Part shown: piece by piece, positions 1 through 58,693 of the stretch
Numbering within the stretch: the first letter of the stretch is position 1
How the letters are laid out: each line of letters starts with the position of its first letter
Origin: a virus
Strand: one strand, 5' to 3'
Length of the DNA stretch: 58,693 nucleotides
IMG/VR virus record: IMGVR_UViG_3300035698_012504
Location: 1-58,693 of that record
The notes under the pieces: model-generated
Databases searched by the model: none
Seen by the model: the letters and a program-made list of their open reading frames with translations, nothing else
What the model was told of the DNA's origin: nothing
Translations under genes and position numbers: made by a program

Positions 1-18
1 AGAGGAATCTGTATATAG
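1..18 (+). CDS. 3' end (partial) of a further upstream member of the tandem-array small protein family
   Basis: aga gga atc tgt ata tag = RGICI*, the same tail as the member ending at 808 (GGICI*). AGGAGG and ATG 27 follow. Confidence 0.6.
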   Translation, partial: RGICI

Positions 19-26
19 GAGGATGT

Positions 27-389
27 ATGTTAGGATTAGACCCATATGTTATGGATCGATTAATTCCTATATTAAAAGATAATTTGTTCTTCAAGTATAT
101 AGTAGATAATATGGATTATAAGGAAATGGGGTGGGTTCATAATTCTATAACGTTTAGTTTCTCTACACTAGATGGCACCCTTGACATACTTATGGGAGTT
201 CATGATGAGGCAATAAGAATTGTAATCTATATGACATATTTGGATACTTTTTTAATAAAAGAAAACAATATACATTATGAAATTAGTATAAAATTCGCTG
301 ATGAGCATATGCCTGAAACAGGATTTACAATTGCTACTAATGGGTATATACATATATTAGACATTATAAGAAAAGGGATATCAATATGA
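27..389 (+). CDS. tandem-array small protein family member (120 aa), tail LDIIRKGISI
   Basis: AGGAGG upstream of the ATG. The stop overlaps the next start as ATGA. Family C-terminal tail present. Confidence 0.85.
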   Translation: MLGLDPYVMDRLIPILKDNLFFKYIVDNMDYKEMGWVHNSITFSFSTLDGTLDILMGVHDEAIRIVIYMTYLDTFLIKENNIHYEISIKFADEHMPETGFTIATNGYIHILDIIRKGISI

Positions 390-808
390 TAATGGATATG
401 ATTGATACTGAAGTTAATAATGGATACCTTATTAGGCGTACATTAAATCAAACCTTAACGAAGAGTCAGATATTTAAATGGATAGCAACATATATAGAGG
501 TTGAATCGACTAGAAGTGTAAAAGTATATACTTCATTTAATAATATAGATATTATATTAACCGGCATGAAAGGACTTCATCACATAACAGTGAGTATTAC
601 TGGGAAAACTTATATAGTCGATAGATATAATCACCCTAGATTTGCACCAGATAAGATTAATCCTATTAATATTATTATGGAGTTTTATTATACAAGCCCC
701 CCTCATAAATTATTTGTTGTTAGAGATAGATGGTTTAAATACGATGTGACCCCTTCTCAACATTCAATAAATTTAACTGATATGTTAATGGGAGGAATCT
801 GTATATGA
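386..808 (+). CDS. tandem-array small protein family member (140 aa), tail DMLMGGICI
   Basis: ATGA overlaps at both ends. Acidic N-terminus MIMDMIDTE. Confidence 0.85.
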   Translation: MIMDMIDTEVNNGYLIRRTLNQTLTKSQIFKWIATYIEVESTRSVKVYTSFNNIDIILTGMKGLHHITVSITGKTYIVDRYNHPRFAPDKINPINIIMEFYYTSPPHKLFVVRDRWFKYDVTPSQHSINLTDMLMGGICI

Positions 809-1116
809 TAGTTGATATGTTGACAATCGATTCATCGATGTTTGTATCCACTATGACAGAACACAGCTATAGTCTATACTTAGATAACTTAATTATATCG
901 TTTAGACCAGATAATCCTAGATATCCCCACCACCTCGTATTATCCCTCTGTTCATATGATTATGACGGAATAGATATAGAATTAATCAAATATGCAAACT
1001 TTCACTATGTTTATGAGGTAGATGTATTTGATAATATTACATTTGAACATGTAAATAATATATGTAAATCTATAATATGTACGTTGGATATTATCAGGAG
1101 AGGGATATCAGTATGA
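805..1116 (+). CDS. tandem-array small protein family member (103 aa), tail LDIIRRGISV
   Basis: ATGA overlaps at both ends. GGGAGGA lies 9 nt upstream of the ATG. Confidence 0.85.
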   Translation: MIVDMLTIDSSMFVSTMTEHSYSLYLDNLIISFRPDNPRYPHHLVLSLCSYDYDGIDIELIKYANFHYVYEVDVFDNITFEHVNNICKSIICTLDIIRRGISV

Positions 1117-1535
1117 TGGGTTATGTCGGACCTATGTCAAAACAAGATAGGAAATATTTAAGCTCTTTCCCACATGATCTAAGAACTAATTTTATAGCAA
1201 GTACGCTAATACGATTTGGATTTAAAAGGAAAACAATTGAAGATATGGATAGGACTGTTTTAAATCTATCTAGTAGTTTTTATGTACCTGGATCAACATA
1301 TAGTAGAATTGTATCGATTCGTATTAATGGTAGAATGTGGAACGGATACACATATAGCCCTATACCTGAAGGGTATCATGCTAGAATAAAAATAACACTT
1401 AATGATGATGTCATGTATATAACGAGGCGAGATAGCCCGTATGTATACATATTTAGTGCTCCTCCGTGGCCTAAGAAAGGAAAAGATAAACAAATTCATT
1501 TGTTAAATATACTAAAGTTAGGAATCTGCATATGA
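1113..1535 (+). CDS. tandem-array small protein family member (140 aa), tail LNILKLGICI
   Basis: Start moved from ORF-track 1077 to ATG 1113, which forms ATGA with the upstream stop. AGGAGAGGGA lies upstream. Confidence 0.8.
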   Translation: MMGYVGPMSKQDRKYLSSFPHDLRTNFIASTLIRFGFKRKTIEDMDRTVLNLSSSFYVPGSTYSRIVSIRINGRMWNGYTYSPIPEGYHARIKITLNDDVMYITRRDSPYVYIFSAPPWPKKGKDKQIHLLNILKLGICI

Positions 1536-1759
1536 ATTACCCATCTATGAGGGAACTAAGTAGATATATAATGGATAATATAGCGATTGATGGATATAGA
1601 ATATCTAGCAATAGTAAAAATGGAATAATAGTTAATATGAATGAAACTAAGATCTCTATTTTAGATAGTGAACATTATTGGATTAGACTAGAGGATTATA
1701 ATAATAAACCTAAAAGAGTCTATCTCTTGGATATATTATCCCAAGGAGTAGTGATATGA
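1532..1759 (+). CDS. tandem-array small protein family member (75 aa), tail LDILSQGVVI
   Basis: ATGA overlaps at both ends. Confidence 0.8.
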   Translation: MNYPSMRELSRYIMDNIAIDGYRISSNSKNGIIVNMNETKISILDSEHYWIRLEDYNNKPKRVYLLDILSQGVVI

Positions 1760-2126
1760 AGCTTGCTCTGTTACGTGCTCTATATAATATTAATTTCACT
1801 GAGCACCTAATGGAGAATGGTGGTAATGATGTAATCTTTAAATATACAAAACCAGAAATTGATGATGATAGTAAACCATGTAGAGTATATGTTAGTGTCA
1901 CTGAGCCAAGCTATACTGGATTAGGTGGGATAAAGTGGCATTGGGACCACCAATTGATAGAGTAGTTGTAGAACTATATCGAGATTGGGATCTATTAAGA
2001 TGTTCGTATATGTCTCTTGTAGGTATGAGTAAATTTGGATATATTTATCAGGTTACAGATGTTGATTTTAAAATCACTAAAGATATATTCATTATGGACG
2101 TCCTAAAGAGAGGAATAGTAATATGA
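1756..2126 (+). pseudogene. tandem-array family member interrupted by a frameshift (1756-1965 plus 1935-2126), tail MDVLKRGIVI
   Basis: The 5' part has an ATGA-coupled start but no family tail. The 3' part has the tail and an ATGA junction but no coupled start. The frames differ by -1 and the joined length is about 124 codons. The -1 frame is open from 1905. Confidence 0.6.
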
Positions 2127-2329
2127 TCTTTGATAACGATAATAAGATACCATTTGAACATCAATCAAGAGTATATGAAGTTTATTTAGATGTCTATGAT
2201 ATGTTTCATGGTGGGCACGCAGTTCATCCCCTAATTATAGCAGGACTCCCATTTCATATTAACCCTTCCCACTTCAACTTTGGAAGAATAGCGAATTGGA
2301 TATATCATACAGGAGGAGTTGTAATATGA
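2123..2329 (+). CDS. tandem-array family, MIFDN subfamily member (68 aa), tail ANWIYHTGGVVI
   Basis: N-terminus MIFDNDNKIPFE. His/Pro-rich centre. ATGA overlaps at both ends. Confidence 0.85.
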   Translation: MIFDNDNKIPFEHQSRVYEVYLDVYDMFHGGHAVHPLIIAGLPFHINPSHFNFGRIANWIYHTGGVVI

Positions 2330-2688
2330 GCGTCCAGCAAAGAGAAGAAGAACTATTCGATTTATTACAACGTTCAGGATTTAAGAAAAGAAGTCATCGC
2401 ACATCTATGATGGATTTTAGAGAAGAATCGTTTGATTTTGGTAACTATGTAGTAATTACTCTAAATGAAAATGGGTATATTGATGTGGAGATAGTAGATA
2501 AATTAGATATAGATAAATCGAGATACTACTATGTTAAAAGAATGGATAAAAGTAGTTTTAAAATGAGAATATATGCGAGTACTTATCCCGTGGCACCAGA
2601 ACGTATATTCGAATTTAAAATAGGAATAGATAAATTAGGAAAATTAATAAATACGTTTGATGTATTTAAACAAGGAGCAATATTATGA
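2326..2688 (+). CDS. tandem-array small protein family member (120 aa), tail FDVFKQGAIL
   Basis: Start moved from 2296 to ATG 2326 (ATGA overlap, AGGAGGAG upstream). Confidence 0.8.
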   Translation: MSVQQREEELFDLLQRSGFKKRSHRTSMMDFREESFDFGNYVVITLNENGYIDVEIVDKLDIDKSRYYYVKRMDKSSFKMRIYASTYPVAPERIFEFKIGIDKLGKLINTFDVFKQGAIL

Positions 2689-2906
2689 TATACATAGATA
2701 CTATGGATCGTTATATAATTAAGAATTATGATGAGTATGTTAGTAAAATACATACAGACATACTTACCACAATCCAACATAAACTTAATAAAGGTTATGA
2801 TGAGTGGACACACTATGAATACTTTCTTAGTCGTCATCTTATAAGATCTATTAATAGCTCGAACATATGTAGTTGAATATTTGCAAAACAAGGAGTTGTG
2901 GTATGA
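2685..2906 (+). pseudogene. tandem-array family member with an in-frame TGA at 2874-2876; the family tail IFAKQGVVV* continues in the same frame
   Basis: The ORF 2685-2876 lacks the tail. Ten codons further on in the same frame come QGVVV and the ATGA junction to the next gene (2903). Confidence 0.6.
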
Positions 2907-3361
2907 CTGAAAGAGGTATAATTAATGTATTAGATTCTTTACAATTCAACAACTCTAAAATATCTGGATCTTTTGCTGCCCCTATTAATGGAAGGGGATT
3001 TGCTCATATGAATCCAGGTCCTCCAACAGCACGATTTACATTCAGAGATAAAAATAGAATATCACTATCAACTACAATTTCAAAACCACAGATGATTGAT
3101 GTAGTATCAAGAAGAACCCATTTACTCGGAGGAATATCAAGACGTGGCCTAGTTGTAGAATGTTGGTTATACATACACTCTGATATAAATGATTATTATC
3201 TTTACTTTGTCGTACCATTTAATGAATCGACATTCACTGTTTATTTCACTCATAAATATAATGAGAAGGATAAAGATCATATTGATAGGGTTGGAACATT
3301 GTTTAGTAGATCAAAACCTATATTCATTCTAGATGTATTGAAGCGAGGAGTCGTGATATGA
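2903..3361 (+). CDS. tandem-array small protein family member (152 aa), tail LDVLKRGVVI
   Basis: Start moved from 2873 to ATG 2903 (CAAGGAG upstream, ATGA motif). Confidence 0.8.
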   Translation: MTERGIINVLDSLQFNNSKISGSFAAPINGRGFAHMNPGPPTARFTFRDKNRISLSTTISKPQMIDVVSRRTHLLGGISRRGLVVECWLYIHSDINDYYLYFVVPFNESTFTVYFTHKYNEKDKDHIDRVGTLFSRSKPIFILDVLKRGVVI

Positions 3362-3687
3362 TGTATACAGATGGATCAGATATGCTATATACATTTACAT
3401 TATCTGACGTAATAACTGGTGTAAAGGGTAGATCGTTTGATTTCATTATAAAAATAGATGAATACCCAGACTTTGTTAACAAAGGGCATACAAGATTAAA
3501 AAAAGTATCTCTTTATTTCTCAGTGTTTGGTAAAACATGTACTATTGATTGTATGTTAAACTCTAAATTCCCAAATATATTCTTATTTAATAATCTCCAT
3601 TATATTGTGTTAGTATATAACAATGGAGTTACTATGCCAACTTCAGTTAACACATTTAATATAATATCTCATGGTATCGTAATATGA
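3358..3687 (+). CDS. tandem-array small protein family member (109 aa), tail FNIISHGIVI
   Basis: ATGA overlaps at both ends. N-terminus MMYTDGSD. Confidence 0.85.
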   Translation: MMYTDGSDMLYTFTLSDVITGVKGRSFDFIIKIDEYPDFVNKGHTRLKKVSLYFSVFGKTCTIDCMLNSKFPNIFLFNNLHYIVLVYNNGVTMPTSVNTFNIISHGIVI

Positions 3688-3965
3688 TTGTAGATACTAC
3701 TGATATGAAAGAGCTAGGTATTGGTGTATGTATCTCAGAAGGGTTATGGGTAGATACATTTCACACCAAAGATATAATGCTAACTTTATACCGTTATATA
3801 GATGGAGGATCAATTACATCCATAACTAGAGATCAGGCTGAATTGGTCAGACATCATGGTAGAGTATATACATTTGATTTATTTGATACGCATATTATAT
3901 CATCTGCTCATCATAATGGATTAATTACTCCACTCAACATGATAAAGAGAGGGATTGTAATATGA
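3684..3965 (+). CDS. tandem-array small protein family member (93 aa), tail LNMIKRGIVI
   Basis: ATGA overlaps at both ends. N-terminus MIVDTTDM. Confidence 0.85.
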   Translation: MIVDTTDMKELGIGVCISEGLWVDTFHTKDIMLTLYRYIDGGSITSITRDQAELVRHHGRVYTFDLFDTHIISSAHHNGLITPLNMIKRGIVI

Positions 3966-4189
3966 TATTTGACAACGGCAACGAGTTATTATTTGAAGAT
4001 TGTCTACCAGTGTATGATGTGTATTTTAAAATATCTGATGTTTTTGGTATACCCCTCCGTATTAAATTTCCCCTTCCAAAAAATAAATATGGAAATCCCA
4101 AAGTTTTATATTACCTTCCGACGCTCCCTAGAATACATATCTCAATAATATTTAAGTTGATATATTATAGTAAAGGAATTAATATATGA
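3962..4189 (+). CDS. tandem-array family, MIFDN subfamily member (75 aa), tail LIYYSKGINI
   Basis: N-terminus MIFDNGNELLFEDC. Pro-rich centre. ATGA overlaps at both ends. Confidence 0.85.
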   Translation: MIFDNGNELLFEDCLPVYDVYFKISDVFGIPLRIKFPLPKNKYGNPKVLYYLPTLPRIHISIIFKLIYYSKGINI

Positions 4190-4488
4190 TATATGAAGAT
4201 ACTACAGATGCCCTAATGGGGGTGGAATATAATCCCGCAGAAGAATGTATTAAACTTAGCTATGGTAAGGAATCATTTTCACATGTAGATGTTGCTCTTT
4301 ATAGTGATGGTGGATTCGGATTTAGAATATCTAGATACCATTATATGAATATGTTGTCGTGTGTTACAGTAAAACGATCATACCGACAAAGGTTCGAATA
4401 TATATTTAAGACTGGATGCCATGAGCAATTTAGAAAGAAGCGATATGTTAATCTGATGGATATCTTCAACAGAGGAGTTCCTATATAG
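4186..4488 (+). CDS. tandem-array small protein family member (100 aa), tail MDIFNRGVPI
   Basis: ATGA overlap at the start. N-terminus MIYEDTTD. The TAG stop overlaps the next GTG start (TAGTG). Confidence 0.85.
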   Translation: MIYEDTTDALMGVEYNPAEECIKLSYGKESFSHVDVALYSDGGFGFRISRYHYMNMLSCVTVKRSYRQRFEYIFKTGCHEQFRKKRYVNLMDIFNRGVPI

Positions 4489-4712
4489 TGTATGTAGATG
4501 TAAAAGTTAATATGATGCTTAGTGCCGTAATGTACAAAGATGCTGGAGATTTTCGCGACTTGTGTGTTCATAATTATACTAGACCACTAGCCATTAAACC
4601 AATTAGATATAGTGGATATGGTAGGGATATGGGTTATACAGCATACATTAGAGGTTTTAGATTTAAGGACGTATTTAACCAAGTAATGAAGAGAGGAATA
4701 GTATGGAAATAG
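4488..4712 (+). CDS. tandem-array small protein family member (74 aa), tail FNQVMKRGIVWK
   Basis: GTG start overlaps the upstream TAG. The junction reads ATGG instead of ATGA, so the tail runs 2 codons past the thyX ATG. Confidence 0.7.
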   Translation: MYVDVKVNMMLSAVMYKDAGDFRDLCVHNYTRPLAIKPIRYSGYGRDMGYTAYIRGFRFKDVFNQVMKRGIVWK

Positions 4713-5485
4713 TAGAACCGAAAGTATTTTTAATAGCAGAAACTAAATTAGATAATGAGGGCCTTCTTGAATATCTCAAGGATCTTAACGTATTAGATTA
4801 TAGCTGGAGTGCCCCGTCTGATTCAGAGGCGCTATGTGAGATGATGGGAAGATTGTGTTATAGATCATTCAAGCCTGGTCTTAATCCCAATGTTACAAAA
4901 GTAAGGACCGGTAATGATGTATACTTAAAGAACATTATAAACACTGGGCATGGGTCAGTTTTAGAACATGCTAGTGTAAGTTTTATATTCAAAGACGTAT
5001 CTCGAGTATTCACGCATGAGCTTGTTCGACATAGATCAGGGGTAGCTATATCTCAAGAGTCTCTTAGATTCGTTAGGTTAGATAAGCTTAGTGCGTATGT
5101 CCCGATACAGATAGAAGAGAATGAAGAAGCAATGTCTTTGTTCATGGATACGTTTGATAAACTTGAAGAGGTGCAAAAACAACTCGCTGACATTTACGAT
5201 ATAGAGAACACTGATGACTTTGCTAGGAAGAAAGAATTAACCTCTGCATTCAGGAGAGTTGCCCCTATTGGATTAGCAACTACCATAGGGTGGACATGTA
5301 ATATGCGAGCACTAAGACACATAATCGAATTAAGAACTAGCCCACATGCAGAGATAGAACTTAGAGTAGTATTCGCAAAAGTATTTGATATAGTGAAAGA
5401 TAAATACCCTAATATATTTGGAGATTATAAAGTAGAGATGGTAGATGGTATACCGTGGGTGCATACTACGGAGGAGAAGATCTAA
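4703..5485 (+). CDS. thyX: flavin-dependent thymidylate synthase ThyX
   Basis: ThyX signature RHRSGVAISQESLR plus GHGSVLEH. AGAGAGGAA RBS lies inside the upstream tail codons. Confidence 0.9.
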   Translation: MEIVEPKVFLIAETKLDNEGLLEYLKDLNVLDYSWSAPSDSEALCEMMGRLCYRSFKPGLNPNVTKVRTGNDVYLKNIINTGHGSVLEHASVSFIFKDVSRVFTHELVRHRSGVAISQESLRFVRLDKLSAYVPIQIEENEEAMSLFMDTFDKLEEVQKQLADIYDIENTDDFARKKELTSAFRRVAPIGLATTIGWTCNMRALRHIIELRTSPHAEIELRVVFAKVFDIVKDKYPNIFGDYKVEMVDGIPWVHTTEEKI

Positions 5486-5501
5486 CATAAGGTAGTGAAT
5501 T

Positions 5502-5818
5502 ATGATATATGTTACTGGATGTATAAACTCAACGTTTTCTGAAAAGTTGATACATGAATCATTTAATAACATCTTAATATTATTAGACTTCATAGATGAT
5601 GATGATTATATGAATTATATCCTTGAGTATGGTATTAAGATTTATCCAATTTGTCCCATTCGATTTGAACTCTATTTAATTATAGACACTCCCCTCAGAT
5701 AGATATTCATTTCACACAAAGTCCAAAAATATCTGTAGTGTATACTAGTAAAGGTATACGTGTACCAGTCATTAGCTTTCATTTAATTGATATATTTAAG
5801 AGAGGGATAGCCATATAA
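5502..5818 (+). pseudogene. tandem-array family member interrupted by a frameshift (5502-5702 plus 5669-5818), tail IDIFKRGIAI
   Basis: The N-terminus MIYVTG is in one frame. The -1 frame is open from 5669 and ends with the family tail FKRGIAI* at 5816-5818. Confidence 0.55.
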
Positions 5819-5828
5819 AGGAGATAGT

Positions 5829-6077
5829 ATGCACATAGATGAAGACGGATTATACAATGAAGTTGCTCGTTATATTAGAACAAGGAATGATTTATCATTA
5901 GGACTTACTGTTATGAATATAACAAATGGTAAATTATTAATAGTAGTAGTTAATGACCCATCTAATAGAGGAACGCGGTTTAATCATGTAGATAATCTTA
6001 AAGAAATACTACCCAAAGTAATTCATTATTTCATATTAGTGTATATGGATGTTATGAAGGAAGGAATAAATATCTAA
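5829..6077 (+). CDS. tandem-array small protein family member (82 aa), tail MDVMKEGINI
   Basis: AAAGGAG RBS. The stop overlaps the next start as TAATG. Confidence 0.8.
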   Translation: MHIDEDGLYNEVARYIRTRNDLSLGLTVMNITNGKLLIVVVNDPSNRGTRFNHVDNLKEILPKVIHYFILVYMDVMKEGINI

Positions 6078-6451
6078 TGGATATGTATATGAGAACTCCT
6101 TTAATAAGACCATGTAGAGAAGAATATGATCATAGTTTTAGTACGAGAATATGTCACGCATGGATAAGAACTAAAACTAATTCATTTATTCACTTCCAAG
6201 TATCTGTTTCTCCAACTAACTCTACAGACAAATTCAAGCTGATGATGTTTTTGACAACAGATGATAAAATCAATGAAATAGGGACACGGGCATGGGTAGA
6301 AGAAAAACAAATATTAAGTATAGGAGCATCTAGGATGTTTGAATTATACTATGGGACCAGACTACAAAATCCTCTTATCATTCAGGGAATTTTTAAAAAA
6401 GGGGTATGTATCAATTCGAATGATTTTTTAAACGGAGGAATCGATATATGA
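6077..6451 (+). CDS. tandem-array small protein family member (124 aa), tail DFLNGGIDI
   Basis: TAATG overlap at the start and ATGA overlap at the end. Confidence 0.8.
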   Translation: MDMYMRTPLIRPCREEYDHSFSTRICHAWIRTKTNSFIHFQVSVSPTNSTDKFKLMMFLTTDDKINEIGTRAWVEEKQILSIGASRMFELYYGTRLQNPLIIQGIFKKGVCINSNDFLNGGIDI

Positions 6452-6810
6452 TATTTATATCTCCACCAGAAGATGGATTATATTCAGACTCAATTGTTAG
6501 GATAGAGCTTGTACCACACTCATCTAATCGCAGATATAAATTTATTGCTAATATTCCATCTAAACTAGATGATGTTTTATGTTCAATTTACGTCAGAAAA
6601 AAATCCCCATGGTGCCGAGACGATATAATAATAATATCATTCAAGCATCATAGATGTTATTTTCAAATATCTACTTTTAGTGGGTATGAACCAACTAAAG
6701 TATTTACTAAACCTAAAGTACAAACACTAATAACTAAACAGGGATGCAAATCAGAAGAAACTTATAGGGATATGGGTAGAATGTTTAGATGTGGAGGAAT
6801 CTCAATATGA
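6448..6810 (+). CDS. tandem-array small protein family member (120 aa), tail MFRCGGISI
   Basis: ATGA overlaps at both ends. ACGGAGGA upstream. Confidence 0.85.
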   Translation: MIFISPPEDGLYSDSIVRIELVPHSSNRRYKFIANIPSKLDDVLCSIYVRKKSPWCRDDIIIISFKHHRCYFQISTFSGYEPTKVFTKPKVQTLITKQGCKSEETYRDMGRMFRCGGISI

Positions 6811-7037
6811 TATTCGACAACGGTAATAAATTGTTATTTAAAGATTGCTCGTTAGTATATGACTATCTTAAATTATATAATTACATTCACCTTCACCCTC
6901 ACCTTCACCCTCACCTTCACCTTCACCCTCACCCTCACCCTCACCTTCGCCCTCACTCCCGCCTTCCCCTTCACCCTCACCTTCAACCCGAAAAATTATT
7001 TAACTGGGTGTATAATAAAGGAGGAGTTGTGATATGA
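6807..7037 (+). CDS. MIFDN subfamily member with a (His-Leu/His-Pro)n repeat core (76 aa), tail FNWVYNKGGVVI
   Basis: Start moved from 6789 to ATG 6807 (ATGA overlap). Near-identical paralogue at 8556-8786. Confidence 0.85.
   Translation: MIFDNGNKLLFKDCSLVYDYLKLYNYIHLHPHLHPHLHLHPHPHPHLRPHSRLPLHPHLQPEKLFNWVYNKGGVVI
6888..6983 (+). repeat. in-frame hexanucleotide repeat CACCYT (16 units, degenerating at the 3' end) encoding HLHPHLHP...
   Basis: Read directly: cac ctt cac cct cac ctt cac cct ... inside CDS 6807-7037. Confidence 0.9.
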
Positions 7038-7432
7038 TATTTGATACGACGTGTGAATATAACATGTATCAGTATGCATATGGAATGACTACACGTAAGA
7101 ATACAGTGACTAGAGAACATACTAGAATTACTATCCGTTCTCTTAGAGGTTATTGTTTCACATTCGAAAATCTAAGACATCCTCCGAAAGAATATGAAGG
7201 GCATTTTATATCGAGGGACGTTGAAGAGTTTTTAATAATTTATAAAGTAGATAGGATTACAGATGTTTATTACGATTTTATAAGAATAGGGAAAGTAGTG
7301 AGAGGGAAGAATCATTTAGTACGAAATGGAAAGAGAGAAATAATAATAACAACTGGTGTAAATCATACTACATCTGTTCCCAATGTATGTACAATTATAT
7401 TGGCGCTTTGTAGGAAAGGAACAGTCATATGA
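7034..7432 (+). CDS. tandem-array small protein family member (132 aa), tail ILALCRKGTVI
   Basis: ATGA overlaps at both ends. AAAGGAGGAG upstream. Confidence 0.85.
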   Translation: MIFDTTCEYNMYQYAYGMTTRKNTVTREHTRITIRSLRGYCFTFENLRHPPKEYEGHFISRDVEEFLIIYKVDRITDVYYDFIRIGKVVRGKNHLVRNGKREIIITTGVNHTTSVPNVCTIILALCRKGTVI

Positions 7433-7647
7433 TATTTGATAATGATAATAAAATGTTGATCGGAGATCCTACTAAAGCTTATAATACATATTGTTATATT
7501 AATACTCACACATGGGCAATTCAATATCTTAGTATGCATCTTCATACTAAATATCTTAATCTTACTCTTTTCCCACATTCTCGATTCCATCCTAGATTAG
7601 GAACCACATACAAATGGATAATTGAAAATAAAGGGGTCGTGATATGA
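7429..7647 (+). CDS. MIFDN subfamily member (72 aa), tail KWIIENKGVVI
   Basis: N-terminus MIFDNDNKMLIGD. His-rich centre. ATGA overlaps at both ends. Confidence 0.85.
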   Translation: MIFDNDNKMLIGDPTKAYNTYCYINTHTWAIQYLSMHLHTKYLNLTLFPHSRFHPRLGTTYKWIIENKGVVI

Positions 7648-8006
7648 TATTTGAATCGGTTAACATTGATTTGTTTTGGAGAGATGGATTACATTTGAGA
7701 ACATTAAAACATGGTTATACCCACTTCTTTAGAGAAACTTACGTTGATAAAATATTTATGCATGATACATTTATAGGAGATTTATTACTCGAATGTATCC
7801 TTGTCAACCATATAGATTATATAAGAATACGAATTCCAACATTTCCATATAGATCCATGACATATAAATTTGATATGGGTACCGAGATACTCATTCGATT
7901 TGGATCTGGTAATATATTCTGTACGCAGACAAGTAAAAAAGAAGAAAAAATTAAGTGGTTTCAATTTGGAACTTTAGATATCATGACTAGAGGGGTAGTT
8001 ATATGA
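7644..8006 (+). CDS. tandem-array small protein family member (120 aa), tail LDIMTRGVVI
   Basis: ATGA overlaps at both ends. The N-terminus MIFESV is shared with the member at 9960. Confidence 0.85.
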   Translation: MIFESVNIDLFWRDGLHLRTLKHGYTHFFRETYVDKIFMHDTFIGDLLLECILVNHIDYIRIRIPTFPYRSMTYKFDMGTEILIRFGSGNIFCTQTSKKEEKIKWFQFGTLDIMTRGVVI

Positions 8007-8251
8007 TTTATGTATATGATGCATCAGATTCATTACAAGGTATAAGATTAGATGATATTGAATTTTATATATCATCGGATGCAGTATGTGATATGTGTAA
8101 GAGAACAGATATTATGTGTGATAATCAATGTGCTATTTACTTTAATTCATGGCCATTTACAGAGGTGACCAAAGAGTTTTATGTTCCACCACGACCAACC
8201 ATCCCTCTTATGTATAATTGGGTGAGGAGACAGATAGGAGCTGTTGTATGA
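8003..8251 (+). CDS. tandem-array small protein family member (82 aa), tail YNWVRRQIGAVV
   Basis: ATGA overlaps at both ends. The NW tail resembles the MIFDN subfamily. Confidence 0.8.
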   Translation: MIYVYDASDSLQGIRLDDIEFYISSDAVCDMCKRTDIMCDNQCAIYFNSWPFTEVTKEFYVPPRPTIPLMYNWVRRQIGAVV

Positions 8252-8559
8252 TATATTTTACAAATGACACCCAGGGCGGGATGCAACAACATAATATAGA
8301 TGTCTACGTTAAAGATGTGTTACAGTTTTATAGACAAATCTATGATTTTGAACCTTACTATAATATACTAGATCCTATATTAAAGTATGCCCCAATATGT
8401 AGATATACTAGAGATGCTATATTATTTACACAAGAGGTATCCCCTGGTCTTTTTGGGGTTGTGATTAAAGAAGAACATCAAGAATTTCATGGAGTTAAAG
8501 TTACATTGTCTTTTATATGTGGATGGGTAATGCATCAACAACAAGGAGTAATTATATGA
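8248..8559 (+). CDS. tandem-array small protein family member (103 aa), tail VMHQQQGVII
   Basis: Start moved from 8218 to ATG 8248 (ATGA overlap, TAGGAG upstream). Confidence 0.8.
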   Translation: MIYFTNDTQGGMQQHNIDVYVKDVLQFYRQIYDFEPYYNILDPILKYAPICRYTRDAILFTQEVSPGLFGVVIKEEHQEFHGVKVTLSFICGWVMHQQQGVII

Positions 8560-8786
8560 TGTTTGATAACGGTAATAAATTGTTATTTAAAGATTGCTCG
8601 TTAGTATATGACTATCTTAAATTATATGATTACATTCACCTTCACCTTCACCTTCACCCTCACCTTCACCCTCACCTTCACCTTCTCCCTCACCTTCTCC
8701 CTCACCCCCGCCTTTCCCTTCACCCTCACCTTCAACCCGAAAAATTATTTAACTGGGTGTATAATAGAGGAGGAGTAATAATATAA
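8556..8786 (+). CDS. MIFDN subfamily member with a (His-Leu/His-Pro)n repeat core (76 aa), tail FNWVYNRGGVII
   Basis: Start moved from 8517 to ATG 8556 (ATGA overlap). Near-identical to 6807-7037. Confidence 0.85.
   Translation: MMFDNGNKLLFKDCSLVYDYLKLYDYIHLHLHLHPHLHPHLHLLPHLLPHPRLSLHPHLQPEKLFNWVYNRGGVII
8637..8732 (+). repeat. in-frame hexanucleotide repeat CACCYT (second copy)
   Basis: cac ctt cac ctt cac ctt cac cct ... Same length and register as 6888-6983. Confidence 0.9.
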
Positions 8787-9139
8787 TGTATGTAGATTGT
8801 ATGGATAAGGATATTTATCCAGAAGCCATTTAATTAGGATGTTCAAATACATATGATAAGAGTGGAGATACATGCGATCTAATGTTTTGCAACTTCAGTG
8901 AAAAACATCCATATGAATTTCTTATGAAATTAGGAATATCTGATATAAGAATAAAAATATCATATCCAGTTGGAGAGCGAAGAGTAGTTAATTTAATGAT
9001 ACTTGGACTAAAGAGCGGTGATGGAATATATGTAAAGTTCAGCGCACTGAAGACAATAACAATTATGTCTGAAGATGGGGAACGCAAATGGAATGATTAC
9101 ATGGGTTGGTTTTTACAGCAAGGTATATATATTAAATAG
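8786..9139 (+). pseudogene. tandem-array family member with an in-frame TAA at 8831-8833, tail WFLQQGIYIK
   Basis: The TAATG-coupled start gives MYVDCMDKDIYPEAI*. The same frame then continues without further stops into ORF 8882-9139. Total length is 118 codons, typical of the family. Confidence 0.55.
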
Positions 9140-9182
9140 TGACAGAAGGAATCTATTTCACACAACCAAAAAGGAGAGAAGT

Positions 9183-9692
9183 GTGAAGAATATTCATTGG
9201 CCCAAGGCGTGCATCTATATTTTTCTTTTACTGTTTTTATTACTTGCTAATGGGGAAATTGTAGGCGAGTTGAAAAGACCTATAATAGAATCCCAATTGA
9301 GTGCTGCGATAACAATTCCAGTTGTTATATTAGGTTTAAGTCAGAGCATATTCTTGGGATGGCTCATCGGGGCCATCGTCTGCTCATCTATAGGATTTAT
9401 GAATAATCCAATTGAACGTGTAATTGAAGAATTTGATAAAAAAGGAATACGAGCATATTATACAAATATGATATCTTTTTACGGGCTCATTATATTAACA
9501 CCATATAATTTATTTCTGTACTTTTGGCCAGTAGACGCAACTACTACGTTTATATTTGGAAACATTATGTTTTGGGCTGTATCTAGTATTATAATTTATA
9601 AGAATCTATGGGAGAACGTGAAGATTGACAACTTGGTTAAGGAGTGGTTCTTATGCAAGCCCTATCAGATATGTTTAAAATCTCAAAGCTAG
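9183..9692 (+). CDS. multi-pass membrane protein (169 aa) embedded in the array
   Basis: GTG start 9183 preceded by AAAAGGAGAG. Several hydrophobic segments (IYIFLLLFLLLA, ITIPVVILGLSQSIFLGWLIGAIV, GLIILTPYNLFLYFW, IMFWAVSSIIIY). ORF-track start 9075 rejected. Confidence 0.65.
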   Translation: MKNIHWPKACIYIFLLLFLLLANGEIVGELKRPIIESQLSAAITIPVVILGLSQSIFLGWLIGAIVCSSIGFMNNPIERVIEEFDKKGIRAYYTNMISFYGLIILTPYNLFLYFWPVDATTTFIFGNIMFWAVSSIIIYKNLWENVKIDNLVKEWFLCKPYQICLKSQS

Positions 9693-9949
9693 CAGTCGCT
9701 GTATTCATTCTAATAAATGTACTACATGTATTGATGTTTGTTGTAGCTATACCTATAGTAGTTATGTTGTACACTAAACTTAAGCTTATGGGAACTATCC
9801 CAGAGGATGGGATTATACCACTTATAGTATTATTTGGGGGTGGTGCTACTGTTGGCTTAGCATTTTCGTCTATGAAAAAGAAAATTTTAGAGTGTGTGGT
9901 ACCTGAATCTATGCATAATGAAAATAACCCGATAGTGGATGAACTATAA
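9653..9949 (+). CDS. small membrane protein (98 aa), two predicted TM helices
   Basis: ATG 9653 lies 8 nt after AAGGAG. Hydrophobic stretches LAVAVFILINVLHVLMFVVAIPIVVML and IIPLIVLFGGGATVGLAF. Confidence 0.65.
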   Translation: MQALSDMFKISKLAVAVFILINVLHVLMFVVAIPIVVMLYTKLKLMGTIPEDGIIPLIVLFGGGATVGLAFSSMKKKILECVVPESMHNENNPIVDEL

Positions 9950-9959
9950 GGATAAATCC

Positions 9960-10289
9960 ATGATATTTGAATCTGTTAAATCTATTAGCCCATTTAATAG
10001 TAGTAATATAACTAAATACCCATTTGGAGAATCTTTAGTAACATGTCAAGTAGATTATAATCTTAGAAAGAAGTTTAGGATAGGGATAACTGTAATAAAT
10101 CATAACACATATTATAAAGAAAAGGTAATTGTGATTTCCTATTTCCAAACAGATGGTAAGATTAGAAGTGCTGAAATAGGGCCTATACAAAAATCATCAT
10201 TTAGATCCTATTTTACCACTAAAATTATTACACATGGTGAAATCATTAATGCTTTTCTTAAACTGACGGGTAATGGAATAAGTATATGA
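9960..10289 (+). CDS. tandem-array small protein family member (109 aa), tail FLKLTGNGISI
   Basis: Start moved from 9939 to ATG 9960 (MIFESV, as in member 7644). ATGA overlap at the 3' end. Confidence 0.8.
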   Translation: MIFESVKSISPFNSSNITKYPFGESLVTCQVDYNLRKKFRIGITVINHNTYYKEKVIVISYFQTDGKIRSAEIGPIQKSSFRSYFTTKIITHGEIINAFLKLTGNGISI

Positions 10290-10611
10290 TAGTAGATGGG
10301 TTAATCATGGGATCCAACTCATCAGAAGTTAGACTTCAAAAAATGATAATATCTGGTAGCCTCAAACCAGGACAAGAATATATATCTATTATTGATCTTA
10401 CAAAAAAAGAGTAGTATTTTTCATTAGATTTTATGGTGCGCTGGTCTCAGGGCCATTTGATCCACATCAATCCTATATCTCGGTGAGCAGATACATAGAG
10501 ATCGTAGATGTAGACGGTGGATTTAAATTAAAATATATACGAGAAAAATTTAAAACACTATTGATTGGAAATCTATACATTATGATATCGAAACGAGGGA
10601 TTCTAATATAA
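10286..10611 (+). pseudogene. last array member, split at an A7 tract: 10286-10414 (42 codons) plus the -1 frame 10396-10611 ending in the family tail YIMISKRGILI
   Basis: ATGA-coupled start MIVDGL. The 0-frame stops at TAG 10412. The -1 frame is open from 10396 and carries the tail. The joined length is about 108 codons. Confidence 0.6.
10402..10408 (+). other. A AAA AAA slippery heptamer / homopolymer (candidate -1 frameshift or indel site)
   Basis: The 0-frame reads aca aaa aaa gag tag. Phasing fits X XXY YYZ, with a 0-frame stop 1 codon downstream. Confidence 0.5.
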
Positions 10612-10621
10612 AGGAGAGAAA

Positions 10622-11548
10622 ATGACAGGCCGTAATGTAGATATCGCGGAACTATTATCTAGAGTAAAATCAACACTCTCTACTAATGTAGATGAGACTA
10701 TTGACATTCCTACCATTGCTGAACCAGAACCACCGAGGGCAAAGAAGTCTACAATTTCTAGAATTAAAGATAGTGGGTTATCCATAATATTAAATCCAAA
10801 GAATATATTGGGTCGATATAGAGTTAGACCAAATCATAGATTGTCTGCTTTGGGAGTAGATGCCGAGGATATACCATCTGTTAATAAATTTGAAAGAATA
10901 GATAGTATTTTTAGAAATGATAATGAGCACGATAGAATTGATATTGAGCTACTTCAATTAAAGATGGATCTCGCAGCAGGTACAGTAAAAGCAGTTGAAC
11001 CCAAATCATCAGAGAAGGTGATATATTTATCCCCTACTGTCCCTAGTGAACTTGATAGCTCATTATACTCATATGATGATCAAGAAGATCAATTAATGGA
11101 ATTTTCAAAATACTATTGCGAATGCGCCATTGAGAATGGATGGAAGATATTATTAAATACATCAAGTGCTGATCCAATAATATGGAGAAAACTTAGAGAT
11201 ATGTTTGGAGATAATATAATCCTAGCAGATGGTAATAGTCTGCGTCAAAGTGTAGTAGATAATGGATGTAAAATATTATTCATTGCAGGAGGAAGTACAG
11301 GAGCAGTTAACGATATTGAACGGATATATGATGAATGGAATACATATCAGTGTGGAAGCACAATTATATATCATGCCGTTTCATTTGGCGGAGTATATGA
11401 TGTGAATGGCGAAATAATTTATTCTCTTGGAGGAGAAGGAGTAGAATATATAAGGGACATTACAGATTCTCGTCATAGATCTCCAATGAGTAGAGCTATT
11501 ATGAGTAAGTTTTTTGAATTTGTCACAGAAAGATACTCTAGGTTTTAG
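10622..11548 (+). CDS. hypothetical protein (308 aa)
   Basis: AAAGGAGAG RBS. Long ORF with no recognisable motif. Confidence 0.75.
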   Translation: MTGRNVDIAELLSRVKSTLSTNVDETIDIPTIAEPEPPRAKKSTISRIKDSGLSIILNPKNILGRYRVRPNHRLSALGVDAEDIPSVNKFERIDSIFRNDNEHDRIDIELLQLKMDLAAGTVKAVEPKSSEKVIYLSPTVPSELDSSLYSYDDQEDQLMEFSKYYCECAIENGWKILLNTSSADPIIWRKLRDMFGDNIILADGNSLRQSVVDNGCKILFIAGGSTGAVNDIERIYDEWNTYQCGSTIIYHAVSFGGVYDVNGEIIYSLGGEGVEYIRDITDSRHRSPMSRAIMSKFFEFVTERYSRF

Positions 11549-11560
11549 GAGAGAAACGCA

Positions 11561-12328
11561 ATGAGAAGGAAAGAAGTGTTTGTCATAGGGCTTGGAAATC
11601 CTGGGAACGCGGCCTCAATAGATTCTAGGCATAACGTTGGACAACTTGCCGTCGGTAGAGCACTTGCAATATATGGTGACTTACGTCCTCCAGGATCTGA
11701 GTCTCATAGGGACCGAATACAAAATGAAGATATTAAATTAAAATTGAGAAGAGCACCTATGTCAGTAAAAGATACAAGTATATTAAAATTTGGAGAGAAT
11801 CGAAGATCATATAAATATTACAGATCAACCGTGCTGCTCTATGGAATGACCATCAATTTTATAGAACCGGTTAATGTATATATGAACAGTTCTGGAAGAT
11901 TTATACGTGCGCTTAGATTAGATACAGATGAGTTTCTAGAAAATTTACTTATTATTCATGATGATATAGATTTACCAATTGGACGAGTGAGATTCCGTAC
12001 TGGGGGAGGGGACGGGGGACACAATGGAATAAAGAATATACGAGTAAATTTAGGAGATGATTTCTCTAGATTAAAAGTAGGAGTTGGAAGACCAACAGAT
12101 GATACAGTAGAACAATATCTAACTAGAGAAATGTCACTTAAACATAGGAAGCATATTAATAAGGTAATAGATACTATATTGAAAAAGTGTATGCTCGATT
12201 GGGCATTATATGGAACAGCGCATTGTTCTGTTAAGTACAACAAACTATTTGTTAATGGAAGTGGTAATGTTACTACATGGAAGAAACATCAAAAGGAGCT
12301 TGAAGAACTTGTGCGAAAAGAAGTCTGA
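11561..12328 (+). CDS. pth: peptidyl-tRNA hydrolase (255 aa, with an insertion and a C-terminal extension)
   Basis: Pth motifs VIGLGNPG..SRHNVG and HDDIDLPIGRVRFRTGGGDGGHNGIKNI. Confidence 0.85.
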   Translation: MRRKEVFVIGLGNPGNAASIDSRHNVGQLAVGRALAIYGDLRPPGSESHRDRIQNEDIKLKLRRAPMSVKDTSILKFGENRRSYKYYRSTVLLYGMTINFIEPVNVYMNSSGRFIRALRLDTDEFLENLLIIHDDIDLPIGRVRFRTGGGDGGHNGIKNIRVNLGDDFSRLKVGVGRPTDDTVEQYLTREMSLKHRKHINKVIDTILKKCMLDWALYGTAHCSVKYNKLFVNGSGNVTTWKKHQKELEELVRKEV

Positions 12329-12356
12329 AGACACACCAACTAATGCATTAAAAGAA

Positions 12357-12839
12357 ATGATTGAAAAACGCGGGGAGATATCTGGAATGGCCCAAAAGAG
12401 CTCCAATGTAATAAGAATAATGATGTCTCTATTGGCATCAAGAGCATTGGATGTTTCAAATTCTATGGCAGCCCTTCATGCAGTGAATGATTTGTATGAC
12501 GGCGACACAGAAGAAGCTATGAAAAGTAGACGGAATGAGTATGTGAAACAATATCTATTAGCAGTTAAGTCATTTAAATCATTAGAAAGAAAAATACATG
12601 ACGATGTTGCTCCAACATTTTTTGATAATGTTGCAGTGCTTTTTCCAGATGAAATATTCACGTTGTTCCGAGATGAGATGTTAGTATATAAGGAAAGAGA
12701 ATTAGGGTTACCTGTTGACCCATCAGAAGTCCCATCACTTGATGAAATGAGAGCATTCTTTAATGTATTTCCAGAAGAGTCATTACGAAGTAGTATAAAT
12801 GATAGTTTTAGTCCACTTACTGGATCAGATGAAGATTAA
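12357..12839 (+). CDS. hypothetical protein; start uncertain (12357 or 12387)
   Basis: ORF-track start 12210 would overlap pth by 119 nt. ATG 12387 has GGGGAG upstream. Confidence 0.6.
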   Translation: MIEKRGEISGMAQKSSNVIRIMMSLLASRALDVSNSMAALHAVNDLYDGDTEEAMKSRRNEYVKQYLLAVKSFKSLERKIHDDVAPTFFDNVAVLFPDEIFTLFRDEMLVYKERELGLPVDPSEVPSLDEMRAFFNVFPEESLRSSINDSFSPLTGSDED

Positions 12840-12854
12840 GAAGTAATTATTCGT

Positions 12855-12886
12855 GTCTGGGGCTCTCTAGTTAGAGGGTCCCAGAC
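12855..12886 (+). terminator. stem-loop (14 bp including 2 G-U pairs, 4-nt loop) after a stop codon
   Basis: GTCTGGGGCTCTCT agtt AGAGGGTCCCAGAC. No clear U-tract. Confidence 0.45.
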
Positions 12887-12900
12887 ATAATTAGCAGTAT

Positions 12901-12930
12901 CAACAATAAATATATTATTTTTTATTGTTG
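12901..12930 (+). terminator. perfect 10-bp inverted repeat CAACAATAAA/TTTATTGTTG with a 10-nt T-rich loop
   Basis: Read directly. AT-rich stem, so it may be a terminator or an operator. Confidence 0.35.
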
Positions 12931-12939
12931 AAAATATAA

Positions 12940-12949
12940 TGAGGACAAA
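12940..12949 (+). promoter_or_regulatory. TGAGGACAAA motif, site 1 (47 nt upstream of ATG 12996)
   Basis: Identical 10-mer at 37518, 43814 and 56005. Three of the four sites are in the rare intergenic gaps. Confidence 0.45.
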
Positions 12950-12995
12950 CTATTAGATGTATGATAGTTCGAAGTTACAATGTGAGGAGAGTAAA

Positions 12996-13595
12996 ATGAA
13001 AAGAATCTTAGCAAGTTTTCTTATTGTAATCGCCAGTATATTTATACTATCTGGTTGCAAAACGCCATCAGCGGTCCAAGATGCGAATCAGGTATCGATA
13101 ATGTATCTACATTTAATTCAAGAGGATGTAAATATTACAATTGATGCATTGTCTGAAGCAGCTAAAGAAGAATCTACAAGATATTATGATTTATGGTTAG
13201 AGGGTACTGAGAAATTAATTATCAGCAATTCAATGACTCCACAAGAAGCCATAGATGATTATAAAACAGCATTAGAGAGCGCAGCCACTCAGGTAGATGC
13301 CGCCAGTGACACGTATGACGATCTATCAAGAGAAATAAAGAGCGAAATTCAGAATAAAATAGTTAGAGCACAGAAATTAGCAGAGAAAATAGCAGAATAT
13401 CATCAAAGTGGTAGCATTTCGGCTGAAGATTTTGATGAAATTCTAAATGAAAGTGCAGAATTTGCAATTGAGATGGCAGAAGTAAGAAAAAATAGAGAAA
13501 AAGCCGTTGAATCTGCAAATGATGGCAAAGGTAGTGATTTATTGAATATTATTAAAAATAATGTGCTAAAAGGAATGGTTCCTAAAGAAAAATAG
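12996..13595 (+). CDS. lipoprotein (signal peptide with lipobox LSGC), helical and acidic
   Basis: MKRILASFLIVIASIFILSG|C. GAGGAGAG RBS. ORF-track start 12957 rejected. Confidence 0.75.
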   Translation: MKRILASFLIVIASIFILSGCKTPSAVQDANQVSIMYLHLIQEDVNITIDALSEAAKEESTRYYDLWLEGTEKLIISNSMTPQEAIDDYKTALESAATQVDAASDTYDDLSREIKSEIQNKIVRAQKLAEKIAEYHQSGSISAEDFDEILNESAEFAIEMAEVRKNREKAVESANDGKGSDLLNIIKNNVLKGMVPKEK

Positions 13596-13611
13596 GAAAA
13601 AGGAGTAGAAA

Positions 13612-13911
13612 ATGGATGAAAGTTTAGTTGATTTAATTGCTGAATCTCTTATTGCAGTGGCCAAGGGCGTCGCCGTAGAAGAAAAGAAGGTAGTAGCTGA
13701 TAAGAGCTATCTAAATGCTCCTGAGTGGACTCCACCGGCCTCTGTGGTGAACGTAAAGCTAACAGAAGACCCTTTGTCAAAAGAGGAATACCAGGGATTA
13801 CTAGATAGGGTGGACGTTGCTATCGAACAAGAGACAGCACTGAAGGAAGGTCTATCAATCGCTGCTGAAGTACTAAATAAATTAAAAACAGTACTCCCAT
13901 TATTTATATAA
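13612..13911 (+). CDS. hypothetical protein (99 aa)
   Basis: AAAGGAG RBS. Confidence 0.7.
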   Translation: MDESLVDLIAESLIAVAKGVAVEEKKVVADKSYLNAPEWTPPASVVNVKLTEDPLSKEEYQGLLDRVDVAIEQETALKEGLSIAAEVLNKLKTVLPLFI

Positions 13912-13925
13912 CTGAGGTAAGTAAT

Positions 13926-14189
13926 ATGTATGTATCCGAACAATTCATAAATAATTTACAAGAGAAGGGGCGCTTTGTTAGGGTTGCTAAGAAGCTATTC
14001 AAAAAGAAAAAACCTGAAGCACCACCTCCACCAAAAGGCATTAAAGAAAAACTTCAGCGTAAGTTTGCATCAATGAAAAATAATGCTGCTGAAAAAGCGA
14101 AAAAGAAAAAGAGAAAAAATACTATGCATGCGACAGCTGGAGTCGGAGTAGTTGGGATGGCTGCATTAGGAGCCCAAGACAGGCACTAA
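13926..14189 (+). CDS. MY[IV]SE-family small protein: Lys-rich with a Gly-rich hydrophobic C-terminus (87 aa)
   Basis: N-terminus MYVSEQFINNL is shared with 43963, 49862 and 53000. C-terminus ATAGVGVVGMAALGA. Confidence 0.7.
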   Translation: MYVSEQFINNLQEKGRFVRVAKKLFKKKKPEAPPPPKGIKEKLQRKFASMKNNAAEKAKKKKRKNTMHATAGVGVVGMAALGAQDRH

Positions 14190-14211
14190 AATATTAAGGT
14201 AGGATTTTAAA

Positions 14212-15132
14212 ATGAGTAATGATTATAGAATATTTATTCACGTTGATGGAAATAGTCCTGGAGAATATACATATGGAGATTTATATTTTGAATATAAACC
14301 ATATTATATAGAGCGGACTAATAATGGTAAAACATTATTTGCACAAACCGCATCAGTAGAAGGAAAGTCTGCTTACTTAGATCCAGGCCATCCTGATAGA
14401 TCGTCTATTACAAATTATACAATTGAAGATAGAAGCTCTGTTAAAACCCTACGAGTTAGAGCATCTAGATCAGATGATGGATTGAGGTTGGAAAAACATA
14501 TCACAATACATCCCCCAAAATCCAGCAGTCTCGATAAAGGACAATATCATCGAGGTGCTCATGTAAAAGTATCTATAAATTATGACAATACAAAATATTC
14601 ATTAGTTGGTTGGAAAAAAGATGGAATTTTATGGTTAGAAACAACTGGGGATTCATCTAGTGTATACACTAACGACAATATCAAAATAGAGATGAATAGT
14701 AATATAACATTAGAGGCCTTATTTGTAGAGCAACCGGAAGCGGTGTTAAATAATAATGGGTCAATTACACAGACAGACACCCACTCTACAAGCGGTGTCT
14801 TAAATAAATTAGGTACGTTTGATTCTGGAGGAGTAGTTGTAGATCAACTGATGGCATCAGTGTCATCAAATGTGTTTGATCATCCTGGAACAGTAATTAG
14901 AAGTCCGTTAGTTCTAAACTATCAAGGTCCATATACTGCACTCGAATCATTAAGTATAAAAGAAGAAATAGTTCAAACGATAGGTAGAAAAAATAGTACA
15001 GCTGGTGGACCACTAATTAATAGGGGCGATCTAACTGTACTTGAAACAAGAGAACAATCTTGTAGACTGCTATATCCCGCTAGTGAAAGTGAATTTAGAT
15101 CCTGTATGGGTGACTTATACAATCAACTTTAG
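14212..15132 (+). CDS. hypothetical protein (306 aa)
   Basis: AAGGTAGGA RBS. Long ORF. Confidence 0.75.
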   Translation: MSNDYRIFIHVDGNSPGEYTYGDLYFEYKPYYIERTNNGKTLFAQTASVEGKSAYLDPGHPDRSSITNYTIEDRSSVKTLRVRASRSDDGLRLEKHITIHPPKSSSLDKGQYHRGAHVKVSINYDNTKYSLVGWKKDGILWLETTGDSSSVYTNDNIKIEMNSNITLEALFVEQPEAVLNNNGSITQTDTHSTSGVLNKLGTFDSGGVVVDQLMASVSSNVFDHPGTVIRSPLVLNYQGPYTALESLSIKEEIVQTIGRKNSTAGGPLINRGDLTVLETREQSCRLLYPASESEFRSCMGDLYNQL

Positions 15133-15142
15133 GAGGAATTTA

Positions 15143-16684
15143 ATGAGTTGGGTTTCACATAGACTAATTATGCATAATGACCCTAATACGTCCTTATCGC
15201 TCAATGTCTATCTCGAATCAGGAGTATTTGTTGAGAACGTTGGATACGAAAAGAAAAACTATGTTCCTGTTCGGTTAATGTTTCAAATAGTAGAATTTAA
15301 GAAAGAAACTAATTACTCTAAAATAGAACTTAATTATCCTGAACTAGTAGAATTGAATAGTAAAATTAGTAGGGCGTTGAGAAAACTTGACATCCTCTAC
15401 GATAATAAAGAAAAAATAACTATTGCGAAGTATACAGCGAAAGCTAAAAAACTTTTAACATTCACATTTAAAAGAAATCAAAATAAAGAGGGTGGAATAT
15501 CTATTAAGATAGATGACCAGAATGGTTCATTTGAAATAATGTTATCATTCACTACATTCCTGACTATAACTGAAGCGTTATCATCCATGGTAAGCAACTT
15601 CCCAGTTGTCTCTACAAATATGATGATAATTTCAAATCAAGAAAGAATACTAGAGTCGTTAGATAGGTTAGGATCCATACAACCAATCGCTACACCTCGA
15701 CCCGAACGACAACAAGAAAAAGTAATAGCAACCTCTAGTGCTGATGACTTCGATATAGTTAAAGAAGAGCCTAAAGTTGCAGCATCCTCTGGATTTGATG
15801 TGGAGGGGTTAGACCTCGACGCACTTAAAACTCAAATCACTGACGGGATAACCGATGGGATAGAGGACGAAGTATCTGATGACCGGTTTTTTCGGGTAGT
15901 ACTTAAAAATGATTTAACTAATCTAAAAAGTTGGACGACTTCTGTGCTCTGTACAGGAAAAGACACAGAAGCTATCATGTTTAGTCCATTATATGCATTA
16001 TTACGCAGTTCAATGAGTTTTAAAGATTTTAGTGAGCTTGAATTTAGAAAATCCTTCTTTAGTTATCAAGCAACACTACTAAAAGAAATTAAAGATCGTT
16101 CATTAAAGTATGTTTCGGGGGAATCTAAAGGATTTGGTATAATTCCCAACTATTCATTGAATTTTACAACTTCAGAATCGAAAAAAGTTTTTAGAACTGC
16201 ATTAGAATTATTCACTACCTTAGTAATTTATAGTAAAATAGCAATAGAAATATCTAGAATTAACAACTATGAAGTTAAAAATGATGCAGATGGTTATATC
16301 ATCGCACAATTTATACTAAATTCGACATTATCCCCACTAATAAAATCAATTTCAGAGAATTATAGAGATAAATTCTTAATGGATGCACTAAATCAGTTCA
16401 TTAGCATAAATGAATCAAGTATCATGACTAAAATTAGTACCGAATTTAATCAAATAACTGGTAAAAATTTATCAATTTCTGTCAAAGAATTCGAAATTAT
16501 GGCTGAAAAGCTAATCAATTCAGCTGAAAATAACAAAGATATAGAAGTTTTTCAAGAAAATATAACAAATATCGAAGATGTAAGGGATTTCTTTAATTCT
16601 ATTGAAGAAATAGAAGAAGATGATGTCCCTGAAGAAGAATTTCAAGTAGATACAATGGAAATTTTAAAAATAATGGATGAATAA
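15143..16684 (+). CDS. hypothetical protein (513 aa) with an acidic central linker
   Basis: ATG 15143 lies 5 nt after TAGGAGGA. ORF-track start 15041 overlaps the upstream gene. Confidence 0.75.
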   Translation: MSWVSHRLIMHNDPNTSLSLNVYLESGVFVENVGYEKKNYVPVRLMFQIVEFKKETNYSKIELNYPELVELNSKISRALRKLDILYDNKEKITIAKYTAKAKKLLTFTFKRNQNKEGGISIKIDDQNGSFEIMLSFTTFLTITEALSSMVSNFPVVSTNMMIISNQERILESLDRLGSIQPIATPRPERQQEKVIATSSADDFDIVKEEPKVAASSGFDVEGLDLDALKTQITDGITDGIEDEVSDDRFFRVVLKNDLTNLKSWTTSVLCTGKDTEAIMFSPLYALLRSSMSFKDFSELEFRKSFFSYQATLLKEIKDRSLKYVSGESKGFGIIPNYSLNFTTSESKKVFRTALELFTTLVIYSKIAIEISRINNYEVKNDADGYIIAQFILNSTLSPLIKSISENYRDKFLMDALNQFISINESSIMTKISTEFNQITGKNLSISVKEFEIMAEKLINSAENNKDIEVFQENITNIEDVRDFFNSIEEIEEDDVPEEEFQVDTMEILKIMDE

Positions 16685-16690
16685 TTACAA

Positions 16691-17314
16691 ATGTCTTTCA
16701 AATCGAAAATATTAAACATAAAGTTATCCCCAATGTGTAACAGGTCTCTTGTTTATACTACGTACCCTGCTGGTGTTCCAGTACATTTCTCTGTTAAGTT
16801 TCACAAAACTAACCCAGGGATTCAATTTGACGTTGGGAATAAAAACAAGGTTATAGAATCAGGAGAGGCAGTTGTTCGGATGTTTAGAAATCTGAACAAC
16901 TGTCTGTTCTGTAACATATTCTTAGATCTTGAGACTATACAGACAGGTAAACATGACTATAAAAATAGGTTTTCTTCGGTAAGGAAGCACTATAAAGATA
17001 AAGTCTTTAGATTCATAAATGAAAGATTAGATTTACATAGTAGTAATAATGGAAAAAATAGTTATCATAATAGTATAGGTGTATCGGGATGGAAAATCCA
17101 TGGGCTGGAGGATGACCTACTTTTTTATTTCGTTCAAAGAAACTTTTTCAATAAGATAACTGCAACAAATATAATAAGAACTGCAGGATTACAGTTCTCC
17201 ACGGCTAGAGGATTGAAATCTTTAGAAAATTATAAAGATGACTCTGAAAACTTCTTTAGAAAAGTTAATGAAAGTGATAATATGCAATTTCTTAATGAGG
17301 CTTTCAAAGAATAG
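16691..17314 (+). CDS. hypothetical protein (207 aa)
   Basis: Long ORF packed tightly against its neighbours. Confidence 0.7.
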   Translation: MSFKSKILNIKLSPMCNRSLVYTTYPAGVPVHFSVKFHKTNPGIQFDVGNKNKVIESGEAVVRMFRNLNNCLFCNIFLDLETIQTGKHDYKNRFSSVRKHYKDKVFRFINERLDLHSSNNGKNSYHNSIGVSGWKIHGLEDDLLFYFVQRNFFNKITATNIIRTAGLQFSTARGLKSLENYKDDSENFFRKVNESDNMQFLNEAFKE

Positions 17315-17323
17315 GAGAATATA

Positions 17324-18589
17324 ATGGCAGAAGAACCACTAAATCACCACATATCACCAAACATGGCGCATCACTATTATATTAATAATGTATTTAGTGC
17401 TTTTATACGTGGGATCGCAGATTATTTTAAAACAGAATGGTTTGATGGTAGAAATAAAGATATTGTAATATCTACATATGAAAAAGCAGTAGAACATTTT
17501 AGAAACCGTCAGAACTTTGGAGGAGAGAAATTTTCTCCCAAATATCCATTTATAACATTCAATCCAGAGATTGACTTCGAGCCAGATGACCCTATGGGGA
17601 AATTCTTTCACAATTATCCAATATACAAAGGTTATTCTTCACAAATAGCTGCTAATTTATATAGTCCTTATATTTTTGAAGATGATAATGTGACTATTTC
17701 TGCAGTTATGAATAGATATAAAGGAAACTTTGAAATGATATTGTGGGCTAGTTCTGTATATGAGCTAATAGATTTTAAGGCGTATACATATCAGTTTTTT
17801 GGTGGTATGAATCGCCCAATATATCCTGCTATAATCGAATCATACCTTACTCTACCAGATGAATTTATATATTATACATATGATAACCCATATACAGCAG
17901 AAAAATACAATCTAGATTGGGAAAAATCAACTGGAGAAATAAATCTATTTAAAAACATCAACCAGAACAAGATGGTGTTTCCCTTTGTTCTGAGACCTTG
18001 GATTAAACTAACTGGTGCCAGCGATGGTTCAGAAAAGTATGGTGGTTCTGGAGATGAAATCGGAGATCATAGATTAGTTATTAATATGGAATGGGAAGTA
18101 ACATTACCGACCCATATGATAATGAGAGCAAGGAAGTTTCCAGATAGGTGTCATAAATTTCAGATGGATATACAAGTATCATCAAGATATATTCCACTAG
18201 CAAATGATTCAAGTACCCAGTATCCTGTAGCAGATGAAGTGACCGTTGTTTATGATGACATGATTGATTCGACTGCATCAGCTGAAGAAGCAATGGTATC
18301 AGTTGACCTAATTTATCACGATGCATATCAGTATGTTTGGACACAAGAGGATTACGATCTAGCAAATTCAACTACAGTGGCCGACAAGGATAAAAAGATC
18401 TCTTTAGATATTCCGAGAGAACCAACGGACTGTGTGTATCTAAAAGTGTATGGTAAGTATGGGGAGCTAGTTCGAGACTTCTATTGGAATGTGGTATCAC
18501 AAAACCAATTAGAATTGGTAGCATTTAATTTAAATTCATTAGAAGTAGATGATATATTAATGATTGTATATTATACAGAAAATGATTAG
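17324..18589 (+). CDS. hypothetical protein (421 aa)
   Basis: TAGGAGAA RBS. Long ORF. Confidence 0.75.
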   Translation: MAEEPLNHHISPNMAHHYYINNVFSAFIRGIADYFKTEWFDGRNKDIVISTYEKAVEHFRNRQNFGGEKFSPKYPFITFNPEIDFEPDDPMGKFFHNYPIYKGYSSQIAANLYSPYIFEDDNVTISAVMNRYKGNFEMILWASSVYELIDFKAYTYQFFGGMNRPIYPAIIESYLTLPDEFIYYTYDNPYTAEKYNLDWEKSTGEINLFKNINQNKMVFPFVLRPWIKLTGASDGSEKYGGSGDEIGDHRLVINMEWEVTLPTHMIMRARKFPDRCHKFQMDIQVSSRYIPLANDSSTQYPVADEVTVVYDDMIDSTASAEEAMVSVDLIYHDAYQYVWTQEDYDLANSTTVADKDKKISLDIPREPTDCVYLKVYGKYGELVRDFYWNVVSQNQLELVAFNLNSLEVDDILMIVYYTEND

Positions 18590-18610
18590 GAGAGATTTGG
18601 AGAATAAATA

Positions 18611-19177
18611 ATGTCTAAAAAACTTTCATATGAATATGTAAAGCAATATTTTGAAGAAAATAGTTGCGAATTATTAGAAAGGGAATATGATAATTGTATG
18701 ATTAAAATGAAATATAAATGTTCTTGTGGAAGAATAAGTAAAATAAGTTTTAATAATTTTAAAAGTAAACATAGATGTAGTGATTGTGGTGGGAATGAAA
18801 AACATTCTTATGAATATATAAAACAATATTTTAAAGATAATAATTGTGAATTATTAGAAAAAGAATATATTAATAATAAAACTAACATGAAATATAAATG
18901 TGAATGTGAAATATTACTAGGATATTCTAGAAAAGATATTTTAGAGTATCTTAAGAAGGATCCAAATTTTGATAACTGGGTAAAGAATTCATCCAGCTGG
19001 CACATAGATCATATTATTCCAATAAAAGCATTTGTAGAAAATGAAATAACTAATCCGAAAATAATAAACGCTTTAGATAATTTAAGAATTATACACTGGA
19101 AAGAAAATTTACAAAAAGGTGCTACATTTAATAAGAATGAACTTCAAAGTTATGTGCAATCGAAAGGTATATTATGA
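18611..19177 (+). CDS. HNH homing-endonuclease-like protein, family copy 1 (188 aa, internally shortened)
   Basis: Two N-terminal YEY[VI]KQYF..CELLE..MKYKC.C modules. C-terminal HNH core WHIDHIIPIKAF...NLRIIHWKENLQKG. Confidence 0.75.
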   Translation: MSKKLSYEYVKQYFEENSCELLEREYDNCMIKMKYKCSCGRISKISFNNFKSKHRCSDCGGNEKHSYEYIKQYFKDNNCELLEKEYINNKTNMKYKCECEILLGYSRKDILEYLKKDPNFDNWVKNSSSWHIDHIIPIKAFVENEITNPKIINALDNLRIIHWKENLQKGATFNKNELQSYVQSKGIL

Positions 19178-19704
19178 TAAAATATGTCAAAGGTGATTTG
19201 TTCCTAACAGACTGCAATTCTATTTGCCATGGCGTGTCGTGCGCTGGTGTGATGGGAGTCGGGGTTGCTAAGAGAATGAAAGAAAGATACCCTGCTAATT
19301 TCAAATACTATCATAACCAATATAAATTTAAAAAATTGAAACCAGGTGAAGTATATATCTTTGCAGGATATCCTAGAAAAATTATAAATCTTACAACTCA
19401 AAGTCAATATGGTAGAAAGAGAATTAAGTATGCGACATTGGAAAATATTAAATCTTGTTTTTTGAAACTTAAATTATTACTACCAGAATATAATAAGGTG
19501 ATAGTTAAAAAGGGAAGCGGACCCATACAAAGTATTGCTCTTCCTAGAATAGGATCTGGATATGGCGGACTTAATTGGAAAGATGTTAAAAATCTTATAG
19601 ATACTCATCTCTCTGATACAGTACCCATAGTAGTATTTGAAGATTTTAAATATGGAATGAAGGCAGAAGAAGAAAATGAATTTCTGTCAAAGGAGCTGAA
19701 TTAA
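19174..19704 (+). CDS. macrodomain (ADP-ribose binding/hydrolase) protein
   Basis: VKGDLF...CHGVSCAGVMGVGVAKRMKERYP and IALPRIGSGYGGLNW, the typical macro-domain motifs. ATGA overlap with the upstream HNH. Confidence 0.65.
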   Translation: MIKYVKGDLFLTDCNSICHGVSCAGVMGVGVAKRMKERYPANFKYYHNQYKFKKLKPGEVYIFAGYPRKIINLTTQSQYGRKRIKYATLENIKSCFLKLKLLLPEYNKVIVKKGSGPIQSIALPRIGSGYGGLNWKDVKNLIDTHLSDTVPIVVFEDFKYGMKAEEENEFLSKELN

Positions 19705-19708
19705 AAAA

Positions 19709-20176
19709 ATGGGTGCAAGTAAAAGAATAGTTCAGATTTTAGAGGAAGCATTTAAGGCAGCAGTAGTTGATGCTATTGTATGCGATGAGACTGAAACCAA
19801 AGGTAGTTCTTGGATAAGGATCACCCTAAAAGATAGTGGGCCTTTCTTTATATTATGTAGAGCACTAGGCATTAATGATAACATGCGATCTAAAAAGGGT
19901 GGAATTCTTCATATTTATGTATCTCATAATCCGTGTCAAGAACAAAATAGAGCATATGCAAAAGCTTTTACCAAGATTTTAAATGATCATGATATTACTG
20001 CAACTGTAGAAGATCCAGAATCTGGATCAATTCCAGAAGAAGTAAAGAAGCAGTTAAAGAAAAAAATACAAGAGGCTCAGGAAATACATAAGAGACTCGG
20101 AAAAATAAAAGACGAGGACCTGGAAGATTTTCAAGAGGACGAGTGTTATGAAGATACAGAAGAGGACGATGAATAG
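19709..20176 (+). CDS. hypothetical protein with an acidic C-terminal tail (155 aa)
   Basis: ORF only 4 nt downstream of the macro-domain gene stop. No recognisable motif. Confidence 0.7.
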   Translation: MGASKRIVQILEEAFKAAVVDAIVCDETETKGSSWIRITLKDSGPFFILCRALGINDNMRSKKGGILHIYVSHNPCQEQNRAYAKAFTKILNDHDITATVEDPESGSIPEEVKKQLKKKIQEAQEIHKRLGKIKDEDLEDFQEDECYEDTEEDDE

Positions 20177-20185
20177 AAAGGACGA

Positions 20186-20374
20186 ATGATGGTTACTCAA
20201 AGTGTACAAGAAATTCTTGATGCGATGGAGAAAGTCAAAGACGTAGATTTTAGACCATTAGGTCCGCCACTTGACGCAGAGGAACGTAGGAAGCGTGTAC
20301 TGGATCTATGTGAGAGATGGAAAGATGCGCCATATATTGGTGAAGATGAATTTTTAAAGTTGGAAGGAAGATAA
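20186..20374 (+). CDS. hypothetical protein (62 aa)
   Basis: GAAAGGA RBS. TAATG overlap with the next gene. Confidence 0.6.
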   Translation: MMVTQSVQEILDAMEKVKDVDFRPLGPPLDAEERRKRVLDLCERWKDAPYIGEDEFLKLEGR

Positions 20375-20727
20375 TGAACAGGGAAGAACTCAATAAAATA
20401 TTTGAGGAGACAGTACAAGAATGCCGGGAAATTTTATTTTCTAAGAATATGGAATATAGTAGAGATTCGAATGCTCTTGAAAACTTTGATGTTACATCGG
20501 CTGCGGCTGGTATAACAGAACTTCAGGCTCTGTACGTTTTCCTCAGAAAGCATATAAATAGTATAGAAACATATATAAGAGAAGGTGAAACATATTCAGA
20601 TGAAACTATACAAGGTAGAGTGTACGATTGTATCAATTACCTAATTTTATTCAATGCACTTCTTAAAAGAGAAGAATTAAGAAATAAAACTGAGAAAGTA
20701 GAGAAGGATAAGATATTATTAGAATAA
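20374..20727 (+). CDS. all-helical protein, possibly DUF1599-like (nucleotide-modification-associated domain 1)
   Basis: The KNMEYSRD...NF...LRKHINSIE...DCINYLILF pattern resembles that family. From memory only. Confidence 0.35.
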   Translation: MNREELNKIFEETVQECREILFSKNMEYSRDSNALENFDVTSAAAGITELQALYVFLRKHINSIETYIREGETYSDETIQGRVYDCINYLILFNALLKREELRNKTEKVEKDKILLE

Positions 20728-20746
20728 ATAATATTAATTAAAAATT

Positions 20747-21434
20747 ATGGGTAAAAAATTAACTTATGAATATGTTAAACAATACTTTAAAGATAATAAT
20801 TGTGAATTGTTAGAAGATGAATATATTAATTCTAGGACTAAAATGAAATATAAGTGTTCATGTGGGAATACATCTGAGATTAGATTTAGTGATTTTAAAA
20901 ACGGTCATAGATGTAATAAATGTGGGACTAAAAGGACCCGTGATAAATTAAGTCATAGTTATAAATATATAAAGCAATTATTTAAAGATCAGGGGTGTGA
21001 ATTATTAGAAAAAGATTATGTTGATAATCATACTAATATGAAATATATATGTTCTTGCGGTAACTCTGCAGAAATAACTTTTAACAGATTTCAATATGGA
21101 CATAGATGTATGAGATGTGGAAATGATAAGATATCAGGTCATAATCATCATAATTGGAACCCTGATAGAAATGTTGTTAGGAAGACAAAAGAGATACACA
21201 ACTTAAGTGCGTCATATAAAAATAACTACAGAAAGAAACATAACATCTAAAGACGTGCATATAGATCATATAATTCCGGTAAAAGCATTTGTGGAAAATG
21301 GGATATTTGATTTAGATATAATCAATGATGATAAAAATTTACAGTTGCTTTCCAGTAGGGAAAATTTAAGTAAAAGTGGTAAATATAATCAGGAAGATCT
21401 TGTAATATTTTTAAAGGAAAGGGTATCGGTATAA
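20747..21434 (+). pseudogene. HNH homing-endonuclease family copy 2, split by a frameshift (20747-21250 / 21207-21434) and internally deleted
   Basis: The N-terminal modules and NWNPDR are in one frame. The HNH core VHIDHIIPVKAF...NLQLLSSRENLSKSG is in the +1 frame. The linker present in copies 3 and 4 is missing. Confidence 0.6.
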
Positions 21435-22388
21435 ATGAGAGTTGAGAATACATTATTTGTTGAGAAGTATAGACCTAAATCATTAGATGAAATGATTCTT
21501 AGTGATGATTATAGAAAAATATTTGAAGAGTTTATAAATAAGAAAGAAATTCCAAATCTACTTTTATTTGGTCCGCCGGGCGGCGGAAAAACTACGATTG
21601 CTAGAATTTTAATTCATGAGATAATGCCAGATAATATTGACGTTCTATTTTTAAACGGGAGTGTCACCACTGGAGTGGACGTGCAGAGAGACCTTGTGGA
21701 AGAATTTCTTTCCGTTGCGAGTATAAGCGGATGCAATTATAAAATAGTATTTATAGATGAGGCTGAGATGCTCAGTATAAATGCACAAAAAGCATTGAAG
21801 AGTATCACGGAAGAATTTACGGCGTATGGACGTTTTATATTCACTACAAATGACCCATCAAAAATAATAGACCCGCTACATTCACGATTCCAAGCATTTC
21901 AATTCAATAGTTTGAATAAAGAGTTTGTAAAATATCATGTGTTTACTGTATTATCTGCAGAAGAAATTACATATGATGTAGAGGTAGTAGAAAAAACAAT
22001 AAACACATTTTATCCTGATGTTAGAAAAATTCTAGGGACAATACAATCTAGAATAGTTAATAAAGAATTAATTATAAATAAAGAAGATTTAAATTCCACA
22101 GAATTATTAATTGTAGAAAAAGTTAAAGTCATGGTAGATCGAATCTTGAATGGGAATAGTGCAAGTGAGTCAGCTATACAAAAAATAATTTCTGAAGAAG
22201 ATGTTGATTTCTTTAATTTGTATAGAGAGTTGTTTAAATCACCCGATATTCCTCCGTATATAAAAATTGTTGTAAATAAATATGCAATTTCTCATATGAA
22301 TGCTATGATATCAGAGATGAATTTTATGTCTTTTGTTTATGAAACTATGAAAATCGCGTCTCACGTAAAATCACTGAAAGGGAAGTAG
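21435..22388 (+). CDS. clamp-loader ATPase subunit (RFC small subunit / T4 gp44-like)
   Basis: FVEKYRPKSLDEM, Walker A GPPGGGKTT, DEAE box FIDEAEML, and the SRF motif in LHSRFQAFQF. Confidence 0.9.
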   Translation: MRVENTLFVEKYRPKSLDEMILSDDYRKIFEEFINKKEIPNLLLFGPPGGGKTTIARILIHEIMPDNIDVLFLNGSVTTGVDVQRDLVEEFLSVASISGCNYKIVFIDEAEMLSINAQKALKSITEEFTAYGRFIFTTNDPSKIIDPLHSRFQAFQFNSLNKEFVKYHVFTVLSAEEITYDVEVVEKTINTFYPDVRKILGTIQSRIVNKELIINKEDLNSTELLIVEKVKVMVDRILNGNSASESAIQKIISEEDVDFFNLYRELFKSPDIPPYIKIVVNKYAISHMNAMISEMNFMSFVYETMKIASHVKSLKGK

Positions 22389-23380
22389 TGGTATATAAGA
22401 ATCTGGAAAAGTTAAGGTCTTTTTTAGACAAGAAGACCGGCTTAGCATATTTTAATGGATCGCATAGTGAATTAATTTGTAGATGTCCTTCTTGCGAACC
22501 AGATTCTAAAAGAAGACATGGACATTTATATATTAGTACACACGAACCACTTTTTAACTGTTTTAAATGTAATTATAAGGGGCTTGTAACCAAATTATTA
22601 AGACTTTTGGACGAAAATCCAGAAGATTACCTATATTTAGACAAAATTAAGATAAAAAATAGTGAATTTTCATTAAATCGCCCCATTTTTGAAGTAAAAA
22701 CTTATGATATTCCAGAAGACACTAAGCTATCTAAAATAAAACGGGCGTATTTAAAGACGAGATTAGGGGTTGATTTAGATGAGGCGAAGGTGCCGAATCT
22801 AATAATTGATCTTGAGCGGTTCATAAACATTAACAATCTTAGTATACCTGATTCGGTATTGGGACTATATCCATACTTATGTGAGAACTTTATTGGATTC
22901 TTATGCAATAGAGGTACACTAATAATATTAAGAAATGTAGACTGTAATGCTAAAATATCCCATTTTCGGTTAAAAATAGGAGAAATTGGTATTTTTAGTG
23001 ACTTTTATGGGTTAAAAATAGGACCAAGGCGACCAAATCTTAATAAAATCGTACTTTGTGAAGGAATCTTTGATGTTTTATCGTCGAAGTCAAGGACTGA
23101 ACTTGATAATATACTTGGTGGTACTCATTTCCTTTCTGCGGTATTAGGAAGACATTATTATAATACCTTCACATCTATTTTAGATTATTGCAAATTAACG
23201 ATGGCGGACGTAGTTATTCTTGGGGATAATGATGTCCCAATAAAAGAATACGATTTTATAAGAAATCATCCATCTGTAGTAGGATTTAATCTATATATAA
23301 ATAAAATTGGTCATGATTTTGCAACTAAAAATATAGAACCATTGAAAGTAGTTACTGGAAAACCAAATAGGAGAGTGTAA
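22388..23380 (+). CDS. DNA primase-like protein (zinc ribbon + Toprim)
   Basis: CRCPSC...H.H...CFKC zinc motif. Toprim-like CEGIFDVLS and ILGDNDVP. GTG start overlaps the upstream TAG. Confidence 0.5.
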   Translation: MVYKNLEKLRSFLDKKTGLAYFNGSHSELICRCPSCEPDSKRRHGHLYISTHEPLFNCFKCNYKGLVTKLLRLLDENPEDYLYLDKIKIKNSEFSLNRPIFEVKTYDIPEDTKLSKIKRAYLKTRLGVDLDEAKVPNLIIDLERFININNLSIPDSVLGLYPYLCENFIGFLCNRGTLIILRNVDCNAKISHFRLKIGEIGIFSDFYGLKIGPRRPNLNKIVLCEGIFDVLSSKSRTELDNILGGTHFLSAVLGRHYYNTFTSILDYCKLTMADVVILGDNDVPIKEYDFIRNHPSVVGFNLYINKIGHDFATKNIEPLKVVTGKPNRRV

Positions 23381-23781
23381 TGAGTAGTGGACCAAATCTA
23401 CATAAGATTATAAATGTCTTTACCCAAACGAAAGTTGATGGTAAAGAAGTGGAGTTTGAGAAAACTCCTATCGAACTTGTTAAGTTTGCAAAGGAGAACG
23501 ATGAATTATATAGATTTAAAAAAGATATATGGTTTTGTTGTTACCTCACCAAATATAACAAAGAACCGTCTGTAGTACTTCTATTTACTATGAAACTACC
23601 AGGATCCCTATCTGGATCTAGCAGTTCAAGTGAAATTGTTATGAACCTAGTACATATACTAGAAAACTTTCTAACCCCGATAGATGAATTTCATTTTGAA
23701 AGGAGCATAGATGAGAACAAAAAAGAAAATATTGCTATTTTAAGAATTACTAAGATAATAAGAGAAGATAATATAATTTAA
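23380..23781 (+). CDS. hypothetical protein (133 aa)
   Basis: TAATG overlap with the primase gene. Confidence 0.7.
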   Translation: MSSGPNLHKIINVFTQTKVDGKEVEFEKTPIELVKFAKENDELYRFKKDIWFCCYLTKYNKEPSVVLLFTMKLPGSLSGSSSSSEIVMNLVHILENFLTPIDEFHFERSIDENKKENIAILRITKIIREDNII

Positions 23782-23792
23782 TAGGTAATATA

Positions 23793-24305
23793 ATGGAAAC
23801 AAAAAATATTAATGGCAATCAAACTCCGAACGGTTGGACAGAATGGGGCAAGTATGTTCTCAAAACACTTGAGAGTATTACTAATAGATTAGATGATCTG
23901 CAAAAGGAATTGCAGGAGAATAGACTTGAACTAAATGATTATGGACATAAAGTAAAAGAAGAGATTAAAAAAGAAGTAGAAGGTTTTTATAAGAATTGTG
24001 ATTTAAAATGTGGCGGACTCTCAAAAGATATATTATCAATCACATCAACTGTTACTGAGAAAATAGCAGGAGATATTGAAAAATCAAATATGGTTTTTGA
24101 AGAAAAGATTAATATTACATCTAAAAAAATAGATAAATTTATTGCAGAAACTAATACTTTAGACGACAAGGTCGCTGCCGTCGATAAAGAAGTCACAATA
24201 TTAAAAGTTAAAGCTGGATTTATAGGAGGAATTGCTGCGCTTATAACCTCTGCTTTGGTATCTATTGTGCTCATGCTTTTAAAAGGATACTTCTTTGGAG
24301 GTTAA
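23793..24305 (+). CDS. coiled-coil protein with a C-terminal transmembrane anchor (170 aa)
   Basis: Heptad-rich centre. C-terminus GFIGGIAALITSALVSIVLMLL. Confidence 0.7.
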   Translation: METKNINGNQTPNGWTEWGKYVLKTLESITNRLDDLQKELQENRLELNDYGHKVKEEIKKEVEGFYKNCDLKCGGLSKDILSITSTVTEKIAGDIEKSNMVFEEKINITSKKIDKFIAETNTLDDKVAAVDKEVTILKVKAGFIGGIAALITSALVSIVLMLLKGYFFGG

Positions 24306-24308
24306 TAT

Positions 24309-24476
24309 ATGCTTACCAAAGCCGACACCACCCGAAGTATGATTAAAGATAGGATTGAATTCTTAGTCTCAGGAGAAACTAAGATTGTTAGTATTAGAGA
24401 TACTGTCGCAGGAATAATAGATACTGTAAAAATATTTAACGATTCAGATTTTTTAAAAAATTTATCAGACGAATAA
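24309..24476 (+). CDS. small hypothetical protein (55 aa; below the ORF-track cutoff)
   Basis: ATG 24309 lies 3 nt after the upstream stop. The open frame fills the gap. Confidence 0.4.
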   Translation: MLTKADTTRSMIKDRIEFLVSGETKIVSIRDTVAGIIDTVKIFNDSDFLKNLSDE

Positions 24477-24499
24477 TAAATATTTGGGAGGGTGACACC

Positions 24500-24640
24500 G
24501 TGAAAGATTTTGAGTGTTCGTCTTGTGGTTGGTGGGATATAGCTATGAAATATTCTCCCACTGTTATTAAATGTACCAAATGTGGATGTGTACTCCTAAA
24601 AAAGAAATTACAATATGTAGTTAAAATAAAGTGGCATTAA
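24500..24640 (+). CDS. small zinc-ribbon protein (46 aa; below the ORF-track cutoff)
   Basis: GTG start 7 nt after GGGAGGG. CSSC...CTKCGC motif. Confidence 0.5.
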   Translation: MKDFECSSCGWWDIAMKYSPTVIKCTKCGCVLLKKKLQYVVKIKWH

Positions 24641-24653
24641 AAAGGAAGATAGT

Positions 24654-26315
24654 ATGACGTATAAACCATCATTTAGAAAATACAAAGCCCTTAAAGTTAA
24701 AAAACCAAAAAGAAATATTAGGGCCACTGATAAGCGAGGGCAAGTAACTATAAAAGGAAAATCTATATCAATTACTGAAGTTGAGAAGCTACATCAAAAT
24801 AAAAAGGTAAGGAAACCTAAAACTATATATAGAAATAGAACAAGATCTGATGAACACAGACATTATCCATTAAATATAGTGGTTGTTGCATATAATGAAT
24901 TAGAATATACTATGAAATGTGTAGAATCTATCAGAAAGAATACAAAAGGATCATATGCCCTCTATTTAGTAGACAATGGGTCAGATGATAAAACATATAA
25001 ATACTTTAGGACTGTTAAAAATGCAAATATTATAAGGATTGATAAGAATCGGGGATATGCATATGGATGCAATGAAGCATTGCGTAAGATATTTCGTGGT
25101 GATGTGATTATATTAAATAGCAATATAATTGTTCCAAAAAATTGGACCACCCACCTTTTAAATGTTTTAAATTCTAATGAAAATATAGGTATGGTTGGTC
25201 CAGTGTCCAATGATATTAAAGGGGCACAGAATATAAATGTAGATATTAATTGTTCGCCTCAGGAGATTAATAAATTATCTGATAAGATTCAGATGAGTGC
25301 AGGAACTGCCAAAATTAAAGTAGATAATATTTGTGGACATTGTGTTGTTATACGTGGAGATGTATTTAAACAAATTGGATTATTTGATCCCGTATTTGTA
25401 TGTGATACCTTCGGAAATAATGATTACTGTAAGAGAGTAAAACTAATGGGGAAAGAGATAGTAATTTCAAAGGGATCGTTTGTTTACCATTGCACCAACG
25501 AATCACCTATTAGTATTGATGAAAAAGAATATACAAAACGGTTCGAATTTAACACAGGATTAACTCAAAAGAAATGGAATAATAAAGGAGTTGATCTTGA
25601 TAGTACGTTAATATTAGATATGGATGAATACGAGGACCTTGTATCTATTATAACACCATGCTTCAATAGTCATAACTTTATAGAAGCATGTGTAAATTCT
25701 GTCCTTACCCAAACTCATAAAAATATTGAAATGATAATAGTTGATGATGGATCTAATGCAGAGACAAAAAGAAAACTAAAGATGTGTGTTGATAAAAGCG
25801 AGCGTATTAAGTTAATAACTAATCCTATAAATAAGGGGAGATCGTTCTCTAGGAATAGAGCTATAGAAAATGCTAAAGGAAAATATATCCTCCCTCTTGA
25901 TTCTGATGATCTTATACATAGACAGTGTGTTGCAATATTAGTGAAGCATATGAAAGAAAATGATGATGCGAAAATTTGTTATCCTTTAACAAAGGAATTT
26001 GGAAATTGTAATAAAATATGGTTTTATCCTTATAGAAAAGATTTACTAGTTCAACAAAATTTATTACCATGCACCTCTATGTTCTTAAAGGATGCTTGGA
26101 TAAACTGTGGTGGGTATGATATAAGGGTGGATGGATACGAAGACTGGGACTTTTGGTTGAGAATGTATGATAGTAATACAAGGGCAATTGGTGTACCAGA
26201 ACCAATATTTTTTTATAGAAAACACAATACTAATTCTGCCAATGGTATAGATAGAAAACATGGGCACGATATAGTAACCAAAATTAAATCATTCCACCCT
26301 AAATTATTTGGATAG
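24654..26315 (+). CDS. bifunctional glycosyltransferase with two GT2 domains and a ~70-aa Lys/Arg-rich N-terminal extension
   Basis: Domain 1: VVVAYNE..LVDNGSDD...NRGYAYGCN. Domain 2: IITPCFN..IIVDDGS...LDSDD...YEDWDFW. Confidence 0.8.
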   Translation: MTYKPSFRKYKALKVKKPKRNIRATDKRGQVTIKGKSISITEVEKLHQNKKVRKPKTIYRNRTRSDEHRHYPLNIVVVAYNELEYTMKCVESIRKNTKGSYALYLVDNGSDDKTYKYFRTVKNANIIRIDKNRGYAYGCNEALRKIFRGDVIILNSNIIVPKNWTTHLLNVLNSNENIGMVGPVSNDIKGAQNINVDINCSPQEINKLSDKIQMSAGTAKIKVDNICGHCVVIRGDVFKQIGLFDPVFVCDTFGNNDYCKRVKLMGKEIVISKGSFVYHCTNESPISIDEKEYTKRFEFNTGLTQKKWNNKGVDLDSTLILDMDEYEDLVSIITPCFNSHNFIEACVNSVLTQTHKNIEMIIVDDGSNAETKRKLKMCVDKSERIKLITNPINKGRSFSRNRAIENAKGKYILPLDSDDLIHRQCVAILVKHMKENDDAKICYPLTKEFGNCNKIWFYPYRKDLLVQQNLLPCTSMFLKDAWINCGGYDIRVDGYEDWDFWLRMYDSNTRAIGVPEPIFFYRKHNTNSANGIDRKHGHDIVTKIKSFHPKLFG

Positions 26316-26319
26316 TAAA

Positions 26320-27300
26320 ATGAAAATTTTATTCTGTACATATGAAATGTCTGATTATGGATTAGATCTATTATATGATGGATTGTGTAAATTATTAGGA
26401 CCTGATAAAATATTCGAGTATCCAGTAAAACCATATTATCATGGCACAAGAGACGGAAGGTTTGCAAGATACCCTCAGTTTTTCAAATACCCATTAAAAC
26501 ATTCAAATGCTGATATAGATCGTAAACTAAGAAGAGATTTTTTCGATGTTATATTAGTAGGGTGTAGATCAAAAAATGATTTCACATATCCCGATGCGGT
26601 TAATGTAAATCATGAATATGTAATGATCAAAGAATTAATAAAACTGAAGTCAAAAAAGATACCTACTTTCTTAGTAGATCAAGATGACTTCCCACCAATT
26701 AATAACACTCTCTTTAAAAAAGAGATACCTAATTCTCTTGCTTATTTTAAGCGAGAGTATAGAAAGGATGTACACCATCCTAATAACATACACCCCCTCC
26801 CATTTTCTTTTTCTACAGATTTTATGCCAAACAGTAGATCTAAAATAAAAAATAGGATTTTGTTCTGGGCAGGGGATATAAATACAGATCATAGACGACA
26901 ATATATTGAGAGAATGAAACAAGAACTCAAGTTAGATTACAATAAGAAGTTTCCCCCTAATGAGTTCCATTCAATTTTAAGTAAATCTAGAATGGCTTTA
27001 AATCTTTTTGGATTTGGAAACGATACTGTTAGATATTATGAGATACCAGTATATGGTGCTATGTTATTCTCTATGAAATCAAACAACTTAATTCAACATG
27101 ATTTTATTAACAATAAATCTGCTATTCTTTTTTCGTCCCCTCAAGAAATGGTGGATAAATTTAAATTTTATAGGAAGAAGCATCTTCTTATAGAGAAGAT
27201 ATCAACTGAAGGGTTTAAACATGTTAGAAGATATCATAATAGTAAAACAAGGGCTGAACAGTTTATGAAAATAGTTAGGAATTATAATGGAAAGAAATAA
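26320..27300 (+). CDS. CgeB-like / GT-B-type glycosyltransferase (putative)
   Basis: The C-terminal RYYEIPVYGAMLFS pattern resembles the CgeB/Glyco_trans_1_2 family. ATG 26320 preferred to TTG 26308. Confidence 0.4.
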   Translation: MKILFCTYEMSDYGLDLLYDGLCKLLGPDKIFEYPVKPYYHGTRDGRFARYPQFFKYPLKHSNADIDRKLRRDFFDVILVGCRSKNDFTYPDAVNVNHEYVMIKELIKLKSKKIPTFLVDQDDFPPINNTLFKKEIPNSLAYFKREYRKDVHHPNNIHPLPFSFSTDFMPNSRSKIKNRILFWAGDINTDHRRQYIERMKQELKLDYNKKFPPNEFHSILSKSRMALNLFGFGNDTVRYYEIPVYGAMLFSMKSNNLIQHDFINNKSAILFSSPQEMVDKFKFYRKKHLLIEKISTEGFKHVRRYHNSKTRAEQFMKIVRNYNGKK

Positions 27301-28108
27301 AATATCAGTAGTTATACCTTGTTATAATTATGGGAGATTTATTGTTAGGTGTGTTAACTCAGTATTAATGCAGACATATAAAAATTATGAAATTATTATC
27401 GTGGATGATTACTCAGATGAGAAAACACGAACACTAATAAAACAACAAAGAGCTAAGAACAAAAAAATAATAAAAACTATTTTTAATTCTAAAAATTTAG
27501 GAACAGCTACATCTAGAAATAAAGGAATTGAACGAGCATCTGGTGATTATATTTTGCTATTAGATGCAGATGATTACCTTCTTACAAGATGCTTAGAAAA
27601 ATTAATAGTTGCTCATAAAAAGTATGAAGAAGACATAATATACTCTAAAAATATTAGATTATCTGCTACAGGTACTAGAACTGGTGTGGAGGGACAAAGC
27701 TATTCAATTGAGAGATTAAAAAATTATGAATGTGTTATGTTCGTAACATCATTATTTAAGAAAGAGCATTGGAACGAGGTCGGTAGATTTGATACATCTA
27801 TGGTAGCATGTGAAGATTGGGAATTCTGGATTAATATGGCGAAACATAGTCATTATGGTAAGTTGATAGACGATATACTATGGTGTAGAACAGATCATAA
27901 AACTTCTAAATTTGAAACAACTGATTCACATCGTATGGATGAGGTAGTAAGACAACTCAGAGAAAAACATCATCCTGGTTTTTTAAATGAGCAACGAAAT
28001 TGGAAAAAGAAAAATAGAAGAACTATAAGTACACCTATCAATAAACAACGAAGTTTATTGATCAAAAAATATGAAATAACTTCTAGAAATAAAGAAAGGG
28101 TAAAATAG
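27287..28108 (+). CDS. GT2 family glycosyltransferase
   Basis: VVIPCYN..IIIVDDYSDE...LLDADDYL...CEDWEFW. Confidence 0.8.
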   Translation: MERNKISVVIPCYNYGRFIVRCVNSVLMQTYKNYEIIIVDDYSDEKTRTLIKQQRAKNKKIIKTIFNSKNLGTATSRNKGIERASGDYILLLDADDYLLTRCLEKLIVAHKKYEEDIIYSKNIRLSATGTRTGVEGQSYSIERLKNYECVMFVTSLFKKEHWNEVGRFDTSMVACEDWEFWINMAKHSHYGKLIDDILWCRTDHKTSKFETTDSHRMDEVVRQLREKHHPGFLNEQRNWKKKNRRTISTPINKQRSLLIKKYEITSRNKERVK

Positions 28109-28962
28109 TGTTTGATAAAAAATATTCATCTTTGAAAAAAAGACATCTACAATTAAGAGAACATCTTGGAATAAGAACAGGAGTAGTTAAAAAAATAGAG
28201 AAAAACTCAACTAATACAGTAGGTATTATTATTCCTGCATTTAATCAATTAGCTTATTGTAAGAAATGTATTAACTCTGTGATTCACAATACTAAACAAT
28301 CATATAAATTAATTTTGGTAAATAATGGGTCTACCGATGGGATAGCACATTATTTTGATACAATAGAAGATGCAGAGGTAATACATTCATCTAAGAATCT
28401 AGGGTTTCCTGCAGGAGTTAACCTAGGTATAAAAAGACATCTTGCTCTAGGCTTAGGGCACTGTGTATTATTAAATACTGATACAGTTGTAACTCCTGGA
28501 TGGCTGAAGCGGTTAACTAGCTACTTCCCTTCTGATCCAAAGTTAGGAATGATTGGCCCTAGAACAAATTGTGCTGGATCAAAGCAACAATTACATGGTA
28601 TTGGGGAGTTAAACAAACCTAAAGAAATTAATGATTTTGGAAAACAATTAAGATTAAATCATGCTGGGCAATTAGAAGATATAAATGTTCTTATAGGATT
28701 TTGTGTAGTAATAAGAAAAAATGTATTGAGAGAAGTTGGACTACTTGATGAAAGATTTGGGTTAGGTAACTGTGATGATGACGATTATTGTAAAAGAGTA
28801 AAGATGGCAGGATATGACCTCAAAATGGCTAAGGATGTATATGTTCATCATTATGGAAGTAAAACATTTCAAGCAATGAAAGTAGATCGTGGGACTTTGA
28901 TTAAAGAAAATAGAAAGAAATTTCAAGAGAAGTGGAAAAAAGGAATGAAGAATGAAAAATAG
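28108..28962 (+). CDS. GT2 family glycosyltransferase (rhamnosyltransferase-like)
   Basis: IIIPAFNQ..LVNNGSTDG...NLGFPAGVN..LLNTDTVV...DDDDYC. GTG start overlaps the upstream TAG. Confidence 0.75.
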   Translation: MFDKKYSSLKKRHLQLREHLGIRTGVVKKIEKNSTNTVGIIIPAFNQLAYCKKCINSVIHNTKQSYKLILVNNGSTDGIAHYFDTIEDAEVIHSSKNLGFPAGVNLGIKRHLALGLGHCVLLNTDTVVTPGWLKRLTSYFPSDPKLGMIGPRTNCAGSKQQLHGIGELNKPKEINDFGKQLRLNHAGQLEDINVLIGFCVVIRKNVLREVGLLDERFGLGNCDDDDYCKRVKMAGYDLKMAKDVYVHHYGSKTFQAMKVDRGTLIKENRKKFQEKWKKGMKNEK

Positions 28963-29773
28963 AGCAATAGTAACTGTTACAGGAGGCGAGCCGTCATATA
29001 ATGAGTTAGCAACAATAACCCATTTTTTCATGAAACTTTATGCTAAAAAAGTTAATGCTGATTTTATTGTTTGGAATAATGTAGAGCAGCATAAATTTCC
29101 TCATTATAAAAAATTATTTATAGGGGATTTATTAGAACATTATAATCGGGTATTATATTTAGATACAGATATACTAGTTAAACTAGATTCGCCAGATATA
29201 TTTAATATAGTTCCCCCAGAAAAATTGGGGATGTATAATGAAGGTAGAGAATATAACGATCTTATCTCACAAAAAAGAATAGGGTCCTTTACGCAAGAAT
29301 ACAATAAAGTATTACTGGCGCATGGATTCCCTCCTGCAGACATTAGTAATTGGAGTGGAAAAAGTGAATTTAATACTGGGGTAATCGTTGCATCAAAAAA
29401 ACACATAACTTTATTTAGAGCACCCCTTAAAGAAATGATGGTTAAGGGTCTAAGAGATCAATCATATATTAACATGCGAGTAATATCTAGGAAGGTTCCT
29501 ATGATGGATATAGGGATCGATTTTAATTGTAAGTTCAATCATAAGAAGCCTGCTGAAAAGGCACACTTTATACATTTTATACATGTTATTGGGTATAAAG
29601 CAAGACAAGAAGAATTAGAGAAATTTGTTAAGGTCCAATATGGGGAAAAAAGGGTCCGCGAAATATACTGTGGAAAAATCGGTCAACCCCTAAAGGAAAT
29701 CGCTCCACCAAAAGAAGAAGAAGAGAAAAATATAGAAGAAGGAAATTCATCGGAAGAAAAAGATAATGAATAA
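28952..29773 (+). CDS. nucleotide-diphospho-sugar transferase, GT8-like (putative), with an acidic C-terminal tail
   Basis: VLYLDTDILV DxD motif in a GT-A-like context. Confidence 0.4.
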   Translation: MKNRAIVTVTGGEPSYNELATITHFFMKLYAKKVNADFIVWNNVEQHKFPHYKKLFIGDLLEHYNRVLYLDTDILVKLDSPDIFNIVPPEKLGMYNEGREYNDLISQKRIGSFTQEYNKVLLAHGFPPADISNWSGKSEFNTGVIVASKKHITLFRAPLKEMMVKGLRDQSYINMRVISRKVPMMDIGIDFNCKFNHKKPAEKAHFIHFIHVIGYKARQEELEKFVKVQYGEKRVREIYCGKIGQPLKEIAPPKEEEEKNIEEGNSSEEKDNE

Positions 29774-30293
29774 ACTTTTTTGTATTGGGCTCTCTAGAAC
29801 AGGAACAACCAGTATTCATAAAGCTTTAAATATATTAGGAATAAATAGCTTTCATTTTCCTACTAACAATAGGCAAATAAAATCTCATAAAGCATTATCA
29901 GATATTACAATTTCATATAGATTTGAACAGTTAGATAAAAAATATCCAAATTCTAAGTTTATATTTACGACAAGGGATATAGAAGGTTGGTTAAAATCAT
30001 GTAAATATCACTTCGAAGTAAGATCAAGTATGTCTAATATAAAATCTGGAAAATGGAAAAAAATATTATCAAAAGCAAGGAAGGATATGTATGGGATAGA
30101 TTTTTATAATGAAAAAGTTTGGAGAGATGTATGTATCAGGCATACTGATTATGTTAAAGAATATTTTAAAAATAGAGGCGATGATTTATTAATTATAGAT
30201 ATATGCTCTGGTGAAGGATGGAAAAAAATCTGCCCATTTTTGAATTGTAGCATACCAAATAAGGAGTTTCCGCATGCCTTCAGAACAAAATAA
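29766..30293 (+). CDS. sulfotransferase-family protein (Sulfotransfer_4-like)
   Basis: N-terminal PAPS-loop-like IGLSRTGTTSIHKALNILG. Paralogue at 33584. Confidence 0.55.
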   Translation: MNKLFCIGLSRTGTTSIHKALNILGINSFHFPTNNRQIKSHKALSDITISYRFEQLDKKYPNSKFIFTTRDIEGWLKSCKYHFEVRSSMSNIKSGKWKKILSKARKDMYGIDFYNEKVWRDVCIRHTDYVKEYFKNRGDDLLIIDICSGEGWKKICPFLNCSIPNKEFPHAFRTK

Positions 30294-31056
30294 GAATTTT
30301 GCTATAATCTTTCCCGGAAGGACAGGATGCACGTTTACTATGCACTCTATAAATAAAAATAAAAATGTATCTATTCTATTAGAACCATTGCCAAATAATG
30401 CTAGAGAAATAATAGAGCAATATAATAAGGAATCAAATACTGATTACAAGTTGATAAACATTAAGCGTGCTGTGGAGAGCAACACCGTACCATATGGTAT
30501 GTCTCTTCTTATGAAACTAATAGCCAAGAGTCAAGAAAATATACTGAGAGATTTCTACTCTAGAAAAAGACCCACGACCGAAGTATGTGGAACAAACATT
30601 CAACTAGCAGATGTAATGGACCATGATAAATTTATAAAAATGATGCAAGAATATAATGTACAAATTATAGTATATACTCGTCAAAATATTATTAAACATT
30701 ATGTATCGTGGAGAAATCTTAGAATAAGAATAAAACACGGAAACAAACAAGTTGAACCATATACTGTGGATATAGATCACTTAAAATTATACTTAGCTAA
30801 AGAAAACGTTAATGATAAACATGTTAACTTTGTTAAAAAAATAGGTAACCCGTATATGGTTACTAGTTACGAAGAATTTTTAGAGAACAAGAAAAGAAAT
30901 ATACGAAATATATGTAATTTTGTAGGATTTAAACACTGTGGCGAACTATCTAAAATGACAAAGAAAACTAATGATGATTTAAAAAAATCAATTAAAAATT
31001 ACGAAGAAGTTGCACAAGTATTAAAAAATACTAAATTTGAATGGATGCTAAAATAG
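30274..31056 (+). CDS. sulfotransferase-like protein (Stf0-like, putative)
   Basis: IIFPGRTGCTF P-loop-like motif near the N-terminus. Size is consistent. Confidence 0.35.
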   Translation: MPSEQNKNFAIIFPGRTGCTFTMHSINKNKNVSILLEPLPNNAREIIEQYNKESNTDYKLINIKRAVESNTVPYGMSLLMKLIAKSQENILRDFYSRKRPTTEVCGTNIQLADVMDHDKFIKMMQEYNVQIIVYTRQNIIKHYVSWRNLRIRIKHGNKQVEPYTVDIDHLKLYLAKENVNDKHVNFVKKIGNPYMVTSYEEFLENKKRNIRNICNFVGFKHCGELSKMTKKTNDDLKKSIKNYEEVAQVLKNTKFEWMLK

Positions 31057-31082
31057 AAAGGCTAGGGATAGAGAAATATTAA

Positions 31083-31970
31083 ATGAATATAGAAAAACAT
31101 TTGAGTGAACATACAAAAATAATGTTTGGACCATTCTTTGGAGAGTTTGGATGGGAAGTACTAAAATGGGCACCATTTATAAAATGGTATCGTAATAAGT
31201 ACCAATCTAAAAAAATAGCAGTTTCCACTAGAGGAGACCGATTTGACTTATATTATAATTCAGCTGATTTTATCCACACATTCAAGATAAAAGGAGACTA
31301 TAAACGATTCAAACCCACTGGAGTCGAATGTAATTTACCAGGTGAGATAAGAAAAAATATTATGAATGATATAAGAAATAAATATCCAAATTGGTATATA
31401 TTTAATCCATCATGGAGTATTTCCCCAGGTAAGTCTATCAATAAACATAATTCATTATATCATTTCGAACCTAGGCCATCGAACTCTAAAAAAATATTGG
31501 ATAGACTAGATGGTAAAATTCCAATAGTTATTAGCTCAAGACATAGACTAGATAATAATCTTCGCAATTGGGGAAGGAAGCGTTGGATAAATCTTTTTAG
31601 ATTAATCGAAAAAGAAGACAAGTATGTAGTTTTTGTGGCCGGTAAATCTCCATCATACATCAAATCTTCAAATAATAATTTTTACAACCTAGAAAGTCTT
31701 GTGGATGAACAAACATCAGAGGTAGGATTATCTATAGCAGCAATCAACGCATCTCGACTTGTAGTGTCCTCCCAATCAGGAATAGTATTATTGACAAATA
31801 TATTAAAGACCCCTATTATATTTTGGGGGGATCAAATAAGGAGACATAGTTGTAAGGATAATCCTCTAAATAATAATGTAATTGGAATAGAAGATCTAAA
31901 CTATAATATTCGTCCGAAGGTAATATTAGAAGAGATCTCTAAGTTTTTTAAGGAGTTAACACATGAATAA
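31083..31970 (+). CDS. hypothetical protein in the glycan island (possible glycosyltransferase)
   Basis: Long ORF. The function guess rests on context alone. Confidence 0.3.
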   Translation: MNIEKHLSEHTKIMFGPFFGEFGWEVLKWAPFIKWYRNKYQSKKIAVSTRGDRFDLYYNSADFIHTFKIKGDYKRFKPTGVECNLPGEIRKNIMNDIRNKYPNWYIFNPSWSISPGKSINKHNSLYHFEPRPSNSKKILDRLDGKIPIVISSRHRLDNNLRNWGRKRWINLFRLIEKEDKYVVFVAGKSPSYIKSSNNNFYNLESLVDEQTSEVGLSIAAINASRLVVSSQSGIVLLTNILKTPIIFWGDQIRRHSCKDNPLNNNVIGIEDLNYNIRPKVILEEISKFFKELTHE

Positions 31971-32628
31971 TTTTTCAGTAGTTTCTGTGCCAAGAAGTGG
32001 TTCCCATTTCTTGGCAAAAATGTTAAATAAAAGTCCAAGTTGGACAGTTATCCCAGAGCACGACGATGACTTCGGAAGAGAGATCGGAAAGGGATTTTCT
32101 AAAAAAGAGAAATGGCTTAGAAGGATAAATAAAAGGCTTCAACAAGACTTTTATGGGGAAGTGTCTCCACAACATATATTTCATCTTGATGAAATTAATG
32201 CAAATAAAAAAGTATGTTTGTACCGACACCCATATGATTTTATGCTGTCTACTTTCAATAGAAAAAACCAATATATTACTCAGTTCCCAATGGCATATGG
32301 CCTCTGGTATATCCCATTCTATTTTACAATAGATAGATATATTAGAGAAGGTATATACTCTATGAAATTTGAGAAGATGATTAATAATAAAAAAGTTATA
32401 TTAAATTTGTGTGATTATTTAGGAATAAATGATATCGATTCAGATAAAATTAATATGAATAAAAAAATAAACAGTTCGGAGTCTCATAATCAAAAAAAAC
32501 AGTGGAAATCCTTATCAATGTTAACCCCGATTCAATTTGAAAAATTAAAAGCTATGGATTGGTTTTGTAAGAAGTATTACGGAGACACAATGCAAAAACA
32601 CCATAATAAAAGATTAGAAGTTGAGTAA
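31963..32628 (+). CDS. sulfotransferase-like protein
   Basis: VVSVPRSGSHFLAKML resembles the 5'-PSB loop (P[KR]SG[ST]). Confidence 0.45.
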   Translation: MNNFSVVSVPRSGSHFLAKMLNKSPSWTVIPEHDDDFGREIGKGFSKKEKWLRRINKRLQQDFYGEVSPQHIFHLDEINANKKVCLYRHPYDFMLSTFNRKNQYITQFPMAYGLWYIPFYFTIDRYIREGIYSMKFEKMINNKKVILNLCDYLGINDIDSDKINMNKKINSSESHNQKKQWKSLSMLTPIQFEKLKAMDWFCKKYYGDTMQKHHNKRLEVE

Positions 32629-32629
32629 T

Positions 32630-33085
32630 ATGTTAGATGTAAATATGAAAGATCTTGTAGAAAAAGTAAAGGATGCGTTGTATCGTACCCATTTTGTTTT
32701 TGGACCTTCTGATAAAAGATTACATATTGGTAAAAATGTAAAGGTTTGGAATACTCTTTTCAATGTAGTATCTGGGCATGTTTATATAGGAAATAATTCA
32801 TTTTTTGGACATAATTGTATGGTTCTTACTGGTAGACATAAATGGGTTGATGGTAAACGTGCAAGATTATCTGGTAAAGATGAAATTCCTAAAAAAGGAT
32901 TTGATATAAATATAGGTAAAGGGTGTTGGATTGCATCAGGCGCTATAATTTTAGGAGGGGTTAGTATTGGAGACCACTCAATTGTAGCAGCAGGTTCAGT
33001 AGTTACTAAGGATGTCCCATCCGGAATGGTTGTGGCTGGAAACCCCGCTAGAATTATAAAATCAGTAAATGAGTTGAGTGTATAA
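32630..33085 (+). CDS. hexapeptide-repeat (left-handed beta-helix) acyltransferase
   Basis: IGKGCWIASGAIILGGVSIGDHSIVAAGSVVTKDVPSGMVVAGNPARIIK. Confidence 0.75.
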   Translation: MLDVNMKDLVEKVKDALYRTHFVFGPSDKRLHIGKNVKVWNTLFNVVSGHVYIGNNSFFGHNCMVLTGRHKWVDGKRARLSGKDEIPKKGFDINIGKGCWIASGAIILGGVSIGDHSIVAAGSVVTKDVPSGMVVAGNPARIIKSVNELSV

Positions 33086-33087
33086 AT

Positions 33088-33573
33088 ATGATAAAATTAA
33101 ATGTTGGTTGCGGCACAGATATAAAGGAAGGGTATGTTAATATTGATGTTCGTAAAACTCATCCAAGTGTTAAAATAGCAGATGTATGTAAATTACCATA
33201 TAAAAATGGTACTGTAGATGAGATAGTTGCAAAAGATGTGTTTGAACATATATCGTTTCATGACACTCAGAAGCTTTTGAAACATTGGGTTTCTAAATTG
33301 AAGAAAGGGGGAAAATTATTCATTAAATGTCCTTCGATTAATATGATTGCAAAAACGATTATAAAGAACAATAATAACCTAGAAGAAATGGAGGATATGA
33401 TAAGAAGAATTTTTGGTGGTCAAAATTACCCAGAAAACACTCATTTGACAATAGGCCATCCAAAGTTAATGAGAAAATATTTGAAGGGTTTGGGCATTAA
33501 ACATAAAAACATTAAAATACAAAATGGTGGATTCGGAAACGGTACTAATATGAAAGTTTGGGTTGTAAAATAA
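33088..33573 (+). CDS. class I SAM-dependent methyltransferase
   Basis: LNVGCG motif I, then VDEIVAKDVFEHI and GGKLFI. Confidence 0.7.
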   Translation: MIKLNVGCGTDIKEGYVNIDVRKTHPSVKIADVCKLPYKNGTVDEIVAKDVFEHISFHDTQKLLKHWVSKLKKGGKLFIKCPSINMIAKTIIKNNNNLEEMEDMIRRIFGGQNYPENTHLTIGHPKLMRKYLKGLGIKHKNIKIQNGGFGNGTNMKVWVVK

Positions 33574-33583
33574 GGATATAGTT

Positions 33584-34114
33584 ATGAAAATATTTGGATT
33601 AGGGTTAGCAAAAACAGGGTCAAATAGTTTAAACAATGCTTTAAAAGTATTGGGATATTCTTCTATACATGGTCCAAAAAATTGGAAACAAATAGATGAT
33701 CATGAAGGAGTGACAGATGTCGTAATATTATTTCCATTTGAAGATATTTATAAACGATATCCACATGACAAATATATCTTAATGGTTAGGGATAATGATA
33801 AATGGATAGATTCATTAGAGTACCAATATTTTAAGAATTTGGGAGGACGTCCACAAATTCAGATAGATAGAATGATTGAATTTTATGGAACATATAACTT
33901 TAATCGAACCACATGGATAAATAGAAAGATTAAACATGAACACGATGTGAAAGAATCTTTTAAAGGTAATCCTAATTTTATAACTATGGATATATGTGGG
34001 GGAGTTGATGGATGGGACATTCTTTGTAATTTTTTAGATAAGGATGTTCCGGATATAATATTTCCTCATTCAAATAAAAGAAAAGTAAATAGGAAGAAAA
34101 AACTGACAGCATAG
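33584..34114 (+). CDS. sulfotransferase-family protein (Sulfotransfer_4-like), paralogue of 29766
   Basis: FGLGLAKTGSNSLNNALKVLG. Collinear with 29766-30293 through to ...FPH... Confidence 0.55.
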   Translation: MKIFGLGLAKTGSNSLNNALKVLGYSSIHGPKNWKQIDDHEGVTDVVILFPFEDIYKRYPHDKYILMVRDNDKWIDSLEYQYFKNLGGRPQIQIDRMIEFYGTYNFNRTTWINRKIKHEHDVKESFKGNPNFITMDICGGVDGWDILCNFLDKDVPDIIFPHSNKRKVNRKKKLTA

Positions 34115-34128
34115 GAGTATTAGAGGAT

Positions 34129-34914
34129 ATGAAAATAAACTACTACATAATGTCAGCATTTAATGTATGGTTTGATTATTTCAATTTAGCAATTCCTACA
34201 AATGAATGGACTAAAAGAAGATTAGATATTTTTGAGAAAACTACTTTAAGGTCTATTGGAAATCAGACTAATAAGAACTTTAAATATATTGTTTTCTTTT
34301 ACAAACCTGCATGTGACGAAGATGATATAGTAAGAATAGACGGCTATAGTGATATAACTCCTATCTTTTTAGATGAACCATTTAACTCTAAGATTCATTT
34401 GAAGCCCATACTTGAGAAAGATACAAAAGATGGTGATGTTGTAGTAGTGACAAAAATTGATTCTGATGATATATTATATCCTACGTTTGTTGATGTAGTA
34501 TATGGGTTGGTTGATACTGACTTTCTGGATAGAAATAAAGCATTTTATTGTTTTCCAAAAGGGTATCGTTATAGATTGTATGATTATTCTCTTTGGAAAG
34601 AAAAATGGACAACATGTTCTATTTTTACGATTGTTGAAAGAATAATTGATGGTGAATTACAATCTGCTTTTAGAGGATATGACTATAAGCATACTGAAGT
34701 GTCTAGAATGTTTAAATCTCAAAAACTTCAAAGACCAGTTAAGGGTATTGGAGCTATGTGGTTAAAATATGATAGTGAAGTATCTATGAATGTAAGAAAT
34801 AAAGATAAAATGTTAGCCAATAAGATTAAGCATAAATTTATAAAACTAGTTGATGATGATTTAGCTAGGCGCGTGTGTGATGATTTTAATATTCCTATAG
34901 ATAGTTTAAAATAG
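34129..34914 (+). CDS. putative rhamnosyl-transferase-like glycosyltransferase
   Basis: W..RRLDIFEKTTLRSIGNQTNKNF and TKIDSDDILYPTF. Paralogue at 48960. Confidence 0.4.
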   Translation: MKINYYIMSAFNVWFDYFNLAIPTNEWTKRRLDIFEKTTLRSIGNQTNKNFKYIVFFYKPACDEDDIVRIDGYSDITPIFLDEPFNSKIHLKPILEKDTKDGDVVVVTKIDSDDILYPTFVDVVYGLVDTDFLDRNKAFYCFPKGYRYRLYDYSLWKEKWTTCSIFTIVERIIDGELQSAFRGYDYKHTEVSRMFKSQKLQRPVKGIGAMWLKYDSEVSMNVRNKDKMLANKIKHKFIKLVDDDLARRVCDDFNIPIDSLK

Positions 34915-34924
34915 AGGATTCAAT

Positions 34925-35473
34925 ATGAAACAGAAAATGTCTGGTCGAGGTCGTAAAGATAGTAGAATTGCTTTACGAAAATATATAGAAGTGCTTCCTG
35001 GTGGAGTAATGGTGGAGGTTGGTAGTTGTAAAGGAGAGTCAACTGTACTGTTTGCAAAGAAGTTTAAGTTAGTGTTTGCAATTGACCCATGGGAAGGATT
35101 TTATCAATATGGAGATAAGAAAGATCAATTTCTAGATGCAGGAATGTTAAAAGAGGAAAGAGATTTTGATAAAGCTGTACATGGGGTTAGCAATATAGCT
35201 AAGATATGTTCTAAGAGTAATTTAGTTGTAGATAAGTTTGATGATAAATCTTTGGACTTTGTTTATATAGATGGATGCCACACCTATGAATCAGTTCGTG
35301 AAGATATATCCATTTGGCTTCCAAAAATTAAACCAACTGGTATGATTGGTGGACATGATTATAATCTTAAGGGTTGGCCTTTGGTTGTGAAAGCTATACA
35401 TGAATCTTTTGGAAAACCACCAGATATACGAATGAATGGGGCAAACTGGGCATATAGGAAGGTGGAATTATGA
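34925..35473 (+). CDS. class I SAM-dependent methyltransferase (Methyltransf_24/CmcI-like)
   Basis: MVEVGSCKGEST...AIDPW...YIDGCHTYESV...GGHDY. Confidence 0.55.
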   Translation: MKQKMSGRGRKDSRIALRKYIEVLPGGVMVEVGSCKGESTVLFAKKFKLVFAIDPWEGFYQYGDKKDQFLDAGMLKEERDFDKAVHGVSNIAKICSKSNLVVDKFDDKSLDFVYIDGCHTYESVREDISIWLPKIKPTGMIGGHDYNLKGWPLVVKAIHESFGKPPDIRMNGANWAYRKVEL

Positions 35474-36213
35474 ATGAAGTAGATTTTTTAGAAGAGGTAT
35501 CCCATACATATGTATCCCCAGATGATCCACAATATGAAAAAATGGATGAATTATCTGTTGCAACATTTAAACCATTCCTAAAAAAAGATTATAATGGATT
35601 AATGCTAGGATATTTTAATGGTAGAGATACTGATAAATTGTATCCTCTTTTGAAAAGACTTGATGTGGTAGAAGGGTGTAAAGAGTTTATTGGAAGAGGA
35701 CTTGCTAAAGGATATCCTAATGTGTACTTCTTCAATTCCTTATTCGAAGACTTTGAGCTACCTGAAGACACTAAACCATATGATTGTGTATTTGCTTTAT
35801 ATGTAATGGAACATGTATTAGATGTTGATAAGTTTTTGGATATGATTAGTAGAGTAATATCTAAAGATGGATTACTTTTTATTGTTGTTCCAAATTCTAG
35901 ATCGTTATCTAGACAATTGGCAAAGCATATGGAATTAATTGATGACTTAAAAACATTGACTGAGAATGATCTCAATCATGGCCACCGACGAGTATATGAT
36001 AGAGTTGAATTGAATAGAGATTTAGAGAGAAATGGATTTGAAGTTATTTCACAAGGTGGAATAATGCTGAAGATACTTGCAGATTTTCAAATGAGTAAGA
36101 TGATTGAATTAGGCATTTTAGGTGATGCTCAGTTGGAAGGGTTGTATAAATTGGGACTTGAATATCCAGATCTATGCGGATCTTTGTTTTCCATATGTAA
36201 ACAAAAGGATTAG
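35470..36213 (+). CDS. SAM-dependent methyltransferase-like protein
   Basis: YDCVFALYVMEHV..DKFL..ISKDGLLFIVVPN. Motif I is atypical. ATGA overlap. Confidence 0.5.
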   Translation: MNEVDFLEEVSHTYVSPDDPQYEKMDELSVATFKPFLKKDYNGLMLGYFNGRDTDKLYPLLKRLDVVEGCKEFIGRGLAKGYPNVYFFNSLFEDFELPEDTKPYDCVFALYVMEHVLDVDKFLDMISRVISKDGLLFIVVPNSRSLSRQLAKHMELIDDLKTLTENDLNHGHRRVYDRVELNRDLERNGFEVISQGGIMLKILADFQMSKMIELGILGDAQLEGLYKLGLEYPDLCGSLFSICKQKD

Positions 36214-36215
36214 TT

Positions 36216-37487
36216 ATGACAAACGTTTTAGTATTTCCGTGTGGTAGTGAAATTGGATTAGAGATACATCGCGCACTTCAATATGAAAAAGATATAAGTC
36301 TATATGGGTTATCTAGTGTTGATGATCATGGAAAATATGTTTACGCTAATTATATCGATGGGATACCTTATGTATCAGATGAAGAATTTATACCAAAAAT
36401 AGTAGAAGTTATTAAAAAATATAAAATAGATGTTATTTTTCCTGCACATGATAGTGTCCTTTTAGAATTATCTAATCACGATCTACCATGTGAACTTATA
36501 GGGTCGTCATATAACACAAATTATATATGTAGAAGAAAAAGTGTATCTTATAATACATTCGAATATATGATGAATGTCCCAAAAATGTATAGTAGGGATT
36601 ATGTAAATTATAATGATTTCCCTATATTTTTAAAACCAGATATAGGGCAAGGATCAGTAGGCACGGTTCTAGTTAATAATAGGAAAGAATTGAATGCTGA
36701 ATTATATAAAGACTCATCTCTATTAATATTAGAGTATTTACCTGGAAAAGAATATACTGTAGATTGTTTCTCAGATAAAGATGGGGTATTGAAATTTTGT
36801 GGCTCCAGGGAAAGAAAGAGAATAAAGAATGGTATATCTGTTAACTCTTCTCCAGTACATAACGAAGAGTTTCAAAATATAGCAAAAATTATTCAAGAGA
36901 AATTAAAATTCATAGGGCCTTGGTTCTTTCAATTGAAAGAGAATAAGGATGGGTATTTATCTTTACTTGAGATTGCTTCGAGAATAAGCGGAACAATGGG
37001 ACTGAATAGAAATCTGGGTGTTAATTTTCCATTGTTAAGCATCCACGTTGCCCTTGGGCGGGATATAGATATTATTCCAAACACATATGATATTGAAGTA
37101 GATAGGGCATTGATTAGTAGATACGATATAGATATTGATTATGAAAATGTTTATGTGGATCTTGACGATACGTTAATAATCGATAAGAAAATAAATGAAT
37201 TCCTATTAGCTTTTTTATATCAATGTCAAAACAAAAATAAAAATATTTATTTAATATCAAAACATATTAAAGATCCATATATAACTCTTATGAATAAACA
37301 TATAGATTATAAATTCTTTAAAACAATCATTCATATAGAAACGACTGACAACAAATACAAATATATTAAACCCAATTCTATTTTTATAGATGATTCATTT
37401 GCAGAAAGAAGAGATGTGTATGAAAACTGCAATATTCCCACATTCTCTACAGATGGGGTAGAAGGGTTATTTGATTGGAGAAGATAA
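36216..37487 (+). CDS. ATP-grasp enzyme fused to a C-terminal HAD-like phosphatase domain
   Basis: ATP-grasp pattern FPIFLKPDIGQGSVG...ILEYLPGKEYTVD. HAD motifs VDLDDTLI and FIDDS. Confidence 0.6.
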   Translation: MTNVLVFPCGSEIGLEIHRALQYEKDISLYGLSSVDDHGKYVYANYIDGIPYVSDEEFIPKIVEVIKKYKIDVIFPAHDSVLLELSNHDLPCELIGSSYNTNYICRRKSVSYNTFEYMMNVPKMYSRDYVNYNDFPIFLKPDIGQGSVGTVLVNNRKELNAELYKDSSLLILEYLPGKEYTVDCFSDKDGVLKFCGSRERKRIKNGISVNSSPVHNEEFQNIAKIIQEKLKFIGPWFFQLKENKDGYLSLLEIASRISGTMGLNRNLGVNFPLLSIHVALGRDIDIIPNTYDIEVDRALISRYDIDIDYENVYVDLDDTLIIDKKINEFLLAFLYQCQNKNKNIYLISKHIKDPYITLMNKHIDYKFFKTIIHIETTDNKYKYIKPNSIFIDDSFAERRDVYENCNIPTFSTDGVEGLFDWRR

Positions 37488-37517
37488 TATGAATTATTTA
37501 TATTTGGTCTAAAAGCT

Positions 37518-37527
37518 TGAGGACAAA
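37518..37527 (+). promoter_or_regulatory. TGAGGACAAA motif, site 2 (intergenic, 133 nt upstream of ATG 37660)
   Basis: Identical 10-mer. Flanked by the imperfect inverted repeat AAGCTTGAG / CTCAGCTT. Confidence 0.4.
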
Positions 37528-37659
37528 GTTTTAAACTATAACAATACTCAGCTTAAAAATTTAACAAAAACTGACATTAAAACAATTAACTCAGTTTTTA
37601 ATAATTATAAAAATGAGATGGATTTTTTTGGATATGTTAAAATATAATAGGAGAAGTAA

Positions 37660-38478
37660 ATGAAATCGATTAGCGACAAGTTATTAGAAAATTATTTTAA
37701 TAGTGGTGGTCTAGCTATACCCCAAAAACATTGGTTGAGAAATAAACCAATTGCACATAAAGGTTTATGGACACCAGATAATCCAAGTAATATTCCAGAG
37801 AATAGTCTTCCTGCAGTAGAAAATGCGATTAGACATAAATATGCAGTTGAAGTAGATATACAGTTATCATTAGATGGAGAATTAGTAGTATTTCATGACT
37901 TATTTTTAAATAAACTATGTGGAATAGGTGGGACAATTTCTCAATATACTCTGAAGCAATTAAAAGAATTCAAACTTTCAGAAACAGAATATACAATTCC
38001 AACATTAGAAGAAGTATTAGAACTTACATCTAAAAAAACACCCGTTCTTGTAGACATTAAAGGAGATGTTATGGGGAAGCAAGGAACTGCAAAATTATTG
38101 GCGCACGAGTTAAAAAATTATAAAGGGCATGCTGCCATGCATTCTTTTAACTTTAGTGACTTAAATTACTTCAAACGAGTTGCCCCCAATATTCTTAGGG
38201 GACAAATAATATCTGACTTCAATAAACAAGATGTATCGTTCATTCTTAAATTATTATTAAGAGGAGCAGCCAATTTATTTGAGGCCAAAGGAGATCCTCA
38301 TTTTATTTCATTGGATGTAAGGTCTAAAGTGCAAAGAATCATTAAGTCAGTATGGGCTAATAAAAGAGGCGGAGTAATATTGGCCTGGTTGGTTGATACT
38401 AAAACAATGGAAGCAGTATCAAGGGGATTTGCAGATAACATTATATTTGAAAGAATTAATCCCAAACAACCGTGGTAA
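37660..38478 (+). CDS. glycerophosphodiester phosphodiesterase (GDPD) family protein
   Basis: IAHKG....PENSLPAVENAI..KYAVEVDIQLSLDGELVVFHD, the GDPD catalytic signature. Confidence 0.8.
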   Translation: MKSISDKLLENYFNSGGLAIPQKHWLRNKPIAHKGLWTPDNPSNIPENSLPAVENAIRHKYAVEVDIQLSLDGELVVFHDLFLNKLCGIGGTISQYTLKQLKEFKLSETEYTIPTLEEVLELTSKKTPVLVDIKGDVMGKQGTAKLLAHELKNYKGHAAMHSFNFSDLNYFKRVAPNILRGQIISDFNKQDVSFILKLLLRGAANLFEAKGDPHFISLDVRSKVQRIIKSVWANKRGGVILAWLVDTKTMEAVSRGFADNIIFERINPKQPW

Positions 38479-38495
38479 TAAAAACGAAAGGAACG

Positions 38496-39032
38496 ATGAT
38501 GTCAGTAGATTATAAAATGTTTGTAGCGATGGATGAAAATAATTTAATAGGAAAGAATGGACGCGCTCCATGGAATCTTGGGAAACATACGAAAAGATTC
38601 AAAGGCCTTACTGAAGGTAAAGCAATATTGATGGGAAGAAAAACTTTTGAATGTTTGGGAAATAAGCCCTTGGCAAAACGTGTTAACATAGTCATGTCTC
38701 GTGATCCAAATTACAAAGCACCTCAATATGTATATGTCGTTCACTCCCTAGAGGAAGTGGATGAGTTAGCTGAAAAAAACAATATAGGCGAAATTTTTGT
38801 TATTGGCGGTGCGGAGCTATATAGGTTATATTTTATGAAAGTGTCTAGATTATATATAACTAAAGTAAAAGATAAAATTGAACCAGGAAAAGATAGTGCC
38901 TACTTCGATTGGAATGCTGGAGCAGATGTATATAAGCATAGAATGTGGATAGAACTTAATAAGGATGAGTACGAAAAAGATGAAGAAAATACTCACGATT
39001 TTGAGCTTTTGGAAATGGAACCTTACGAGTAG
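38496..39032 (+). CDS. folA: dihydrofolate reductase
   Basis: IGKNGRAPW...F..LT.GKAILMGRKTFE...PL..RVNIVMSR...VIGGAELY. ATG 38496 follows GAAAGGA. ORF-track start 38472 rejected. Confidence 0.9.
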   Translation: MMSVDYKMFVAMDENNLIGKNGRAPWNLGKHTKRFKGLTEGKAILMGRKTFECLGNKPLAKRVNIVMSRDPNYKAPQYVYVVHSLEEVDELAEKNNIGEIFVIGGAELYRLYFMKVSRLYITKVKDKIEPGKDSAYFDWNAGADVYKHRMWIELNKDEYEKDEENTHDFELLEMEPYE

Positions 39033-39558
39033 AATTCTAAATAAAATTTTATATAGTGTGCTCGATATTATCAAATATGTGTTTATTAACAAACACAAAA
39101 AAATTGATTACTCTCAGCAACGATGGGATAGACACTATCTGAAGATGGCTAATTTTGTTGCAAGTAAGTCTAAAGATAATAGTACTCAAGTTGGTTGTGT
39201 TATTGTCGGCCCCTCGCATGAAGTAAGATCGACTGGGTATAATGGTATGCCTAGAGGCGTAGAAGATTCTATTAGTAAAGTTCCAAAAAGATTTGAGAGA
39301 CCAGAAAAGTATAAATGGTTTGAACATGCTGAACGAAATGCTGTTTATAATGCAGCTCGTTGTGGTACACCCCTCGAAGGATGTATAGCATACATAGAAT
39401 ATTTTCCTTGTACAGACTGTGCCAGATCATTAATTCAATCAGGTATAATTAGAATAGTGGTTACTCATCATCCAGACTTTGAAGAAAGATATGCTGAGGA
39501 AATGAAAACGTCTAAGGTAATGTTATATGAAGCAGGAGTAATTATAGATGTCTATTAG
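38965..39558 (+). CDS. dCMP deaminase (zinc-dependent); start uncertain
   Basis: HAERNA and PCTDCA zinc motifs. The conserved WDRHYLKMA N-terminal helix needs a start upstream of 39130. Candidates are ATG 38965/38980 (overlapping DHFR) or GTG 39058. Confidence 0.85.
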   Translation: MSTKKMKKILTILSFWKWNLTSRILNKILYSVLDIIKYVFINKHKKIDYSQQRWDRHYLKMANFVASKSKDNSTQVGCVIVGPSHEVRSTGYNGMPRGVEDSISKVPKRFERPEKYKWFEHAERNAVYNAARCGTPLEGCIAYIEYFPCTDCARSLIQSGIIRIVVTHHPDFEERYAEEMKTSKVMLYEAGVIIDVY

Positions 39559-40033
39559 TAATCAGTTTTTAAATGAGTTAAGCACCTCTGATTTCAGAGT
39601 TCTACCTGCCACAGAAGAACTAGTCAAAAAAGTATTTGATAATAAAATACATGCTGAAGATTATGTGAATATGTTGAAAGAGGGAGATACTGGAAAGTTT
39701 GTATTCAGTAATAAGAATGATGATTATATAGGACATATAATGGTTAAGGTTAATGAACACAAACACAGAGAATTATCAGTACTATTTATACAAAAGAAAT
39801 ATAGAAGAAGTGGATACGCCCAGTTCCTTATAAATCTATACCCAAAACTTCAAGTGTTATATACAGAGGTAGATAATAAAGAATCTCAACGATTGTATAC
39901 CAAACTCGGGTGGGTGAATAGTGGAATAAAAGGACATTTTGATTCTAAAAATTATGATCATATATGGATCTTATTTTATAAAAAGAAATATATAAAGATA
40001 AAAGAATTAGATGTGTATGAAAAAGGAGTTTAA
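39548..40033 (+). CDS. GNAT-family N-acetyltransferase (putative)
   Basis: LSVLFIQKKYRRSGYAQFLI acetyl-CoA-binding-like motif. Confidence 0.5.
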   Translation: MSISNQFLNELSTSDFRVLPATEELVKKVFDNKIHAEDYVNMLKEGDTGKFVFSNKNDDYIGHIMVKVNEHKHRELSVLFIQKKYRRSGYAQFLINLYPKLQVLYTEVDNKESQRLYTKLGWVNSGIKGHFDSKNYDHIWILFYKKKYIKIKELDVYEKGV

Positions 40034-40554
40034 TGATGAAGCGGGATGTAATTGTTTTGAATAGCAACTATATGCCAATAAATTGTGTCGGTTGGAAAGA
40101 CGCAGTGAATTTGATTTTTAGAGGTATAGTTGAGCCAGTAGGAAACGCGGTATATAATATAAGAACCGTAGCTGAAGACTATCTACTTCCTAAGGTTGTG
40201 AGGTTGGTGAAGTTTGTGAATGTCATTTATAAACATAATTTACCATACTCTAAAAAACACGTATTAGTGAGAGATGGATTTAAGTGTCAGTATTGTGGAA
40301 GAAAGCATAAGAATTTGACTATCGATCATGTTCTGCCAAAGAGTAGAGGAGGCAAAGATGAATTCTTAAATACAGTTGCCGCATGTAGCCAATGTAATAG
40401 CTATAAAGGTGACAAGTTACCAGAAGAGATTAATTTACCTTTGATTAAGAAACCAACAGAACCAACGATAGCAGATTTTATTTTTTTGCGTTTAAAAAAC
40501 GCTGGAACATTAGAAGTACTTAGAGATGTTTTTGAACAAGTCTCAAACTCTTAA
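40033..40554 (+). CDS. HNH endonuclease (McrA-like)
   Basis: CQYCG...LTIDHVLPKSRGG...NTVAACSQCNSYKG. Confidence 0.85.
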   Translation: MMKRDVIVLNSNYMPINCVGWKDAVNLIFRGIVEPVGNAVYNIRTVAEDYLLPKVVRLVKFVNVIYKHNLPYSKKHVLVRDGFKCQYCGRKHKNLTIDHVLPKSRGGKDEFLNTVAACSQCNSYKGDKLPEEINLPLIKKPTEPTIADFIFLRLKNAGTLEVLRDVFEQVSNS

Positions 40555-40572
40555 AGATAACCAGGAGAAAAT

Positions 40573-43500
40573 ATGACAAAAGTTGACATGAGTGATTGGG
40601 TTTTTCCAATCAGGGAAAAGTTTAATTTGACAGAGAATTTTTTAGATCAATATACAAACGAGCAACCTAATTGGGGACCAGTTGGAGCTATTACATATAA
40701 AAGAACGTATAGTCGATATATTGAAAAAGAAGATAGATATGAAGAATTTTGGGAGACTCTCAAACGAGTAGTGGAAGGATGTTATACAATTCAACTAAAT
40801 CATTGTAAAAATTTAAGATTGTATTGGAATGCACATAAAGCACAGAAATCTGCTCAAAAAATGTTTGAGTTGATGTGGAATTTTAAATTTCTTCCTCCAG
40901 GGAGAATGTTGTGGACCCTTGGAGAAGATGTTGTTTGGAAAAAAGGAGTAGCTGTTTTATTAAATTGTGGATTTTGTTCCACTGAAGATCTACATTATGA
41001 TTTTAGTGGACCTTTTTGTTGGTTAATGGACGTTGCTTTATTGGGGGTAGGGTGCGGATTCGATCTAAAAGGGGCAGGAAAAGTTAAAATTCAAGAACCT
41101 AAGGTTGGAGATTATGTTTTTACTATAGATGATAGTAGAGAAGGTTGGAGAGATGCTGTGGAAGTAGTATTAAACTCTTATGTTCATAAATCAAAAATGC
41201 CCAGAGAATTTGATTTTAGTAAAATAAGACCTAACGGAAGTTTTATAAAAACATTTGGAGGCATTGCTCCCGGACCAGGTCCATTAAAATTATGTATAGA
41301 AGAGATAAAACTGGTTCTTAATAAATGTGTAGATAAATATATTACATCTGTAAATATAGTTGATATTTTCAATATAGTTGGGAAATGTGTAGTAAGCGGT
41401 GGACAAAGAAGGTCTAGTGAAATAGCAATAGGAGAATATGATGATATTGATTTTTTGAATATGAAAAATCCTGAGAAATATGAAAAGGAATTAAAGGATT
41501 GGAGATGGAATTCAAACAATTCAGTATTTGCTGAAGTTGGTGCAGATTATACACAATTAACCAAGCACATTATTAATAACGGTGAACCAGGAATAGTGTA
41601 TTTAGATAATATGAGAAAGTATGGGAGGATAAAAGATGGAGAGAAATGGGAAGATGAGGGAGTTTGTGGATTAAATCCCTGTGCTGAAATGTCACTATCA
41701 AAATATGAAATGTGTTTATTGTGTGAAACATTTCCAGCTAATCATGAAAACGAAGAAGAATTTTTAGAAACTCTTAAATATGCTTATCTTTTAGCTAAAA
41801 GTGTTACATTAGTACCATCTCATGATGAACGCACAAATCAAGTTATGCTTAGAAATAGAAGAATTGGGTTATCTATGTCAGGAATAACAGATGCTATTTA
41901 TAAATTTGGTAGACGTAGGTTTCTTAATGAGTTTTGTGATTCTGGATATAATAATATTAGAAAACTGGATAAATTATATTCTAGGTGGTTATGTGTACCG
42001 AAAAGTATAAAAGTAACTACGACAAAACCGAGTGGTTGTAGACCGGGTAGATCGTTAACTTCGACAGATAGAGGGATTTTATCTCTAGATGAATTATTAG
42101 AAGAACATCCTGAAGATTTGGAGTGGAACAACGATCACAGTGATAGTTATGTATACCAGAAAAATAGTAAAAATAAAATATTAAGAACATATAGAAATAG
42201 TACTTCTAAAATAATTAAAATTAAAATGAACTACAATTTAGATTTTGAATGCACCCCGAATCATATGGTGTTTGTTAGTGAACATATGAATGCTAGTAGT
42301 GAAAAAGGAGGATATAAGAGAATAGACGTCAACAAATGGATATGTGCCAATGATGTTCGAGCTGGCGATATTATTCATATTAGTATGAATTCTTATAGAA
42401 AAAATATTTGTTCAAAACTATCCCATTCAGCAATACCAGATACTTTTATTGGTGCTCGTGGAAATATTATAACTCAACCTGAATATATGAATAATGATCT
42501 TGCTTGGATTATAGGATATTTATATGGAGACGGTTGTTTGAGTAGACATAAATTTAGAACTAGATTTATAGATGAGAATAAATATAATCTGGAAAAAGCA
42601 AAAAAAATAATATATGATTTATTTGGATTAGACTCTAATATAAAACCTGCAAGTCAAGATAGAAACGCGTTTGTGCTTGAAATTGGGTCTCGGCATCTTT
42701 GGGACTTTTGGAATATTAATGGAATAACTAAATATGATGAACAGGGCAATATATCGGTAATTCCAAGAATTGTAAGAGAATCATCTAAAGAAAATATTTT
42801 AGCATTTATTTCGGGATTAATTGATTCGGATGGTTGTGTATTTGTTCGTGACGGCGATGTGGGAATATGTATTTCAACCGCCTATGATAATTTTGCAAAA
42901 AATATACAAGAAGTTGGATTTTCTGTTGGATTATGTTTTGGAAGATCTTTGAATACAGAAGGGGAGAACAAACAAGAAATTAAACATATATGGAATTTAA
43001 CATTAAATTCCCACACAGATATTAATTCTCTCCATGTATTATTAAAAACATCCAATAAATTAATAAAAATAAATGACATGCGAAATCCACCACATGATAT
43101 ATCATTTAAGTGTCTGACTGAATCTCAAAATGTTTTAATTTTAGGTAAAGTAGTAAGTGTACATGAATTAGAAGGGTATGAAGAAACGTATGATTTAGAA
43201 GTCGATAAAGATCATTGGTATTATTCCGGAGGTATAAAAAGTCATAATACTGTATCATTATTACCAGGAAGTAATCCGGGTATTCATTTTCCACACTCAG
43301 AATATTATATTCGAAGAATAGAATTTCAAAAAAACTCTCCTTTTATTAAACCACTAGAAATTGCCGGATATAAAAAAGAGCAGTCTTATTATAAAAAAAA
43401 TTCGTGGATTTTTGAATTTCCAATAAGAACTAAAAATTTCTTTAAATCCAAGAGAGATATTACTATATGGGAACAAATGGCTCTTCACGCAGATATACAA

Positions 43501-43803
43501 CACTATTGGTCTGATAATGGTGTATCACAGACTGTAACATTTAACGAAAATGAATCTAATTCGATTAAAGATGTGTTAGAAGTATATGAAGACAAAATAA
43601 AAGCTGTATCATTTTTACCTCTTGATGTGAAATCATATAAACAAATGCCATATGAAGAAATTACAAAAGAAAAATATGAATTATATATATCAACCCTAAA
43701 ACCTTTAAAATTATCGAAGATAAAAATGACTAAAGAAGAAGAGATAGAATCAAAAGAAACGCTAAAATTCTGCGATAATGGTAGTTGTGAAATTAAAAAA
43801 TAG
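40573..43803 (+). CDS. ribonucleotide reductase catalytic subunit (NrdJ-like; class not resolvable by eye) interrupted by an intein
   Basis: Active-site GLNPCAE, YKRTYSR, and TTKPSG|..|TVSLLPG re-joined across the intein. C-terminal Cys pair CDNGSC. Confidence 0.8.
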   Translation: MTKVDMSDWVFPIREKFNLTENFLDQYTNEQPNWGPVGAITYKRTYSRYIEKEDRYEEFWETLKRVVEGCYTIQLNHCKNLRLYWNAHKAQKSAQKMFELMWNFKFLPPGRMLWTLGEDVVWKKGVAVLLNCGFCSTEDLHYDFSGPFCWLMDVALLGVGCGFDLKGAGKVKIQEPKVGDYVFTIDDSREGWRDAVEVVLNSYVHKSKMPREFDFSKIRPNGSFIKTFGGIAPGPGPLKLCIEEIKLVLNKCVDKYITSVNIVDIFNIVGKCVVSGGQRRSSEIAIGEYDDIDFLNMKNPEKYEKELKDWRWNSNNSVFAEVGADYTQLTKHIINNGEPGIVYLDNMRKYGRIKDGEKWEDEGVCGLNPCAEMSLSKYEMCLLCETFPANHENEEEFLETLKYAYLLAKSVTLVPSHDERTNQVMLRNRRIGLSMSGITDAIYKFGRRRFLNEFCDSGYNNIRKLDKLYSRWLCVPKSIKVTTTKPSGCRPGRSLTSTDRGILSLDELLEEHPEDLEWNNDHSDSYVYQKNSKNKILRTYRNSTSKIIKIKMNYNLDFECTPNHMVFVSEHMNASSEKGGYKRIDVNKWICANDVRAGDIIHISMNSYRKNICSKLSHSAIPDTFIGARGNIITQPEYMNNDLAWIIGYLYGDGCLSRHKFRTRFIDENKYNLEKAKKIIYDLFGLDSNIKPASQDRNAFVLEIGSRHLWDFWNINGITKYDEQGNISVIPRIVRESSKENILAFISGLIDSDGCVFVRDGDVGICISTAYDNFAKNIQEVGFSVGLCFGRSLNTEGENKQEIKHIWNLTLNSHTDINSLHVLLKTSNKLIKINDMRNPPHDISFKCLTESQNVLILGKVVSVHELEGYEETYDLEVDKDHWYYSGGIKSHNTVSLLPGSNPGIHFPHSEYYIRRIEFQKNSPFIKPLEIAGYKKEQSYYKKNSWIFEFPIRTKNFFKSKRDITIWEQMALHADIQHYWSDNGVSQTVTFNENESNSIKDVLEVYEDKIKAVSFLPLDVKSYKQMPYEEITKEKYELYISTLKPLKLSKIKMTKEEEIESKETLKFCDNGSCEIKK
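42037..43248 (+). mobile_element. intein (404 aa) with a LAGLIDADG homing-endonuclease domain
   Basis: Starts with Cys (CRPGRSL..) and ends SHN with +1 Thr. Block B TPNH. Two LAGLIDADG motifs, LAWIIGYLYGDGCL and LAFISGLIDSDGCV. In frame, 1212 nt. Confidence 0.85.
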
Positions 43804-43813
43804 TTTTTTTTAG

Positions 43814-43823
43814 TGAGGACAAA
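43814..43823 (+). promoter_or_regulatory. TGAGGACAAA motif, site 3 (intergenic, 52 nt upstream of ATG 43875)
   Basis: Identical 10-mer. The match extends to 13 nt (TGAGGACAAATTA) with site 4. Confidence 0.45.
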
Positions 43824-43874
43824 TTAGTATAAGATAGTACCTCGTGTACAAATTAATTAAAAAGGAGAGAAACC

Positions 43875-43961
43875 ATGAGTGTTTTAGAAATTATCACAGC
43901 GATTATTAACTTTTTGTCAATGATACTGTCAATTCTAGCTGGGTTGGACATATCTATTTAA
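43875..43961 (+). CDS. 28-aa hydrophobic peptide (below the ORF-track cutoff)
   Basis: AAAGGAGAG 5 nt upstream. MSVLEIITAIINFLSMILSILAGLDISI. The stop lies 1 nt before the next ATG. Confidence 0.45.
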   Translation: MSVLEIITAIINFLSMILSILAGLDISI

Positions 43962-43962
43962 T

Positions 43963-44340
43963 ATGAACAGTTCTAAATCCTTTATAGAAGCGAATCTACG
44001 CAAGGTCGCAGCTGCTGAAGATAAGATGGGTGGGTTTAATAAAACTACTCAGTCTGATCAAATTACTATGAATATTAAGACGGCTATCAATCGACAATCT
44101 GATAGATTAAAAGTATGTAGTGGTAGAAGTAATCCTATTGCTAAACTAGAATGTGAGGTCAAGATATATAGACGGCTTGTCGGATTCATAGGAGGCCTAT
44201 CTGGGAAGTGTAATAGAGACGCTAATCCAGATAGATGTAAAGAAAAAGTTTTAAAGTTTAGAGATAATTATCAAGAAACTTTGAAACAACGTGAGTTGAA
44301 ATTAAATACTTTAAAAGAAAAGGCAAGGAAAGGTAACTAA
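43963..44340 (+). CDS. small basic Cys4-domain protein (125 aa), MxxS[EK]xF[IL] family
   Basis: N-terminus MNSSKSFIEANL. C-x11-C-x18-C-x8-C pattern shared with 49862 and 53000. Confidence 0.7.
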   Translation: MNSSKSFIEANLRKVAAAEDKMGGFNKTTQSDQITMNIKTAINRQSDRLKVCSGRSNPIAKLECEVKIYRRLVGFIGGLSGKCNRDANPDRCKEKVLKFRDNYQETLKQRELKLNTLKEKARKGN

Positions 44341-44344
44341 CTTA

Positions 44345-45505
44345 ATGCCAGACCCTAAAAATATTCTCTCATTCAAACCACCTGGTGAGCTTGAAAAGAG
44401 AATAGATGAACAATGTCCAGACGAATTAAATGTTTATATCGATTTTAAAAATATTGCAACAGCTCTATACGTAGAGGACGTTGCAAAAGATATAGTCTTC
44501 AATTCTACAGGAACTAAATTTTTAGATAGCACTATATTTCAAGCAGTATTATATACTATTTCATGGTGGAAGAAGTATTCTAAGGAAAGAGGTCTAAAAT
44601 GTAATCTATATTTTTTCTCCGATTTTGGTAAATCGGCGTATCATAGAGAGATACATACAGGATATAAAGAAAATAGAGCTATCGCTAACCTCAAAGATCC
44701 AGAACTATATGAAGATTTATTTAAGATCAGAATGAAAAATTCTGAATTATCTGAGAAGGTAATTAATAAAATACCAGGATGTCATTTCTTTTATTTAAGC
44801 TATCTAGAATCTGATTTCGTACCATACTATCTGATAACTAGAAAGATAACTAATAAAAATGCTATAAATGTAATTTGTTCTAATGATAAGGATATGTTTC
44901 AAATTTTAGAAGAAGATAATATTGTTCAGATATATACCATGAGAGGCAATAGGCATTTAGTAGATAAAGATAATTGCCTAATTTCATATACGAAGCTCAG
45001 CAAATCGTCTGAGAAGATTCAACAAGATCTAATATATCAAATATCTAAATTGGAAATAGCTGATATACCTATGGTTATGGCACTCGTTGGAGATAAGAGT
45101 GATGACATTCCTGGCGTAAAAGGCATAGGTCCTAAGAATGCTGTTAGAATGATATCTGAATCAGATACAGTTGAAAAAACGATAGGATCTGGGCTTATAG
45201 ATAGAGTAGCAAGCGGAGGAAATGTATTTATAGATACAGACCCAGAGCATGCTACTTCTAAAAAATGGGAAGCAGCTTTAGAATCTAACGAAACTGTTAC
45301 TAAAGCTTATAAAATGATATCATATGAATGCTTATCTCGATGGTTGGAACTTAAAAATTCAATTGAGAAAATAAATTGGATTAAGTACATGGATGATATA
45401 CTGAATAAAAAAGATGACATTAATAAGAATTCATTTATAGACGCATTATCTAAGTTAGATGATATATATCTTGAGTTAGAAGATGTTGAAAATATTTTTA
45501 TATAG
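44345..45505 (+). CDS. 5'-3' exonuclease / flap endonuclease (T4 RNase H-like)
   Basis: H3TH motif LVGDKSDDIPGVKGIGPKNAVRMI. Acidic N-terminal nuclease residues. Confidence 0.8.
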   Translation: MPDPKNILSFKPPGELEKRIDEQCPDELNVYIDFKNIATALYVEDVAKDIVFNSTGTKFLDSTIFQAVLYTISWWKKYSKERGLKCNLYFFSDFGKSAYHREIHTGYKENRAIANLKDPELYEDLFKIRMKNSELSEKVINKIPGCHFFYLSYLESDFVPYYLITRKITNKNAINVICSNDKDMFQILEEDNIVQIYTMRGNRHLVDKDNCLISYTKLSKSSEKIQQDLIYQISKLEIADIPMVMALVGDKSDDIPGVKGIGPKNAVRMISESDTVEKTIGSGLIDRVASGGNVFIDTDPEHATSKKWEAALESNETVTKAYKMISYECLSRWLELKNSIEKINWIKYMDDILNKKDDINKNSFIDALSKLDDIYLELEDVENIFI

Positions 45506-45515
45506 GAGGATTATT

Positions 45516-45842
45516 ATGACTGGAAGAGATCTGTTGAATCAGTTACAAACTCATCCAGAGCTTCTTGACCAAGAAATAGATGGAATCTGGATCAAGCCTA
45601 AGTGTTACGAACGAGAAGGGTATAGAAGTAATACTTGTGTCTGCACAGGATATAAACTTTCTTATAATATTGGGGATCACCCTCTTGCTAGTATTTTCAA
45701 CTTCCGTCCGAGAATAATCGAGTTATTTAATACTCCTATTTTCGCTACACCTAAAACAGAAAACTCTATTGTAATAGGAGTAGATATCATTAGCCCATTG
45801 GACGAACCATCAGACTGGTTTGACGAACAAATAGGAACGTAA
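45516..45842 (+). CDS. hypothetical protein (108 aa)
   Basis: ATG 45516 follows TAGGAGGA. ORF-track start 45483 rejected. Confidence 0.7.
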   Translation: MTGRDLLNQLQTHPELLDQEIDGIWIKPKCYEREGYRSNTCVCTGYKLSYNIGDHPLASIFNFRPRIIELFNTPIFATPKTENSIVIGVDIISPLDEPSDWFDEQIGT

Positions 45843-45844
45843 AA

Positions 45845-46570
45845 ATGCTAACCTGGAATCAAGTTTTAACATATGTAAAAGGTAGATTGGCTCTTCCATC
45901 ATCCTTCATAGAGAAGACAGATGAAGAGATCAAAGATTGGTGTAAGCTCACATCTCTTAAAGAGTTTAGTCAATACTATCCAGATTCAGAACGTACAAGT
46001 GTACTTCCTCATATAGCAGAGTATCAACACGATACTAGAAATAGTTGGTATTATTTCTTCGATGAAGAAAACAGTGAGATTCTGGGGATTAAAGAATGCT
46101 ATTGGCCATGCACTGATAATTTTATCTCAGGCCACCCACCTACAGGAGCAACTAGTTTTGAAGGTATGAAATGGTGGTCTTTGTCTGTATTTAAAGCAAG
46201 ATTTTTTTCACCTTTCTCTGCATGGAGTAAGACATATAGATTTAGAGCTCCTAATATTGTAGAGGTATTAGGAGACGATAGTATAAGTACATTAGCTACT
46301 AATTTTGTTGTTGAATATGAAAGAGTTCATCCCGATGATCTTAGAAAGATCCCAGTATCTCTTCATAGAGTGTTTATGGATCTTTGCCTAGCTGATACAA
46401 TGATTATGATAGGAAGTATTCGCAGAGGATATACTGAGATTAATACCCCATTTGGTCAAATTCCATTAAATGCTGACGCTCTCCTAAGTGAGGGACAAGA
46501 AATGCGAAGAGATTTGATAGAAAAAATGGAAAGAGGTAGTTTGCCAGCCGTTATAATCGATATTGGATAA
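45845..46570 (+). CDS. possible neck / head-completion protein (T4 gp13-like N-terminus)
   Basis: VKGRLALPSSFIEKTDEEIKDWCKLTSLKEFSQYYP resembles the gp13-type pattern RLG.P...VELT..QI......AL..F..Y. From memory only. Confidence 0.3.
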   Translation: MLTWNQVLTYVKGRLALPSSFIEKTDEEIKDWCKLTSLKEFSQYYPDSERTSVLPHIAEYQHDTRNSWYYFFDEENSEILGIKECYWPCTDNFISGHPPTGATSFEGMKWWSLSVFKARFFSPFSAWSKTYRFRAPNIVEVLGDDSISTLATNFVVEYERVHPDDLRKIPVSLHRVFMDLCLADTMIMIGSIRRGYTEINTPFGQIPLNADALLSEGQEMRRDLIEKMERGSLPAVIIDIG

Positions 46571-46573
46571 GTT

Positions 46574-48415
46574 ATGATAAACTGTAAAATATGTGATAAA
46601 GAATTTAAGAATTTAGTTCAACTATCAGGACATATCCGTAGTTTTCATAAAATAAATATTATGATATACTATTTAAAATATATTAATTCTAATAATAAAT
46701 GTCCTATATGTGGCCAGTTATGTAACTTTAAAGGACTTGGCAAAGGATTTACTAAAACTTGTTCGGCGTCGTGCGGCGGAAAACACGGGGTAGAAAAACG
46801 AAAACGAAGCAGTCTTGAACGATATGGTGTTGAATGCACATTGCAAGCTGAAGAGACTAAAATTAAAACTAAAAAAACATTTCAAAAAAGGTATGGTGTA
46901 GATCATGTATCGAGATCTAAAAAAATCAGAGATCGTGCTAAACATACTATGATAGAAAAATATGGTGTAGAATATTCCGGCCAGTCATCAGAGATAAGAA
47001 CTAAAATGAAACAAACTAACCTGAAACGATATGGTGTTGAAAATCCACTACAATCTAAGGAAATAAGAGATAAGATTAAGAAAACTAATTTAGAACTATA
47101 TGGTGTTGAAAATGTTGGTCAGAATAAAGATATTAAATCTAAGATTAAAAAAACTAATTTGAACCGACATGGTGTTGAATGTGTTTTCCAATCTGAAAAA
47201 GTGAAAGAAAAAATTAAAAATACAAATCTAAAAAAATATGGTGTAGAACACGCTTCTAACTCTAAAGAAATTAGAGACAAAATTGAGAAAACTAATTTAA
47301 AGAAATATGGTGTAAAAACAATTCTGCAATTAGATGAAATAATATATAATACTACACAAAAAAGAAGAAGCAAATTTTTCACTAATCTTATTAATTCTGA
47401 TCGACTTAAAAATAAATGCGCTCCAAATTTCACAGAGAATGATTTTCAAGGGGTTGATTTTGAATATTCTTGGAACTGCATTAAATGTGGAAATGATTTT
47501 AACGATAGTGTAGACAATGGCAAAATCCCAAGATGCTCAAATTGTTATCCTAAATTGAATAGTTGTTCCAAAGGTGAGAAAGAGATTTTTGATTTTTGTA
47601 GATCAATCTTAACCGACGATATTGAAATAATAGAGAATGACCGCTCTGTATTAATCGGTAAGGAACTCGACGTCTACATACTATCCAATAACCTTGCTAT
47701 CGAATATAATGGTTTATACTGGCATTCGGATCTTAATGGTAAAAATAAAGATTATCACTTGGATAAAACTTATAAATGTAAAGAAAAAGGAATAAATCTT
47801 TTACATGTCTTCGAAGATGAATGGATTGATAAGCTAGAAATTGTTAAGTCTATAATCAAAAATAAACTAGGGTTAACTAAATATCGGGTATTTGCTCGTA
47901 AATGTACTATTAAAGAAGTTGCAAATGATAATGCCCAATTATTTTTATTTGATAACCACATTCAGGGTTCTATCAAAGGAACACAATATGGACTATATTT
48001 CGAAGACGAATTAGTTTCTATTTTAACCATTGGTAAATCCAGATATAATAAAAAATACGAATATGAAATATTAAGATTTTGTAATAAGATTAATACTAGT
48101 GTTGTTGGTGGGTTCTCTAAATTATTAAAGTATTTTAAAACTAAATATAATCCTAAATCAATTATCACATATTGTGATTTAAGATATGGAACTGGTGAAG
48201 TTTATTTAAAGAATGGATTTAGTTTTACTTCTAAATCTAAGCCTTCTTATTATTATGTTAAGAATGGAGATAGATCCTCTAGAATTAAATTTCAGAAGCA
48301 TAAATTAAAAAATTTATTAGAATCATTTGATTCAAATTTAACTGAGTGGCAGAATATGCAACTCAATGGGTATGATCGTATTTGGGACTGTGGTTGTAAT
48401 GTGTACACATTATAA
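46574..48415 (+). CDS. Hef-like homing endonuclease candidate: C2H2 zinc finger, 8 x 23-aa repeats, and a PD-(D/E)XK/Vsr-like nuclease-like region
   Basis: CKICDKEF..H...FH. Repeats of [KR]YGVE.....[KE]I[RK].K.K.TN. ELDVYILSNNLAIEYNGLYWHS...H.FEDEW. Confidence 0.5.
   Translation: MINCKICDKEFKNLVQLSGHIRSFHKINIMIYYLKYINSNNKCPICGQLCNFKGLGKGFTKTCSASCGGKHGVEKRKRSSLERYGVECTLQAEETKIKTKKTFQKRYGVDHVSRSKKIRDRAKHTMIEKYGVEYSGQSSEIRTKMKQTNLKRYGVENPLQSKEIRDKIKKTNLELYGVENVGQNKDIKSKIKKTNLNRHGVECVFQSEKVKEKIKNTNLKKYGVEHASNSKEIRDKIEKTNLKKYGVKTILQLDEIIYNTTQKRRSKFFTNLINSDRLKNKCAPNFTENDFQGVDFEYSWNCIKCGNDFNDSVDNGKIPRCSNCYPKLNSCSKGEKEIFDFCRSILTDDIEIIENDRSVLIGKELDVYILSNNLAIEYNGLYWHSDLNGKNKDYHLDKTYKCKEKGINLLHVFEDEWIDKLEIVKSIIKNKLGLTKYRVFARKCTIKEVANDNAQLFLFDNHIQGSIKGTQYGLYFEDELVSILTIGKSRYNKKYEYEILRFCNKINTSVVGGFSKLLKYFKTKYNPKSIITYCDLRYGTGEVYLKNGFSFTSKSKPSYYYVKNGDRSSRIKFQKHKLKNLLESFDSNLTEWQNMQLNGYDRIWDCGCNVYTL
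46823..47374 (+). repeat. eight tandem 69-nt (23-codon) coding repeats, YGVExxxQSKEIRDKIKKTNLxx
   Basis: The Tyr codon of YGV recurs at 46823, 46892 ... 47306 with a 69-nt period. The last unit is degenerate. Confidence 0.8.
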
Positions 48416-48421
48416 ATATAT

Positions 48422-48449
48422 GAGAAGTAGCAATGGAGAAGTAGCAATG
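48422..48449 (+). repeat. perfect 14-nt tandem duplication GAGAAGTAGCAATG x2 spanning a start codon
   Basis: Read directly. The junction creates GGAG 8 nt upstream of ATG 48447. Confidence 0.9.
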
Positions 48450-48947
48450 GAAAAGAAAACATATGTAAGTGAACGGAAAATTGAAGAACTTCTAAGTCCA
48501 GAAGTTTTAAAAGAAGGTAGTTATTATGGAGGGGGTACTATCATTCAGGCAGAAGATAGATCAAAAAAAGTAGGTTGGCAGCTGTTGGCTGGTGCTGCTA
48601 CATCGTATATGCTTTTTGATTCAGGATTACCTAAAAAGAAGGGAGAAATGTTAGGGGCAAACATAGCACTTTTTCCAAAGGGTGGGCTCTCAAGTAAGGT
48701 GGTCGCCGATGCAAAAGGAGTTAAAAATATAGATTGTAATGTTAGATGGAATTCTGGTTCCAATCCATATCATAAGTTTACCGTAGAAGTTAAAGGGGCA
48801 ACATATGAAATAGTTGCTGATGCAGATGCAGGGAATGCTATGAAATTTTGGGGGCCAATATTTACTGGGATGTTTCTCACCTTGTTTTGGAGCATTCCAT
48901 TAGCAGCATTTCTATCGTACACTGGAACTATAACAAGAATAAAATAG
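48447..48947 (+). CDS. hypothetical protein with a C-terminal transmembrane helix (166 aa); start 48447 or 48420
   Basis: C-terminus FWGPIFTGMFLTLFWSIPLAAFL. GGAG lies 8 nt upstream of 48447. Confidence 0.6.
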   Translation: MEKKTYVSERKIEELLSPEVLKEGSYYGGGTIIQAEDRSKKVGWQLLAGAATSYMLFDSGLPKKKGEMLGANIALFPKGGLSSKVVADAKGVKNIDCNVRWNSGSNPYHKFTVEVKGATYEIVADADAGNAMKFWGPIFTGMFLTLFWSIPLAAFLSYTGTITRIK

Positions 48948-48959
48948 AAAGATACATAA

Positions 48960-49862
48960 ATGAATCCAGTCTGGTTTGAGAACAATAAAAAATATCAGGA
49001 CGAACTAAAGTCCCTTAGAAAGTTTAGAATAAATCCAAACGATATATGTCATATTGTCATAACCCATTTCAATATTAATCTAAGTAAAAACGTAGGGCAT
49101 ACTGGAAGAGAATATAAACGAAATTGGCAAAAGCCAATTCTTAAACAAGGAATTGGTAAAAAATGGATGCAACAAAGAACAGAATTATTTGATCAAATTT
49201 GTTATCCATCTATGTTAAATCAAACGAATCAGAATTTCGAATGGTTTACTTTTTTTGATAAGGATACAACTGATATAAAATCATACAGAAAATATAATCG
49301 AATGCATCCAATGCTTATACCATATAAGGATCCATTTAGATATCAGACACACATAATACAAAATCTCCTTATTGATCGAGGCATTAAAAAGAAGTGGTTT
49401 ATATTCACAAAGTTAGATAATGATGATGCTCTTAACAAAACATTTATAGATAGACTACAAAACATTTGGCTTCCGTATTGTATAAAACATAATAGAGAAT
49501 TTTCTATGGTTTGTTTTACAAGTGGCGTAATGGCCCTAAAGAGACCCGATGGAAAAAGTAAACTCATGACCAAAGAAGATAGATATGGACCATTCGTAAA
49601 TACAATAGAGAAATTTAATAAAGATTACAAGAAGTTTAAAACATGTTGGCATAGCTATCATACTACTATGCATGACAAAGCTTTTCCAGAGAGTGTAGTT
49701 AGATACACAGATAAGAGTGATCCTATGTGGTTTATATACGATCACGAATTTAATTTGTGTGATAGAGATCCAAGATTAAAGGAAAAGACCGATTATACTG
49801 GGACAGAGAAAGACCTAATAGAAAGGTTTAATATTAATCCTAAATACGTGAGGTTAAAATAA
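48960..49862 (+). CDS. putative rhamnosyl-transferase-like glycosyltransferase, paralogue of 34129
   Basis: WMQQRTELFDQICYPSMLNQTNQNFEW and TKLDNDDALNKTF. Confidence 0.4.
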   Translation: MNPVWFENNKKYQDELKSLRKFRINPNDICHIVITHFNINLSKNVGHTGREYKRNWQKPILKQGIGKKWMQQRTELFDQICYPSMLNQTNQNFEWFTFFDKDTTDIKSYRKYNRMHPMLIPYKDPFRYQTHIIQNLLIDRGIKKKWFIFTKLDNDDALNKTFIDRLQNIWLPYCIKHNREFSMVCFTSGVMALKRPDGKSKLMTKEDRYGPFVNTIEKFNKDYKKFKTCWHSYHTTMHDKAFPESVVRYTDKSDPMWFIYDHEFNLCDRDPRLKEKTDYTGTEKDLIERFNINPKYVRLK

Positions 49863-50158
49863 TGTATATATCTGAGAAGTTTATAGAGAACACAGTAAAT
49901 TCTTATTTTTCTTGGAGGTATGTCGGAACCTCTGTAAGAAAGGCGAAGTCTGTTTGTAATAAATATAAAAGTAATCCCTCAAAGTATAACTCATGTATGG
50001 TAAGAGGATTGAGCCATTATAGACGTACAGTTAAATCCAATGTGAGTAAACATTGTGGTAAAGGAAAAACTCCCCAACATAAAAGAAGCTGTATAAACGT
50101 GGCTAATAAAATCATCTCTAGTTTTACCAATAAAATTGAAAAATATAAAGGTAGATAA
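49862..50158 (+). CDS. MY[IV]SE-family small basic Cys4-domain protein (98 aa)
   Basis: N-terminus MYISEKFIENT. C-x12-C-x19-C-x11-C. TAATG overlap. Confidence 0.7.
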   Translation: MYISEKFIENTVNSYFSWRYVGTSVRKAKSVCNKYKSNPSKYNSCMVRGLSHYRRTVKSNVSKHCGKGKTPQHKRSCINVANKIISSFTNKIEKYKGR

Positions 50159-50159
50159 A

Positions 50160-50720
50160 ATGAACTCTAAGGAAAAAGGTGGACGGTTTGAACGAAAAGT
50201 TGCTAGAGACCTTTCTAAGCTTTGGAGTGATGGGAAGCGGGATGATCTTTTTTGGCGTTCTCAATCTAGCGGTGGAAGACATACTATCAGAGCTAAGAAA
50301 GGGTTAGTTACTGAAGGGCAAGCTGTAGATATAGCATCCACATCTAAAGAGACAGCTATTTTTTCTGAAAAAGTAATTGTAGAGTGTAAACATTACAAAG
50401 AAATTAATTTATGGGACCTCATTACTGGTAGTGAGGAGACAGGGCTTCGGGGATGGTGGAATGGGACTAAAGAGATAGGATTGTCAGAACGTAAACATCC
50501 TATACTTATTGCAAAACAAAATTATAGACCAGAATTGTTTATATGTGAAAGTACTCTCACTTGTAATCTAAAAGAATATATTACTCTTGATATAAAAGCG
50601 ATGTTTTTAGATAAATGGAAAGACACAGTAGATATATATTTATTTGAAGATATCCTTAAGTGTAGTTCAGAAAGTTTTAAAGATATGATTAATATCATAG
50701 GAGAAAATAACAATGCATGA
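50160..50720 (+). CDS. Hjc-like PD-(D/E)XK nuclease (Holliday-junction-resolvase-like)
   Basis: KGGRFERKVARDL ... VDIAS ... VECKHYK, i.e. the KG..FER / D / E.K arrangement. ATG 50160 follows the upstream stop. Confidence 0.5.
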   Translation: MNSKEKGGRFERKVARDLSKLWSDGKRDDLFWRSQSSGGRHTIRAKKGLVTEGQAVDIASTSKETAIFSEKVIVECKHYKEINLWDLITGSEETGLRGWWNGTKEIGLSERKHPILIAKQNYRPELFICESTLTCNLKEYITLDIKAMFLDKWKDTVDIYLFEDILKCSSESFKDMINIIGENNNA

Positions 50721-50859
50721 ATCTAATATGTTTATAGATTATTTAGAAGAGAAATCGGCGGTAATAGTAGGAGTGGGAGGGGCGGCAGTGGCGGCAGGTG
50801 GTGCTGGATATCTAGCATATAGAAGTATGAAAAAGAAACAAGCAGCGAAAAAGAAATAA
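50713..50859 (+). CDS. 48-aa Gly/Ala-rich membrane peptide with a basic tail (below the ORF-track cutoff)
   Basis: ATGCATGA overlap with the upstream stop. SAVIVGVGGAAVAAGGAGYLAY then RSMKKKQAAKKK. Confidence 0.45.
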   Translation: MHESNMFIDYLEEKSAVIVGVGGAAVAAGGAGYLAYRSMKKKQAAKKK

Positions 50860-50870
50860 GGAGTATATTT

Positions 50871-51131
50871 ATGTTTGGGTTTCCAACTACTAGAGTCGGT
50901 AATGGACTTCAAGTTAAGAATGGAATTATTGTTAAAACCGGTAGGTATAATATACTTAATCTTAGAGAAGAAGGGGTTAATGTTGAGTTAGGAGATGTTA
51001 AAATTGAAGACGGGTTTCTTATAATCAATAATATTCCGATTGTTCCCCCGATTCCATTAGCGATATTACCACCAGGTACTATATATGCTCTTCCGTCTGG
51101 TGTAGTGATGGTTAAACTTCCGTCATCATAA
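50871..51131 (+). CDS. hypothetical protein (86 aa)
   Basis: AAGGAG RBS. The competing minus-strand ORF 50909-51430 is rejected. Confidence 0.6.
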   Translation: MFGFPTTRVGNGLQVKNGIIVKTGRYNILNLREEGVNVELGDVKIEDGFLIINNIPIVPPIPLAILPPGTIYALPSGVVMVKLPSS

Positions 51132-51155
51132 TTATTAAAATAGAGGAATATAAAA

Positions 51156-51482
51156 ATGAAAAGATCTATTTCGGATATATTTTTAAATGAAGGATTACAG
51201 ACTTCAAAAGTATCAATAGAGTTAGCAGAATTTGATAACATCTCAAAGGCTGTTAGTAAATTAAAAAAAGTTGCAGATAAATATACAAAGCAAGAAGAGC
51301 AGTTAAATTCTGGTGGGGCTGATGATTTACCAGAATTTGAATTACAAATCAGTAAGCCTATGTTTAAAACTAAATATAAAGGTAATAATGAACTATTAAT
51401 AACTTTAGTTCGGTTAGTAGATATTACCAATCATAAATTAGTTTATGAGGAAAGAGTTATTACGAAAATAAAGGTAATATAG
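51156..51482 (+). CDS. hypothetical protein (108 aa)
   Basis: TAGAGGAA RBS. Confidence 0.6.
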   Translation: MKRSISDIFLNEGLQTSKVSIELAEFDNISKAVSKLKKVADKYTKQEEQLNSGGADDLPEFELQISKPMFKTKYKGNNELLITLVRLVDITNHKLVYEERVITKIKVI

Positions 51483-51493
51483 AAGGGGTAATA

Positions 51494-51940
51494 ATGGCTA
51501 GATTTTTACCATATATTTTACACGATCATTATAGTATGGGACGAGCAAAGCATCACTATGATCTTAGAATTAAATATCCTAATAGATTAAGTGTAGCTTC
51601 TTGGGCACTTCCTAAACATAGAATTCCTGACGTTCATGAAAAAACTTTAGCTATGCAAGGACACGACCATGATATGTGGTGGCTTAAAGCTGACCACTAT
51701 GTAATTCCTAAAGGGGAGTTTGGAGAGGGAATAGTTAAGGTACTACAGAAGGGAATGATTGAGCTTAGGGGATGGGGAAAGTTTCATATTACATTTGTAG
51801 TAGAAGGTCCTATTATGGATGGAAAATTTACTTTAATACGGCCTCCGGCTTTTGTTAGTCAAGATAGAAAAAGAATAAAGAAGAATCCGAGGTCGGGGAA
51901 GTCCTGGTTATTTATAAAAGCAAGACCAGAGAAAGATTAG
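51494..51940 (+). CDS. LigD 3'-phosphoesterase (PE) domain-like protein
   Basis: HHYDLRI, SWALPK, GHDHDMWW and IPKGEFGEGIVKV are collinear with the LigD-PE motifs HYDFRLE, SWAVPKG, EDHPL.Y and IP.G.YGAG.V. Confidence 0.65.
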   Translation: MARFLPYILHDHYSMGRAKHHYDLRIKYPNRLSVASWALPKHRIPDVHEKTLAMQGHDHDMWWLKADHYVIPKGEFGEGIVKVLQKGMIELRGWGKFHITFVVEGPIMDGKFTLIRPPAFVSQDRKRIKKNPRSGKSWLFIKARPEKD

Positions 51941-51941
51941 T

Positions 51942-52190
51942 ATGCATAAACGTATAAGAGAAATTAAAAGAGTTATTCATGGCGCAACTGGAGTTACTAA
52001 ATCCGTTACGGGAATAAGTCTTGCATCTGAAGAAGAAATTAAAAGAAGAAGAAAAATTTGTTCAAACTGTGAATTTGCTTTAAAATATAAACAAAGTACA
52101 ACTAGAGTACATAAATGTAGTGCATGCGGGTGTATTTTGCGCCACAAGACGAGACTGAAGAATGAATCGTGCCCAAAAAATAAGTGGTAG
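51942..52190 (+). CDS. small Cys-rich (zinc-ribbon-like) protein (82 aa)
   Basis: CSNC...CSACGC...C motif. Confidence 0.55.
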   Translation: MHKRIREIKRVIHGATGVTKSVTGISLASEEEIKRRRKICSNCEFALKYKQSTTRVHKCSACGCILRHKTRLKNESCPKNKW

Positions 52191-52199
52191 AGAGAATAT

Positions 52200-53009
52200 A
52201 TGAATAGAAAATATAATCAAAAATATGTTGAAGAATATTTTAAAAAATATGAATGTAAACTAATTGATACCTATAGAAGTACTAAATATCCGATAAAATT
52301 TAGGTGTTCCTGTGGAAATATATCATTTATAAAATTTCTTCATTTTAAAAAGAAACATAAATGTAAAAAATGTAATTATGCAGAAACTAATAAATATAAA
52401 AAACATACTCAGGATTATGTTGAAGGGTATTTTAAAGAAAATGGGTGCGAATTATTAGATAACTACAGGAATGATAAATCTACATTAATTTACATCTGTT
52501 CTTGTGGAAACACTTCAAATATAAGATTTTCAGATTTTAAGAAAGGTCAGAGATGTATGAAATGTGCTATAAAAAAGAGATCGGGAAAGAATCATTATAA
52601 TTGGAATCCAGATAGGCAAAAAATAGAAGTAAGGAGAAAAGTAGACGTAGCATGCAGGTCTCTAATATATTGTACATTAAAAGCAACAGGTCATAAAAAA
52701 ACATGCAAAACAGAAAACATGCTTGGATATTCTAGAGGTGACTTTTTAAATAAACTCAAAAGAGATCCATTATTTGAGAATTGGAAGAATAACTCTTATA
52801 ATTATCATATAGATCATATATTTCCAATAAAATCATTTATAGATGAAAAAATATATGATCCTAAAATAATAAATGCCCTTGATAATTTACGCATATTACC
52901 AAGTCATAGTAATTGGAAAAAGAGTTCAAAATGCGATAAACTTTTGTTTAATAAATATTTAAAAAATACCACCACAGATTATATCGAGGAGGAAATCATA
53001 TGTACATAA
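52200..53009 (+). CDS. HNH homing-endonuclease-like protein, family copy 3 (269 aa, full length)
   Basis: Two zinc-ribbon modules, NWNPDR linker, and HNH core YHIDHIFPIKSF...NLRILPSHSNWKK. Confidence 0.75.
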   Translation: MNRKYNQKYVEEYFKKYECKLIDTYRSTKYPIKFRCSCGNISFIKFLHFKKKHKCKKCNYAETNKYKKHTQDYVEGYFKENGCELLDNYRNDKSTLIYICSCGNTSNIRFSDFKKGQRCMKCAIKKRSGKNHYNWNPDRQKIEVRRKVDVACRSLIYCTLKATGHKKTCKTENMLGYSRGDFLNKLKRDPLFENWKNNSYNYHIDHIFPIKSFIDEKIYDPKIINALDNLRILPSHSNWKKSSKCDKLLFNKYLKNTTTDYIEEEIICT

Positions 53010-53728
53010 GTGAAAGTTTTTTGATGAGCGTAGAATTTAAACGCGCTCTAGGAGATCTTATGGAAGCTCTAGTCGGAGAAGAACTAGATGAGCCAGGATC
53101 CATTCAAGAAATTTATGAGATTAGCATAAATAAAATTGTAACAGATGATACAGTTAGTACAGAAGAAATGATAGATAGATTAAACATCTGTGAAAATTTA
53201 TTTGATACCTTTACCGAACACATTCAAGAACTATTATTAACAGAGACATCTAGAGAGGGGTTAATGAGTAGAATTGATGATAGGCAATCTCAGATAGATG
53301 TTCTAAGTGGTCCTTCTAAAGGTAAGATAAGAGATATTCCTAGGATGGGTACAAAATTTGTTGATACAATGGATCTAGTCATGGCAAAAGTTAATGATAT
53401 AAGTAAAAGAGCAAAAGAAATTCACGGGGATTGGAAACATATTAAAGGTACTGCTGCACTAGTATCTTCTATAGCAGTAATTGGTATTATAGCATTAGTA
53501 ACTAGAAAATTATATAGGAAGCATGTACATGGTGAGTGCCAGAAATATAGTGGTAAGGATTTATATATTTGTAAAATACAAAGATCAAAAGAAATAGAAG
53601 AAGCATTATTATCTCAGATGTCAAAATGCGATAAAACAGATAAGCCTAAATTATGTAAACGTAAAATAGAAGACACAATGAAGAAAATCAGAAAAGATAG
53701 AGATAAATGGGAAAAGAAGTTATTATAA
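53000..53728 (+). CDS. MY[IV]SE-family protein with a central TM helix and a C-terminal Cys4 domain (242 aa)
   Basis: N-terminus MYISESFLMS. TM helix AALVSSIAVIGIIALV. C-x10-C-x18-C-x8-C. Confidence 0.7.
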   Translation: MYISESFLMSVEFKRALGDLMEALVGEELDEPGSIQEIYEISINKIVTDDTVSTEEMIDRLNICENLFDTFTEHIQELLLTETSREGLMSRIDDRQSQIDVLSGPSKGKIRDIPRMGTKFVDTMDLVMAKVNDISKRAKEIHGDWKHIKGTAALVSSIAVIGIIALVTRKLYRKHVHGECQKYSGKDLYICKIQRSKEIEEALLSQMSKCDKTDKPKLCKRKIEDTMKKIRKDRDKWEKKLL

Positions 53729-53729
53729 A

Positions 53730-54476
53730 ATGATTAGACATTTAGTTTCTGTTATAATTCCCTGCTTTAATCATGGTAAATTTTTAGGGGAATGTATAAA
53801 ATCAGTATTAGCACAAAAATATCAAAATTTTGAAATCATTATTATAAATGATGGGTCCACTGATAATACAAGTGATGTAATTTCTAAATGGAAAAAAATA
53901 GATAAAAGAATACGATCAATAAATAATAAAGATACTAAGGGTCCCGCCATATCTAGAAATAAAGCAATTAGACAATCGCGGGGGAAATATATTTTACCAC
54001 TAGATGCGGATGATAAAATAGATGCAAGATTTATTTCAAAATGTTATCCGTTTATAACTCCAATGGGAAGACATGATATAGTATATACCGATGTACAATT
54101 TTTTGGAGCATTTAATGAGATAAAAATAATGGGTAAATATAATTATAAAAATTATGCTGCTAAAAATCAATTTGTAAATACAGCACTATATCATAAAAAA
54201 GATTTTAGGGAAGTAAAAGGATATAATACAACACTGGAAGGGTATGAAGACTGGGAGTTCGGTATAAAACTAGGGGAAGCAGGACACTATGGAATAAGGG
54301 TCCCAGGCCCGTTGTTTTACTATAGGAGGACAAGAGGATCTAGGAACGATCAGGCTCACAAGAAAGAGTTTGAGATATGGAATAAAATATCAGAGTTACA
54401 TCCTCAATTCCAACGGTTTGATAAAAATAAAAAAAGAATTGACAAGTATATAAAAGAGAATGATAGAAGAAAATGA
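53730..54476 (+). CDS. GT2 family glycosyltransferase
   Basis: VIIPCFN..IIIINDGSTD...LPLDADD...YEDWEFG. Confidence 0.8.
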   Translation: MIRHLVSVIIPCFNHGKFLGECIKSVLAQKYQNFEIIIINDGSTDNTSDVISKWKKIDKRIRSINNKDTKGPAISRNKAIRQSRGKYILPLDADDKIDARFISKCYPFITPMGRHDIVYTDVQFFGAFNEIKIMGKYNYKNYAAKNQFVNTALYHKKDFREVKGYNTTLEGYEDWEFGIKLGEAGHYGIRVPGPLFYYRRTRGSRNDQAHKKEFEIWNKISELHPQFQRFDKNKKRIDKYIKENDRRK

Positions 54477-55291
54477 ATAAAAAATATACAATAGAATATA
54501 TACGAAAATATTTAGAGGATAAGGGATGCAAATTATTAGAAGAAATTTATGTTAATCCGCATACTAAAATAAAATGCATTTGTTCTTGCGGAAAAGAAAA
54601 AAATAGTTCTTGGAATACATTACGACGGTCTCCTTATTGTAGAAGTTGTTCTGCTAAAAATAGAAAAGATTTACATAAGTTTAATTATGAGGATATTAAA
54701 AAGATTTTTTTCGATAAGGGTTGTGAACTCCTTGAAAAAGAATATATTAATAATAAAACAAAAATGAAATATAGATGTAGATGTGGGAATATATCATCTA
54801 TAACTCTATCTCATTTTATCAGCAAAAGAAGAAATAATGGAAAAGGTAGTTTGTGTAAACAATGTAGAAAAGAAAGAACAAGCGGTAAAAATAGTAAATC
54901 GTGGAATCCAAATAGGGAAGAAGTCGAAGATAAACTACGGATTCATATATTATGTAAATCTCTTTTATTTTGTACCACGAAGGCAACAGGAAAAAGAAAG
55001 TCTCGAAGTACAGAAAAAACTTTGGGTTATTCTCGACAAGATTTACTAAAACATTTAAAGAAGTGTAAAAATTATAATCTTTGGAAAGAAGATACAACCA
55101 ATTATCATATTGATCATATTATTCCAATAAAATCTTTTGTTGAAAATGGAATAGATGATCCTAAAGTTATAAATTCTTTAGATAACTTACAAATATTATC
55201 AGCTGAGGAAAATCTAAAGAAAAGTGGAGTATATGAAAAACAAGCATTAGAGAATTTTTTAGAAAAGAAAGGTATTATTTTATGCGTATAG
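54473..55291 (+). CDS. HNH homing-endonuclease-like protein, family copy 4 (272 aa, full length)
   Basis: Two zinc-ribbon modules, SWNPNR linker, and YHIDHIIPIKSF...NLQILSAEENLKKSG. ATGA overlap with the GT2 gene. Confidence 0.75.
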   Translation: MNKKYTIEYIRKYLEDKGCKLLEEIYVNPHTKIKCICSCGKEKNSSWNTLRRSPYCRSCSAKNRKDLHKFNYEDIKKIFFDKGCELLEKEYINNKTKMKYRCRCGNISSITLSHFISKRRNNGKGSLCKQCRKERTSGKNSKSWNPNREEVEDKLRIHILCKSLLFCTTKATGKRKSRSTEKTLGYSRQDLLKHLKKCKNYNLWKEDTTNYHIDHIIPIKSFVENGIDDPKVINSLDNLQILSAEENLKKSGVYEKQALENFLEKKGIILCV

Positions 55292-55788
55292 CATTTTCGG
55301 GTTCACATTCGGTTGGGAAAACCACATCTGTATTAGAAAAAGCACATGAGATGAAAATGATACACCCTACTAAATCTGTAGGTATTTTTATGGAGAACGC
55401 TAGACACTCCCCATTTAAAATTAATAAAGATGGAAACTCAAAAAGTCAAATGTGGATATTTTGTTCACAACTACAACATGAATTATTTTTAGAAGCAAAT
55501 TATGATATTGTTATATGTGATAGAACTATCATTGATTCAATAGCATATACTAGAATAAATGGTGGTGGAGATGATGAATTAGCGTTGGCTATGATAGAGA
55601 TGGCCAAACATCATATTGAGTCATATGACAAAATTTATTTTAAAACAATAATAAATAATGATTATTTGGTAGAAGATGGGGTTAGAGATGGAGTAGATAG
55701 GTCATATAGGATGACTGTAGAGCACCATATGGTAAATATTTACGATGAACTATTAAAGTGTAGAGAAGTCAACATAGAGTATATTTAA
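55282..55788 (+). CDS. P-loop NTPase, AAA_28/NadR-kinase-like (possible nucleoside/nucleotide kinase)
   Basis: Walker A GSHSVGKTT at the N-terminus. ICDRTIIDSIAY. Confidence 0.45.
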   Translation: MRIAFSGSHSVGKTTSVLEKAHEMKMIHPTKSVGIFMENARHSPFKINKDGNSKSQMWIFCSQLQHELFLEANYDIVICDRTIIDSIAYTRINGGGDDELALAMIEMAKHHIESYDKIYFKTIINNDYLVEDGVRDGVDRSYRMTVEHHMVNIYDELLKCREVNIEYI

Positions 55789-55789
55789 A

Positions 55790-56155
55790 ATGACACTAAG
55801 ACATCAAGAAGACGTAAGACACATAAAGAGTAGGTTGCGAATCTTAGAAAAAGATAAACACCCACCTATATCTGTTAGTACATTTGACGCTGGCGATATA
55901 ATGGATCAGTTAACATTAATAAATAATAGATTAATGGAAATAGTAGGAATAATGAAAGATCCATCAGTAACATACACATCTACTGGAAAAGGAAATGAAA
56001 AAAATGAGGACAAATTAAAGAAGGGCTCTAGTCCTACGTATATACCTGAGCCAGATATATCAGATATTACTTCACGTACAAACAAAGTTAGTAAACGAAC
56101 AAAGACTGTTGATATTGCATCACAATTAGATAAACTAGGAGAATTAGAAAGGTAA
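55790..56155 (+). CDS. hypothetical protein (121 aa) upstream of the actin-like gene
   Basis: ORF starts 1 nt after the upstream stop. Contains TGAGGACAAA site 4. Confidence 0.65.
   Translation: MTLRHQEDVRHIKSRLRILEKDKHPPISVSTFDAGDIMDQLTLINNRLMEIVGIMKDPSVTYTSTGKGNEKNEDKLKKGSSPTYIPEPDISDITSRTNKVSKRTKTVDIASQLDKLGELER
56005..56014 (+). promoter_or_regulatory. TGAGGACAAA motif, site 4 (inside a CDS, 144 nt upstream of the actin-like gene ATG)
   Basis: Identical 10-mer. 13-nt identity with site 3. Confidence 0.3.
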
Positions 56156-56157
56156 GC

Positions 56158-57222
56158 ATGGATATAAAACATTATTATGGGTATGATTTAGGTACAATGA
56201 ATCAAGTTTCCGCCTGTCAGGCAACTGAAGGTAAAATTACTATAAATACAGTAAGAAATATGTTCTCAGAGATTGATACTGATGTTATAGCAATAGAAGA
56301 ATTAGAAAATACAGATTTAGATTACATAGTTAGTAATGAGGACGATGTGGAAAGAGTCTTTATTATTGGTGAAGATTGTTTTAGATTTTCCCAGATATTT
56401 GGTATTACTCCAAGACGTCCTATGGAAGGAGGCGTCATCTCCAGCAAGGACATAGATGCTATAGATATACTCACTGTGATGGCTAAGAAGCTAGTCAAAA
56501 CGCCTCCTAAGGGACAAAGAGGCTATTGTGTATACTCAGTGCCAGCAGACACAGTAGACGCTGACAATCCTCCTGTGCTGTATCATGAACAGGTGTTCTC
56601 AAAGGTTTTAGATTCTATCGGATATGATGCTAAACCTTTAAATGAAGGAATGGGGATAATTTTTTCAGAGTGTGCAGATACGAACTTTAGCGGAATAGGG
56701 ATCAGTTGTGGATGTGGTTTAATTAATGTAGCGTTTTCTTACAGAGGAATTATGAGTCTAGCATTTGCTATCAAGAGAGGAGGAGACTGGATTGATAAAC
56801 AAGTGTCTGATTCTATTAATGTTCCTGTAAGTAGAGTTACAAGATTAAAAGAGAGTAAATTAGATTTAGATAATCCTATTATATCAAAGAAAAAAGCAGA
56901 GAAACGAGCATTAGAGTGTCTGGTTTTCTTCTATAAAGATATGATAGAATATATATTAAAAACATTTTGTAAAGAATTTGAAAAATCTTCTGATGCTCTC
57001 GAAATAGGAGAAGATATTCCGATCATTGTATCGGGTGGAACATCTTTACCCAATGGGTTTATAGAATGTTTTACAAAAGTTTTCGATGAAAACTATAGAG
57101 ATATATTCCCATATAATGTCTCTGATATAAGAAGAGCAAAAGACCCATTAGCGGCTGTAGCAACAGGAAATTTAATTTATGCCCTCCACTCCAAAAAACA
57201 AAAAGAAAAAAAATCAAAATAA
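56158..57222 (+). CDS. MreB-like actin-fold ATPase
   Basis: Phosphate-1 YGYDLGTMNQV, RRPMEGGVISS (MreB RPM.DGVI), phosphate-2 GIGISCGCGLINVA, adenosine motif IIVSGGTSLPNGF. Confidence 0.7.
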   Translation: MDIKHYYGYDLGTMNQVSACQATEGKITINTVRNMFSEIDTDVIAIEELENTDLDYIVSNEDDVERVFIIGEDCFRFSQIFGITPRRPMEGGVISSKDIDAIDILTVMAKKLVKTPPKGQRGYCVYSVPADTVDADNPPVLYHEQVFSKVLDSIGYDAKPLNEGMGIIFSECADTNFSGIGISCGCGLINVAFSYRGIMSLAFAIKRGGDWIDKQVSDSINVPVSRVTRLKESKLDLDNPIISKKKAEKRALECLVFFYKDMIEYILKTFCKEFEKSSDALEIGEDIPIIVSGGTSLPNGFIECFTKVFDENYRDIFPYNVSDIRRAKDPLAAVATGNLIYALHSKKQKEKKSK

Positions 57223-58075
57223 TTATTATGTATATATTTATCTAGATCCCCGAAAACCTGGAAAATATGTTTATCCTAATTTGGGATTTGGATTATTATA
57301 TGAACCATTTTATGTTGGCGCAGGTCATGGTCGGAGATATAAATCCCATCTATCTGAAGCAAGTCGATGTTTTTCTAAAAGAAACCAATTAAAACTTAAC
57401 AAAATTAGAAAGATTTTTAGGTATGATCTTGAACCTATTATAATTAAATTAAAAATTGAGATGAATAAATTAAATGCATTTAATGAAGAAAAACATATAA
57501 TAAAAAATATAGGCAGATATGATTTAGGAAATGGTCCTCTCACAAATTTAACAGATGGTGGAGAGACACCAATAAATCAAAAATGGTCAAAAGAGAGAAG
57601 AAAAAACCATAGTAAAATTTTTACTGAGTTAAATAAAAACAAAGAATATAAAGAAAAAGTTTCTAGAGGTTTAAAGAATTTTTGGTCTATTGAAGAAAAT
57701 AGAAGTAAAAGAATAAAAGAAATTACTGATTCTCTAAATAGACCTGAAGTAAAGAAAAAGATATCCAAAATACAGACAGAAATTTGGAAAAATAGAAGTG
57801 ATGAAAAGAGATTAGAACACAAAAACAAGATAAAATCTGCATGGAATAATGATGAGTTAAGGAACAAAATATCTGATATTAATAAAGGAAATACATATGG
57901 AACAAAAAATAAATATAAAATAATTGATCCAACTGGAAAAATATATATTGTAGATAACTTATCTAAATTTTGTGAAGAAAATAATTTAAACGTAGTTGGA
58001 ATGAATCATGTGGCATTCGGTCGACAGAAAAGCCATAAAAATGGTTGGAAATGTTCTAAAATAGGAAAGAAATAA
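57179..58075 (+). CDS. GIY-YIG homing endonuclease with NUMOD-like repeats
   Basis: YVYIYLDP...PFYVGAGHGRRYKSH...N..E. Lys-rich repeats (KNHSKIFTELNK, RSKRIKEITDSLN...). C-terminal DNA-binding-like IDPTGKIYIV. Overlaps the upstream gene by 44 nt. Confidence 0.7.
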   Translation: MPSTPKNKKKKNQNNYYVYIYLDPRKPGKYVYPNLGFGLLYEPFYVGAGHGRRYKSHLSEASRCFSKRNQLKLNKIRKIFRYDLEPIIIKLKIEMNKLNAFNEEKHIIKNIGRYDLGNGPLTNLTDGGETPINQKWSKERRKNHSKIFTELNKNKEYKEKVSRGLKNFWSIEENRSKRIKEITDSLNRPEVKKKISKIQTEIWKNRSDEKRLEHKNKIKSAWNNDELRNKISDINKGNTYGTKNKYKIIDPTGKIYIVDNLSKFCEENNLNVVGMNHVAFGRQKSHKNGWKCSKIGKK

Positions 58076-58089
58076 AAGGAGGATGTGTC

Positions 58090-58230
58090 ATGGCACTATT
58101 CGTAGACGGAAATGGAAATGAAGTAGGAATTAACTTTATTGATGGTATGTTTTATGTAAACGGTGGAACTACATACAATAACCTTAGTGAAGTTCAAGAA
58201 TATCTCACAGCAAGAGCAGAACCTGCGTAA
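58090..58230 (+). CDS. small protein (46 aa; below the ORF-track cutoff), paralogue of 58285
   Basis: AAAGGAGGA RBS. Shares G.T[YF]NN[LI][ST]EV.[ET]Y with the next gene. Confidence 0.5.
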   Translation: MALFVDGNGNEVGINFIDGMFYVNGGTTYNNLSEVQEYLTARAEPA

Positions 58231-58284
58231 AGAATATAATTATATAATTATACAAAGTACTTAACATTTAGGAGGAAATACATC

Positions 58285-58497
58285 ATGATGATTATAGCTG
58301 CTAGTACAGGATTAGCATTAAATATAACATGGGCCGATGGCTTATGGCAAGATTGTTATGGAAATACATTTAACAATATTACTGAAGTAGAGACTTATGC
58401 TGCTACATATACCCACGATGGATATATGACACCAGACATTCATGTCTCAAGTTTAGAACTAACTGATATTGTTGGTGATTTTATAGCACATAGTTAA
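58285..58497 (+). CDS. small hypothetical protein (70 aa)
   Basis: TAGGAGGAA RBS. Confidence 0.65.
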   Translation: MMIIAASTGLALNITWADGLWQDCYGNTFNNITEVETYAATYTHDGYMTPDIHVSSLELTDIVGDFIAHS

Positions 58498-58510
58498 TCT
58501 AGTTAAAATA

Positions 58511-58557
58511 AACGACTATTAGCTAGCGCGGCTTGTCTGCGTTAGCTATTAGTTGTT
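58511..58557 (+). terminator. long imperfect hairpin (19 pairs, 1 mismatch, 2 G-U, 9-nt loop) after a stop codon
   Basis: AACGACTATTAGCTAGCGC ggcttgtct GCGTTAGCTATTAGTTGTT, followed by a short T-containing stretch. Confidence 0.5.
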
Positions 58558-58609
58558 TACAGAGAAATAAAGGAAGTGGAAGTAGTGTTGGTTATAATAG
58601 GAGAGAAAA

Positions 58610-58693
58610 ATGGAAGAAGATAAAAAAGGTAAAGTAAATAGACCGTTTGGTGGATGTGATCATGCAGTAGATCCATATATAACTGGATTCTTT
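58610..58693 (+). CDS. 5' end of a gene running off the window (partial)
   Basis: ATG 58610 follows TAGGAGAG. Open to the window end (MEEDKKGKVNRPFGGCDHAVDPYITGFF). Confidence 0.45.
   Translation, partial: MEEDKKGKVNRPFGGCDHAVDPYITGFF

Follow-up and report, generated by a model that had tools for sequence, protein, structure and literature searches.

A tandem array of small genes with a shared C-terminal tail and a recurrent junction in a large uncultivated tailed phage

Why would a phage carry some 30 small genes head to tail that resemble each other at the ends but not in the middle? This question is raised by the beginning of the window analyzed here, that is, the entire 58,693-nt stretch of IMG/VR record IMGVR_UViG_3300035698_012504, which represents a large uncultivated tailed phage with all genes on one strand. 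The array is real and unusual. The ORF map confirms an almost continuous chain of small + strand ORFs at 1-10611, and a recount yields the same 30 copies that the initial annotation had reported, counting the partial one. As that annotation also proposed, the array runs on upstream of the window, where two further units bring the total to 32; it starts at L001 4356 (window -943), ~940 bp before window base 1. An intrinsic terminator with a 17-bp stem (L001 4248-4296) is located directly 5' of the first array copy. No terminators of comparable strength are present within the array, no promoter was identified for it, and a sigma-70 scan showed no enrichment. The interrupters are indeed thyX (4703-5485, +; Pfam Thy1, E=6e-41) and two membrane-type genes (9075-9949, +), namely, ORFs 9075-9692 and 9644-9949, which contain hydrophobic, transmembrane-like segments and lack the tail described below. 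The genome context includes homing endonucleases (PHROG, E=6e-152), a primase, a clamp-loader-like AAA protein and a class II RNR with an intein; the neighbors of the array are early/replication-type rather than virion genes.

A codon model trained on the large genes of this virus gives each of the 33 array ORFs its highest score in the ORF's own frame; these in-frame scores are 0.01-0.29 bits per codon, and the training genes average 0.24. At 31% GC, stops account for ~8.7% of random triplets, and 100 open codons are expected with P ~1e-4; the array contains 26 intact ORFs of 63-153 codons, precisely abutting on one strand.

The array proteins share a C-terminal tail of 13 residues that ends in a hydrophobic-x-hydrophobic pattern. 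The signature [GQ]-[IVAT]-x-[IVL]-stop ends 26 ORFs, every one on the + strand within 1-10611, and has one match in the six frames of the remaining 48 kb, so that 26 of the 27 matching ORF ends are inside the array; a degenerate DNA pattern covering tail and junction has 7 matches compared to 0.00 expected from shuffles. The claim of conserved termini holds for these 26 ORF ends, but with two tail types, not one: type 1 and type 2, the latter with Trp (TGG) at a set position, and both with the same Shine-Dalgarno (SD) motif and overlap. Conservation of the N-terminal head extends over 3-4 residues only, and the overlap dictates the base that follows the ATG. Moreover, part of these termini is the SD, ATGA overlap and start context of the adjoining gene: the two ends make up a single ~50-nt junction, recurring about 30 times, which takes in the tail codons with an AGGAG-type SD among them, the ATGA at which stop and start overlap, and the opening 3-4 codons of the downstream gene. 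The SD lies inside the R/K-G codons of the R/K-G-[IV]-x-I ending, 7-9 nt before the ATGA. An example of the junction is 350-399 (+; ATA CAT ATA TTA GAC ATT ATA AGA AAA GGG ATA TCA ATA, followed by the ATGA and the start of the downstream coding sequence). From -39 to -16, the junction logo carries information at codon positions 1-2, with position 3 at background, whereas between -15 and +4 it is the nucleotides that are constrained (GAGGA...ATATGAT), as is mostly the case in the last five tail codons. In the pre-SD tail, seven or eight residues of the form I-x-[IL]-L-[DN]-[IV]-[IL]-[KR], third codon positions vary freely, which argues for selection at the protein level.

An SD-like 4-mer precedes 29 of the 31 starts by 3-11 nt, and ATGA overlaps number 21 in the 10.6 kb of the array compared to 3 in the other 48 kb. 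These three follow genes ending in KGIL, KVEL and DRRK, which shows that a tail of the array type is not a necessary consequence of the overlap. No hairpin, inverted repeat or attC-like structure was found in the array junctions. Uncoupled variants occur at two sites, after the 5502-5818 copy (TAA, then AAGGAGA, then ATG at 5829) and after the last unit (TAA-AGGAGAG-ATG, with the ATG at 10622).

The units, all on the + strand, begin with RGICI-stop (1-18), the end of a 113-aa unit that starts upstream (L001 4975-5316), followed by a 120-aa type 1 copy of subfamily A (27-389, tail IHILDIIRKGISI) and six ATGA-chained units in a row (386-2126), of which the tail-bearing ones are type 1: 386-808, 805-1116, 1113-1535, 1532-1759 and 1756-1965/1935-2126, the last entry being a frameshifted copy or two overlapping genes. 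A subfamily F copy (MIFDNDN..., 2123-2329, type 2 tail ANWIYHTGGVVI) precedes a 120-aa type 1 copy (2326-2688, tail INTFDVFKQGAIL), a copy with an in-frame TGA (2685-2906), a block (2903-4189) of three type 1 units, 2903-3361 (152 aa), 3358-3687 and 3684-3965, and the subfamily F unit 3962-4189, and then units 4186-4488 and 4488-4712. Unit 4488-4712 ends in ...VMKRGIVWK, and its SD/tail region runs straight into the thyX start. Downstream of thyX are a frameshifted copy (5502-5818), with the head MIYVTGC... at 5502-5702 and the tail IDIFKRGIAI-stop in the other frame at 5669-5818, and units 5829-6077, 6077-6451 and 6448-6810, the last two with double tails. Two duplicate subfamily F cassettes, 6805-7043 (copy A, with a His/Leu/Pro repeat core) and 8554-8792 (copy B), flank the stretch 7034-8559, which comprises 7034-7432 (type 1), 7429-7647 (F), 7644-8006 (type 1), and 8003-8251 and 8248-8559 with type 2 tails. 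Next comes a disrupted copy (8785-9139), where the head MYVDCMDKD... runs to a stop and ORF 8882-9139 ends in the degenerate type 2 tail GWFLQQGIYIK. After the membrane-type genes, the array closes with a double-tailed unit (9960-10289) and a frameshifted one (10286-10414/10483-10611) with the tail YIMISKRGILI.

Six of the 32 units are disrupted, one upstream (L001 4640-4738/4805-4984) and five in the window, where all the copies first noted to carry a frameshift or in-frame stop were located: four frameshifts (1756-1965/1935-2126, 5502-5702/5669-5818, 8785/8882-9139, 10286-10414/10483-10611) and one TGA. In the TGA-containing copy (ORF 2685-2876, TGA at 2874-2876), the stop stands where type 2 tails have Trp and leaves the tail remnant IFAKQGVVV-stop; the SD and ATGA of the next gene are still intact despite the TGA. 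Assembly errors are ruled out: three other samples yielded contigs with exactly the same bases, and no polymorphism was detected between the samples.

The duplicated cassettes (6805-7043 and 8554-8792) are 92% identical over one cassette, and the identity starts and stops exactly at the junctions. They are the only near-identical pair in the array and differ mainly by C/T changes in a repeat, and their pN/pS of ~0.9, calculated from 15 differences only, is compatible with relaxed constraint. Within unit 6077-6451, there is a collapsed, empty cassette (6380-6451, +) that consists of the tail KKGVCI, a mini-ORF ATG ATT TTT TAA (MIF-stop), a second SD and the tail GGIDI-stop. The host-like thyX uses the SD of the upstream junction (AGAGGAATAGT-ATG), the family tail is absent, and the closest homologues, at 63-68% identity, come from Ca. 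Hydrogenedentota. Together with the two membrane-type genes, thyX occupies a slot and feeds the next cistron, and none of the three acquired the tail. The cassette-precise duplication, the empty cassette, the double tails and thyX in a slot point to birth-and-death evolution by junction recombination. The initial reading of amplification and decay in a fast-evolving, lineage-private multigene array is borne out by the duplication, the six disrupted copies, the empty cassette, the double tails and the lack of homologues.

Whether all copies form one family depends on what is left after masking. With the last 6 codons masked, similarity among type 1 copies persists: 13 of the 18 exceed the 5% shuffle level at residues -13 to -7, and 7 of the 18 do so at -45 to -14 (0.9 expected). 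For the whole array, the outcome comes close to no similarity at all: with the last 13 residues masked, no family-wide core similarity is left, in agreement with the original impression that the cores could not be aligned by eye. Common descent of the entire set is therefore a presumption. Core similarity is confined to three small subfamilies, including F and A, the latter formed by copy 27-389 and three upstream copies with the N-terminal motif L..YI.(D/E)N..Y; profile-profile comparison between subfamilies performed no better than reversed controls. The family went unrecognised at first and a match to a characterised family was sought, but no homologues of the array proteins were detected in Pfam, PHROGs, NCBIfam, PADLOC, PDB or 1.84-5.8 billion proteins, and the searches found no related virus or related array. 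Two AlphaFold models (pLDDT 51 and 41.5) are unusable for assigning a fold or tail conformation.

We favor, with a probability of roughly 0.55, the reading that the array is a translationally coupled, promoter-proximal operon encoding a private, fast-evolving family of small proteins, probably involved in host takeover or anti-defence. The array would form the promoter-proximal section of a long operon on the + strand and encode ~32 lineage-private small proteins (42-153 aa). Because the SD lies 7-9 nt before the overlap, a ribosome terminating at the ATGA could reinitiate on gene n+1 via the SD in the last codons of gene n; such a hand-over is suggested by published work on ATGA pairs. Being repeated about 30 times, the junction could also serve as homology for unequal recombination, whereby whole cassettes would be duplicated, deleted or fused and foreign genes, such as thyX, let in; the footprints are there, and the mechanism is the one they suggest. 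True paralogy, with cores diverged beyond recognition, is the most likely relation among the tail-bearing genes. Given that slot genes lack the tail and that the pre-SD tail is kept at the amino-acid level, the tail probably has a shared role as protein, for example, as a common helix-strand element docking to one partner or closing a small fold. The proteins are small orphans with a rapid turnover, and their genes come right after the terminator and before genes for nucleotide metabolism and replication. On these grounds, we infer that they form a set of early proteins for host takeover or anti-defence that evolves by birth-and-death; position and analogy likewise suggest that the genes are translated, and when.

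An unlikely but credible alternative is that the ~50-nt junction itself is a conserved coupling or recombination module spread among unrelated small genes, the tail being mainly a by-product and the ORFs not paralogues. The unalignable cores, the unrelated subfamily profiles, the nucleotide-level character of the strongest conservation (GAGGA-N7-ATATGAT), the duplication breakpoints in junctions and the slot occupied by thyX would all fit. However, between -39 and -16, third positions are free, positions 1-2 conserved and synonymous codons variable, as expected if the peptide is selected; two distinct tail types carry the same SD and overlap; thyX and the membrane genes feed the next cistron without gaining a tail, which is also absent at ATGA overlaps elsewhere in the genome; and weak similarity reaches -45 in 7 of the 18 type 1 copies. 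Alternatively, a targeting signal common to diversified effectors could reside in the tail, in the MI[FY][DE] head or in both; it might direct them into the capsid for co-injection, mark them for a single chaperone or protease, or dock them to a single host hub. The protein-level conservation of the pre-SD tail on otherwise unrelated cores, its exclusivity to the array gene set, its hydrophobic-x-hydrophobic C-terminus and a precedent in T4, whose polymorphic internal proteins have a targeting peptide that is conserved, speak for such a signal. We nevertheless find it rather doubtful: the window yielded no partner, prohead protease or structural module, the signal in T4 is at the N-terminus and is cleaved whereas the array head is only 3-4 residues, partly overlap-forced, the array sits with early/replication-type rather than virion genes, and the structure models are uninformative.

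Programmed diversification appears very improbable. The tandem layout, in which cassette boundaries are conserved and the middles vary, does resemble an integron-like array, a diversity-generating retroelement or a store of silent cassettes that feeds an expression site, and a cassette-type diversification locus had been among the initial suggestions. It is contradicted by the SD and start codon of every unit, which leave no unit silent, by junctions that lack an inverted repeat, conserved hairpin or attC-like structure, and by the absence of a template/variable repeat pair; nor was a reverse transcriptase or integrase found among the part of the neighboring genes that was scanned. There is equally little to recommend the view that the ORFs are spurious or decaying remnants with no current role. 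It would account for the 6/32 disrupted units, the pN/pS of ~0.9 in the recent pair and the lack of homologues, but not for 26 intact abutting ORFs at P ~1e-4 per 100 open codons, real-gene codon usage in 33/33 ORFs, an SD/start context kept at 29/31 starts or the amino-acid-level conservation of the tail.

The favored reading, a coupled operon of fast-evolving small proteins, has partial parallels in several known systems. SPO1 genes 37-60 and the T5 pre-early genes are host-takeover modules of large virulent phages. Like the array, they are promoter-proximal and group about 20-30 small orphan genes, each cluster having strong ribosome-binding sites; unlike the array genes, these genes are non-paralogous, have no terminal motif in common and are spread over several operons. 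The internal proteins of T4-like phages are polymorphic, with a conserved capsid targeting sequence and an anti-defence role (T4 IPI*). They too are diverse, fast-evolving small proteins with only a short terminal peptide in common, but that signal is N-terminal, about 10 residues long and cleaved by the prohead protease, whereas the array tail is C-terminal; each T4-like phage has few such genes, compared to dozens in tandem here, where no protease or virion link was found. Recombination-driven amplification underlies poxvirus 'genomic accordions' and the ASFV multigene families. It has also been described for T4 tifA (Srikant et al. 2022, bioRxiv 10.1101/2022.04.14.488369). These systems, like the array, produce tandem accessory or counter-defence copies that then diverge and are lost; their copies, however, are recent and the genes recognizable, whereas most array copies have diverged down to the tail alone, and in the array the boundary of the repeat unit is a translational coupling signal.

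The T4-type hyperplastic regions, like the array, are blocks of small, non-essential ORFan genes in which a short intergene repeat, the PeSL, a non-coding sigma-70 early promoter plus terminator stem-loop, provides recombination homology for cassette insertion, deletion and shuffling (Arbiol et al. 2010, PMC2839356). In contrast to the PeSL, the array repeat is coding (tail, SD, ATGA overlap and head), without a hairpin or promoter enrichment, and the array genes, rather than being transcribed singly, are probably translationally chained in one transcript and encode proteins with a common tail. Termination-reinitiation at ATGA overlaps, with the SD motif within the upstream gene as in the array, showed strict coupling in 13/14 tested pairs (Huber et al. 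2019, PMC6728339). Those cases are pairs or short runs, often encoding complex subunits, whereas the array has 21 overlaps of this 4-nt type in 10.6 kb, and its SD-bearing codons belong to a conserved family tail.

The + strand, which carries every large gene of the window sequence, opens with a near-continuous chain of small ORFs (1-10611; the sequence is 31% GC) that the initial annotation had described as an array of small genes with shared termini. This description is confirmed: 26 ORFs end in the tail [GQ]-[IVAT]-x-[IVL]-stop, all on the + strand and all inside 1-10611, vs 1 match to the same pattern in the six frames of the other 48 kb, and a degenerate DNA pattern spanning the tail and the gene-to-gene junction has 7 matches vs 0.00 expected from shuffled sequences. 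The window matches a portion of a 74.8-kb metagenomic contig without any difference, as it does contigs from three other samples; the sources are ERZ27315536, ERZ27315667, ERZ27316076, SRR5581654 and JGI 3300023257. In sequence reaching upstream of the window (contigs L001 and L010), the array starts 943 bp before window base 1, with two more units, one of them disrupted, and is directly preceded by a strong intrinsic terminator (17-bp stem followed by a T-run, L001 4248-4296), the only strong terminator found. Altogether, the array comprises 32 units, 26 intact (42-153 codons) and 6 disrupted: four frameshifted in the window, one upstream, and one with an in-frame TGA that replaces the tail Trp codon. 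The disruptions are seen again in independent assemblies and are therefore real. TGA as a sense codon, considered for the in-frame stop at 2874, was rejected, as 21 copies have TGA as their stop directly behind the tail. Within the array, thyX (4703-5485, + strand; Pfam Thy1, E=6e-41) and two ORFs with hydrophobic segments (9075-9949, + strand) are the sole interruptions.

The tail of each gene and the head of the next one are contiguous DNA and form a single junction of ~50 nt. From -15 to +4 around the stop, conservation is at the nucleotide level (GAGGA, ~7 nt, ATATGAT); the conserved nucleotides are an AGGAG-type Shine-Dalgarno sequence (SD) within the R/K-G codons and, after it, the ATGA in which stop and start overlap. 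GG at -12/-11 reaches 2.4 bits, and 29 of the 31 starts are preceded at 3-11 nt by an SD-like 4-mer. The head, M-I-[FYV]-[DE], is conserved over 3-4 residues only, and the overlap dictates the base that follows its ATG. Between -39 and -16, it is the first two positions of each codon that hold the information, and a T in the second marks hydrophobic residues. Third positions do not rise above background, and synonymous codons interchange freely (TTA/TTG/CTA/CTC in the case of Leu, GAT/GAC in that of Asp); this indicates that selection acts on a peptide, I-x-[IL]-L-[DN]-[IV]-[IL]-[KR], rather than on RNA. ATGA overlaps number 21 in the array, where TAGTG and TAATG variants are also present, vs 3 among the long ORFs of the remaining 48 kb. 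The genes at those three overlaps have the C-termini ...KGIL, ...KVEL and ...DRRK, which shows that an overlap does not by itself impose the tail. Furthermore, thyX and the two membrane-protein genes occupy slots without a tail, and are predicted to hand translation to the next gene; together with the tail-less overlaps outside the array, these slots indicate that the tail is inherited by the family rather than imposed by position.

The array genes abut or overlap, with no intergenic DNA. Two further candidate elements were considered and rejected: RNA structure at the junctions, as RNAalifold gave 0 predicted pairs and no conserved secondary structure across 21 junctions, and sigma-70-like promoters, with 68 sites vs 93.7 +/- 8.9 in shuffles and none consistently placed at junctions. 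At two variant junctions (repeat family D10; 5792-5831 and 10585-10624, the latter being the end of the array), the tail stop is TAA without an ATGA overlap; a new SD, AAGGAGA, comes next, and the ATG lies 6-7 nt beyond it. Judging from this arrangement, the translational chain is probably uncoupled at both sites.

Two tail types were found. Type 1, I-x-[IL]-L-[DN]-[IV]-[IL]-[KR]-[KR]-G-[IV]-x-I, is present in ~20 copies, and type 2, [FY]-[NK]-W-[IV]-x4-G-[VA]-[VI]-I, in the five 'MIFDNGN' copies, the copies at 8003 and 8248, and the nonsense copy at 2685, with a degenerate version at 8882. With heads and tails masked, BLAST recovered only subfamily F (2123, 3962, 6807, 7429, 8556). Smith-Waterman z-scores added two groups, subfamily A, which consists of the first four array copies and shares the motif L..YI.(D/E)N..Y, and a weak trio (805, 1935, 2326); z exceeded 3 in 18 of the 378 pairs. 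Apart from the first four, neighbouring copies are generally no more alike than distant ones. The family is thus defined by its C-terminal module, with cores either diverged beyond detection or separate in origin. In two AlphaFold2 runs based on paralogue alignments, pLDDT reached 51 and 41.5; both low-confidence models hint at a short helix on L-D-I-I-R-[KR].

A 239-nt duplication of a subfamily F cassette (6805-7043 vs 8554-8792; 92% identity) is bounded exactly by junctions: the identity runs from the upstream ATATGAT to the downstream SD/ATAT(G/A)A, and the flanks are unrelated. The two duplicates show 15 differences (pN/pS ~0.9), for the most part switches between Leu and Pro within a His/Leu/Pro repeat. 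This repeat (6880-6990 and 8630-8740) reads HLHPHLHPHLHL..., with DNA units CACCTTCACCCT; the switches are mainly CCT/CTT, and the opposite frames are also open. By coordinate arithmetic, two independent assemblies (contigs L002 and L005) break inside the duplicated cassette, at ~6848 and 6912 of the window, which is the expected assembler effect of a genuine repeat. A collapsed cassette at 6380-6451 consists of the tail KKGVCI, a mini-ORF MIF-stop, and a second SD and tail; double tails are also found in 6448-6810 and 9960-10289, and thyX sits exactly in a slot, using the junction SD. Together with the six disrupted copies, these features look like footprints of birth-and-death by recombination between junction repeats. 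The amplification and decay noted in the initial annotation are borne out by the junction-bounded duplicate, the disrupted copies and the collapsed cassette. Junction homology would then be the site where cassettes were duplicated, deleted, fused and, in the case of thyX, invaded by a host gene.

Our preferred reading, to which we assign a probability of roughly 55%, is that the array is the promoter-proximal portion of a long operon, followed by an orphan 308-aa gene and genes for peptidyl-tRNA hydrolase (Pth), glycosyltransferases, a clamp-loader-like ATPase, primase, ribonucleotide reductase (RNR) and a FEN-type exonuclease. The small cistrons would be chained by termination-reinitiation at the ATGA overlaps, and the repeated junction would double as recombination homology. 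The tail would be under selection at the protein level and would therefore have a common role. We infer a host-takeover or anti-defence role for the products from their size, orphan status, turnover and position. Small orphan early-gene blocks are where phages keep such functions; the array may show unusually clearly one short sequence with three jobs, namely, protein tail, ribosome hand-over and recombination homology.

Under one alternative, which we consider unlikely, the junction is the sole conserved entity and the genes are unrelated. This fits the family-wide comparisons: leave-one-out HMMs built across all copies, after masking of the 13 C-terminal residues, performed at chance level (median z 0.2), and hhalign between subfamily profiles was no better than reversed controls. 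On the other side are the inherited, peptide-level tail and the type 1 copies with SD-constrained codons masked: residues -13 to -7 exceed the 5% shuffle level in 13 of the 18 copies, and residues -45 to -14 in 7 of the 18 (0.9 expected), the latter similarity reflecting an aromatic strand-like element, [FY]-x-[YF]-x-[IV] (alignment A2). The similarity among copies with masked termini by which the annotated family could be judged is thus retained within type 1 but not family-wide. That the array is non-functional DNA is highly improbable, the disrupted copies notwithstanding. Under a codon model trained on the large genes of the virus, all 33 array ORFs score best in their own frame; as stop codons penalise frames +1 and +2, the in-frame score is the informative number, and it is similar to that of the training genes. 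The chance of 100 open codons at this base composition is ~1e-4, so the array ORFs are maintained reading frames. Contigs from the different samples are identical and provided no between-sample polymorphism for dN/dS.

It is also quite unlikely that the tail is an address tag for packaging or for a shared partner. T4 internal proteins carry an N-terminal targeting peptide of ~10 residues that the prohead protease cuts at (L/I)-x-E; I-x-E is found in only a minority of array copies (e.g., MIFES, MIYED), the conserved head is just 3-4 residues long, and the window yielded no prohead protease. The selection on the tail peptide is compatible with a more elaborate version, to which we give similarly little weight, in which the 13-residue tail is a portable address or docking peptide that brings ~30 unrelated or hyper-diverged small effectors to one shared partner, while the DNA of the tag serves as ribosome hand-over signal and effector-generating recombination site. 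A capsid or ejection route, a chaperone or protease, and a host hub are all conceivable as this partner. If true, this would be an undescribed self-expanding effector cassette system, and a truly functional tag would provide a handle to pull out the common partner and to predict effector genes in related viruses. Programmed diversification, the remaining alternative, has hardly any credence: neither a structure at the junctions nor a template/variable repeat pair was found. Of the interpretation offered in the initial annotation, the multigene family undergoing decay is supported, whereas the programmed cassette diversification locus is not.

The annotation had not recognised the family, and our profile searches of Pfam, PHROGs, NCBIfam, PADLOC and PDB likewise gave no significant match. 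When 29 members were scanned one by one, Pfam yielded 0 matches, and PHROGs, NCBIfam and PADLOC only single marginal ones (E of 0.003-0.009); the best E in the PDB profile search was 0.77. Among deposited phages, megablast and tblastn found no match and no close relative of the virus. The family profile matched only itself among 5.8 billion proteins, and the tail profile, run exhaustively with HMMER against 1.84 billion representatives, returned self matches and three tandem-repeat artefacts only. The 308-aa gene adjoining the array is an orphan, with nothing in viral contigs and itself alone among 5.8 billion proteins. A strict pattern scan of viral contigs gave 0 matches; another pattern gave 27 loci in viral contigs, all single chance matches with no array, and at least 119 loci in metagenome contigs, where all the matches listed were single chance ones with no array. 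The array is real and unusual, and the lineage is a singleton: this phage has almost no relatives in current databases.

The nearest homologues of thyX belong to Candidatus Hydrogenedentota (63-68% identity, same length), where thyX adjoins a class II RNR (RNR_Alpha and RNR-II_ins_dom), and the virus has an RNR of that type. As the closest thyX homologues are cellular Hydrogenedentota loci, they were rejected as a route to related viruses. The thyX and RNR affinities hint at a Candidatus Hydrogenedentota host or gene donor; to our knowledge, this phylum has essentially no characterised phages. An intein that carries a LAGLIDADG homing endonuclease domain splits the viral class II RNR (40573-43803; Pfam Intein_splicing, LAGLIDADG_3, Hom_end). 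The upstream-reaching contig L010, in which window base 1 is position 9975, shows a sharp step in GC content over 1-10500, from ~50% at 1-5500 through ~40% at 5500-7000 to ~30% beyond 7000, a stretch that takes in the array. A second assembly (L011) bears out the join between the 40% and 30% parts. The 50% part, found in this contig only, resembles Hydrogenedentota contigs in GC (51-56%); it could stem from chimeric assembly, reflect a mosaic genome or mark the boundary of an integration.

Elsewhere in the window, an ORF at 56158-57222 matches Pfam Volactin, an archaeal actin homologue, over the full length (E=1.3e-61); the presence of such an actin-like cytoskeletal protein in a phage-like genome may merit separate attention. 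At least four HNH/homing endonuclease genes are present (18611-19177, 46574-48415, 52200-53009 and 57179-58075), of which 46574-48415 matches phrog_3339 (E=6e-152) and contains DUF7487 and a C2H2 zinc finger. At least five glycosyltransferase genes (GT2, GT1-like, GT8) cluster with one for a putative rhamnosyl transferase at 24654-31056 and 48960-49862, with a Ter-operon-type ATP-grasp protein (36216-37487) and a GDPD phosphodiesterase (37660-38478) encoded nearby. The bacterial-type Pth (11561-12328) and a macro domain protein (19174-19704) are candidates for counter-defence or translation-rescue functions.

In T4-type regions built of PeSL cassettes, a sigma-70-like early promoter precedes each small gene and each repeat contains a stem-loop terminator. 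The array resembles these regions in that its repeats are the breakpoints of cassette gain and loss, as seen in the duplication, the empty cassette and the double tails, but has neither an intergenic promoter per gene nor a terminator per repeat. The junction would be functionally analogous to the PeSL, a feature of T4-type hyperplastic regions (PMC2839356), as recombination homology, yet it is coding rather than a promoter-terminator unit. Termination-reinitiation is established for ATGA pairs (PMC6728339), with which the array shares ATGA overlaps between co-directed genes and an SD inside the upstream gene at initiation distance. Unlike the array junctions, which have no conserved structure, the cassettes of integron arrays are separated by attC imperfect inverted repeats, next to an IntI integrase; none of the neighbour genes scanned encodes an integrase. 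Diversity-generating retroelements combine a reverse transcriptase, for which the scanned genes gave no match, with a template/variable repeat pair showing adenine-specific differences, whereas the sole long repeat pair here is a whole-cassette duplicate with mostly C/T differences. The T4 counter-defence gene tifA, which is amplified through recombination, provides a precedent for the array (bioRxiv 10.1101/2022.04.14.488369). Hyperplastic small-gene regions and viral gene amplification are thus known already, and the array belongs among these; its distinctive feature is a coding junction that unites protein tail, predicted coupling signal and putative recombination site.

Follow-up and report, generated by a model that had tools for sequence, protein, structure and literature searches.

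The array described here lies on one strand of an uncultured large phage, in a window of 58,693 nucleotides, which is the whole stretch of DNA that was analysed (IMG/VR virus record IMGVR_UViG_3300035698_012504). It consists of about 33 small genes, placed back to back in the nucleotide-metabolism and replication arm of the genome, and is lineage-specific. The array reaches about 1 kb upstream of the window, where three of its members and two further ATGA junctions are found (L002 1699 and 2040). Intact C-terminal tails are present in 29 of the approximately 33 members; in segment 1 (Table 1), all ORFs except those starting at 1756 and 2685 have one. The in-frame codon-usage scores of the family ORFs equal those of the other small genes of the window, which speaks for coding potential. 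The frame change at 1935–1965 is the same in five independent assemblies. The low-complexity genes with His-Leu/Pro repeats are missed by gene callers. No relatives of the array were found in any database searched: the family members gave no match above noise in Pfam, PHROGs, NCBIfam and PDB sequences, profile searches of 5.8e9 and 1.84e9 proteins returned this phage's own members only, and no orthologues of the array genes were found.

The first-pass annotation listed 22 positions at which a stop codon and the next start overlap as ATGA, and ATGA was read at all 22. At 21 of them, it is a true 4-nt overlap of called ORFs, but at 2903 the start overlaps the stop of a relic tail instead. Here, the ORF starting at 2685 is ended upstream by an in-frame TGA, and the relic tail that follows (IFAKQGVVV and a stop; 10 codons, 2877–2906) is intact. 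The junctions at 1756 and 10286 open into frameshift-split genes. The three additional TAATG or TAGTG junctions are also present (TAGTG 4486–4490, TAATG 6075–6079, and TAATG 8784–8788), the last leading into a 15-codon ORF only. ATGA makes up 22 of the 33 junctions in the array (67%) and 3 of the 54 in the rest of the window (~6%; Fisher p = 1.1e-9), an approximately 10-fold enrichment. Outside the array, TGA is the rarest stop codon (5/55), and a tail ending in G-[IVAT]-x-[IVL] occurs in none of the 55 genes.

Table 1. Features of the array (positions in the window).
Feature	Position	Strand	Description
Array segment 1	27..4712	+	16 small ORFs, 63–152 aa, ATGA-joined
Segment 1 starts	27, 386, 805, 1113, 1532, 1756/1935 (split), 2123, 2326, 2685, 2903, 3358, 3684, 3962, 4186, 4488	+	
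Frameshift-split family gene	1935..1965	+	31-nt overlap of ORF 1756–1965 (no tail) and ORF 1935–2126 (tail MDVLKRGIVI)
In-frame TGA and relic tail	2874..2906	+	TGA 2874–2876 in gene 2685, at the site of the conserved Leu(-10)
TAGTG junction	4486..4490	+	1-nt overlap, GTG start
thyX (flavin-dependent thymidylate synthase)	4703..5485	+	Embedded in the array; ATG inside a modified tail (KRGIVWK-stop), 8 nt past GGA; 10-nt overlap
Relic tail IFKRGIAI-stop	5792..5831	+	Then TAA, stand-alone AAGGAG and ATG of gene 5829 (repeat family D16); junction variant recurs at 10585–10624
Array segment 2	5829..8786	+	10 intact ORFs; one TAATG and 8 ATGA junctions; longest unbroken run
Segment 2 starts	5829, 6077, 6448, 6807, 7034, 7429, 7644, 8003, 8248, 8556	+	
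Example junction module	7002..7048	+	..N-W-V-Y-N-K-G-G-V-V-I-stop; Shine-Dalgarno AAGGAGGA; 8-nt spacer; ATGA; then M-I-F-D-T
Subfamily-A gene, His-(Leu/Pro) repeat	6807..7037	+	Encoded by (TTCACC)n; gene-precise duplicate of 8556–8786
Second His-(Leu/Pro) repeat copy	8556..8786	+	94% nt identity to 6807..7037; ends in TAATG
Degraded member	8785..9139	+	15-codon ORF (MYVDC..), then ORF 8882–9139 in another frame, variant tail WFLQQGIYIK-stop
Array segment 3	9960..10611	+	Intact member 9960–10289 (tail GNGISI, ATGA at 10286) and split member
Segment 3 frameshift-split member	10286–10414 plus 10483–10611	+	Tail MISKRGILI-stop; then stand-alone Shine-Dalgarno for gene 10622

Conservation of the shared termini

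The shared tail comprises 13 residues, I-x-x-[LWF]-[DN]-[IV]-h-[KR]-x-G-[IV]-x-I. The residues upstream of the invariant Gly had been described as conserved, and they are: a 3-nt periodicity extends back to residue -13, with the hydrophobic and Asp/Asn positions kept. The conservation follows the codon register, so that the second-position T and the first and second positions of D/N are kept and third positions are free. At the other terminus, the A of TGA had been thought to force the second codon of the next gene and so to explain its N-terminus. This accounts for the class of residue 2, but Ile2 (15/22, p = 6e-6) and positions 3–5 are conserved beyond it, giving M-I-[FVY]-[DE] with F/V/Y/M at position 3 in 19 of 22 genes (p = 2e-12) and D/E conserved at positions 4–5. 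The designation of the genes as a family holds for their termini, which are shared, but not for their bodies; BLAST and leave-one-out profiles detected no body homology for most members. Paralogue pairs are the adjacent L002 1699–2043 and 2040–2375 (33% identity), g27 and g805, and those of subfamily A. Because the termini are still recognisable and the bodies have diverged beyond detection, the termini must be under much stronger purifying selection.

Bodies without detectable homology are also what unrelated cassettes would have. The junction might be purely an RNA or DNA element, either a ribosome-binding site (RBS) with its start or a recombination site joining such cassettes, and the tail peptide would be functionless. 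The gene at 6807 recurs at 8556, 1.7 kb away, as a duplicate whose borders are precisely its start and stop codons. In-register exact runs between pairs of junctions reach 16 nt (mean 7.6 vs. 2.9 in controls), nearly all direct-repeat families reported by a repeat finder fall on junctions, and the relic tail at 2877–2906 has stayed intact past its premature stop. We nevertheless regard this explanation as distinctly unlikely. Codon-register conservation that reaches 25 nt upstream of the Shine-Dalgarno (SD) sequence is not expected of a DNA or RNA site, and ordinary homologous recombination would require more than the mean junction identity of 49% over 50 nt. The junctions showed neither local inverted repeats nor attC-like hairpins, their folding is no more stable than that of internal sequence, and no Rfam covariance model matched at its gathering score anywhere in the window. 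The 3-nt periodic conservation, with the other third positions free, therefore argues for selection at the protein level too, and the tail peptide may have a protein function of its own.

The Shine-Dalgarno sequence embedded in the tail

The proposal that the tail codons and the initiation signal of the next gene are the same nucleotides is borne out by an A-GGR-R whose spacing to the ATG is constant. The Gly codon, taken as the SD core, is GGR in 27 of the 29 tails (background 0.64, p = 3e-4), and the terminal codon, taken as part of the start, is ATA, GTA or TTA in 28 of 29. Information across the junction peaks at the third-position A(-15), GG, R(-12) and ATATGA, with approximately 0–0.4 bit at the other third positions. 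The other genes of the window have AGGAG-like SDs with GG 8–11 nt before the ATG, and the junction spacing is inside that range. The mean anti-SD duplex energy is -7.3 kcal/mol at the family junctions vs. -5.8 kcal/mol at the stand-alone genes. By these measures, the embedded SD looks functional.

It could be argued that the tail is conserved for protein function only and that each gene is initiated independently, the likeness to an SD being a by-product of Gly, Lys and Arg codon preference in an AT-rich genome. Among the Gly codons, GGA is the most frequent (0.46), AAA and AGA dominate for Lys and Arg, and the periodic conservation back to residue -13 is in keeping with such an argument. Moreover, two members (ending at 10611 and L002 2375) keep an intact tail where it is useless as the SD of the downstream gene, which has its own SD after the stop. 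The pattern at codon -5, just before the invariant Gly, makes this explanation very unlikely. Its amino acid is variable, with nine residues encoded, including G, Q, L, H, E, I and N, and yet its third base is A in 27 of the 29 tails (background 0.39, p = 1.6e-9). The use of GGR above background and the enrichment of ATGA over the rest of the genome also speak against it, as does the GG exactly 11 nt before the ATG in 22/22 junctions, which matches the SD position of other phage genes. The first-pass annotation had considered [KR] at -5 to be beyond explanation by the RBS; the opposite holds, as the SD explains it better than the protein does.

Its view that selection acts at both levels is supported, since the SD and start nucleotides are constrained and the amino acids are conserved with synonymous variation. 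The N-terminal conservation beyond the forced A, and the intact tails of the two members whose downstream gene has a separate SD, likewise point to constraint on the protein. Neither the invariant Gly nor the terminal Ile can be cleanly assigned to one level, because nearly every tail precedes a start and there are only two natural controls. A further alternative would trace the likeness of the junctions to shared ancestry alone, through tandem duplication in the recent past or through gene conversion (concerted evolution), and would leave the tail under no special selection. This is hardly credible: the array is tandem and lineage-specific and contains the paralogue pairs named above and one recent 94% duplicate, but most bodies have diverged past detection with their termini still recognisable, and third positions are randomised, whereas gene conversion would homogenise them.

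Translation along the array

The reading that we consider fairly probable is a lineage-specific array with dual-coded junctions, in which one sequence encodes the protein tail and provides the RBS that follows, and the units are translated in coupled blocks of up to ~10. Each unit consists of an M-I-[FVY]-[DE] start, an unalignable body and the 13-residue tail, the last six codons of which double as the RBS of the next unit. Three codons supply the SD A-GGR-R: the first is rich in purines and ends in A, the second is the Gly codon GGR, and the third, for Ile or Val, contributes its R. This SD is placed 7–8 nt upstream of the ATG, which takes its A from the last codon, ATA, and its TG from the stop codon, TGA. 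Because of this layout, a ribosome terminating at TGA already sits on the next start, where the SD can hold the 30S subunit. Termination-reinitiation at overlaps is classic in phage and ribosomal-protein operons. In the array, blocks of up to ~10 genes are likely translated in this way, or else translation of the upstream gene unmasks the RBS; de novo initiation at the individual SDs probably adds to this.

The suggestion that more than 20 cistrons are tied to one initiation event was overstated. Two genes of the chain are split by frameshifts, two in-frame TGAs and thyX interrupt it, and at four gaps its genes do not overlap. The breaks include 1965/1935, 2876/2903, 4712–5829, 8786–9960 and 10414/10483, and unbroken runs comprise at most ~10 genes. 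At least five members resemble pseudogenes and, together with these breaks, this means that some junctions cannot be functional. The mean strength of the embedded SDs exceeds that of the stand-alone ones and is sufficient for independent initiation, and de novo initiation at each junction therefore seems likely. Serial reinitiation at less than 100% efficiency would also extinguish expression along a long chain. Some features do hint at coupling. The RBS pairing probability is the same at family junctions and in internal coding sequence (0.57 in both), and the stand-alone starts of the window are more open (0.45, p = 1e-4), a gap that could partly reflect coding vs. intergenic composition. No strong + strand terminator was found inside the array, and a 17-bp GC-rich terminator hairpin stands just before the first family gene (L002 1307–1345). 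We infer that the array is a single transcript, starting after this terminator upstream of the window. As judged from their anatomy, translational coupling at the junctions is plausible.

Known systems and the meaning of the array

At ATGA and TGATG overlaps, experiments in E. coli and H. volcanii demonstrated strict coupling, to which the intragenic SD contributed to a variable extent (Huber et al. 2019, PMC6728339). The array is like these coupled pairs in its co-directional genes with a 4-nt ATGA or 1-nt overlap, in the SD lying inside the upstream coding sequence at normal spacing, and in an RBS that is not kept structurally open. Unlike in the pairs, the overlap and SD belong to a peptide motif of ~30 tandem paralogues, one module being protein tail and next RBS, ATGA is concentrated in the array relative to the same genome, and coupling is deduced from anatomy. 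The coupling mechanism itself is textbook knowledge; a family conserved at its termini only is unusual and a new variant.

T-even internal proteins are anti-restriction proteins that are diverse and have just a short capsid targeting sequence in common (PMC3012670). The array proteins are likewise highly diverse small phage proteins with only short terminal peptides in common, and they show the same rapid turnover and lineage-specific members (PMC3012670). However, the T4 capsid targeting sequence is N-terminal, measures ~10 residues and is cut by the prohead protease (PMC3012670), whereas the main motif of the array is C-terminal (13 residues) and is accompanied by a 4-residue N-terminal motif. 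A ~10-residue N-terminal tag that ends in a prohead-protease site is absent from the array proteins, and their N-terminal motif is only M-I-[FVY]-[DE]. No sequence similarity of the array proteins to T4 internal proteins was found, and the neighbours of the array are genes for nucleotide metabolism and replication rather than for the head.

Hyperplastic or host-takeover regions, such as the T4 early regions and the SPO1 host-takeover module, have, as the array does, dense one-strand runs of small ORFans near replication and nucleotide-metabolism genes, with many short overlaps, pseudogenes and changes in copy number. Unlike the array, these regions consist of unrelated genes that are not known to have a common terminal motif. 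Shuffling in T4 is tied to promoter-stem-loop repeats and not to a coding junction. An integron-like cassette array was rejected; the junctions lack local inverted repeats (attC), are coding with 3-nt periodicity, and fold as internal sequence does.

A more speculative reading, which we hold to be rather unlikely, is that the tail and the M-I-F-D N-terminus form a shared address tag on ~30 otherwise unrelated small effectors, serving as a virion-loading/ejection or a protease/unfoldase signal. The array would then be a rapidly diversifying effector library, the tag codons would have been co-opted as the inter-cistronic RBS, and the junction module would provide microhomology for cassette gain and loss. 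Analogues of such a tag are the T4 capsid targeting sequence and encapsulin cargo-loading peptides, and gene-precise gain or loss is exemplified by 6807/8556. As a lead only, [KR]-x-G-[IV]-x-I-COOH may resemble the ClpX C-motif-2 (MuA-like ..RRKKAI-COOH) and class II PDZ ligands (hydrophobic-x-hydrophobic-COOH) in having basic residues before a short hydrophobic C-terminus; the tail is longer, with an invariant Gly and an upstream helix-like segment.

The array is a clean natural case in which two layers of selection can be read from one short sequence: within the same six codons, the SD/start constraint can be separated position by position from the amino-acid constraint. For annotation, split, stop-interrupted and low-complexity members can be recovered from the junction signature. 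Its ~30 tandem members, alike at their termini only, also make up an ORFan phage family, a pattern suggesting that many different small proteins have one partner or address in common. Should the tail prove to be a tag for targeting or recognition, the array would amount to a compact phage effector library with a portable tag.

Terminal modules of the array genes

In the array of small tandem plus-strand genes, stop and start codons overlap as ATGA at 22 of 33 junctions, compared with 3 of 54 in the other 48 kb of the window (Fisher p=1e-9), and TGA is the rarest stop codon outside the array (5/55). The 22 ATGA sites and the three TAATG or TAGTG junctions listed by the first-pass annotation are all present, and in 21 of the former two called ORFs truly overlap by 4 nt. 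At 2903, the stop that the ATGA overlaps is that of a 10-codon relic tail following an in-frame TGA. On the larger contig (coordinates L002), three further genes bearing the family tail, a 13-residue C-terminal peptide, and two further ATGA junctions extend the array beyond the upstream edge of the window. No gene end outside the array in the window carries the tail motif. A GC-rich terminator-like hairpin (17 bp, 8 GC pairs, with a T-run) stands directly before the first family gene at L002 1415, roughly 1 kb ahead of window position 1, and probably marks the start of the transcription unit of the array. A sigma-70 promoter scan yielded fewer matches than shuffled sequences and was uninformative.

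An alignment of 27 members has a mean column identity of 12%, its sole invariant positions being Met1 and the Gly of the tail. The C-terminal motif, derived from 29 tails and numbered back from the last residue, reads I(-13)-x-x-[LWF](-10)-[DN]-[IV]-h-[KR]-x-G(-4)-[IV]-x-I(-1). At the other end, the 22 ATGA starts share Ile2 in 15 cases (p=6e-6 against an expectation of 0.225 for codons that begin with A), F, V, Y or M at position 3 in 19 (p=2e-12), and D or E at positions 4-5 in 14. Given this conservation, the forced A of TGA, which had been offered as the cause of the N-termini, contributes to them but is insufficient alone. Between the ends, BLASTP similarity of the cores is confined to subfamily A (2123, 3962, 6807, 7429, 8556), and a leave-one-out profile (HMM) test adds only weak links to g27 (z 4.3) and g4186 (z 2.7); wider body homology was not significant by either method. 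Since the bodies are without detectable homology, the family is defined by its ends. An 'h-x-h-x-h-Y' strand thought to be shared by the bodies was a by-eye impression without statistical support. AlphaFold2 reached a pLDDT of 30 from a single sequence and, with the 27 paralogues as alignment, a pLDDT of 57 and a pTM of 0.34, too weak for a fold search; the modelling hints that LDIIRK in the tail may be helical.

The family profile matched only this phage's own members, both among 5.8e9 proteins and in an exhaustive search of 1.84e9 representatives. No family matches were found in Pfam, PHROGs, NCBIfam or PDB sequences, and none in Rfam. Junction DNA patterns searched against viral, metagenome and genome contigs returned 95 loci, all of them single chance matches without a tail-ORF array. 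A scan of viral contigs for phages related through thyX found none, which left no orthologous array for comparison.

Two layers in the tail codons

The peptide and initiation signals were separated by per-position nucleotide information over the family junctions. In the initiation layer, a third-position A is found at -15 in 27 of 29 tails, although its codon encodes nine amino acids (p=1.6e-9). The GG at -14/-13 is invariant, the Gly codon is GGR in 27/29 (p=3e-4), and R at -11 is followed by ATATGA. The distance from the GG to the overlapping ATG is exactly 11 nt in every case; other genes of the window have AGGAG-like motifs with the GG mostly 8-11 nt before the start, and their predicted anti-SD duplexes are somewhat weaker (-5.8 vs -7.3 kcal/mol in the family). 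In the peptide layer, first and second codon positions recur as conserved (T at -10, -25, -31 and -40; GA/AA at -29/-28), the remaining third positions carry ~0-0.4 bit, with free variation among synonymous codons. The tail is intact in two members whose next gene has its own SD past the stop (10611, L002 2375), and the terminal Ile is retained in all four in-window members without an ATGA ending.

Dual coding of the tail is thus supported statistically. The bias towards A(-15) and GGR, together with conservation in codon register, upholds the earlier proposal that the tail is the initiation signal of the next gene and that selection acts at both levels. One element changes sides: the basic residue at -5, previously taken as a protein-level signal, is assigned to the SD layer.

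Possible recombination at the junctions

The genes at 6807-7037 and 8556-8786 are one gene copied exactly from ATG to stop, 94% identical, with unrelated upstream flanks. Both copies (76 aa each) contain ~16 His-(Leu/Pro) dipeptide repeats from a (TTCACC)n hexanucleotide array, and their 12 nonsynonymous and 4 synonymous differences are mostly Pro/Leu changes within the repeat. Public gene calls for the contig omit both. A repeat finder placed nearly all direct-repeat families on junctions, and junction pairs match exactly, in register, over stretches as long as 16 nt. Together with the exact gene copy, this suggests gene-precise gain and loss by way of junction microhomology. The view of the junction as a pure recombination site is argued against by a junction identity that averages just 49% and by conservation that follows codon register. 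The repeat finder detected no attC-like inverted repeats at junctions.

Coupling, interruptions and genomic setting

The anatomy of the junctions is like that of gene pairs experimentally shown to be strictly coupled, with variable SD dependence (PMC6728339). From this anatomy, we infer that translation would be coupled across the array junctions. As an indirect test, RBS pairing is 0.57 at family junctions, equal to that of internal coding sequence, and 0.45 (more open) at the window's stand-alone starts (p=1e-4), a difference that fits coupling. The one chain of over 20 cistrons that was first proposed is not supported, as the runs are cut by frameshift-split genes, in-frame TGAs, thyX, degraded members and the block at 9075-9949. 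Since each junction has a strong SD, reinitiation is probably joined by de novo starts, and it is therefore unlikely that stoichiometry hangs on one initiation event.

Features of the array and of the window (window coordinates unless marked L002)
Feature	Position	Remark
Terminator-like hairpin	L002 1307-1345	before first family gene
Upstream continuation of array	L002 1415-2375	
Longest intact runs	5829-8786; 2903 to thyX; 27-1965	10, 7 and 6 genes
Frameshift-split genes breaking chain	1756/1935; 10286/10483	
In-frame TGAs breaking chain	2874; L002 1795	
Degraded members breaking chain	5702-5829; 8785-9139	
Members frameshift-split or reduced to relic tails	1756-2126; 10286-10611; 8785-9139; 5702-5818	
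Second junction type	5816-5831; 10609-10624	tail, TAA, stand-alone AAGGAG, ATG 11 nt past stop; tail retained despite separate Shine-Dalgarno site
thyX	4703-5485	mid-array
Class II (B12-dependent) ribonucleotide reductase	40573-43803	split by intein with LAGLIDADG homing-endonuclease domain
613-aa protein with DUF7487 repeat	46574-48415	matches HNH/homing-endonuclease PHROGs, E=6e-152
Peptidyl-tRNA hydrolase		
Glycosyltransferases, ATP-grasp enzyme		
T4-type clamp loader, primase, HNH homing endonuclease		

The in-frame TGA codons (2874-2876, L002 1795-1797) occur singly in two family genes, each followed by ATA and an intact homologous frame; the L002 codon lies opposite an Arg when aligned to the adjacent paralogue, and the homology spans the stop (E=1e-13). 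These are recent nonsense mutations or else leaky stops. An alternative genetic code with TGA as sense was rejected, as long conserved genes (the ribonucleotide reductase and thyX) are without in-frame TGA and family conservation stops exactly at TGA. A programmed frameshift at 1935-1965 was also discarded, since there is no slippery heptamer. The split members and relic tails (e.g., IFKRGIAI-stop at 5792-5818) are identical across all independent assemblies and so, judged by their sequence, are fixed pseudogenes and not sequencing errors.

The ATG of thyX lies within a family tail of modified sequence (KRGIVWK-stop). Its best protein matches are 63-68% identical, and the named ones are cellular (Candidatus Hydrogenedentota). 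These homologues may be a clue to the host or to horizontal acquisition; host assignment is uncertain given the 31% GC of the phage. In the 9075-9949 block, a pair of overlapping ORFs (205 and 101 aa) breaks up the array between 9139 and 9960. Both are without family termini, and their long hydrophobic stretches suggest small membrane proteins.

The window has a GC content of 31%, every gene lies on the + strand, and no tRNAs were found. Zero DNA-level matches in the phage collection, together with the gene content, identify the source as a tailed phage that is uncultured and rather large. A 74.8-kb metagenomic contig contains the window, and identical copies are present in at least five other assemblies. 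Source samples include ERZ27315536, JGI 3300023257 and 3300022890, SRR5581654 and SRR7528472. The gene at 7644-8006 is carried by eight contigs, and the seven compared, from at least five samples, are all 100% identical to the window.

ATGA combined with an intragenic SD is a textbook mechanism. The new element is a large array of ORFans that have nothing in common but a terminal module serving as peptide and RBS at once. The most interesting reading, though one of low probability, is that the tail peptide may be a shared address or recognition tag.

What the first reader, a model, noticed from the sequence alone, without database searches (positions are those of the whole stretch)
6888..6983. 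In-frame CACCYT hexanucleotide repeat encoding (His-Leu/His-Pro)n inside two array genes
In 6807-7037 and again in 8556-8786 (repeat at 8637-8732), 96 nt consist of the hexamer CAC-CTT / CAC-CCT repeated 16 times, degenerating at the 3' end. The translations are HLHPHLHPHLHLHPHPHPHLRPHSRLPLHPHL and HLHLHLHPHLHPHLHLLPHLLPHPRLSLHPHL. The other three MIFDN copies are His/Pro-rich at the same place but not repetitive, so the repeat looks like an expansion of that segment. Regularly spaced His residues suggest metal binding. A pure pyrimidine-rich microsatellite on the coding strand is also a potential slippage or recombination hotspot.
Basis: partly seen in the sequence, partly recalled or inferred. 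Interest (0 to 1): 0.6.

Follow-up and report, generated by a model that had tools for sequence, protein, structure and literature searches.

The report
His-Leu/His-Pro microsatellite in duplicated phage gene
Two recently duplicated copies of a tiny phage gene with no known relatives each carry a real 96-base six-letter DNA repeat, read as 16 alternating histidine-leucine/proline pairs. It most likely arose by replication slippage and acts as a loosely constrained histidine-rich spacer, a curiosity rather than a new kind of system.

Summary
TRF finds period-6 arrays of 16.7 copies at 6886-6985 and 8635-8734, the only strong microsatellites in the window. They lie in two 231-nt paralogous genes (6807-7037 and 8556-8786; 17 differences, no indel).

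Only the His frame links the conserved MIFDN N-terminus to the FNWVY..GGVVI C-terminus. The Pro-Ser, Gly-Glu and Lys/Arg-Val frames close just outside the repeat. All 25 His codons are CAC, although the phage uses CAT 78% of the time. A non-repeat paralog carries CATCTTCATACT at the homologous site. The tract is therefore a DNA-level slippage expansion that predates a junction-to-junction cassette duplication.

AlphaFold gives no structure for the tract. The two copies show no excess divergence in the repeat, and no sign of purifying selection on it.

Copy A is identical in 6 assemblies and copy B in 4. One 644-nt contig carries a 14-unit mosaic allele at the B locus. It could be real slippage or inter-paralog exchange, or an assembly chimera.

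The family has no homologs among 1.84 billion representative proteins. Metal binding is plausible by analogy with (HX)n motifs but untested.

Verdict: an ordinary coding microsatellite with an unusual reading frame. Interest is low to moderate.

The parts
6807..7037 (+). MIFDN-family gene copy A (76 aa). Its ATGA start overlaps the stop of gene 6448-6810, and its stop overlaps the ATG of gene 7034-7432.
   Evidence: GGAGG lies 9 nt upstream of the ATG
6888..6983 (+). Repeat A: 16 hexamer units (12 strictly CACCYT), encoding HLHPHLHPHLHLHPHPHPHLRPHSRLPLHPHL
8556..8786 (+). MIFDN-family gene copy B (76 aa). It differs from copy A at 17 of 231 nt with no indel, and has an ATGA overlap with gene 8248-8559.
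8637..8732 (+). Repeat B: 16 units (11 strictly CACCYT), encoding HLHLHLHPHLHPHLHLLPHLLPHPRLSLHPHL
7429..7647 (+). Non-repeat MIFDN paralog (72 aa). Its ...MHLHT...FPHSRFHPRL... aligns with the repeat and its degenerate 3' part.
   Evidence: (E 1e-10)
7537..7548 (+). Proto-repeat CATCTTCATACT (His-Leu-His-Thr) at the homologous place of paralog 7429-7647
   Evidence: the only + strand match outside the two arrays
3962..4189 (+). Non-repeat MIFDN paralog (75 aa), with a Pro-rich centre
2123..2329 (+). Non-repeat MIFDN paralog (68 aa), with a His-rich centre
6950..6976 (-). Canonical G-quadruplex motif GGGTGAAGGGGAAGGCGGGAGTGAGGG on the template strand; a by-product of the C-rich repeat
8699..8725 (-). 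Canonical G-quadruplex motif GGGTGAAGGGAAAGGCGGGGGTGAGGG on the template strand

Best explanation
The tract is a translated coding microsatellite. A short His-Leu/His-Pro seed lay in the variable central segment of a small phage protein of the MIFDN family, which has no known relatives. This seed was amplified at the DNA level by replication slippage of a CACCYT unit to about 16 units. The whole 231-nt gene cassette was then duplicated by recombination between the conserved gene-junction sequences (AGGAGG..ATATGAT) that link genes in a translationally coupled array of small genes. The result is two 76-aa proteins: a conserved 27-residue N-terminal part (short hairpin plus helix), a 32-residue unstructured (His-X)16 spacer, and a 17-residue C-terminal helix whose coding sequence contains the ribosome-binding site of the next gene.

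Shown here: the repeat is real, the reading frame is the His frame, the origin is at the DNA level, the expansion preceded the duplication, and no RNA structure is detectable. Inferred: the spacer is tolerated and only loosely constrained in sequence. Its dense alternating histidines would give it pH-dependent charge and divalent-metal affinity as a chemical property. Whether the phage uses that property is unknown. The interleaving of CTT and CCT units leaves no pure run longer than 18 nt, which keeps the array fairly stable. Any slippage changes only the spacer length, never the frame.
For: The repeat is real and unique in the window.

Frame: only the His frame is continuous with the conserved N and C ends. 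The PS, GE and KV/RV frames close within about 15 nt of the repeat. The TF frame has no Shine-Dalgarno sequence and is not conserved.

The family is protein-coding. The MIFDN(G/D)NK codons differ synonymously among paralogs (TTC/TTT, GAC/GAT, AAC/AAT, ATA/ATC, AAA/AAG). Paralogs match at E 1e-10 to 1e-12. Both ends have ATGA overlaps with Shine-Dalgarno sequences.

DNA-level amplification: His is CAC 13/13 and 12/12, against CAT 78% in 42 long genes and 66:19 in other array genes. A proto-repeat is present in a paralog.

Expansion before duplication: both copies have 16 units with the same degenerate 3' pattern and no indel. The duplicated segment runs from junction motif to junction motif.

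Loose constraint: 8/96 differences inside the repeat against 9/135 outside (p=0.62). All 8 inside are non-synonymous, including His to Leu.

Disorder: AlphaFold2 pLDDT is below 50 for residues 28-57 with no secondary structure. The same central segment is low-confidence in the non-repeat paralog.

Stability: copy A is identical in 6 assemblies and copy B in 4.

No RNA structure: z = +0.44, +0.20, -1.39 and -0.12. No Rfam family matches. Hexanucleotide repeats in phages are known to be strongly biased to coding regions (PMC6426759).
Against: There is no expression or protein evidence. Gene callers disagree: the ENA contigs have no gene call at either copy, one JGI contig calls the 76-aa gene, and others call a 35-aa minus-strand ORF inside the repeat. 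With only 17 differences, selection on the two genes cannot be measured. No relatives exist to test conservation. The same DNA repeat elsewhere in viruses is almost never read in the His frame (2 of 126). Its retention here in two copies could therefore mean it is selected rather than merely tolerated. The AlphaFold2 models rest on a 5-sequence alignment and are low-confidence overall (mean pLDDT 52.7 and 55.7).
Confidence: 0.6

Rival explanations
1. Selected metal- or pH-responsive module. The (His-X)16 tract is kept because it chelates Zn2+/Ni2+/Cu2+, or switches charge near pH 6. It could sequester a metal, deliver it to a partner, or assemble with zinc during host takeover.
For: The copies have 13 and 12 His at i, i+2 spacing, with 10 and 8 consecutive HX units. 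Alternating-His peptides bind zinc, as shown by ITC on an SLC39A7 peptide (PMC7873184). Alternating His/hydrophobic heptapeptides form Zn-binding beta-assemblies (PMC9656882). The His frame of this DNA repeat is rare in viruses (2/126), yet both copies keep it. Two of three non-repeat paralogs are also His-rich at that place.
Against: The uniform CAC codon shows the His residues arose in one amplification event, not by selection for His. His is already being lost in copy B (CAC to CTC), and every in-repeat difference changes the residue. One paralog has a single His there. The prolines disfavour the beta-sheet geometry of the designed peptides. No binding was tested.
Confidence: 0.2
2. Decaying or untranslated duplicates. 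The two repeat-bearing copies are non-functional relics in which a microsatellite expanded freely, and the open frame is retained only because the duplication is recent.
For: Most gene callers skip them. There is no evidence of purifying selection in the repeat. Neighbouring array members do look broken: an in-frame TAA at 8831-8833 and a split gene at 1756-2126. Copy B is followed by one of those broken genes.
Against: Both copies keep 76 stop-free codons in a 31% GC genome. Both keep a Shine-Dalgarno sequence and the ATGA start overlap. Copy A's stop is coupled to an intact downstream gene. Outside the repeat, 3 of 9 differences are synonymous and the replacements are conservative (I/M, N/D, K/R, V/I). 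Expansions of a 6-nt unit never break the frame, so an open frame alone proves little in either direction.
Confidence: 0.12
3. DNA-level element. The C-rich tract is kept for what the DNA does. It could form a template-strand G-quadruplex or coding-strand i-motif that pauses polymerases. Alternatively it could serve as a recombination or slippage hotspot that diversifies the array.
For: The only two canonical G4 motifs in 58.7 kb lie in the two repeats on the minus strand, against 0.04 expected. G4-aware folding gives -7.3 and -5.5 kcal/mol against -0.3 without. One contig (L134, ERZ27315921) carries a 14-unit allele at the B locus, together with an A-type base just upstream. This fits an out-of-register A/B exchange.
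Against: The G4 motif follows automatically from the unit CACCCT. Substitution rate in the repeat is not raised. Sixteen units are retained in both paralogs and in all long assemblies. The tract is not homopyrimidine, so triplex DNA is unlikely. L134 is a 644-nt MEGAHIT contig and may be a chimera of the two copies.
Confidence: 0.06
4. RNA-level anti-Shine-Dalgarno mimic. The UCACCU repeats, identical to part of the 16S rRNA 3' end, pair with the GGAGG sites of neighbouring genes and tune translational coupling.
For: In the minimum-free-energy folds of both copies, the degenerate 3' units pair with the AGGAGGAG of the next start.
Against: The folds are no more stable than shuffled sequence (z +0.44, +0.20, -1.39, -0.12), and most of the repeat stays unpaired. 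Copy B has no intact downstream gene to regulate.
Confidence: 0.02

Closest known systems
Coding hexanucleotide microsatellites / dipeptide low-complexity linkers in viral proteins
   Same: Both are tandem 6-nt units that keep the frame and arise by slippage inside genes. The very same (CACCYT)n DNA occurs in more than 119 IMG/VR contigs. Hexanucleotide repeats in phages are biased to coding regions (PMC6426759).
   Different: Elsewhere the repeat is read as (Gly-Glu)n on the other strand (75/126) or (Pro-Ser)n (46/126), inside long ORFs. Here it is read in the rare His frame (2/126), inside a 76-aa protein of which it makes up 42%.
(HX)n alternating-histidine motifs (ZIP/ZnT zinc-transporter loops, NDUFB3, S100A9; HX repeat of ATN1/AUTS2)
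   Same: His at every second position over 8-10 or more consecutive units. Such stretches bind zinc (PMC7873184). The ATN1 HX repeat is a comparably sized (His-X) tract (PMC9747544).
   Different: In the METTL9-type metal-binding motifs, X is mostly small (A/N/G/S/T). Here X is Leu or Pro. This is a phage protein with no known relatives and no transporter or other domain. It has an evident microsatellite origin. No homology to these proteins was found.
Designed catalytic amyloid peptides (IHIHIQI and Leu/Val variants)
   Same: Alternation of His with aliphatic residues. Copy B starts with HLHLHLH.
   Different: Those are 7-mers that need an uninterrupted beta-strand. Here proline occupies 4-6 of the 16 X positions, and AlphaFold2 predicts no strand.
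His-Pro 'PRD/paired' repeats of Drosophila homeodomain proteins (from my own knowledge, not checked here)
   Same: (His-Pro)n dipeptide repeat encoded by a simple DNA repeat.
   Different: Those occur in eukaryotic transcription factors, and no relation was tested. Here His-Pro is mixed with His-Leu.
Hyperplastic regions of T4-type phages and host-takeover modules of small early genes (context of the array; from my own knowledge)
   Same: Long runs of small same-strand genes without known relatives, next to nucleotide-metabolism and replication genes. The phage is distantly T4-like (clamp loader 33-36% identical). Cassette-wise gain through short conserved inter-gene sequences is also shared.
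   Different: Here the shared sequence is a Shine-Dalgarno plus ATGA coupling junction inside the coding sequence (21 of 32 junctions), not a promoter/stem-loop cassette. Early expression was not tested.
Bacterial and phage contingency loci (phase-variable simple repeats)
   Same: A simple repeat inside a gene, with at least one candidate length variant.
   Different: The 6-nt unit cannot shift the frame. The repeat is impure (no pure run longer than 18 nt) and almost invariant across assemblies.

Membership tests
Microsatellite / simple sequence repeat | Head-to-tail copies of a 1-6 nt unit, well above chance | tested here: met
   TRF finds period 6 x 16.7 copies, 77-79% matches, no indels, at both sites. 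There are 25 dimer matches against 4.8 expected.
Microsatellite / simple sequence repeat | Origin by DNA-level unit amplification rather than amino-acid selection | tested here: met
   CAC is used for 25/25 His, against 22% genome usage.
Coding low-complexity (dipeptide) repeat | The repeat lies in the frame that is continuous with conserved coding sequence on both sides | tested here: met
   Six-frame analysis, paralog alignment and synonymous variation in the N-terminal motif.
Coding low-complexity (dipeptide) repeat | Actually translated | not testable with these tools
   No expression data exist, and gene callers disagree.
(HX)n metal-binding histidine motif | Three or more consecutive His-X units | tested here: met
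   10 consecutive units in copy A and 8 in copy B.
(HX)n metal-binding histidine motif | Binds divalent metal | not testable with these tools
   Supported by analogy only (PMC7873184, PMC9656882).
(HX)n metal-binding histidine motif | His register conserved among relatives | tested here: inconclusive
   The only comparison is copy A against copy B. Copy B has lost one His (CAC to CTC), another position is R/L, and no outside relatives exist.
Contingency (phase-variable) locus | A change in unit number shifts the reading frame or promoter spacing | tested here: not met
   The unit is 6 nt and lies inside the ORF, so all length changes stay in frame.
Contingency (phase-variable) locus | Length polymorphism within populations | tested here: inconclusive
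   16 units in 6 assemblies for copy A and in 4 for copy B. One 644-nt contig has 14 units and a mosaic A/B pattern, and may be a chimera.
G-quadruplex-forming sequence | Four G3+ runs with loops of 1-7 nt | tested here: met
   Minus strand 6950-6976 and 8699-8725, the only two in the window.
G-quadruplex-forming sequence | Folds and has an effect in vivo | not testable with these tools
   Only a G4-aware energy prediction is available.
Any described protein or RNA family | Significant match to Pfam, PHROGs, PDB sequences or Rfam | tested here: not met
   No hits. Only same-phage paralogs were found among 5.8 billion and 1.84 billion proteins.

The most novel reading that the evidence does not exclude
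The (His-Leu/Pro)16 tract is a selected, phage-encoded metal- or pH-responsive peptide module. It could be a zinc/nickel chelator or a metal-templated assembly used during host takeover. Its dosage (two gene copies) and length would be tuned by slippage and out-of-register exchange between the paralogs, with the 14-unit mosaic allele in ERZ27315921 as a real example of that exchange.
Probability: 0.1. Interest if true: 0.6.

Novelty: new member of a known kind. Interest (0 to 1): 0.27.

Why it matters
If the tract is just a tolerated slippage product, its value is as a clean example. It shows a low-complexity spacer being born from a two-codon seed in a fast-evolving phage gene family without known relatives. 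It also shows a whole gene cassette being copied through the conserved coupling junctions of an array. The case carries a practical warning too: three gene-calling outcomes were seen for the same DNA, so such genes are missing from protein databases. If the histidine tract is used, it would be a rare case of a phage-encoded (HX)n metal- or pH-responsive peptide. That could be tested easily with a synthetic 32-mer.

Tried and rejected
1. Looking for relatives to compare unit number all failed.
- megablast to 50,697 phage records found nothing.
- The word-index protein search with the 76-aa protein and with the 5-paralog profile found nothing beyond same-phage paralogs.
- Full HMMER against 1.84 billion representatives returned only the three same-phage paralogs plus two spurious repeat proteins.
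- The search for related loci with the family profile found nothing in IMG/VR or in JGI metagenome contigs.
- The search for related loci with ThyX in IMG/VR found nothing.
- An exact flank search in metagenome contigs found nothing.
- The neighbouring 308-aa gene matched only itself.

2. The (CACCYT)5 scan of IMG/VR gave more than 119 contigs, but none is related to this phage; only the repeat matches.

3. An RNA structure or anti-SD sponge is rejected: fold energies are no better than shuffles and there is no Rfam hit.

4. Faster substitution in the repeat is rejected (Fisher p=0.62).

5. The alternative reading frames (Pro-Ser, Thr-Phe, Gly-Glu, Lys/Arg-Val) are rejected.

6. Assembly artefact for the repeat itself is rejected. 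The same sequence appears in MEGAHIT and JGI assemblies of several samples. The Logan contigs cover the flanks at 100% identity and break at the duplicated segment.

7. The promoter/terminator scan was uninformative, with fewer hits than in shuffles.

8. Sample accessions were not found in the literature library, so the environment and host remain unknown.

9. The AlphaFold2 models of both a repeat copy and a non-repeat paralog were too low in confidence for fold searches.

Full report
**1. What is there.**
Tandem Repeats Finder reports period 6, 16.7 copies and no indels at 6886-6985 and 8635-8734, with scores of 109-135. Every other array in the 58.7-kb window scores 61 or less. A two-unit pattern, CAYCYTCAYCYT with up to 1 mismatch, matches 25 times against 4.8 expected from shuffles. 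Of these, 23 are in the two arrays. The tract is 57-59% C and 84-86% pyrimidine, in a window of 29-36% GC, and carries an A in every unit.

**2. The genes around it.**
- The repeats lie in two 231-nt ORFs, 6807-7037 and 8556-8786. They align without any gap and differ at 17 positions.
- They belong to a run of about 33 small + strand genes. The run covers the first 10.4 kb of the window and continues at least 5.3 kb upstream in a public contig.
- In 21 of 32 junctions the stop of one gene overlaps the start of the next as ATGA. This is preceded by AGG(A/G)(A/G) and followed by TATTTGA.
- Five genes form the MIFDN subfamily: 2123-2329, 3962-4189, 6807-7037, 7429-7647 and 8556-8786. Pairwise E-values are 1e-10 to 1e-12 for most pairs.
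- The similarity between copies A and B starts at ATATGAT and ends at ATAT(G/A)AT. One cassette was therefore copied from junction to junction.

**3. Which frame is read.**
Only the His frame is continuous with the conserved N-terminus (MIFDNGNKLLFKDCSLVYDYLKLY) and C-terminus (EKLFNWVYNKGGVVI). The Pro-Ser, Gly-Glu and Lys/Arg-Val frames close within about 15 nt of the repeat and have no start. The Thr-Phe frame has no ribosome-binding site and no conserved ends. The family is under protein-level selection: codons of the MIFDN(G/D)NK motif differ synonymously between paralogs.

Annotation pipelines nevertheless disagree. The ENA contigs have no gene call at either copy. One JGI contig has the 76-aa gene. 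Two JGI contigs have a 35-aa minus-strand ORF inside the repeat. This explains why the proteins are practically absent from the protein databases.

**4. How the repeat arose.**
- The phage uses CAT for 78% of its His codons (230:66 in long genes; 66:19 in the other array genes). All 13 and 12 His codons of the two genes are CAC. The histidines were therefore copied as DNA, not selected one by one.
- Paralog 7429-7647 carries CAT CTT CAT ACT (His-Leu-His-Thr) at the homologous place. It is the only other + strand match in the window.
- Its FPHSRFHPRL aligns with RPHSRLPLHPHL, the 'degenerate' 3' end of the repeat.
- The 3' part thus looks like ancestral sequence, and the pure units like an expansion next to it.
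- Both copies have 16 units with the same degenerate pattern, so the expansion predates the duplication.

**5. Constraint and stability.**
- Differences between copies A and B are as frequent inside the repeat (8/96) as outside (9/135; Fisher p=0.62).
- All eight inside are at codon positions 1-2 and change the residue. Four toggle CTT/CCT, one turns His into Leu, and one turns Arg into Leu.
- No pure run exceeds 18 nt.
- Public assemblies of the same phage are 100% identical to the window over up to 15.5 kb.
- Copy A's repeat is identical in six assemblies: ERZ27315536, ERZ27315667, ERZ27316076, ERZ27315763, JGI 3300023257 and JGI 3300022890.
- Copy B's repeat is identical in four: ERZ27315536, ERZ27315667, ERZ27316076 and JGI 3300022890.
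- These samples may not be independent, because some ENA assemblies may derive from the same runs.

**6. The one variant.**
L134 is a 644-nt contig from ERZ27315921 with copy-B flanks on both sides. It has 14 units and the A-type base (AAT instead of GAT) just upstream of the repeat. Three readings fit:
- copy B minus its first two units, plus one substitution;
- an out-of-register exchange joining A units 1-6 to B units 9-16;
- a MEGAHIT chimera of the two copies.

Only reads can decide between them. The allele is in frame.

**7. Structure and RNA.**
AlphaFold2 on the five-paralog alignment gives a low-confidence model (mean pLDDT 52.7). It shows a short N-terminal hairpin, a helix at 15-28, no secondary structure and pLDDT below 50 over residues 28-57, and a helix at 61-71. 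The non-repeat paralog gives the same layout, with a low-confidence centre.

RNA folds of both genes and of their 3' halves are no more stable than shuffled sequence (z +0.44, +0.20, -1.39, -0.12). Predicted pairing of the last units with the next Shine-Dalgarno sequence is therefore not supported. No Rfam family matches.

On the template strand, the degenerate part of each repeat forms the only two canonical G-quadruplex motifs in the window. This follows directly from the CACCCT unit.

**8. Relatives and context.**
- There are no Pfam, PHROGs or PDB matches for the MIFDN proteins or for five other array genes.
- Searches of 5.8 billion clustered proteins and 1.84 billion representative proteins return only the three non-repeat paralogs of this same phage.
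- Searches of IMG/VR and JGI contigs found no relatives.
- The phage carries ThyX, peptidyl-tRNA hydrolase, an intein-containing class II ribonucleotide reductase and a T4-type clamp loader. The clamp loader is only 33-36% identical to its best matches, which include cyanomyoviruses and Ralstonia phage RsoM2USA.
- The phage is therefore a distant T4-like virus with no close sequenced relative.

**9. How unusual is it.**
The DNA repeat itself is common. (CACCYT)5 occurs in more than 119 IMG/VR contigs, none related to this phage. By the longest spanning ORF, a heuristic, it is read there as (Gly-Glu)n in 75 cases, (Pro-Ser)n in 46 and His-Leu in 2 of 126. The His reading is the unusual aspect.

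Alternating-His stretches are known metal binders in zinc transporters and other proteins (PMC7873184). Alternating His/aliphatic peptides form zinc-binding assemblies (PMC9656882). An HX repeat of similar size occurs in ATN1 and AUTS2 (PMC9747544). Metal affinity in vitro is therefore likely, but a biological role is untested.

**10. Verdict.**
- 'Expansion of a His-containing segment' is supported.
- 'Metal binding' is plausible but untested.
- 'Hotspot' is weakly supported at best.
- The tract is best seen as a slippage-born, loosely constrained His-rich spacer in a duplicated small phage gene with no known relatives. It is a new member of a known kind.

Noticed in passing
window 1-10414 (continues upstream: L001 4356-5298): An array of about 33 small + strand genes without known relatives. 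21 of 32 junctions are ATGA stop/start overlaps inside a conserved motif, AGG(A/G)(A/G)Tnnnn ATATGATATTTGA. Most products end in a shared peptide, h-h-L-(D/N)-h-h-(K/R)-(K/R)-G-(I/V)-x-(I/V), whose coding sequence contains the next gene's ribosome-binding site. No Pfam or PHROGs hits.
   Followed up: partly
window 6805-7037 vs 8554-8786: The duplication of the repeat-bearing gene runs exactly from one junction motif (ATATGAT) to the next (ATATRAT). This suggests that array genes are gained as cassettes by recombination between the conserved coupling junctions.
   Followed up: partly
window 8786-9139: The gene right after copy B starts with a TAATG overlap (MYVDCMDKDIYPEAI) and has an in-frame TAA at codon 16 (8831-8833). 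The called gene (8882-9139) is the in-frame remainder, so this is probably a broken array member.
   Followed up: partly
window 1756-2126: ORFs 1756-1965 and 1935-2126 overlap in different frames. The second ends in the canonical ...IMDVLKRGIVI* overlapping the ATG at 2123. It looks like one array gene split by a frameshift, either a pseudogene or a programmed shift.
   Followed up: no
window 4703-5485: A ThyX (flavin-dependent thymidylate synthase) gene sits in the middle of the array of small genes without known relatives. It overlaps the preceding array gene by 10 nt.
   Followed up: no
window 40573-43803: A class II (B12-type) ribonucleotide reductase interrupted by an intein with a LAGLIDADG homing-endonuclease domain. 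The flanking exteins match phage RNRs in two pieces.
   Followed up: no
window 46574-48415: A 613-aa protein with an N-terminal C2H2-like zinc finger and DUF7487. It matches PHROG homing/HNH endonuclease families strongly.
   Followed up: no
window 11561-12328: A phage-encoded peptidyl-tRNA hydrolase, 255 aa, longer than the Pfam domain.
   Followed up: no
window 6950-6976 and 8699-8725, minus strand: The only two canonical G-quadruplex motifs in the window (0.04 expected). Both lie on the template strand inside the degenerate 3' part of the repeats.
   Followed up: partly
L134 (ENA ERZ27315921 k141_56301), corresponding to window 8161-8816: A 14-unit allele at the copy-B locus, with an A-type base just upstream of the repeat. 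It could be slippage plus an SNP, an out-of-register A/B exchange, or an assembly chimera.
   Followed up: partly
L127 811-918 (-), L133 1024-1131 (-), L128 1418-1648 (+): Public gene calls for identical DNA disagree: no gene, a 76-aa + strand gene, or a 35-aa minus-strand ORF inside the repeat. As a result the repeat proteins are nearly absent from protein databases.
   Followed up: yes
ENA contig ERZ27315536 k141_424224 vs window: This 74.8-kb contig is 100% identical to window 1-15485. By its coordinates it ends near window position 18657 and extends about 56 kb upstream of the window start. The window therefore comes from another assembly, and the phage genome exceeds about 115 kb.
   Followed up: no

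What the first reader, a model, noticed from the sequence alone, without database searches (positions are those of the whole stretch)
10286..10611. The last array member is split at a canonical A AAA AAA slippery site; a -1 shift restores the family tail
The ATGA-coupled ORF 10286-10414 (MIVDGL...IIDLTKKE*) has no family tail. The -1 frame is open from 10396 and runs to 10611, ending ...LYIMISKRGILI*, a perfect family tail followed by the RBS of the next gene. The two frames overlap exactly at aca aaa aaa gag tag (A7 at 10402-10408). This is X XXY YYZ in the correct phase, with a 0-frame stop one codon later. A -1 shift gives a product of about 108 aa, the typical family length.

Three readings are possible:
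- programmed -1 ribosomal frameshifting or transcriptional slippage, yielding two products;
- a phase-variable homopolymer;
- a 1-nt indel or sequencing error.
Basis: partly seen in the sequence, partly recalled or inferred. Interest (0 to 1): 0.65.

Follow-up and report, generated by a model that had tools for sequence, protein, structure and literature searches.

The report
Frameshift-split small phage gene at A7
One small gene in a phage's array of about 31 coupled small genes is split into two reading frames at a run of seven A's; this is most likely an ordinary one-base deletion, not a programmed frameshift, because four sister genes are also broken and no frameshift-stimulating signal is present.

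Summary
ORF 10286-10414 (42 aa) stops one codon after an in-phase A_AAA_AAA (10402-10408). The -1 frame is open from 10396 to 10611 and ends in the array's tail motif (KRGILI*), just before the next gene's RBS. Head and tail belong to one gene: they share a significant 21-aa internal repeat, conserved at the protein level.

A sequencing error is unlikely. The ENA and JGI contigs read are identical to the window at the site, and all four contigs on record encode the same truncated 42-aa product.

Evidence for programmed recoding is thin:
- The heptamer is the only signal. There is no downstream structure (z 0.36 and 0.03), no upstream SD and no Rfam element.
- A>=7 runs occur at the rate expected from composition (37 observed, 37.6 expected).
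- Twelve other in-phase A7 heptamers sit inside intact genes.
- Four other cassettes carry single lesions: two -1 shifts without a slippery heptamer and two in-frame TGAs.

No homologue of this gene, its neighbour or the family exists in any collection searched, so conservation cannot be tested.

Best reading: a 1-nt deletion (A8 to A7) in a decaying accessory gene, with at most low-level incidental slippage (confidence 0.65). Programmed -1 ribosomal frameshifting: about 0.15. The array itself is the more unusual object.

The parts
10286..10414 (+). Head ORF in the 0 frame, 42 aa (MIVDGL...DLTKKE*). Its start is ATGA-coupled to the stop of the preceding member (9960-10289). It has the family head (MIVD) but no family tail.
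10402..10408 (+). A7 run, in phase as A_AAA_AAA (acA AAA AAA). It lies in the only stretch where both frames are open (10396-10411), so it is the likely site of the 1-nt deletion or of any slippage.
10412..10414 (+). 0-frame stop TAG, one codon after the heptamer.
10393..10395 (+). TGA that closes the -1 frame upstream. It sets the 5' limit of the 16-nt stretch in which the frames can be joined.
10396..10611 (+). Open -1 frame of 71 codons ending ...LYIMISKRGILI* (family tail, TAA 10609-10611). It has no ATG, GTG or TTG before GTG 10483, and that GTG has no SD, so the tail cannot be made on its own.
   Evidence: sequence read
10328..10390 (+). Internal repeat unit 1 (VRLQKMIISGSLKPGQEYISI), in the 0 frame.
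10423..10485 (+). Internal repeat unit 2 (IRFYGALVSGPFDPHQSYISV), in the -1 frame. Its similarity to unit 1 shows that head and tail are parts of one gene.
10612..10624 (+). Independent SD (AGGAGAG) and the ATG of the next gene (10622-11548, 308 aa, no homologues). Downstream expression does not depend on translation of the tail.

Best explanation
Positions 10286-10611 are one cassette of a phage array of small, translationally coupled genes. The cassette once encoded a protein of about 108 aa containing two copies of a roughly 32-aa repeat. It has lost one base, most likely A8 to A7 at 10402-10408, a homopolymer where indels are favoured.

Ribosomes entering from the ATGA-coupled start now stop at TAG 10412 and make a 42-aa fragment. 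The remaining 67 codons, including the family tail, are not translated, except in the small fraction of transcripts or ribosomes that slip by chance on the A7. The lesion is real and fixed in the sampled population. It looks recent, because the tail frame carries no second lesion. It is one of five single-lesion cassettes among about 31, so the array is undergoing ordinary gene decay or loss-of-function selection.

Shown: the anatomy, the unity of head and tail, the absence of stimulators, the reproducibility of A7 and the other broken cassettes.
Inferred: the direction of the mutation (A8 to A7), its recency and the low level of leak.
For: 1. Head and tail belong to one gene.
- A 21-aa repeat is shared between the 0-frame head and the -1-frame tail. 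Its Smith-Waterman score is 45, against 20.7 +/- 3.9 for shuffles, and 0 of 5000 shuffles reach it.
- Codon-position identities are 8, 15 and 7 of 21, so the conservation is at the protein level.
- The repeat unit is absent from all other cassettes.

2. The frames can be joined only within 10396-10411, and 7 of those 16 bases are the A-run.

3. The tail has no start of its own.

4. No frameshift stimulator was found.
- The downstream folds have z 0.36 and 0.03. The only hairpin is about 5 bp and starts more than 30 nt away.
- There is no SD-like sequence upstream.
- There is no Rfam element.

5. A7 is ordinary in this genome.
- 37 runs are observed against 37.6 expected.
- Twelve other in-phase A_AAA_AAA heptamers lie inside intact genes, including the ribonucleotide reductase and two sister cassettes. 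Their -1 extensions are only 2-16 codons.

6. Four other cassettes are interrupted once each.
- Two need a -1 shift and have no slippery heptamer: 1756-1965 with its tail to 2126, and 5502-5702 with its tail to 5818.
- Two have an in-frame TGA: 2874-2876 and L005:9412-9414.

7. Published base rates and mechanism.
- Among clustered prokaryotic frame transitions, 4010 clusters were pseudogenes and 146 were recoding candidates (PMC3711429).
- In E. coli, A_AAA_AAA is much less shift-prone than A_AAA_AAG, and efficient transcriptional slippage needs about 9 A or T (PMC5009743).
- Bacterial RNA polymerase needs at least 7 T, and more A than that (PMC6260861).
Against: - The heptamer is in the correct phase, with a 0-frame stop one codon later. 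This is what a programmed site looks like. By chance about a third of A7 runs are in phase.
- The tail frame has stayed free of stops for 67 codons. The other two frameshifted cassettes are likewise clean two-frame structures. This is expected if the tails are still translated, or if all the lesions are recent.
- All three frameshifted cassettes need a shift in the same direction (-1).
- No intact A8 homologue could be found to prove the ancestral state.
- The host and the transcribing polymerase are unknown. A T7-like RNA polymerase slips on much shorter A-runs (PMC6260861).
Confidence: 0.65

Rival explanations
1. Programmed -1 ribosomal frameshifting at A_AAA_AAA. A set fraction of ribosomes slips back one base and makes the 108-aa protein alongside the 42-aa one, and both products are used.
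For: - The heptamer is canonical and in the right phase, and the 0-frame stop follows one codon later.
- The -1 frame is long and clean and ends in the family tail.
- The tail has no start of its own.
- Some proven bacterial sites lack a known stimulator, for example the A_AAA_AAC site of an IS cluster (PMC4066793).
Against: - There is no downstream structure within the usual 5-9 nt and no upstream SD.
- Twelve other in-phase A7 heptamers lie in intact genes, which would be costly if A7 alone were efficient.
- A7 runs are neither enriched nor avoided.
- Four sister cassettes are broken at non-slippery places.
- Conservation cannot be tested, because there are no homologues.
Confidence: 0.15
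2. Transcriptional slippage used as the means of expression. The RNA polymerase adds an extra A on the A7 template run, so part of the mRNA population carries A8 and encodes the full protein. The C. rodentium tssM1 A11 tract works this way.
For: - One added A restores the frame exactly (sequence).
- Phage T7 RNA polymerase slips on runs as short as 3 A (PMC6260861).
- An interrupted gene rescued in this way is documented (PMC4256274).
Against: - Seven A's are below the roughly 9 needed for efficient slippage by bacterial RNA polymerase (PMC5009743; PMC6260861).
- There is no GC-rich nascent-RNA hairpin 5' adjacent to the run.
- 36 other A>=7 runs lie mostly in intact genes and would be hit equally.
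- No single-subunit RNA polymerase was recognised among the large ORFs tested.
Confidence: 0.05
3. Phase-variable homopolymer. The A-run changes length at the DNA level within the phage population and switches the gene on and off.
For: Homopolymers are the classic substrate for slipped-strand mispairing. The gene is an accessory one and could be under fluctuating selection.
Against: - The ENA and JGI contigs read show A7, and all four contigs on record carry the same 42-aa product.
- No A5, A8 or A11 in-frame product exists among 15 billion proteins.
- Every overlapping contig, from at least 7 samples, is 100% identical to the window.
- Seven A's is short for a contingency tract (general knowledge).
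- Consensus assemblies would hide minor variants, so the test is incomplete.
Confidence: 0.05
4. An out-of-frame deletion fused two neighbouring paralogous cassettes. The head and the tail would come from different genes, and the A-run would be incidental.
For: - The array shows recent duplication (6805-7027 and 8554-8776 are 94% identical).
- The conserved junctions could promote recombination.
Against: - The repeat unit shared by head and tail occurs in no other cassette.
- The fused length of 108 aa is typical of a single cassette.
- No junction remnant lies between head and tail.
Confidence: 0.05
5. Sequencing or assembly error in a homopolymer. The real genome would have A8.
For: Homopolymers are error-prone on some platforms.
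Against: - The window, an ENA MEGAHIT-style contig (k141_424224, 74.8 kb) and a JGI contig are identical at the site. Four contigs on record encode the truncated product, and none encodes a fused one.
- It could not be verified that these assemblies come from different read sets.
Confidence: 0.02

Closest known systems
IS3-family (IS911, IS150) orfA-orfB and E. coli dnaX programmed -1 frameshift sites
   Same: An A-rich X_XXY_YYZ heptamer in phase, a 0-frame stop shortly after it, and a fusion product made in the -1 frame.
   Different: Those sites use A_AAA_AAG together with a downstream stem-loop or pseudoknot and often an upstream SD-like element, and they are conserved across many homologues. 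Here the heptamer is A_AAA_AAA, no stimulator was found, and no homologue exists to test conservation.
Citrobacter rodentium tssM1 (A11) and Thermus dnaX (A9/T9) transcriptional slippage
   Same: A gene interrupted right after a poly-A run, with its frame restored by one added A.
   Different: Those runs are 9-11 nt and slippage was shown experimentally (PMC4256274; PMC5009743). Here the run is 7 nt, no longer than 36 other runs in the same 58.7 kb.
'Savior indel' with low-level compensatory frameshifting (herpes simplex thymidine kinase G7 run)
   Same: A homopolymer indel knocks a gene down while chance slippage leaves a trace of full-length product (PMC5009743). This is the closest match to what I think happens here.
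   Different: In herpes virus the selective agent (the drug) and the leak are measured. Here both are inferred.
Ordinary frameshifted pseudogenes in prokaryotic genomes (GeneTack pseudogene clusters)
   Same: A single indel splits one gene into two frames. This is by far the commonest cause of frame transitions: 4010 pseudogene clusters against 146 recoding clusters (PMC3711429).
   Different: No intact orthologue is available here to confirm the assignment.

Membership tests
Programmed -1 ribosomal frameshift site (bacterial/phage type) | Slippery heptamer X_XXY_YYZ in phase with the upstream frame | tested here: met
   acA AAA AAA at 10402-10408 is in phase. However, 12 other in-phase A7 heptamers lie in intact genes.
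Programmed -1 ribosomal frameshift site (bacterial/phage type) | Downstream stimulatory stem-loop or pseudoknot about 5-9 nt after the heptamer | tested here: not met
   Folds of 10409-10480 and 10380-10530 have z 0.36 and 0.03. The only hairpin is about 5 bp and starts more than 30 nt downstream. Pseudoknots were not modelled explicitly. No Rfam element was found.
Programmed -1 ribosomal frameshift site (bacterial/phage type) | Upstream SD-like stimulator about 10-14 nt before the site (as in dnaX and the IS elements) | tested here: not met
   The upstream sequence ...tatatctattattgatcttac contains no GGAG, AGGA or GAGG.
Programmed -1 ribosomal frameshift site (bacterial/phage type) | Two-frame arrangement and shift site conserved among diverged homologues | tested here: inconclusive
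   No homologue was found in 5.8 billion clusters, in 1.84 billion representatives, in GenBank phages or in IMG/VR. All contigs carrying the gene are 100% identical.
Programmed -1 ribosomal frameshift site (bacterial/phage type) | Trans-frame protein detected at a defined ratio | not testable with these tools
   This needs a reporter assay or proteomics.
Programmed transcriptional slippage | Run of about 9 or more A/T, or a shorter run with a 5'-adjacent nascent-RNA hairpin | tested here: not met
   The run is 7 nt and has no adjacent GC-rich inverted repeat. The thresholds come from PMC5009743 and PMC6260861.
Phase-variable (contingency) homopolymer | Tract length varies among genomes or reads of the same population | tested here: not met
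   A7 is present in the window and in the ENA and JGI contigs. Four contigs encode the same 42-aa product, and no in-frame variant is on record. Read-level heterogeneity was not testable.
Frameshifted gene (mutational lesion / pseudogene) | The two frames are parts of one ancestral coding sequence | tested here: met
   The internal repeat spans both frames (0 of 5000 shuffles reach its score), is conserved at the protein level and is unique to this gene. Head, tail and the 108-aa length are typical of the array.
Frameshifted gene (mutational lesion / pseudogene) | The downstream part has no independent translation start | tested here: met
   The first ATG, GTG or TTG in the -1 frame is GTG 10483, and it has no SD.
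Frameshifted gene (mutational lesion / pseudogene) | An intact version exists in relatives | tested here: inconclusive
   No relatives exist in any collection searched.
Frameshifted gene (mutational lesion / pseudogene) | The context shows relaxed constraint, with other disrupted paralogues | tested here: met
   Four further cassettes carry single lesions.

The most novel reading that the evidence does not exclude
The A7 could be a genuine recoding site, ribosomal or transcriptional, that sets a fixed ratio of a 42-aa and a 108-aa product from the last cassette. More broadly, the five singly interrupted cassettes (three -1 shifts, two in-frame TGAs) might all be expressed by recoding, because each keeps a clean downstream frame. 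That would make the array a phage locus that uses several recoding events to tune accessory proteins.
Probability: 0.15. Interest if true: 0.55.

Novelty: already known. Interest (0 to 1): 0.25.

Why it matters
If the best explanation holds, the site is an ordinary homopolymer lesion. Its main practical value is for annotation: 10286-10611 should be marked as one interrupted gene, not as a 42-aa gene plus an empty 200-nt gap.

It also shows that this array of orphan, translationally coupled small genes is losing members. That is expected of fast-evolving accessory genes, possibly ones that interact with the host or counter its defences.

If the site instead proved to be programmed, it would be a stimulator-free A_AAA_AAA frameshift in a phage accessory gene. 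That would be of moderate interest.

Tried and rejected
Searches for relatives
- GenBank phages were searched by megablast, blastn and tblastn. Nothing was found apart from E of about 5 noise.
- IMG/VR was searched with the fused protein, with the 308-aa neighbour and with a junction/head DNA pattern. Nothing was found.
- JGI metagenome contigs were scanned with a pattern that tolerates A5-A10. There were no matches, even though a JGI contig with this sequence exists. That collection evidently does not hold this sample, so the result says nothing.
- The word-indexed protein search with the fused protein, the neighbour and the MIFDNGNK subfamily profile returned only self hits.
- The exhaustive HMMER search with the fused protein returned the 42-aa ORF itself plus three long repeat proteins: two fungal NACHT-WD40 proteins and an M23 peptidase with roughly 106-aa repeats.

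A lead that failed its control
- The alignments to those repeat proteins cross the frameshift junction and at first looked like support for contiguity.
- A profile of the M23 protein's repeats scored the fused protein no better than 2 of 200 shuffles did. I do not count this as evidence.

Other negative results
- The AlphaFold single-sequence model has mean pLDDT 47.8. A beta-hairpin spanning the junction is only a hint, and no fold search was run.
- Pfam and PHROGs gave no hits for the fused protein or for the other cassettes tested.
- The cassette bodies are not similar to each other; only heads and tails are shared.
- Promoter, terminator, Rfam and tRNA scans found nothing relevant, and in particular no suppressor tRNA for the in-frame TGAs.
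- Neither of the other two -1-split cassettes has a slippery heptamer. I saw only an in-phase A_AAG at 1932-1935 and a U_UUA at 5675-5678, which is within chance expectation.

Full report
**1. What is there**

The window is part of a large, AT-rich phage genome (31% G+C) with all genes on the + strand. It encodes a ribonucleotide reductase, ThyX, a homing endonuclease, glycosyltransferases and a peptidyl-tRNA hydrolase.

An array of small ORFs runs from about 1 kb upstream of the window (L005:9032) to window position 10611. Each ORF starts at an ATG that overlaps the previous stop (ATGA). The members share two features only:
- a head, MI[FYV][DE];
- a tail of about 12 residues, roughly ..LDIxKRG[VI][VI]I*.

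Their bodies are not similar to one another. The tail codons carry the Shine-Dalgarno sequence (AGGAG) and the spacing for the next ATG. A simple tail pattern hits 28 times in 1-10611 and only twice, spuriously, in the remaining 48 kb.

**2.

- ORF 10286-10414 is ATGA-coupled to the preceding member. It reads MIVDGL...IIDLTKKE*.
- The A7 run is at 10402-10408, in the phase acA AAA AAA.
- The -1 frame is closed by TGA 10393-10395. It is then open from 10396 to TAA 10609-10611 and ends LYIMISKRGILI*. The SD and ATG of the next gene follow directly.
- The two frames are both open only over 10396-10411, and 7 of those 16 bases are the A-run.
- The -1 frame has no ATG, GTG or TTG before GTG 10483, and no SD precedes that GTG. 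The tail therefore cannot be made independently.
- An open stretch of 67-71 codons has p of about 0.002 in this composition. The 12 other in-phase A7 heptamers have -1 extensions of only 2-16 codons.

**3. Head and tail are one gene**

Residues 15-35 of the head (VRLQKMIISGSLKPGQEYISI, 10328-10390, 0 frame) align with IRFYGALVSGPFDPHQSYISV (10423-10485, -1 frame).
- The Smith-Waterman score is 45, against 20.7 +/- 3.9 for shuffles. None of 5000 shuffles reaches it, and the other two downstream frames score 15 and 16.
- Over 21 aligned codon pairs, taken one codon upstream of these limits but in the same register, identity is 8, 15 and 7 of 21 at codon positions 1, 2 and 3. The similarity has therefore been kept at the protein level, not by recent DNA duplication.
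- No other cassette contains this unit; the best score is 27.

This supports a single ancestral gene of about 108 aa with an internal duplication. It argues against a fusion of two unrelated cassettes.

**4. Not a sequencing artefact, but no comparative signal**

- The 42-aa product is called on four contigs. The two shown, an ENA contig of 74.8 kb and a JGI contig of 8.7 kb, are identical to the window at the site.
- The ENA contig overlaps the window only over window positions 1-18657, by my arithmetic on the coordinates. It is therefore a different assembly.
- No A5, A8 or A11 in-frame product is on record among about 15 billion proteins.
- All contigs of this phage, from at least seven samples, are 100% identical where they overlap the window. 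There is thus no diversity to exploit.
- The fused protein, the 308-aa neighbour and the best-defined subfamily of the array have no homologues outside this phage.

The conservation test for programmed recoding cannot be run.

**5. Tests for a programmed site**

- Downstream RNA structure: none. The z-scores are 0.36 and 0.03. The only small hairpin starts more than 30 nt after the heptamer, whereas known stimulators sit 5-9 nt away.
- Upstream SD-like element: none.
- Known RNA elements: none.
- A-runs are not special in this genome. There are 37 runs of A>=7 against 37.6 +/- 5.4 expected.
- Thirteen of these runs give in-phase A_AAA_AAA heptamers, and 12 of the 13 lie inside intact genes. 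These include the ribonucleotide reductase and two sister cassettes (3498-3504 and 6597-6603). If A7 alone were an efficient shift site in this host, those genes would pay for it.
- From the literature: in E. coli, A_AAA_AAA is much less shift-prone than A_AAA_AAG. Efficient transcriptional slippage needs about 9 A or T (PMC5009743). Bacterial RNA polymerase needs at least 7 T, and more A than that, although T7 RNA polymerase slips on far shorter runs (PMC6260861).

**6. The array contains other broken members**

Four further cassettes have a proper coupled head and a proper tail separated by one lesion:
- 1756-1965, with its tail in the -1 frame to 2126;
- 5502-5702, with its tail in the -1 frame to 5818;
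- an in-frame TGA at 2874-2876, nine codons before the tail ending at 2906;
- an in-frame TGA at L005:9412-9414.

Neither of the other two frameshifted cassettes has a slippery heptamer in the overlap of its frames. About 5 of 31 cassettes therefore carry a single disabling change. At that rate (roughly 0.15 lesions per cassette), about 0.3 cassettes would be expected to carry two lesions, so finding none is unremarkable. This background makes a mutational origin of the A7 split the default.

**7. Weighing the readings**

In favour of programming:
- the heptamer is in the right phase (about one A7 in three is, by chance);
- the 0-frame stop is close (about 17% by chance);
- the tail frame is clean.

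Against programming:
- there is no stimulator;
- in-phase A7 heptamers are common in intact genes;
- other cassettes are broken at non-slippery sites;
- the published base rate is low: 4010 pseudogene clusters against 146 recoding clusters (PMC3711429).

My estimates:

| Reading | Probability |
|---|---|
| Real 1-nt deletion in a former A8, giving a truncated 42-aa product with at most incidental low-level restoration | about 0.65 |
| Programmed -1 ribosomal frameshifting | about 0.15 |
| Programmed transcriptional slippage | about 0.05 |
| Phase variation | about 0.05 |
| Out-of-frame fusion of two cassettes | about 0.05 |
| Sequencing error | about 0.02 |

**8. A lead that did not hold**

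The exhaustive HMMER search returned WD40-repeat proteins and an M23 peptidase with internal repeats. Their alignments cross the junction. A profile of the peptidase repeats scored the fused protein no better than 2 of 200 shuffles did, so this is not counted. The AlphaFold single-sequence model is of low confidence (pLDDT 47.8).

**9. Comparison with known systems, and novelty**

The site looks like an IS3-type or dnaX-type -1 site in its heptamer and stop placement only. It fails the stimulator criteria, and the conservation criterion cannot be tested. It is too short for the known transcriptional-slippage cases (A9-A11). It works most like a 'savior' or plain homopolymer indel with a possible trace of compensatory slippage.

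The finding is therefore an ordinary kind of feature, and I score its interest at 0.25. The unusual object is the array itself: about 31 orphan cassettes with conserved coding junctions that double as coupling signals, found in a phage with no relatives in any collection searched.

Noticed in passing
L005:9032 to window 10611 (window 1-10611): About 31 small ORFs (roughly 60-150 aa) are chained by ATGA overlaps. They share only a head (MI[FYV][DE]) and a tail of about 12 aa (..LDIxKRG[VI][VI]I*), and the tail codons hold the SD for the next gene. Their bodies are unrelated, and none has a homologue outside this phage. The conserved junction of about 45 nt could act both as a coupling signal and as a recombination site for cassette shuffling.
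   Followed up: partly
window 1756-2126; 5502-5818; 2685-2906; L005:9316-9660: Four other cassettes are interrupted once each. Two need a -1 shift and have no slippery heptamer. Two have an in-frame TGA (2874-2876 and L005:9412-9414), both followed by ATA. All keep clean downstream frames and proper tails.
   Followed up: partly
window 6805-7027 and 8554-8776: Two cassettes are 94% identical at the DNA level. They encode His-Pro-Leu repeats (HLHPHLHP...). The repeat region is also open in a second + frame (TFTFTLTF...) and on the - strand (KVRVKV...). This is a recent duplication within the array.
   Followed up: no
window 11561-12328: The phage encodes a peptidyl-tRNA hydrolase (PF01195) two genes downstream of the array. 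This enzyme recycles peptidyl-tRNA dropped from ribosomes. Its position next to about 30 short, coupled ORFs may not be a coincidence, but that is speculation.
   Followed up: no
whole window: TGA stops are almost confined to ATGA overlaps. They end 13 of 17 long ORFs in the array but only 5 of 57 elsewhere, and 4 of those 5 are ATGA overlaps. The other genes end in TAA (30) or TAG (22).
   Followed up: partly
window 4489-4499 and 8787-8797: The two tails that end in TAG or TAA without coupling (4488 and 8786) are both followed by the same TGTATGTAGAT. Separately, the tails at 5818 and 10611 are both followed by AAGGAGA and an uncoupled ATG 10-11 nt after the stop.
   Followed up: no
window 4703-5485: The thyX gene sits inside the array. 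It is joined to the preceding tail by ATGG instead of ATGA, so the upstream ORF runs two codons further (…KRGIVWK*).
   Followed up: no
window 40573-43803 and 46574-48415: The ribonucleotide reductase ORF is 1076 aa and matches the PHROG profile in two stretches, so it may contain an insertion or an intein. A 613-aa homing/HNH endonuclease lies nearby.
   Followed up: no
whole window; L001-L010: The phage has no nucleotide or protein relatives in GenBank phages or IMG/VR. Even so, contigs 100% identical to it occur in at least seven ENA, JGI and Logan samples, which suggests a clonal population in one sampled environment.
   Followed up: partly
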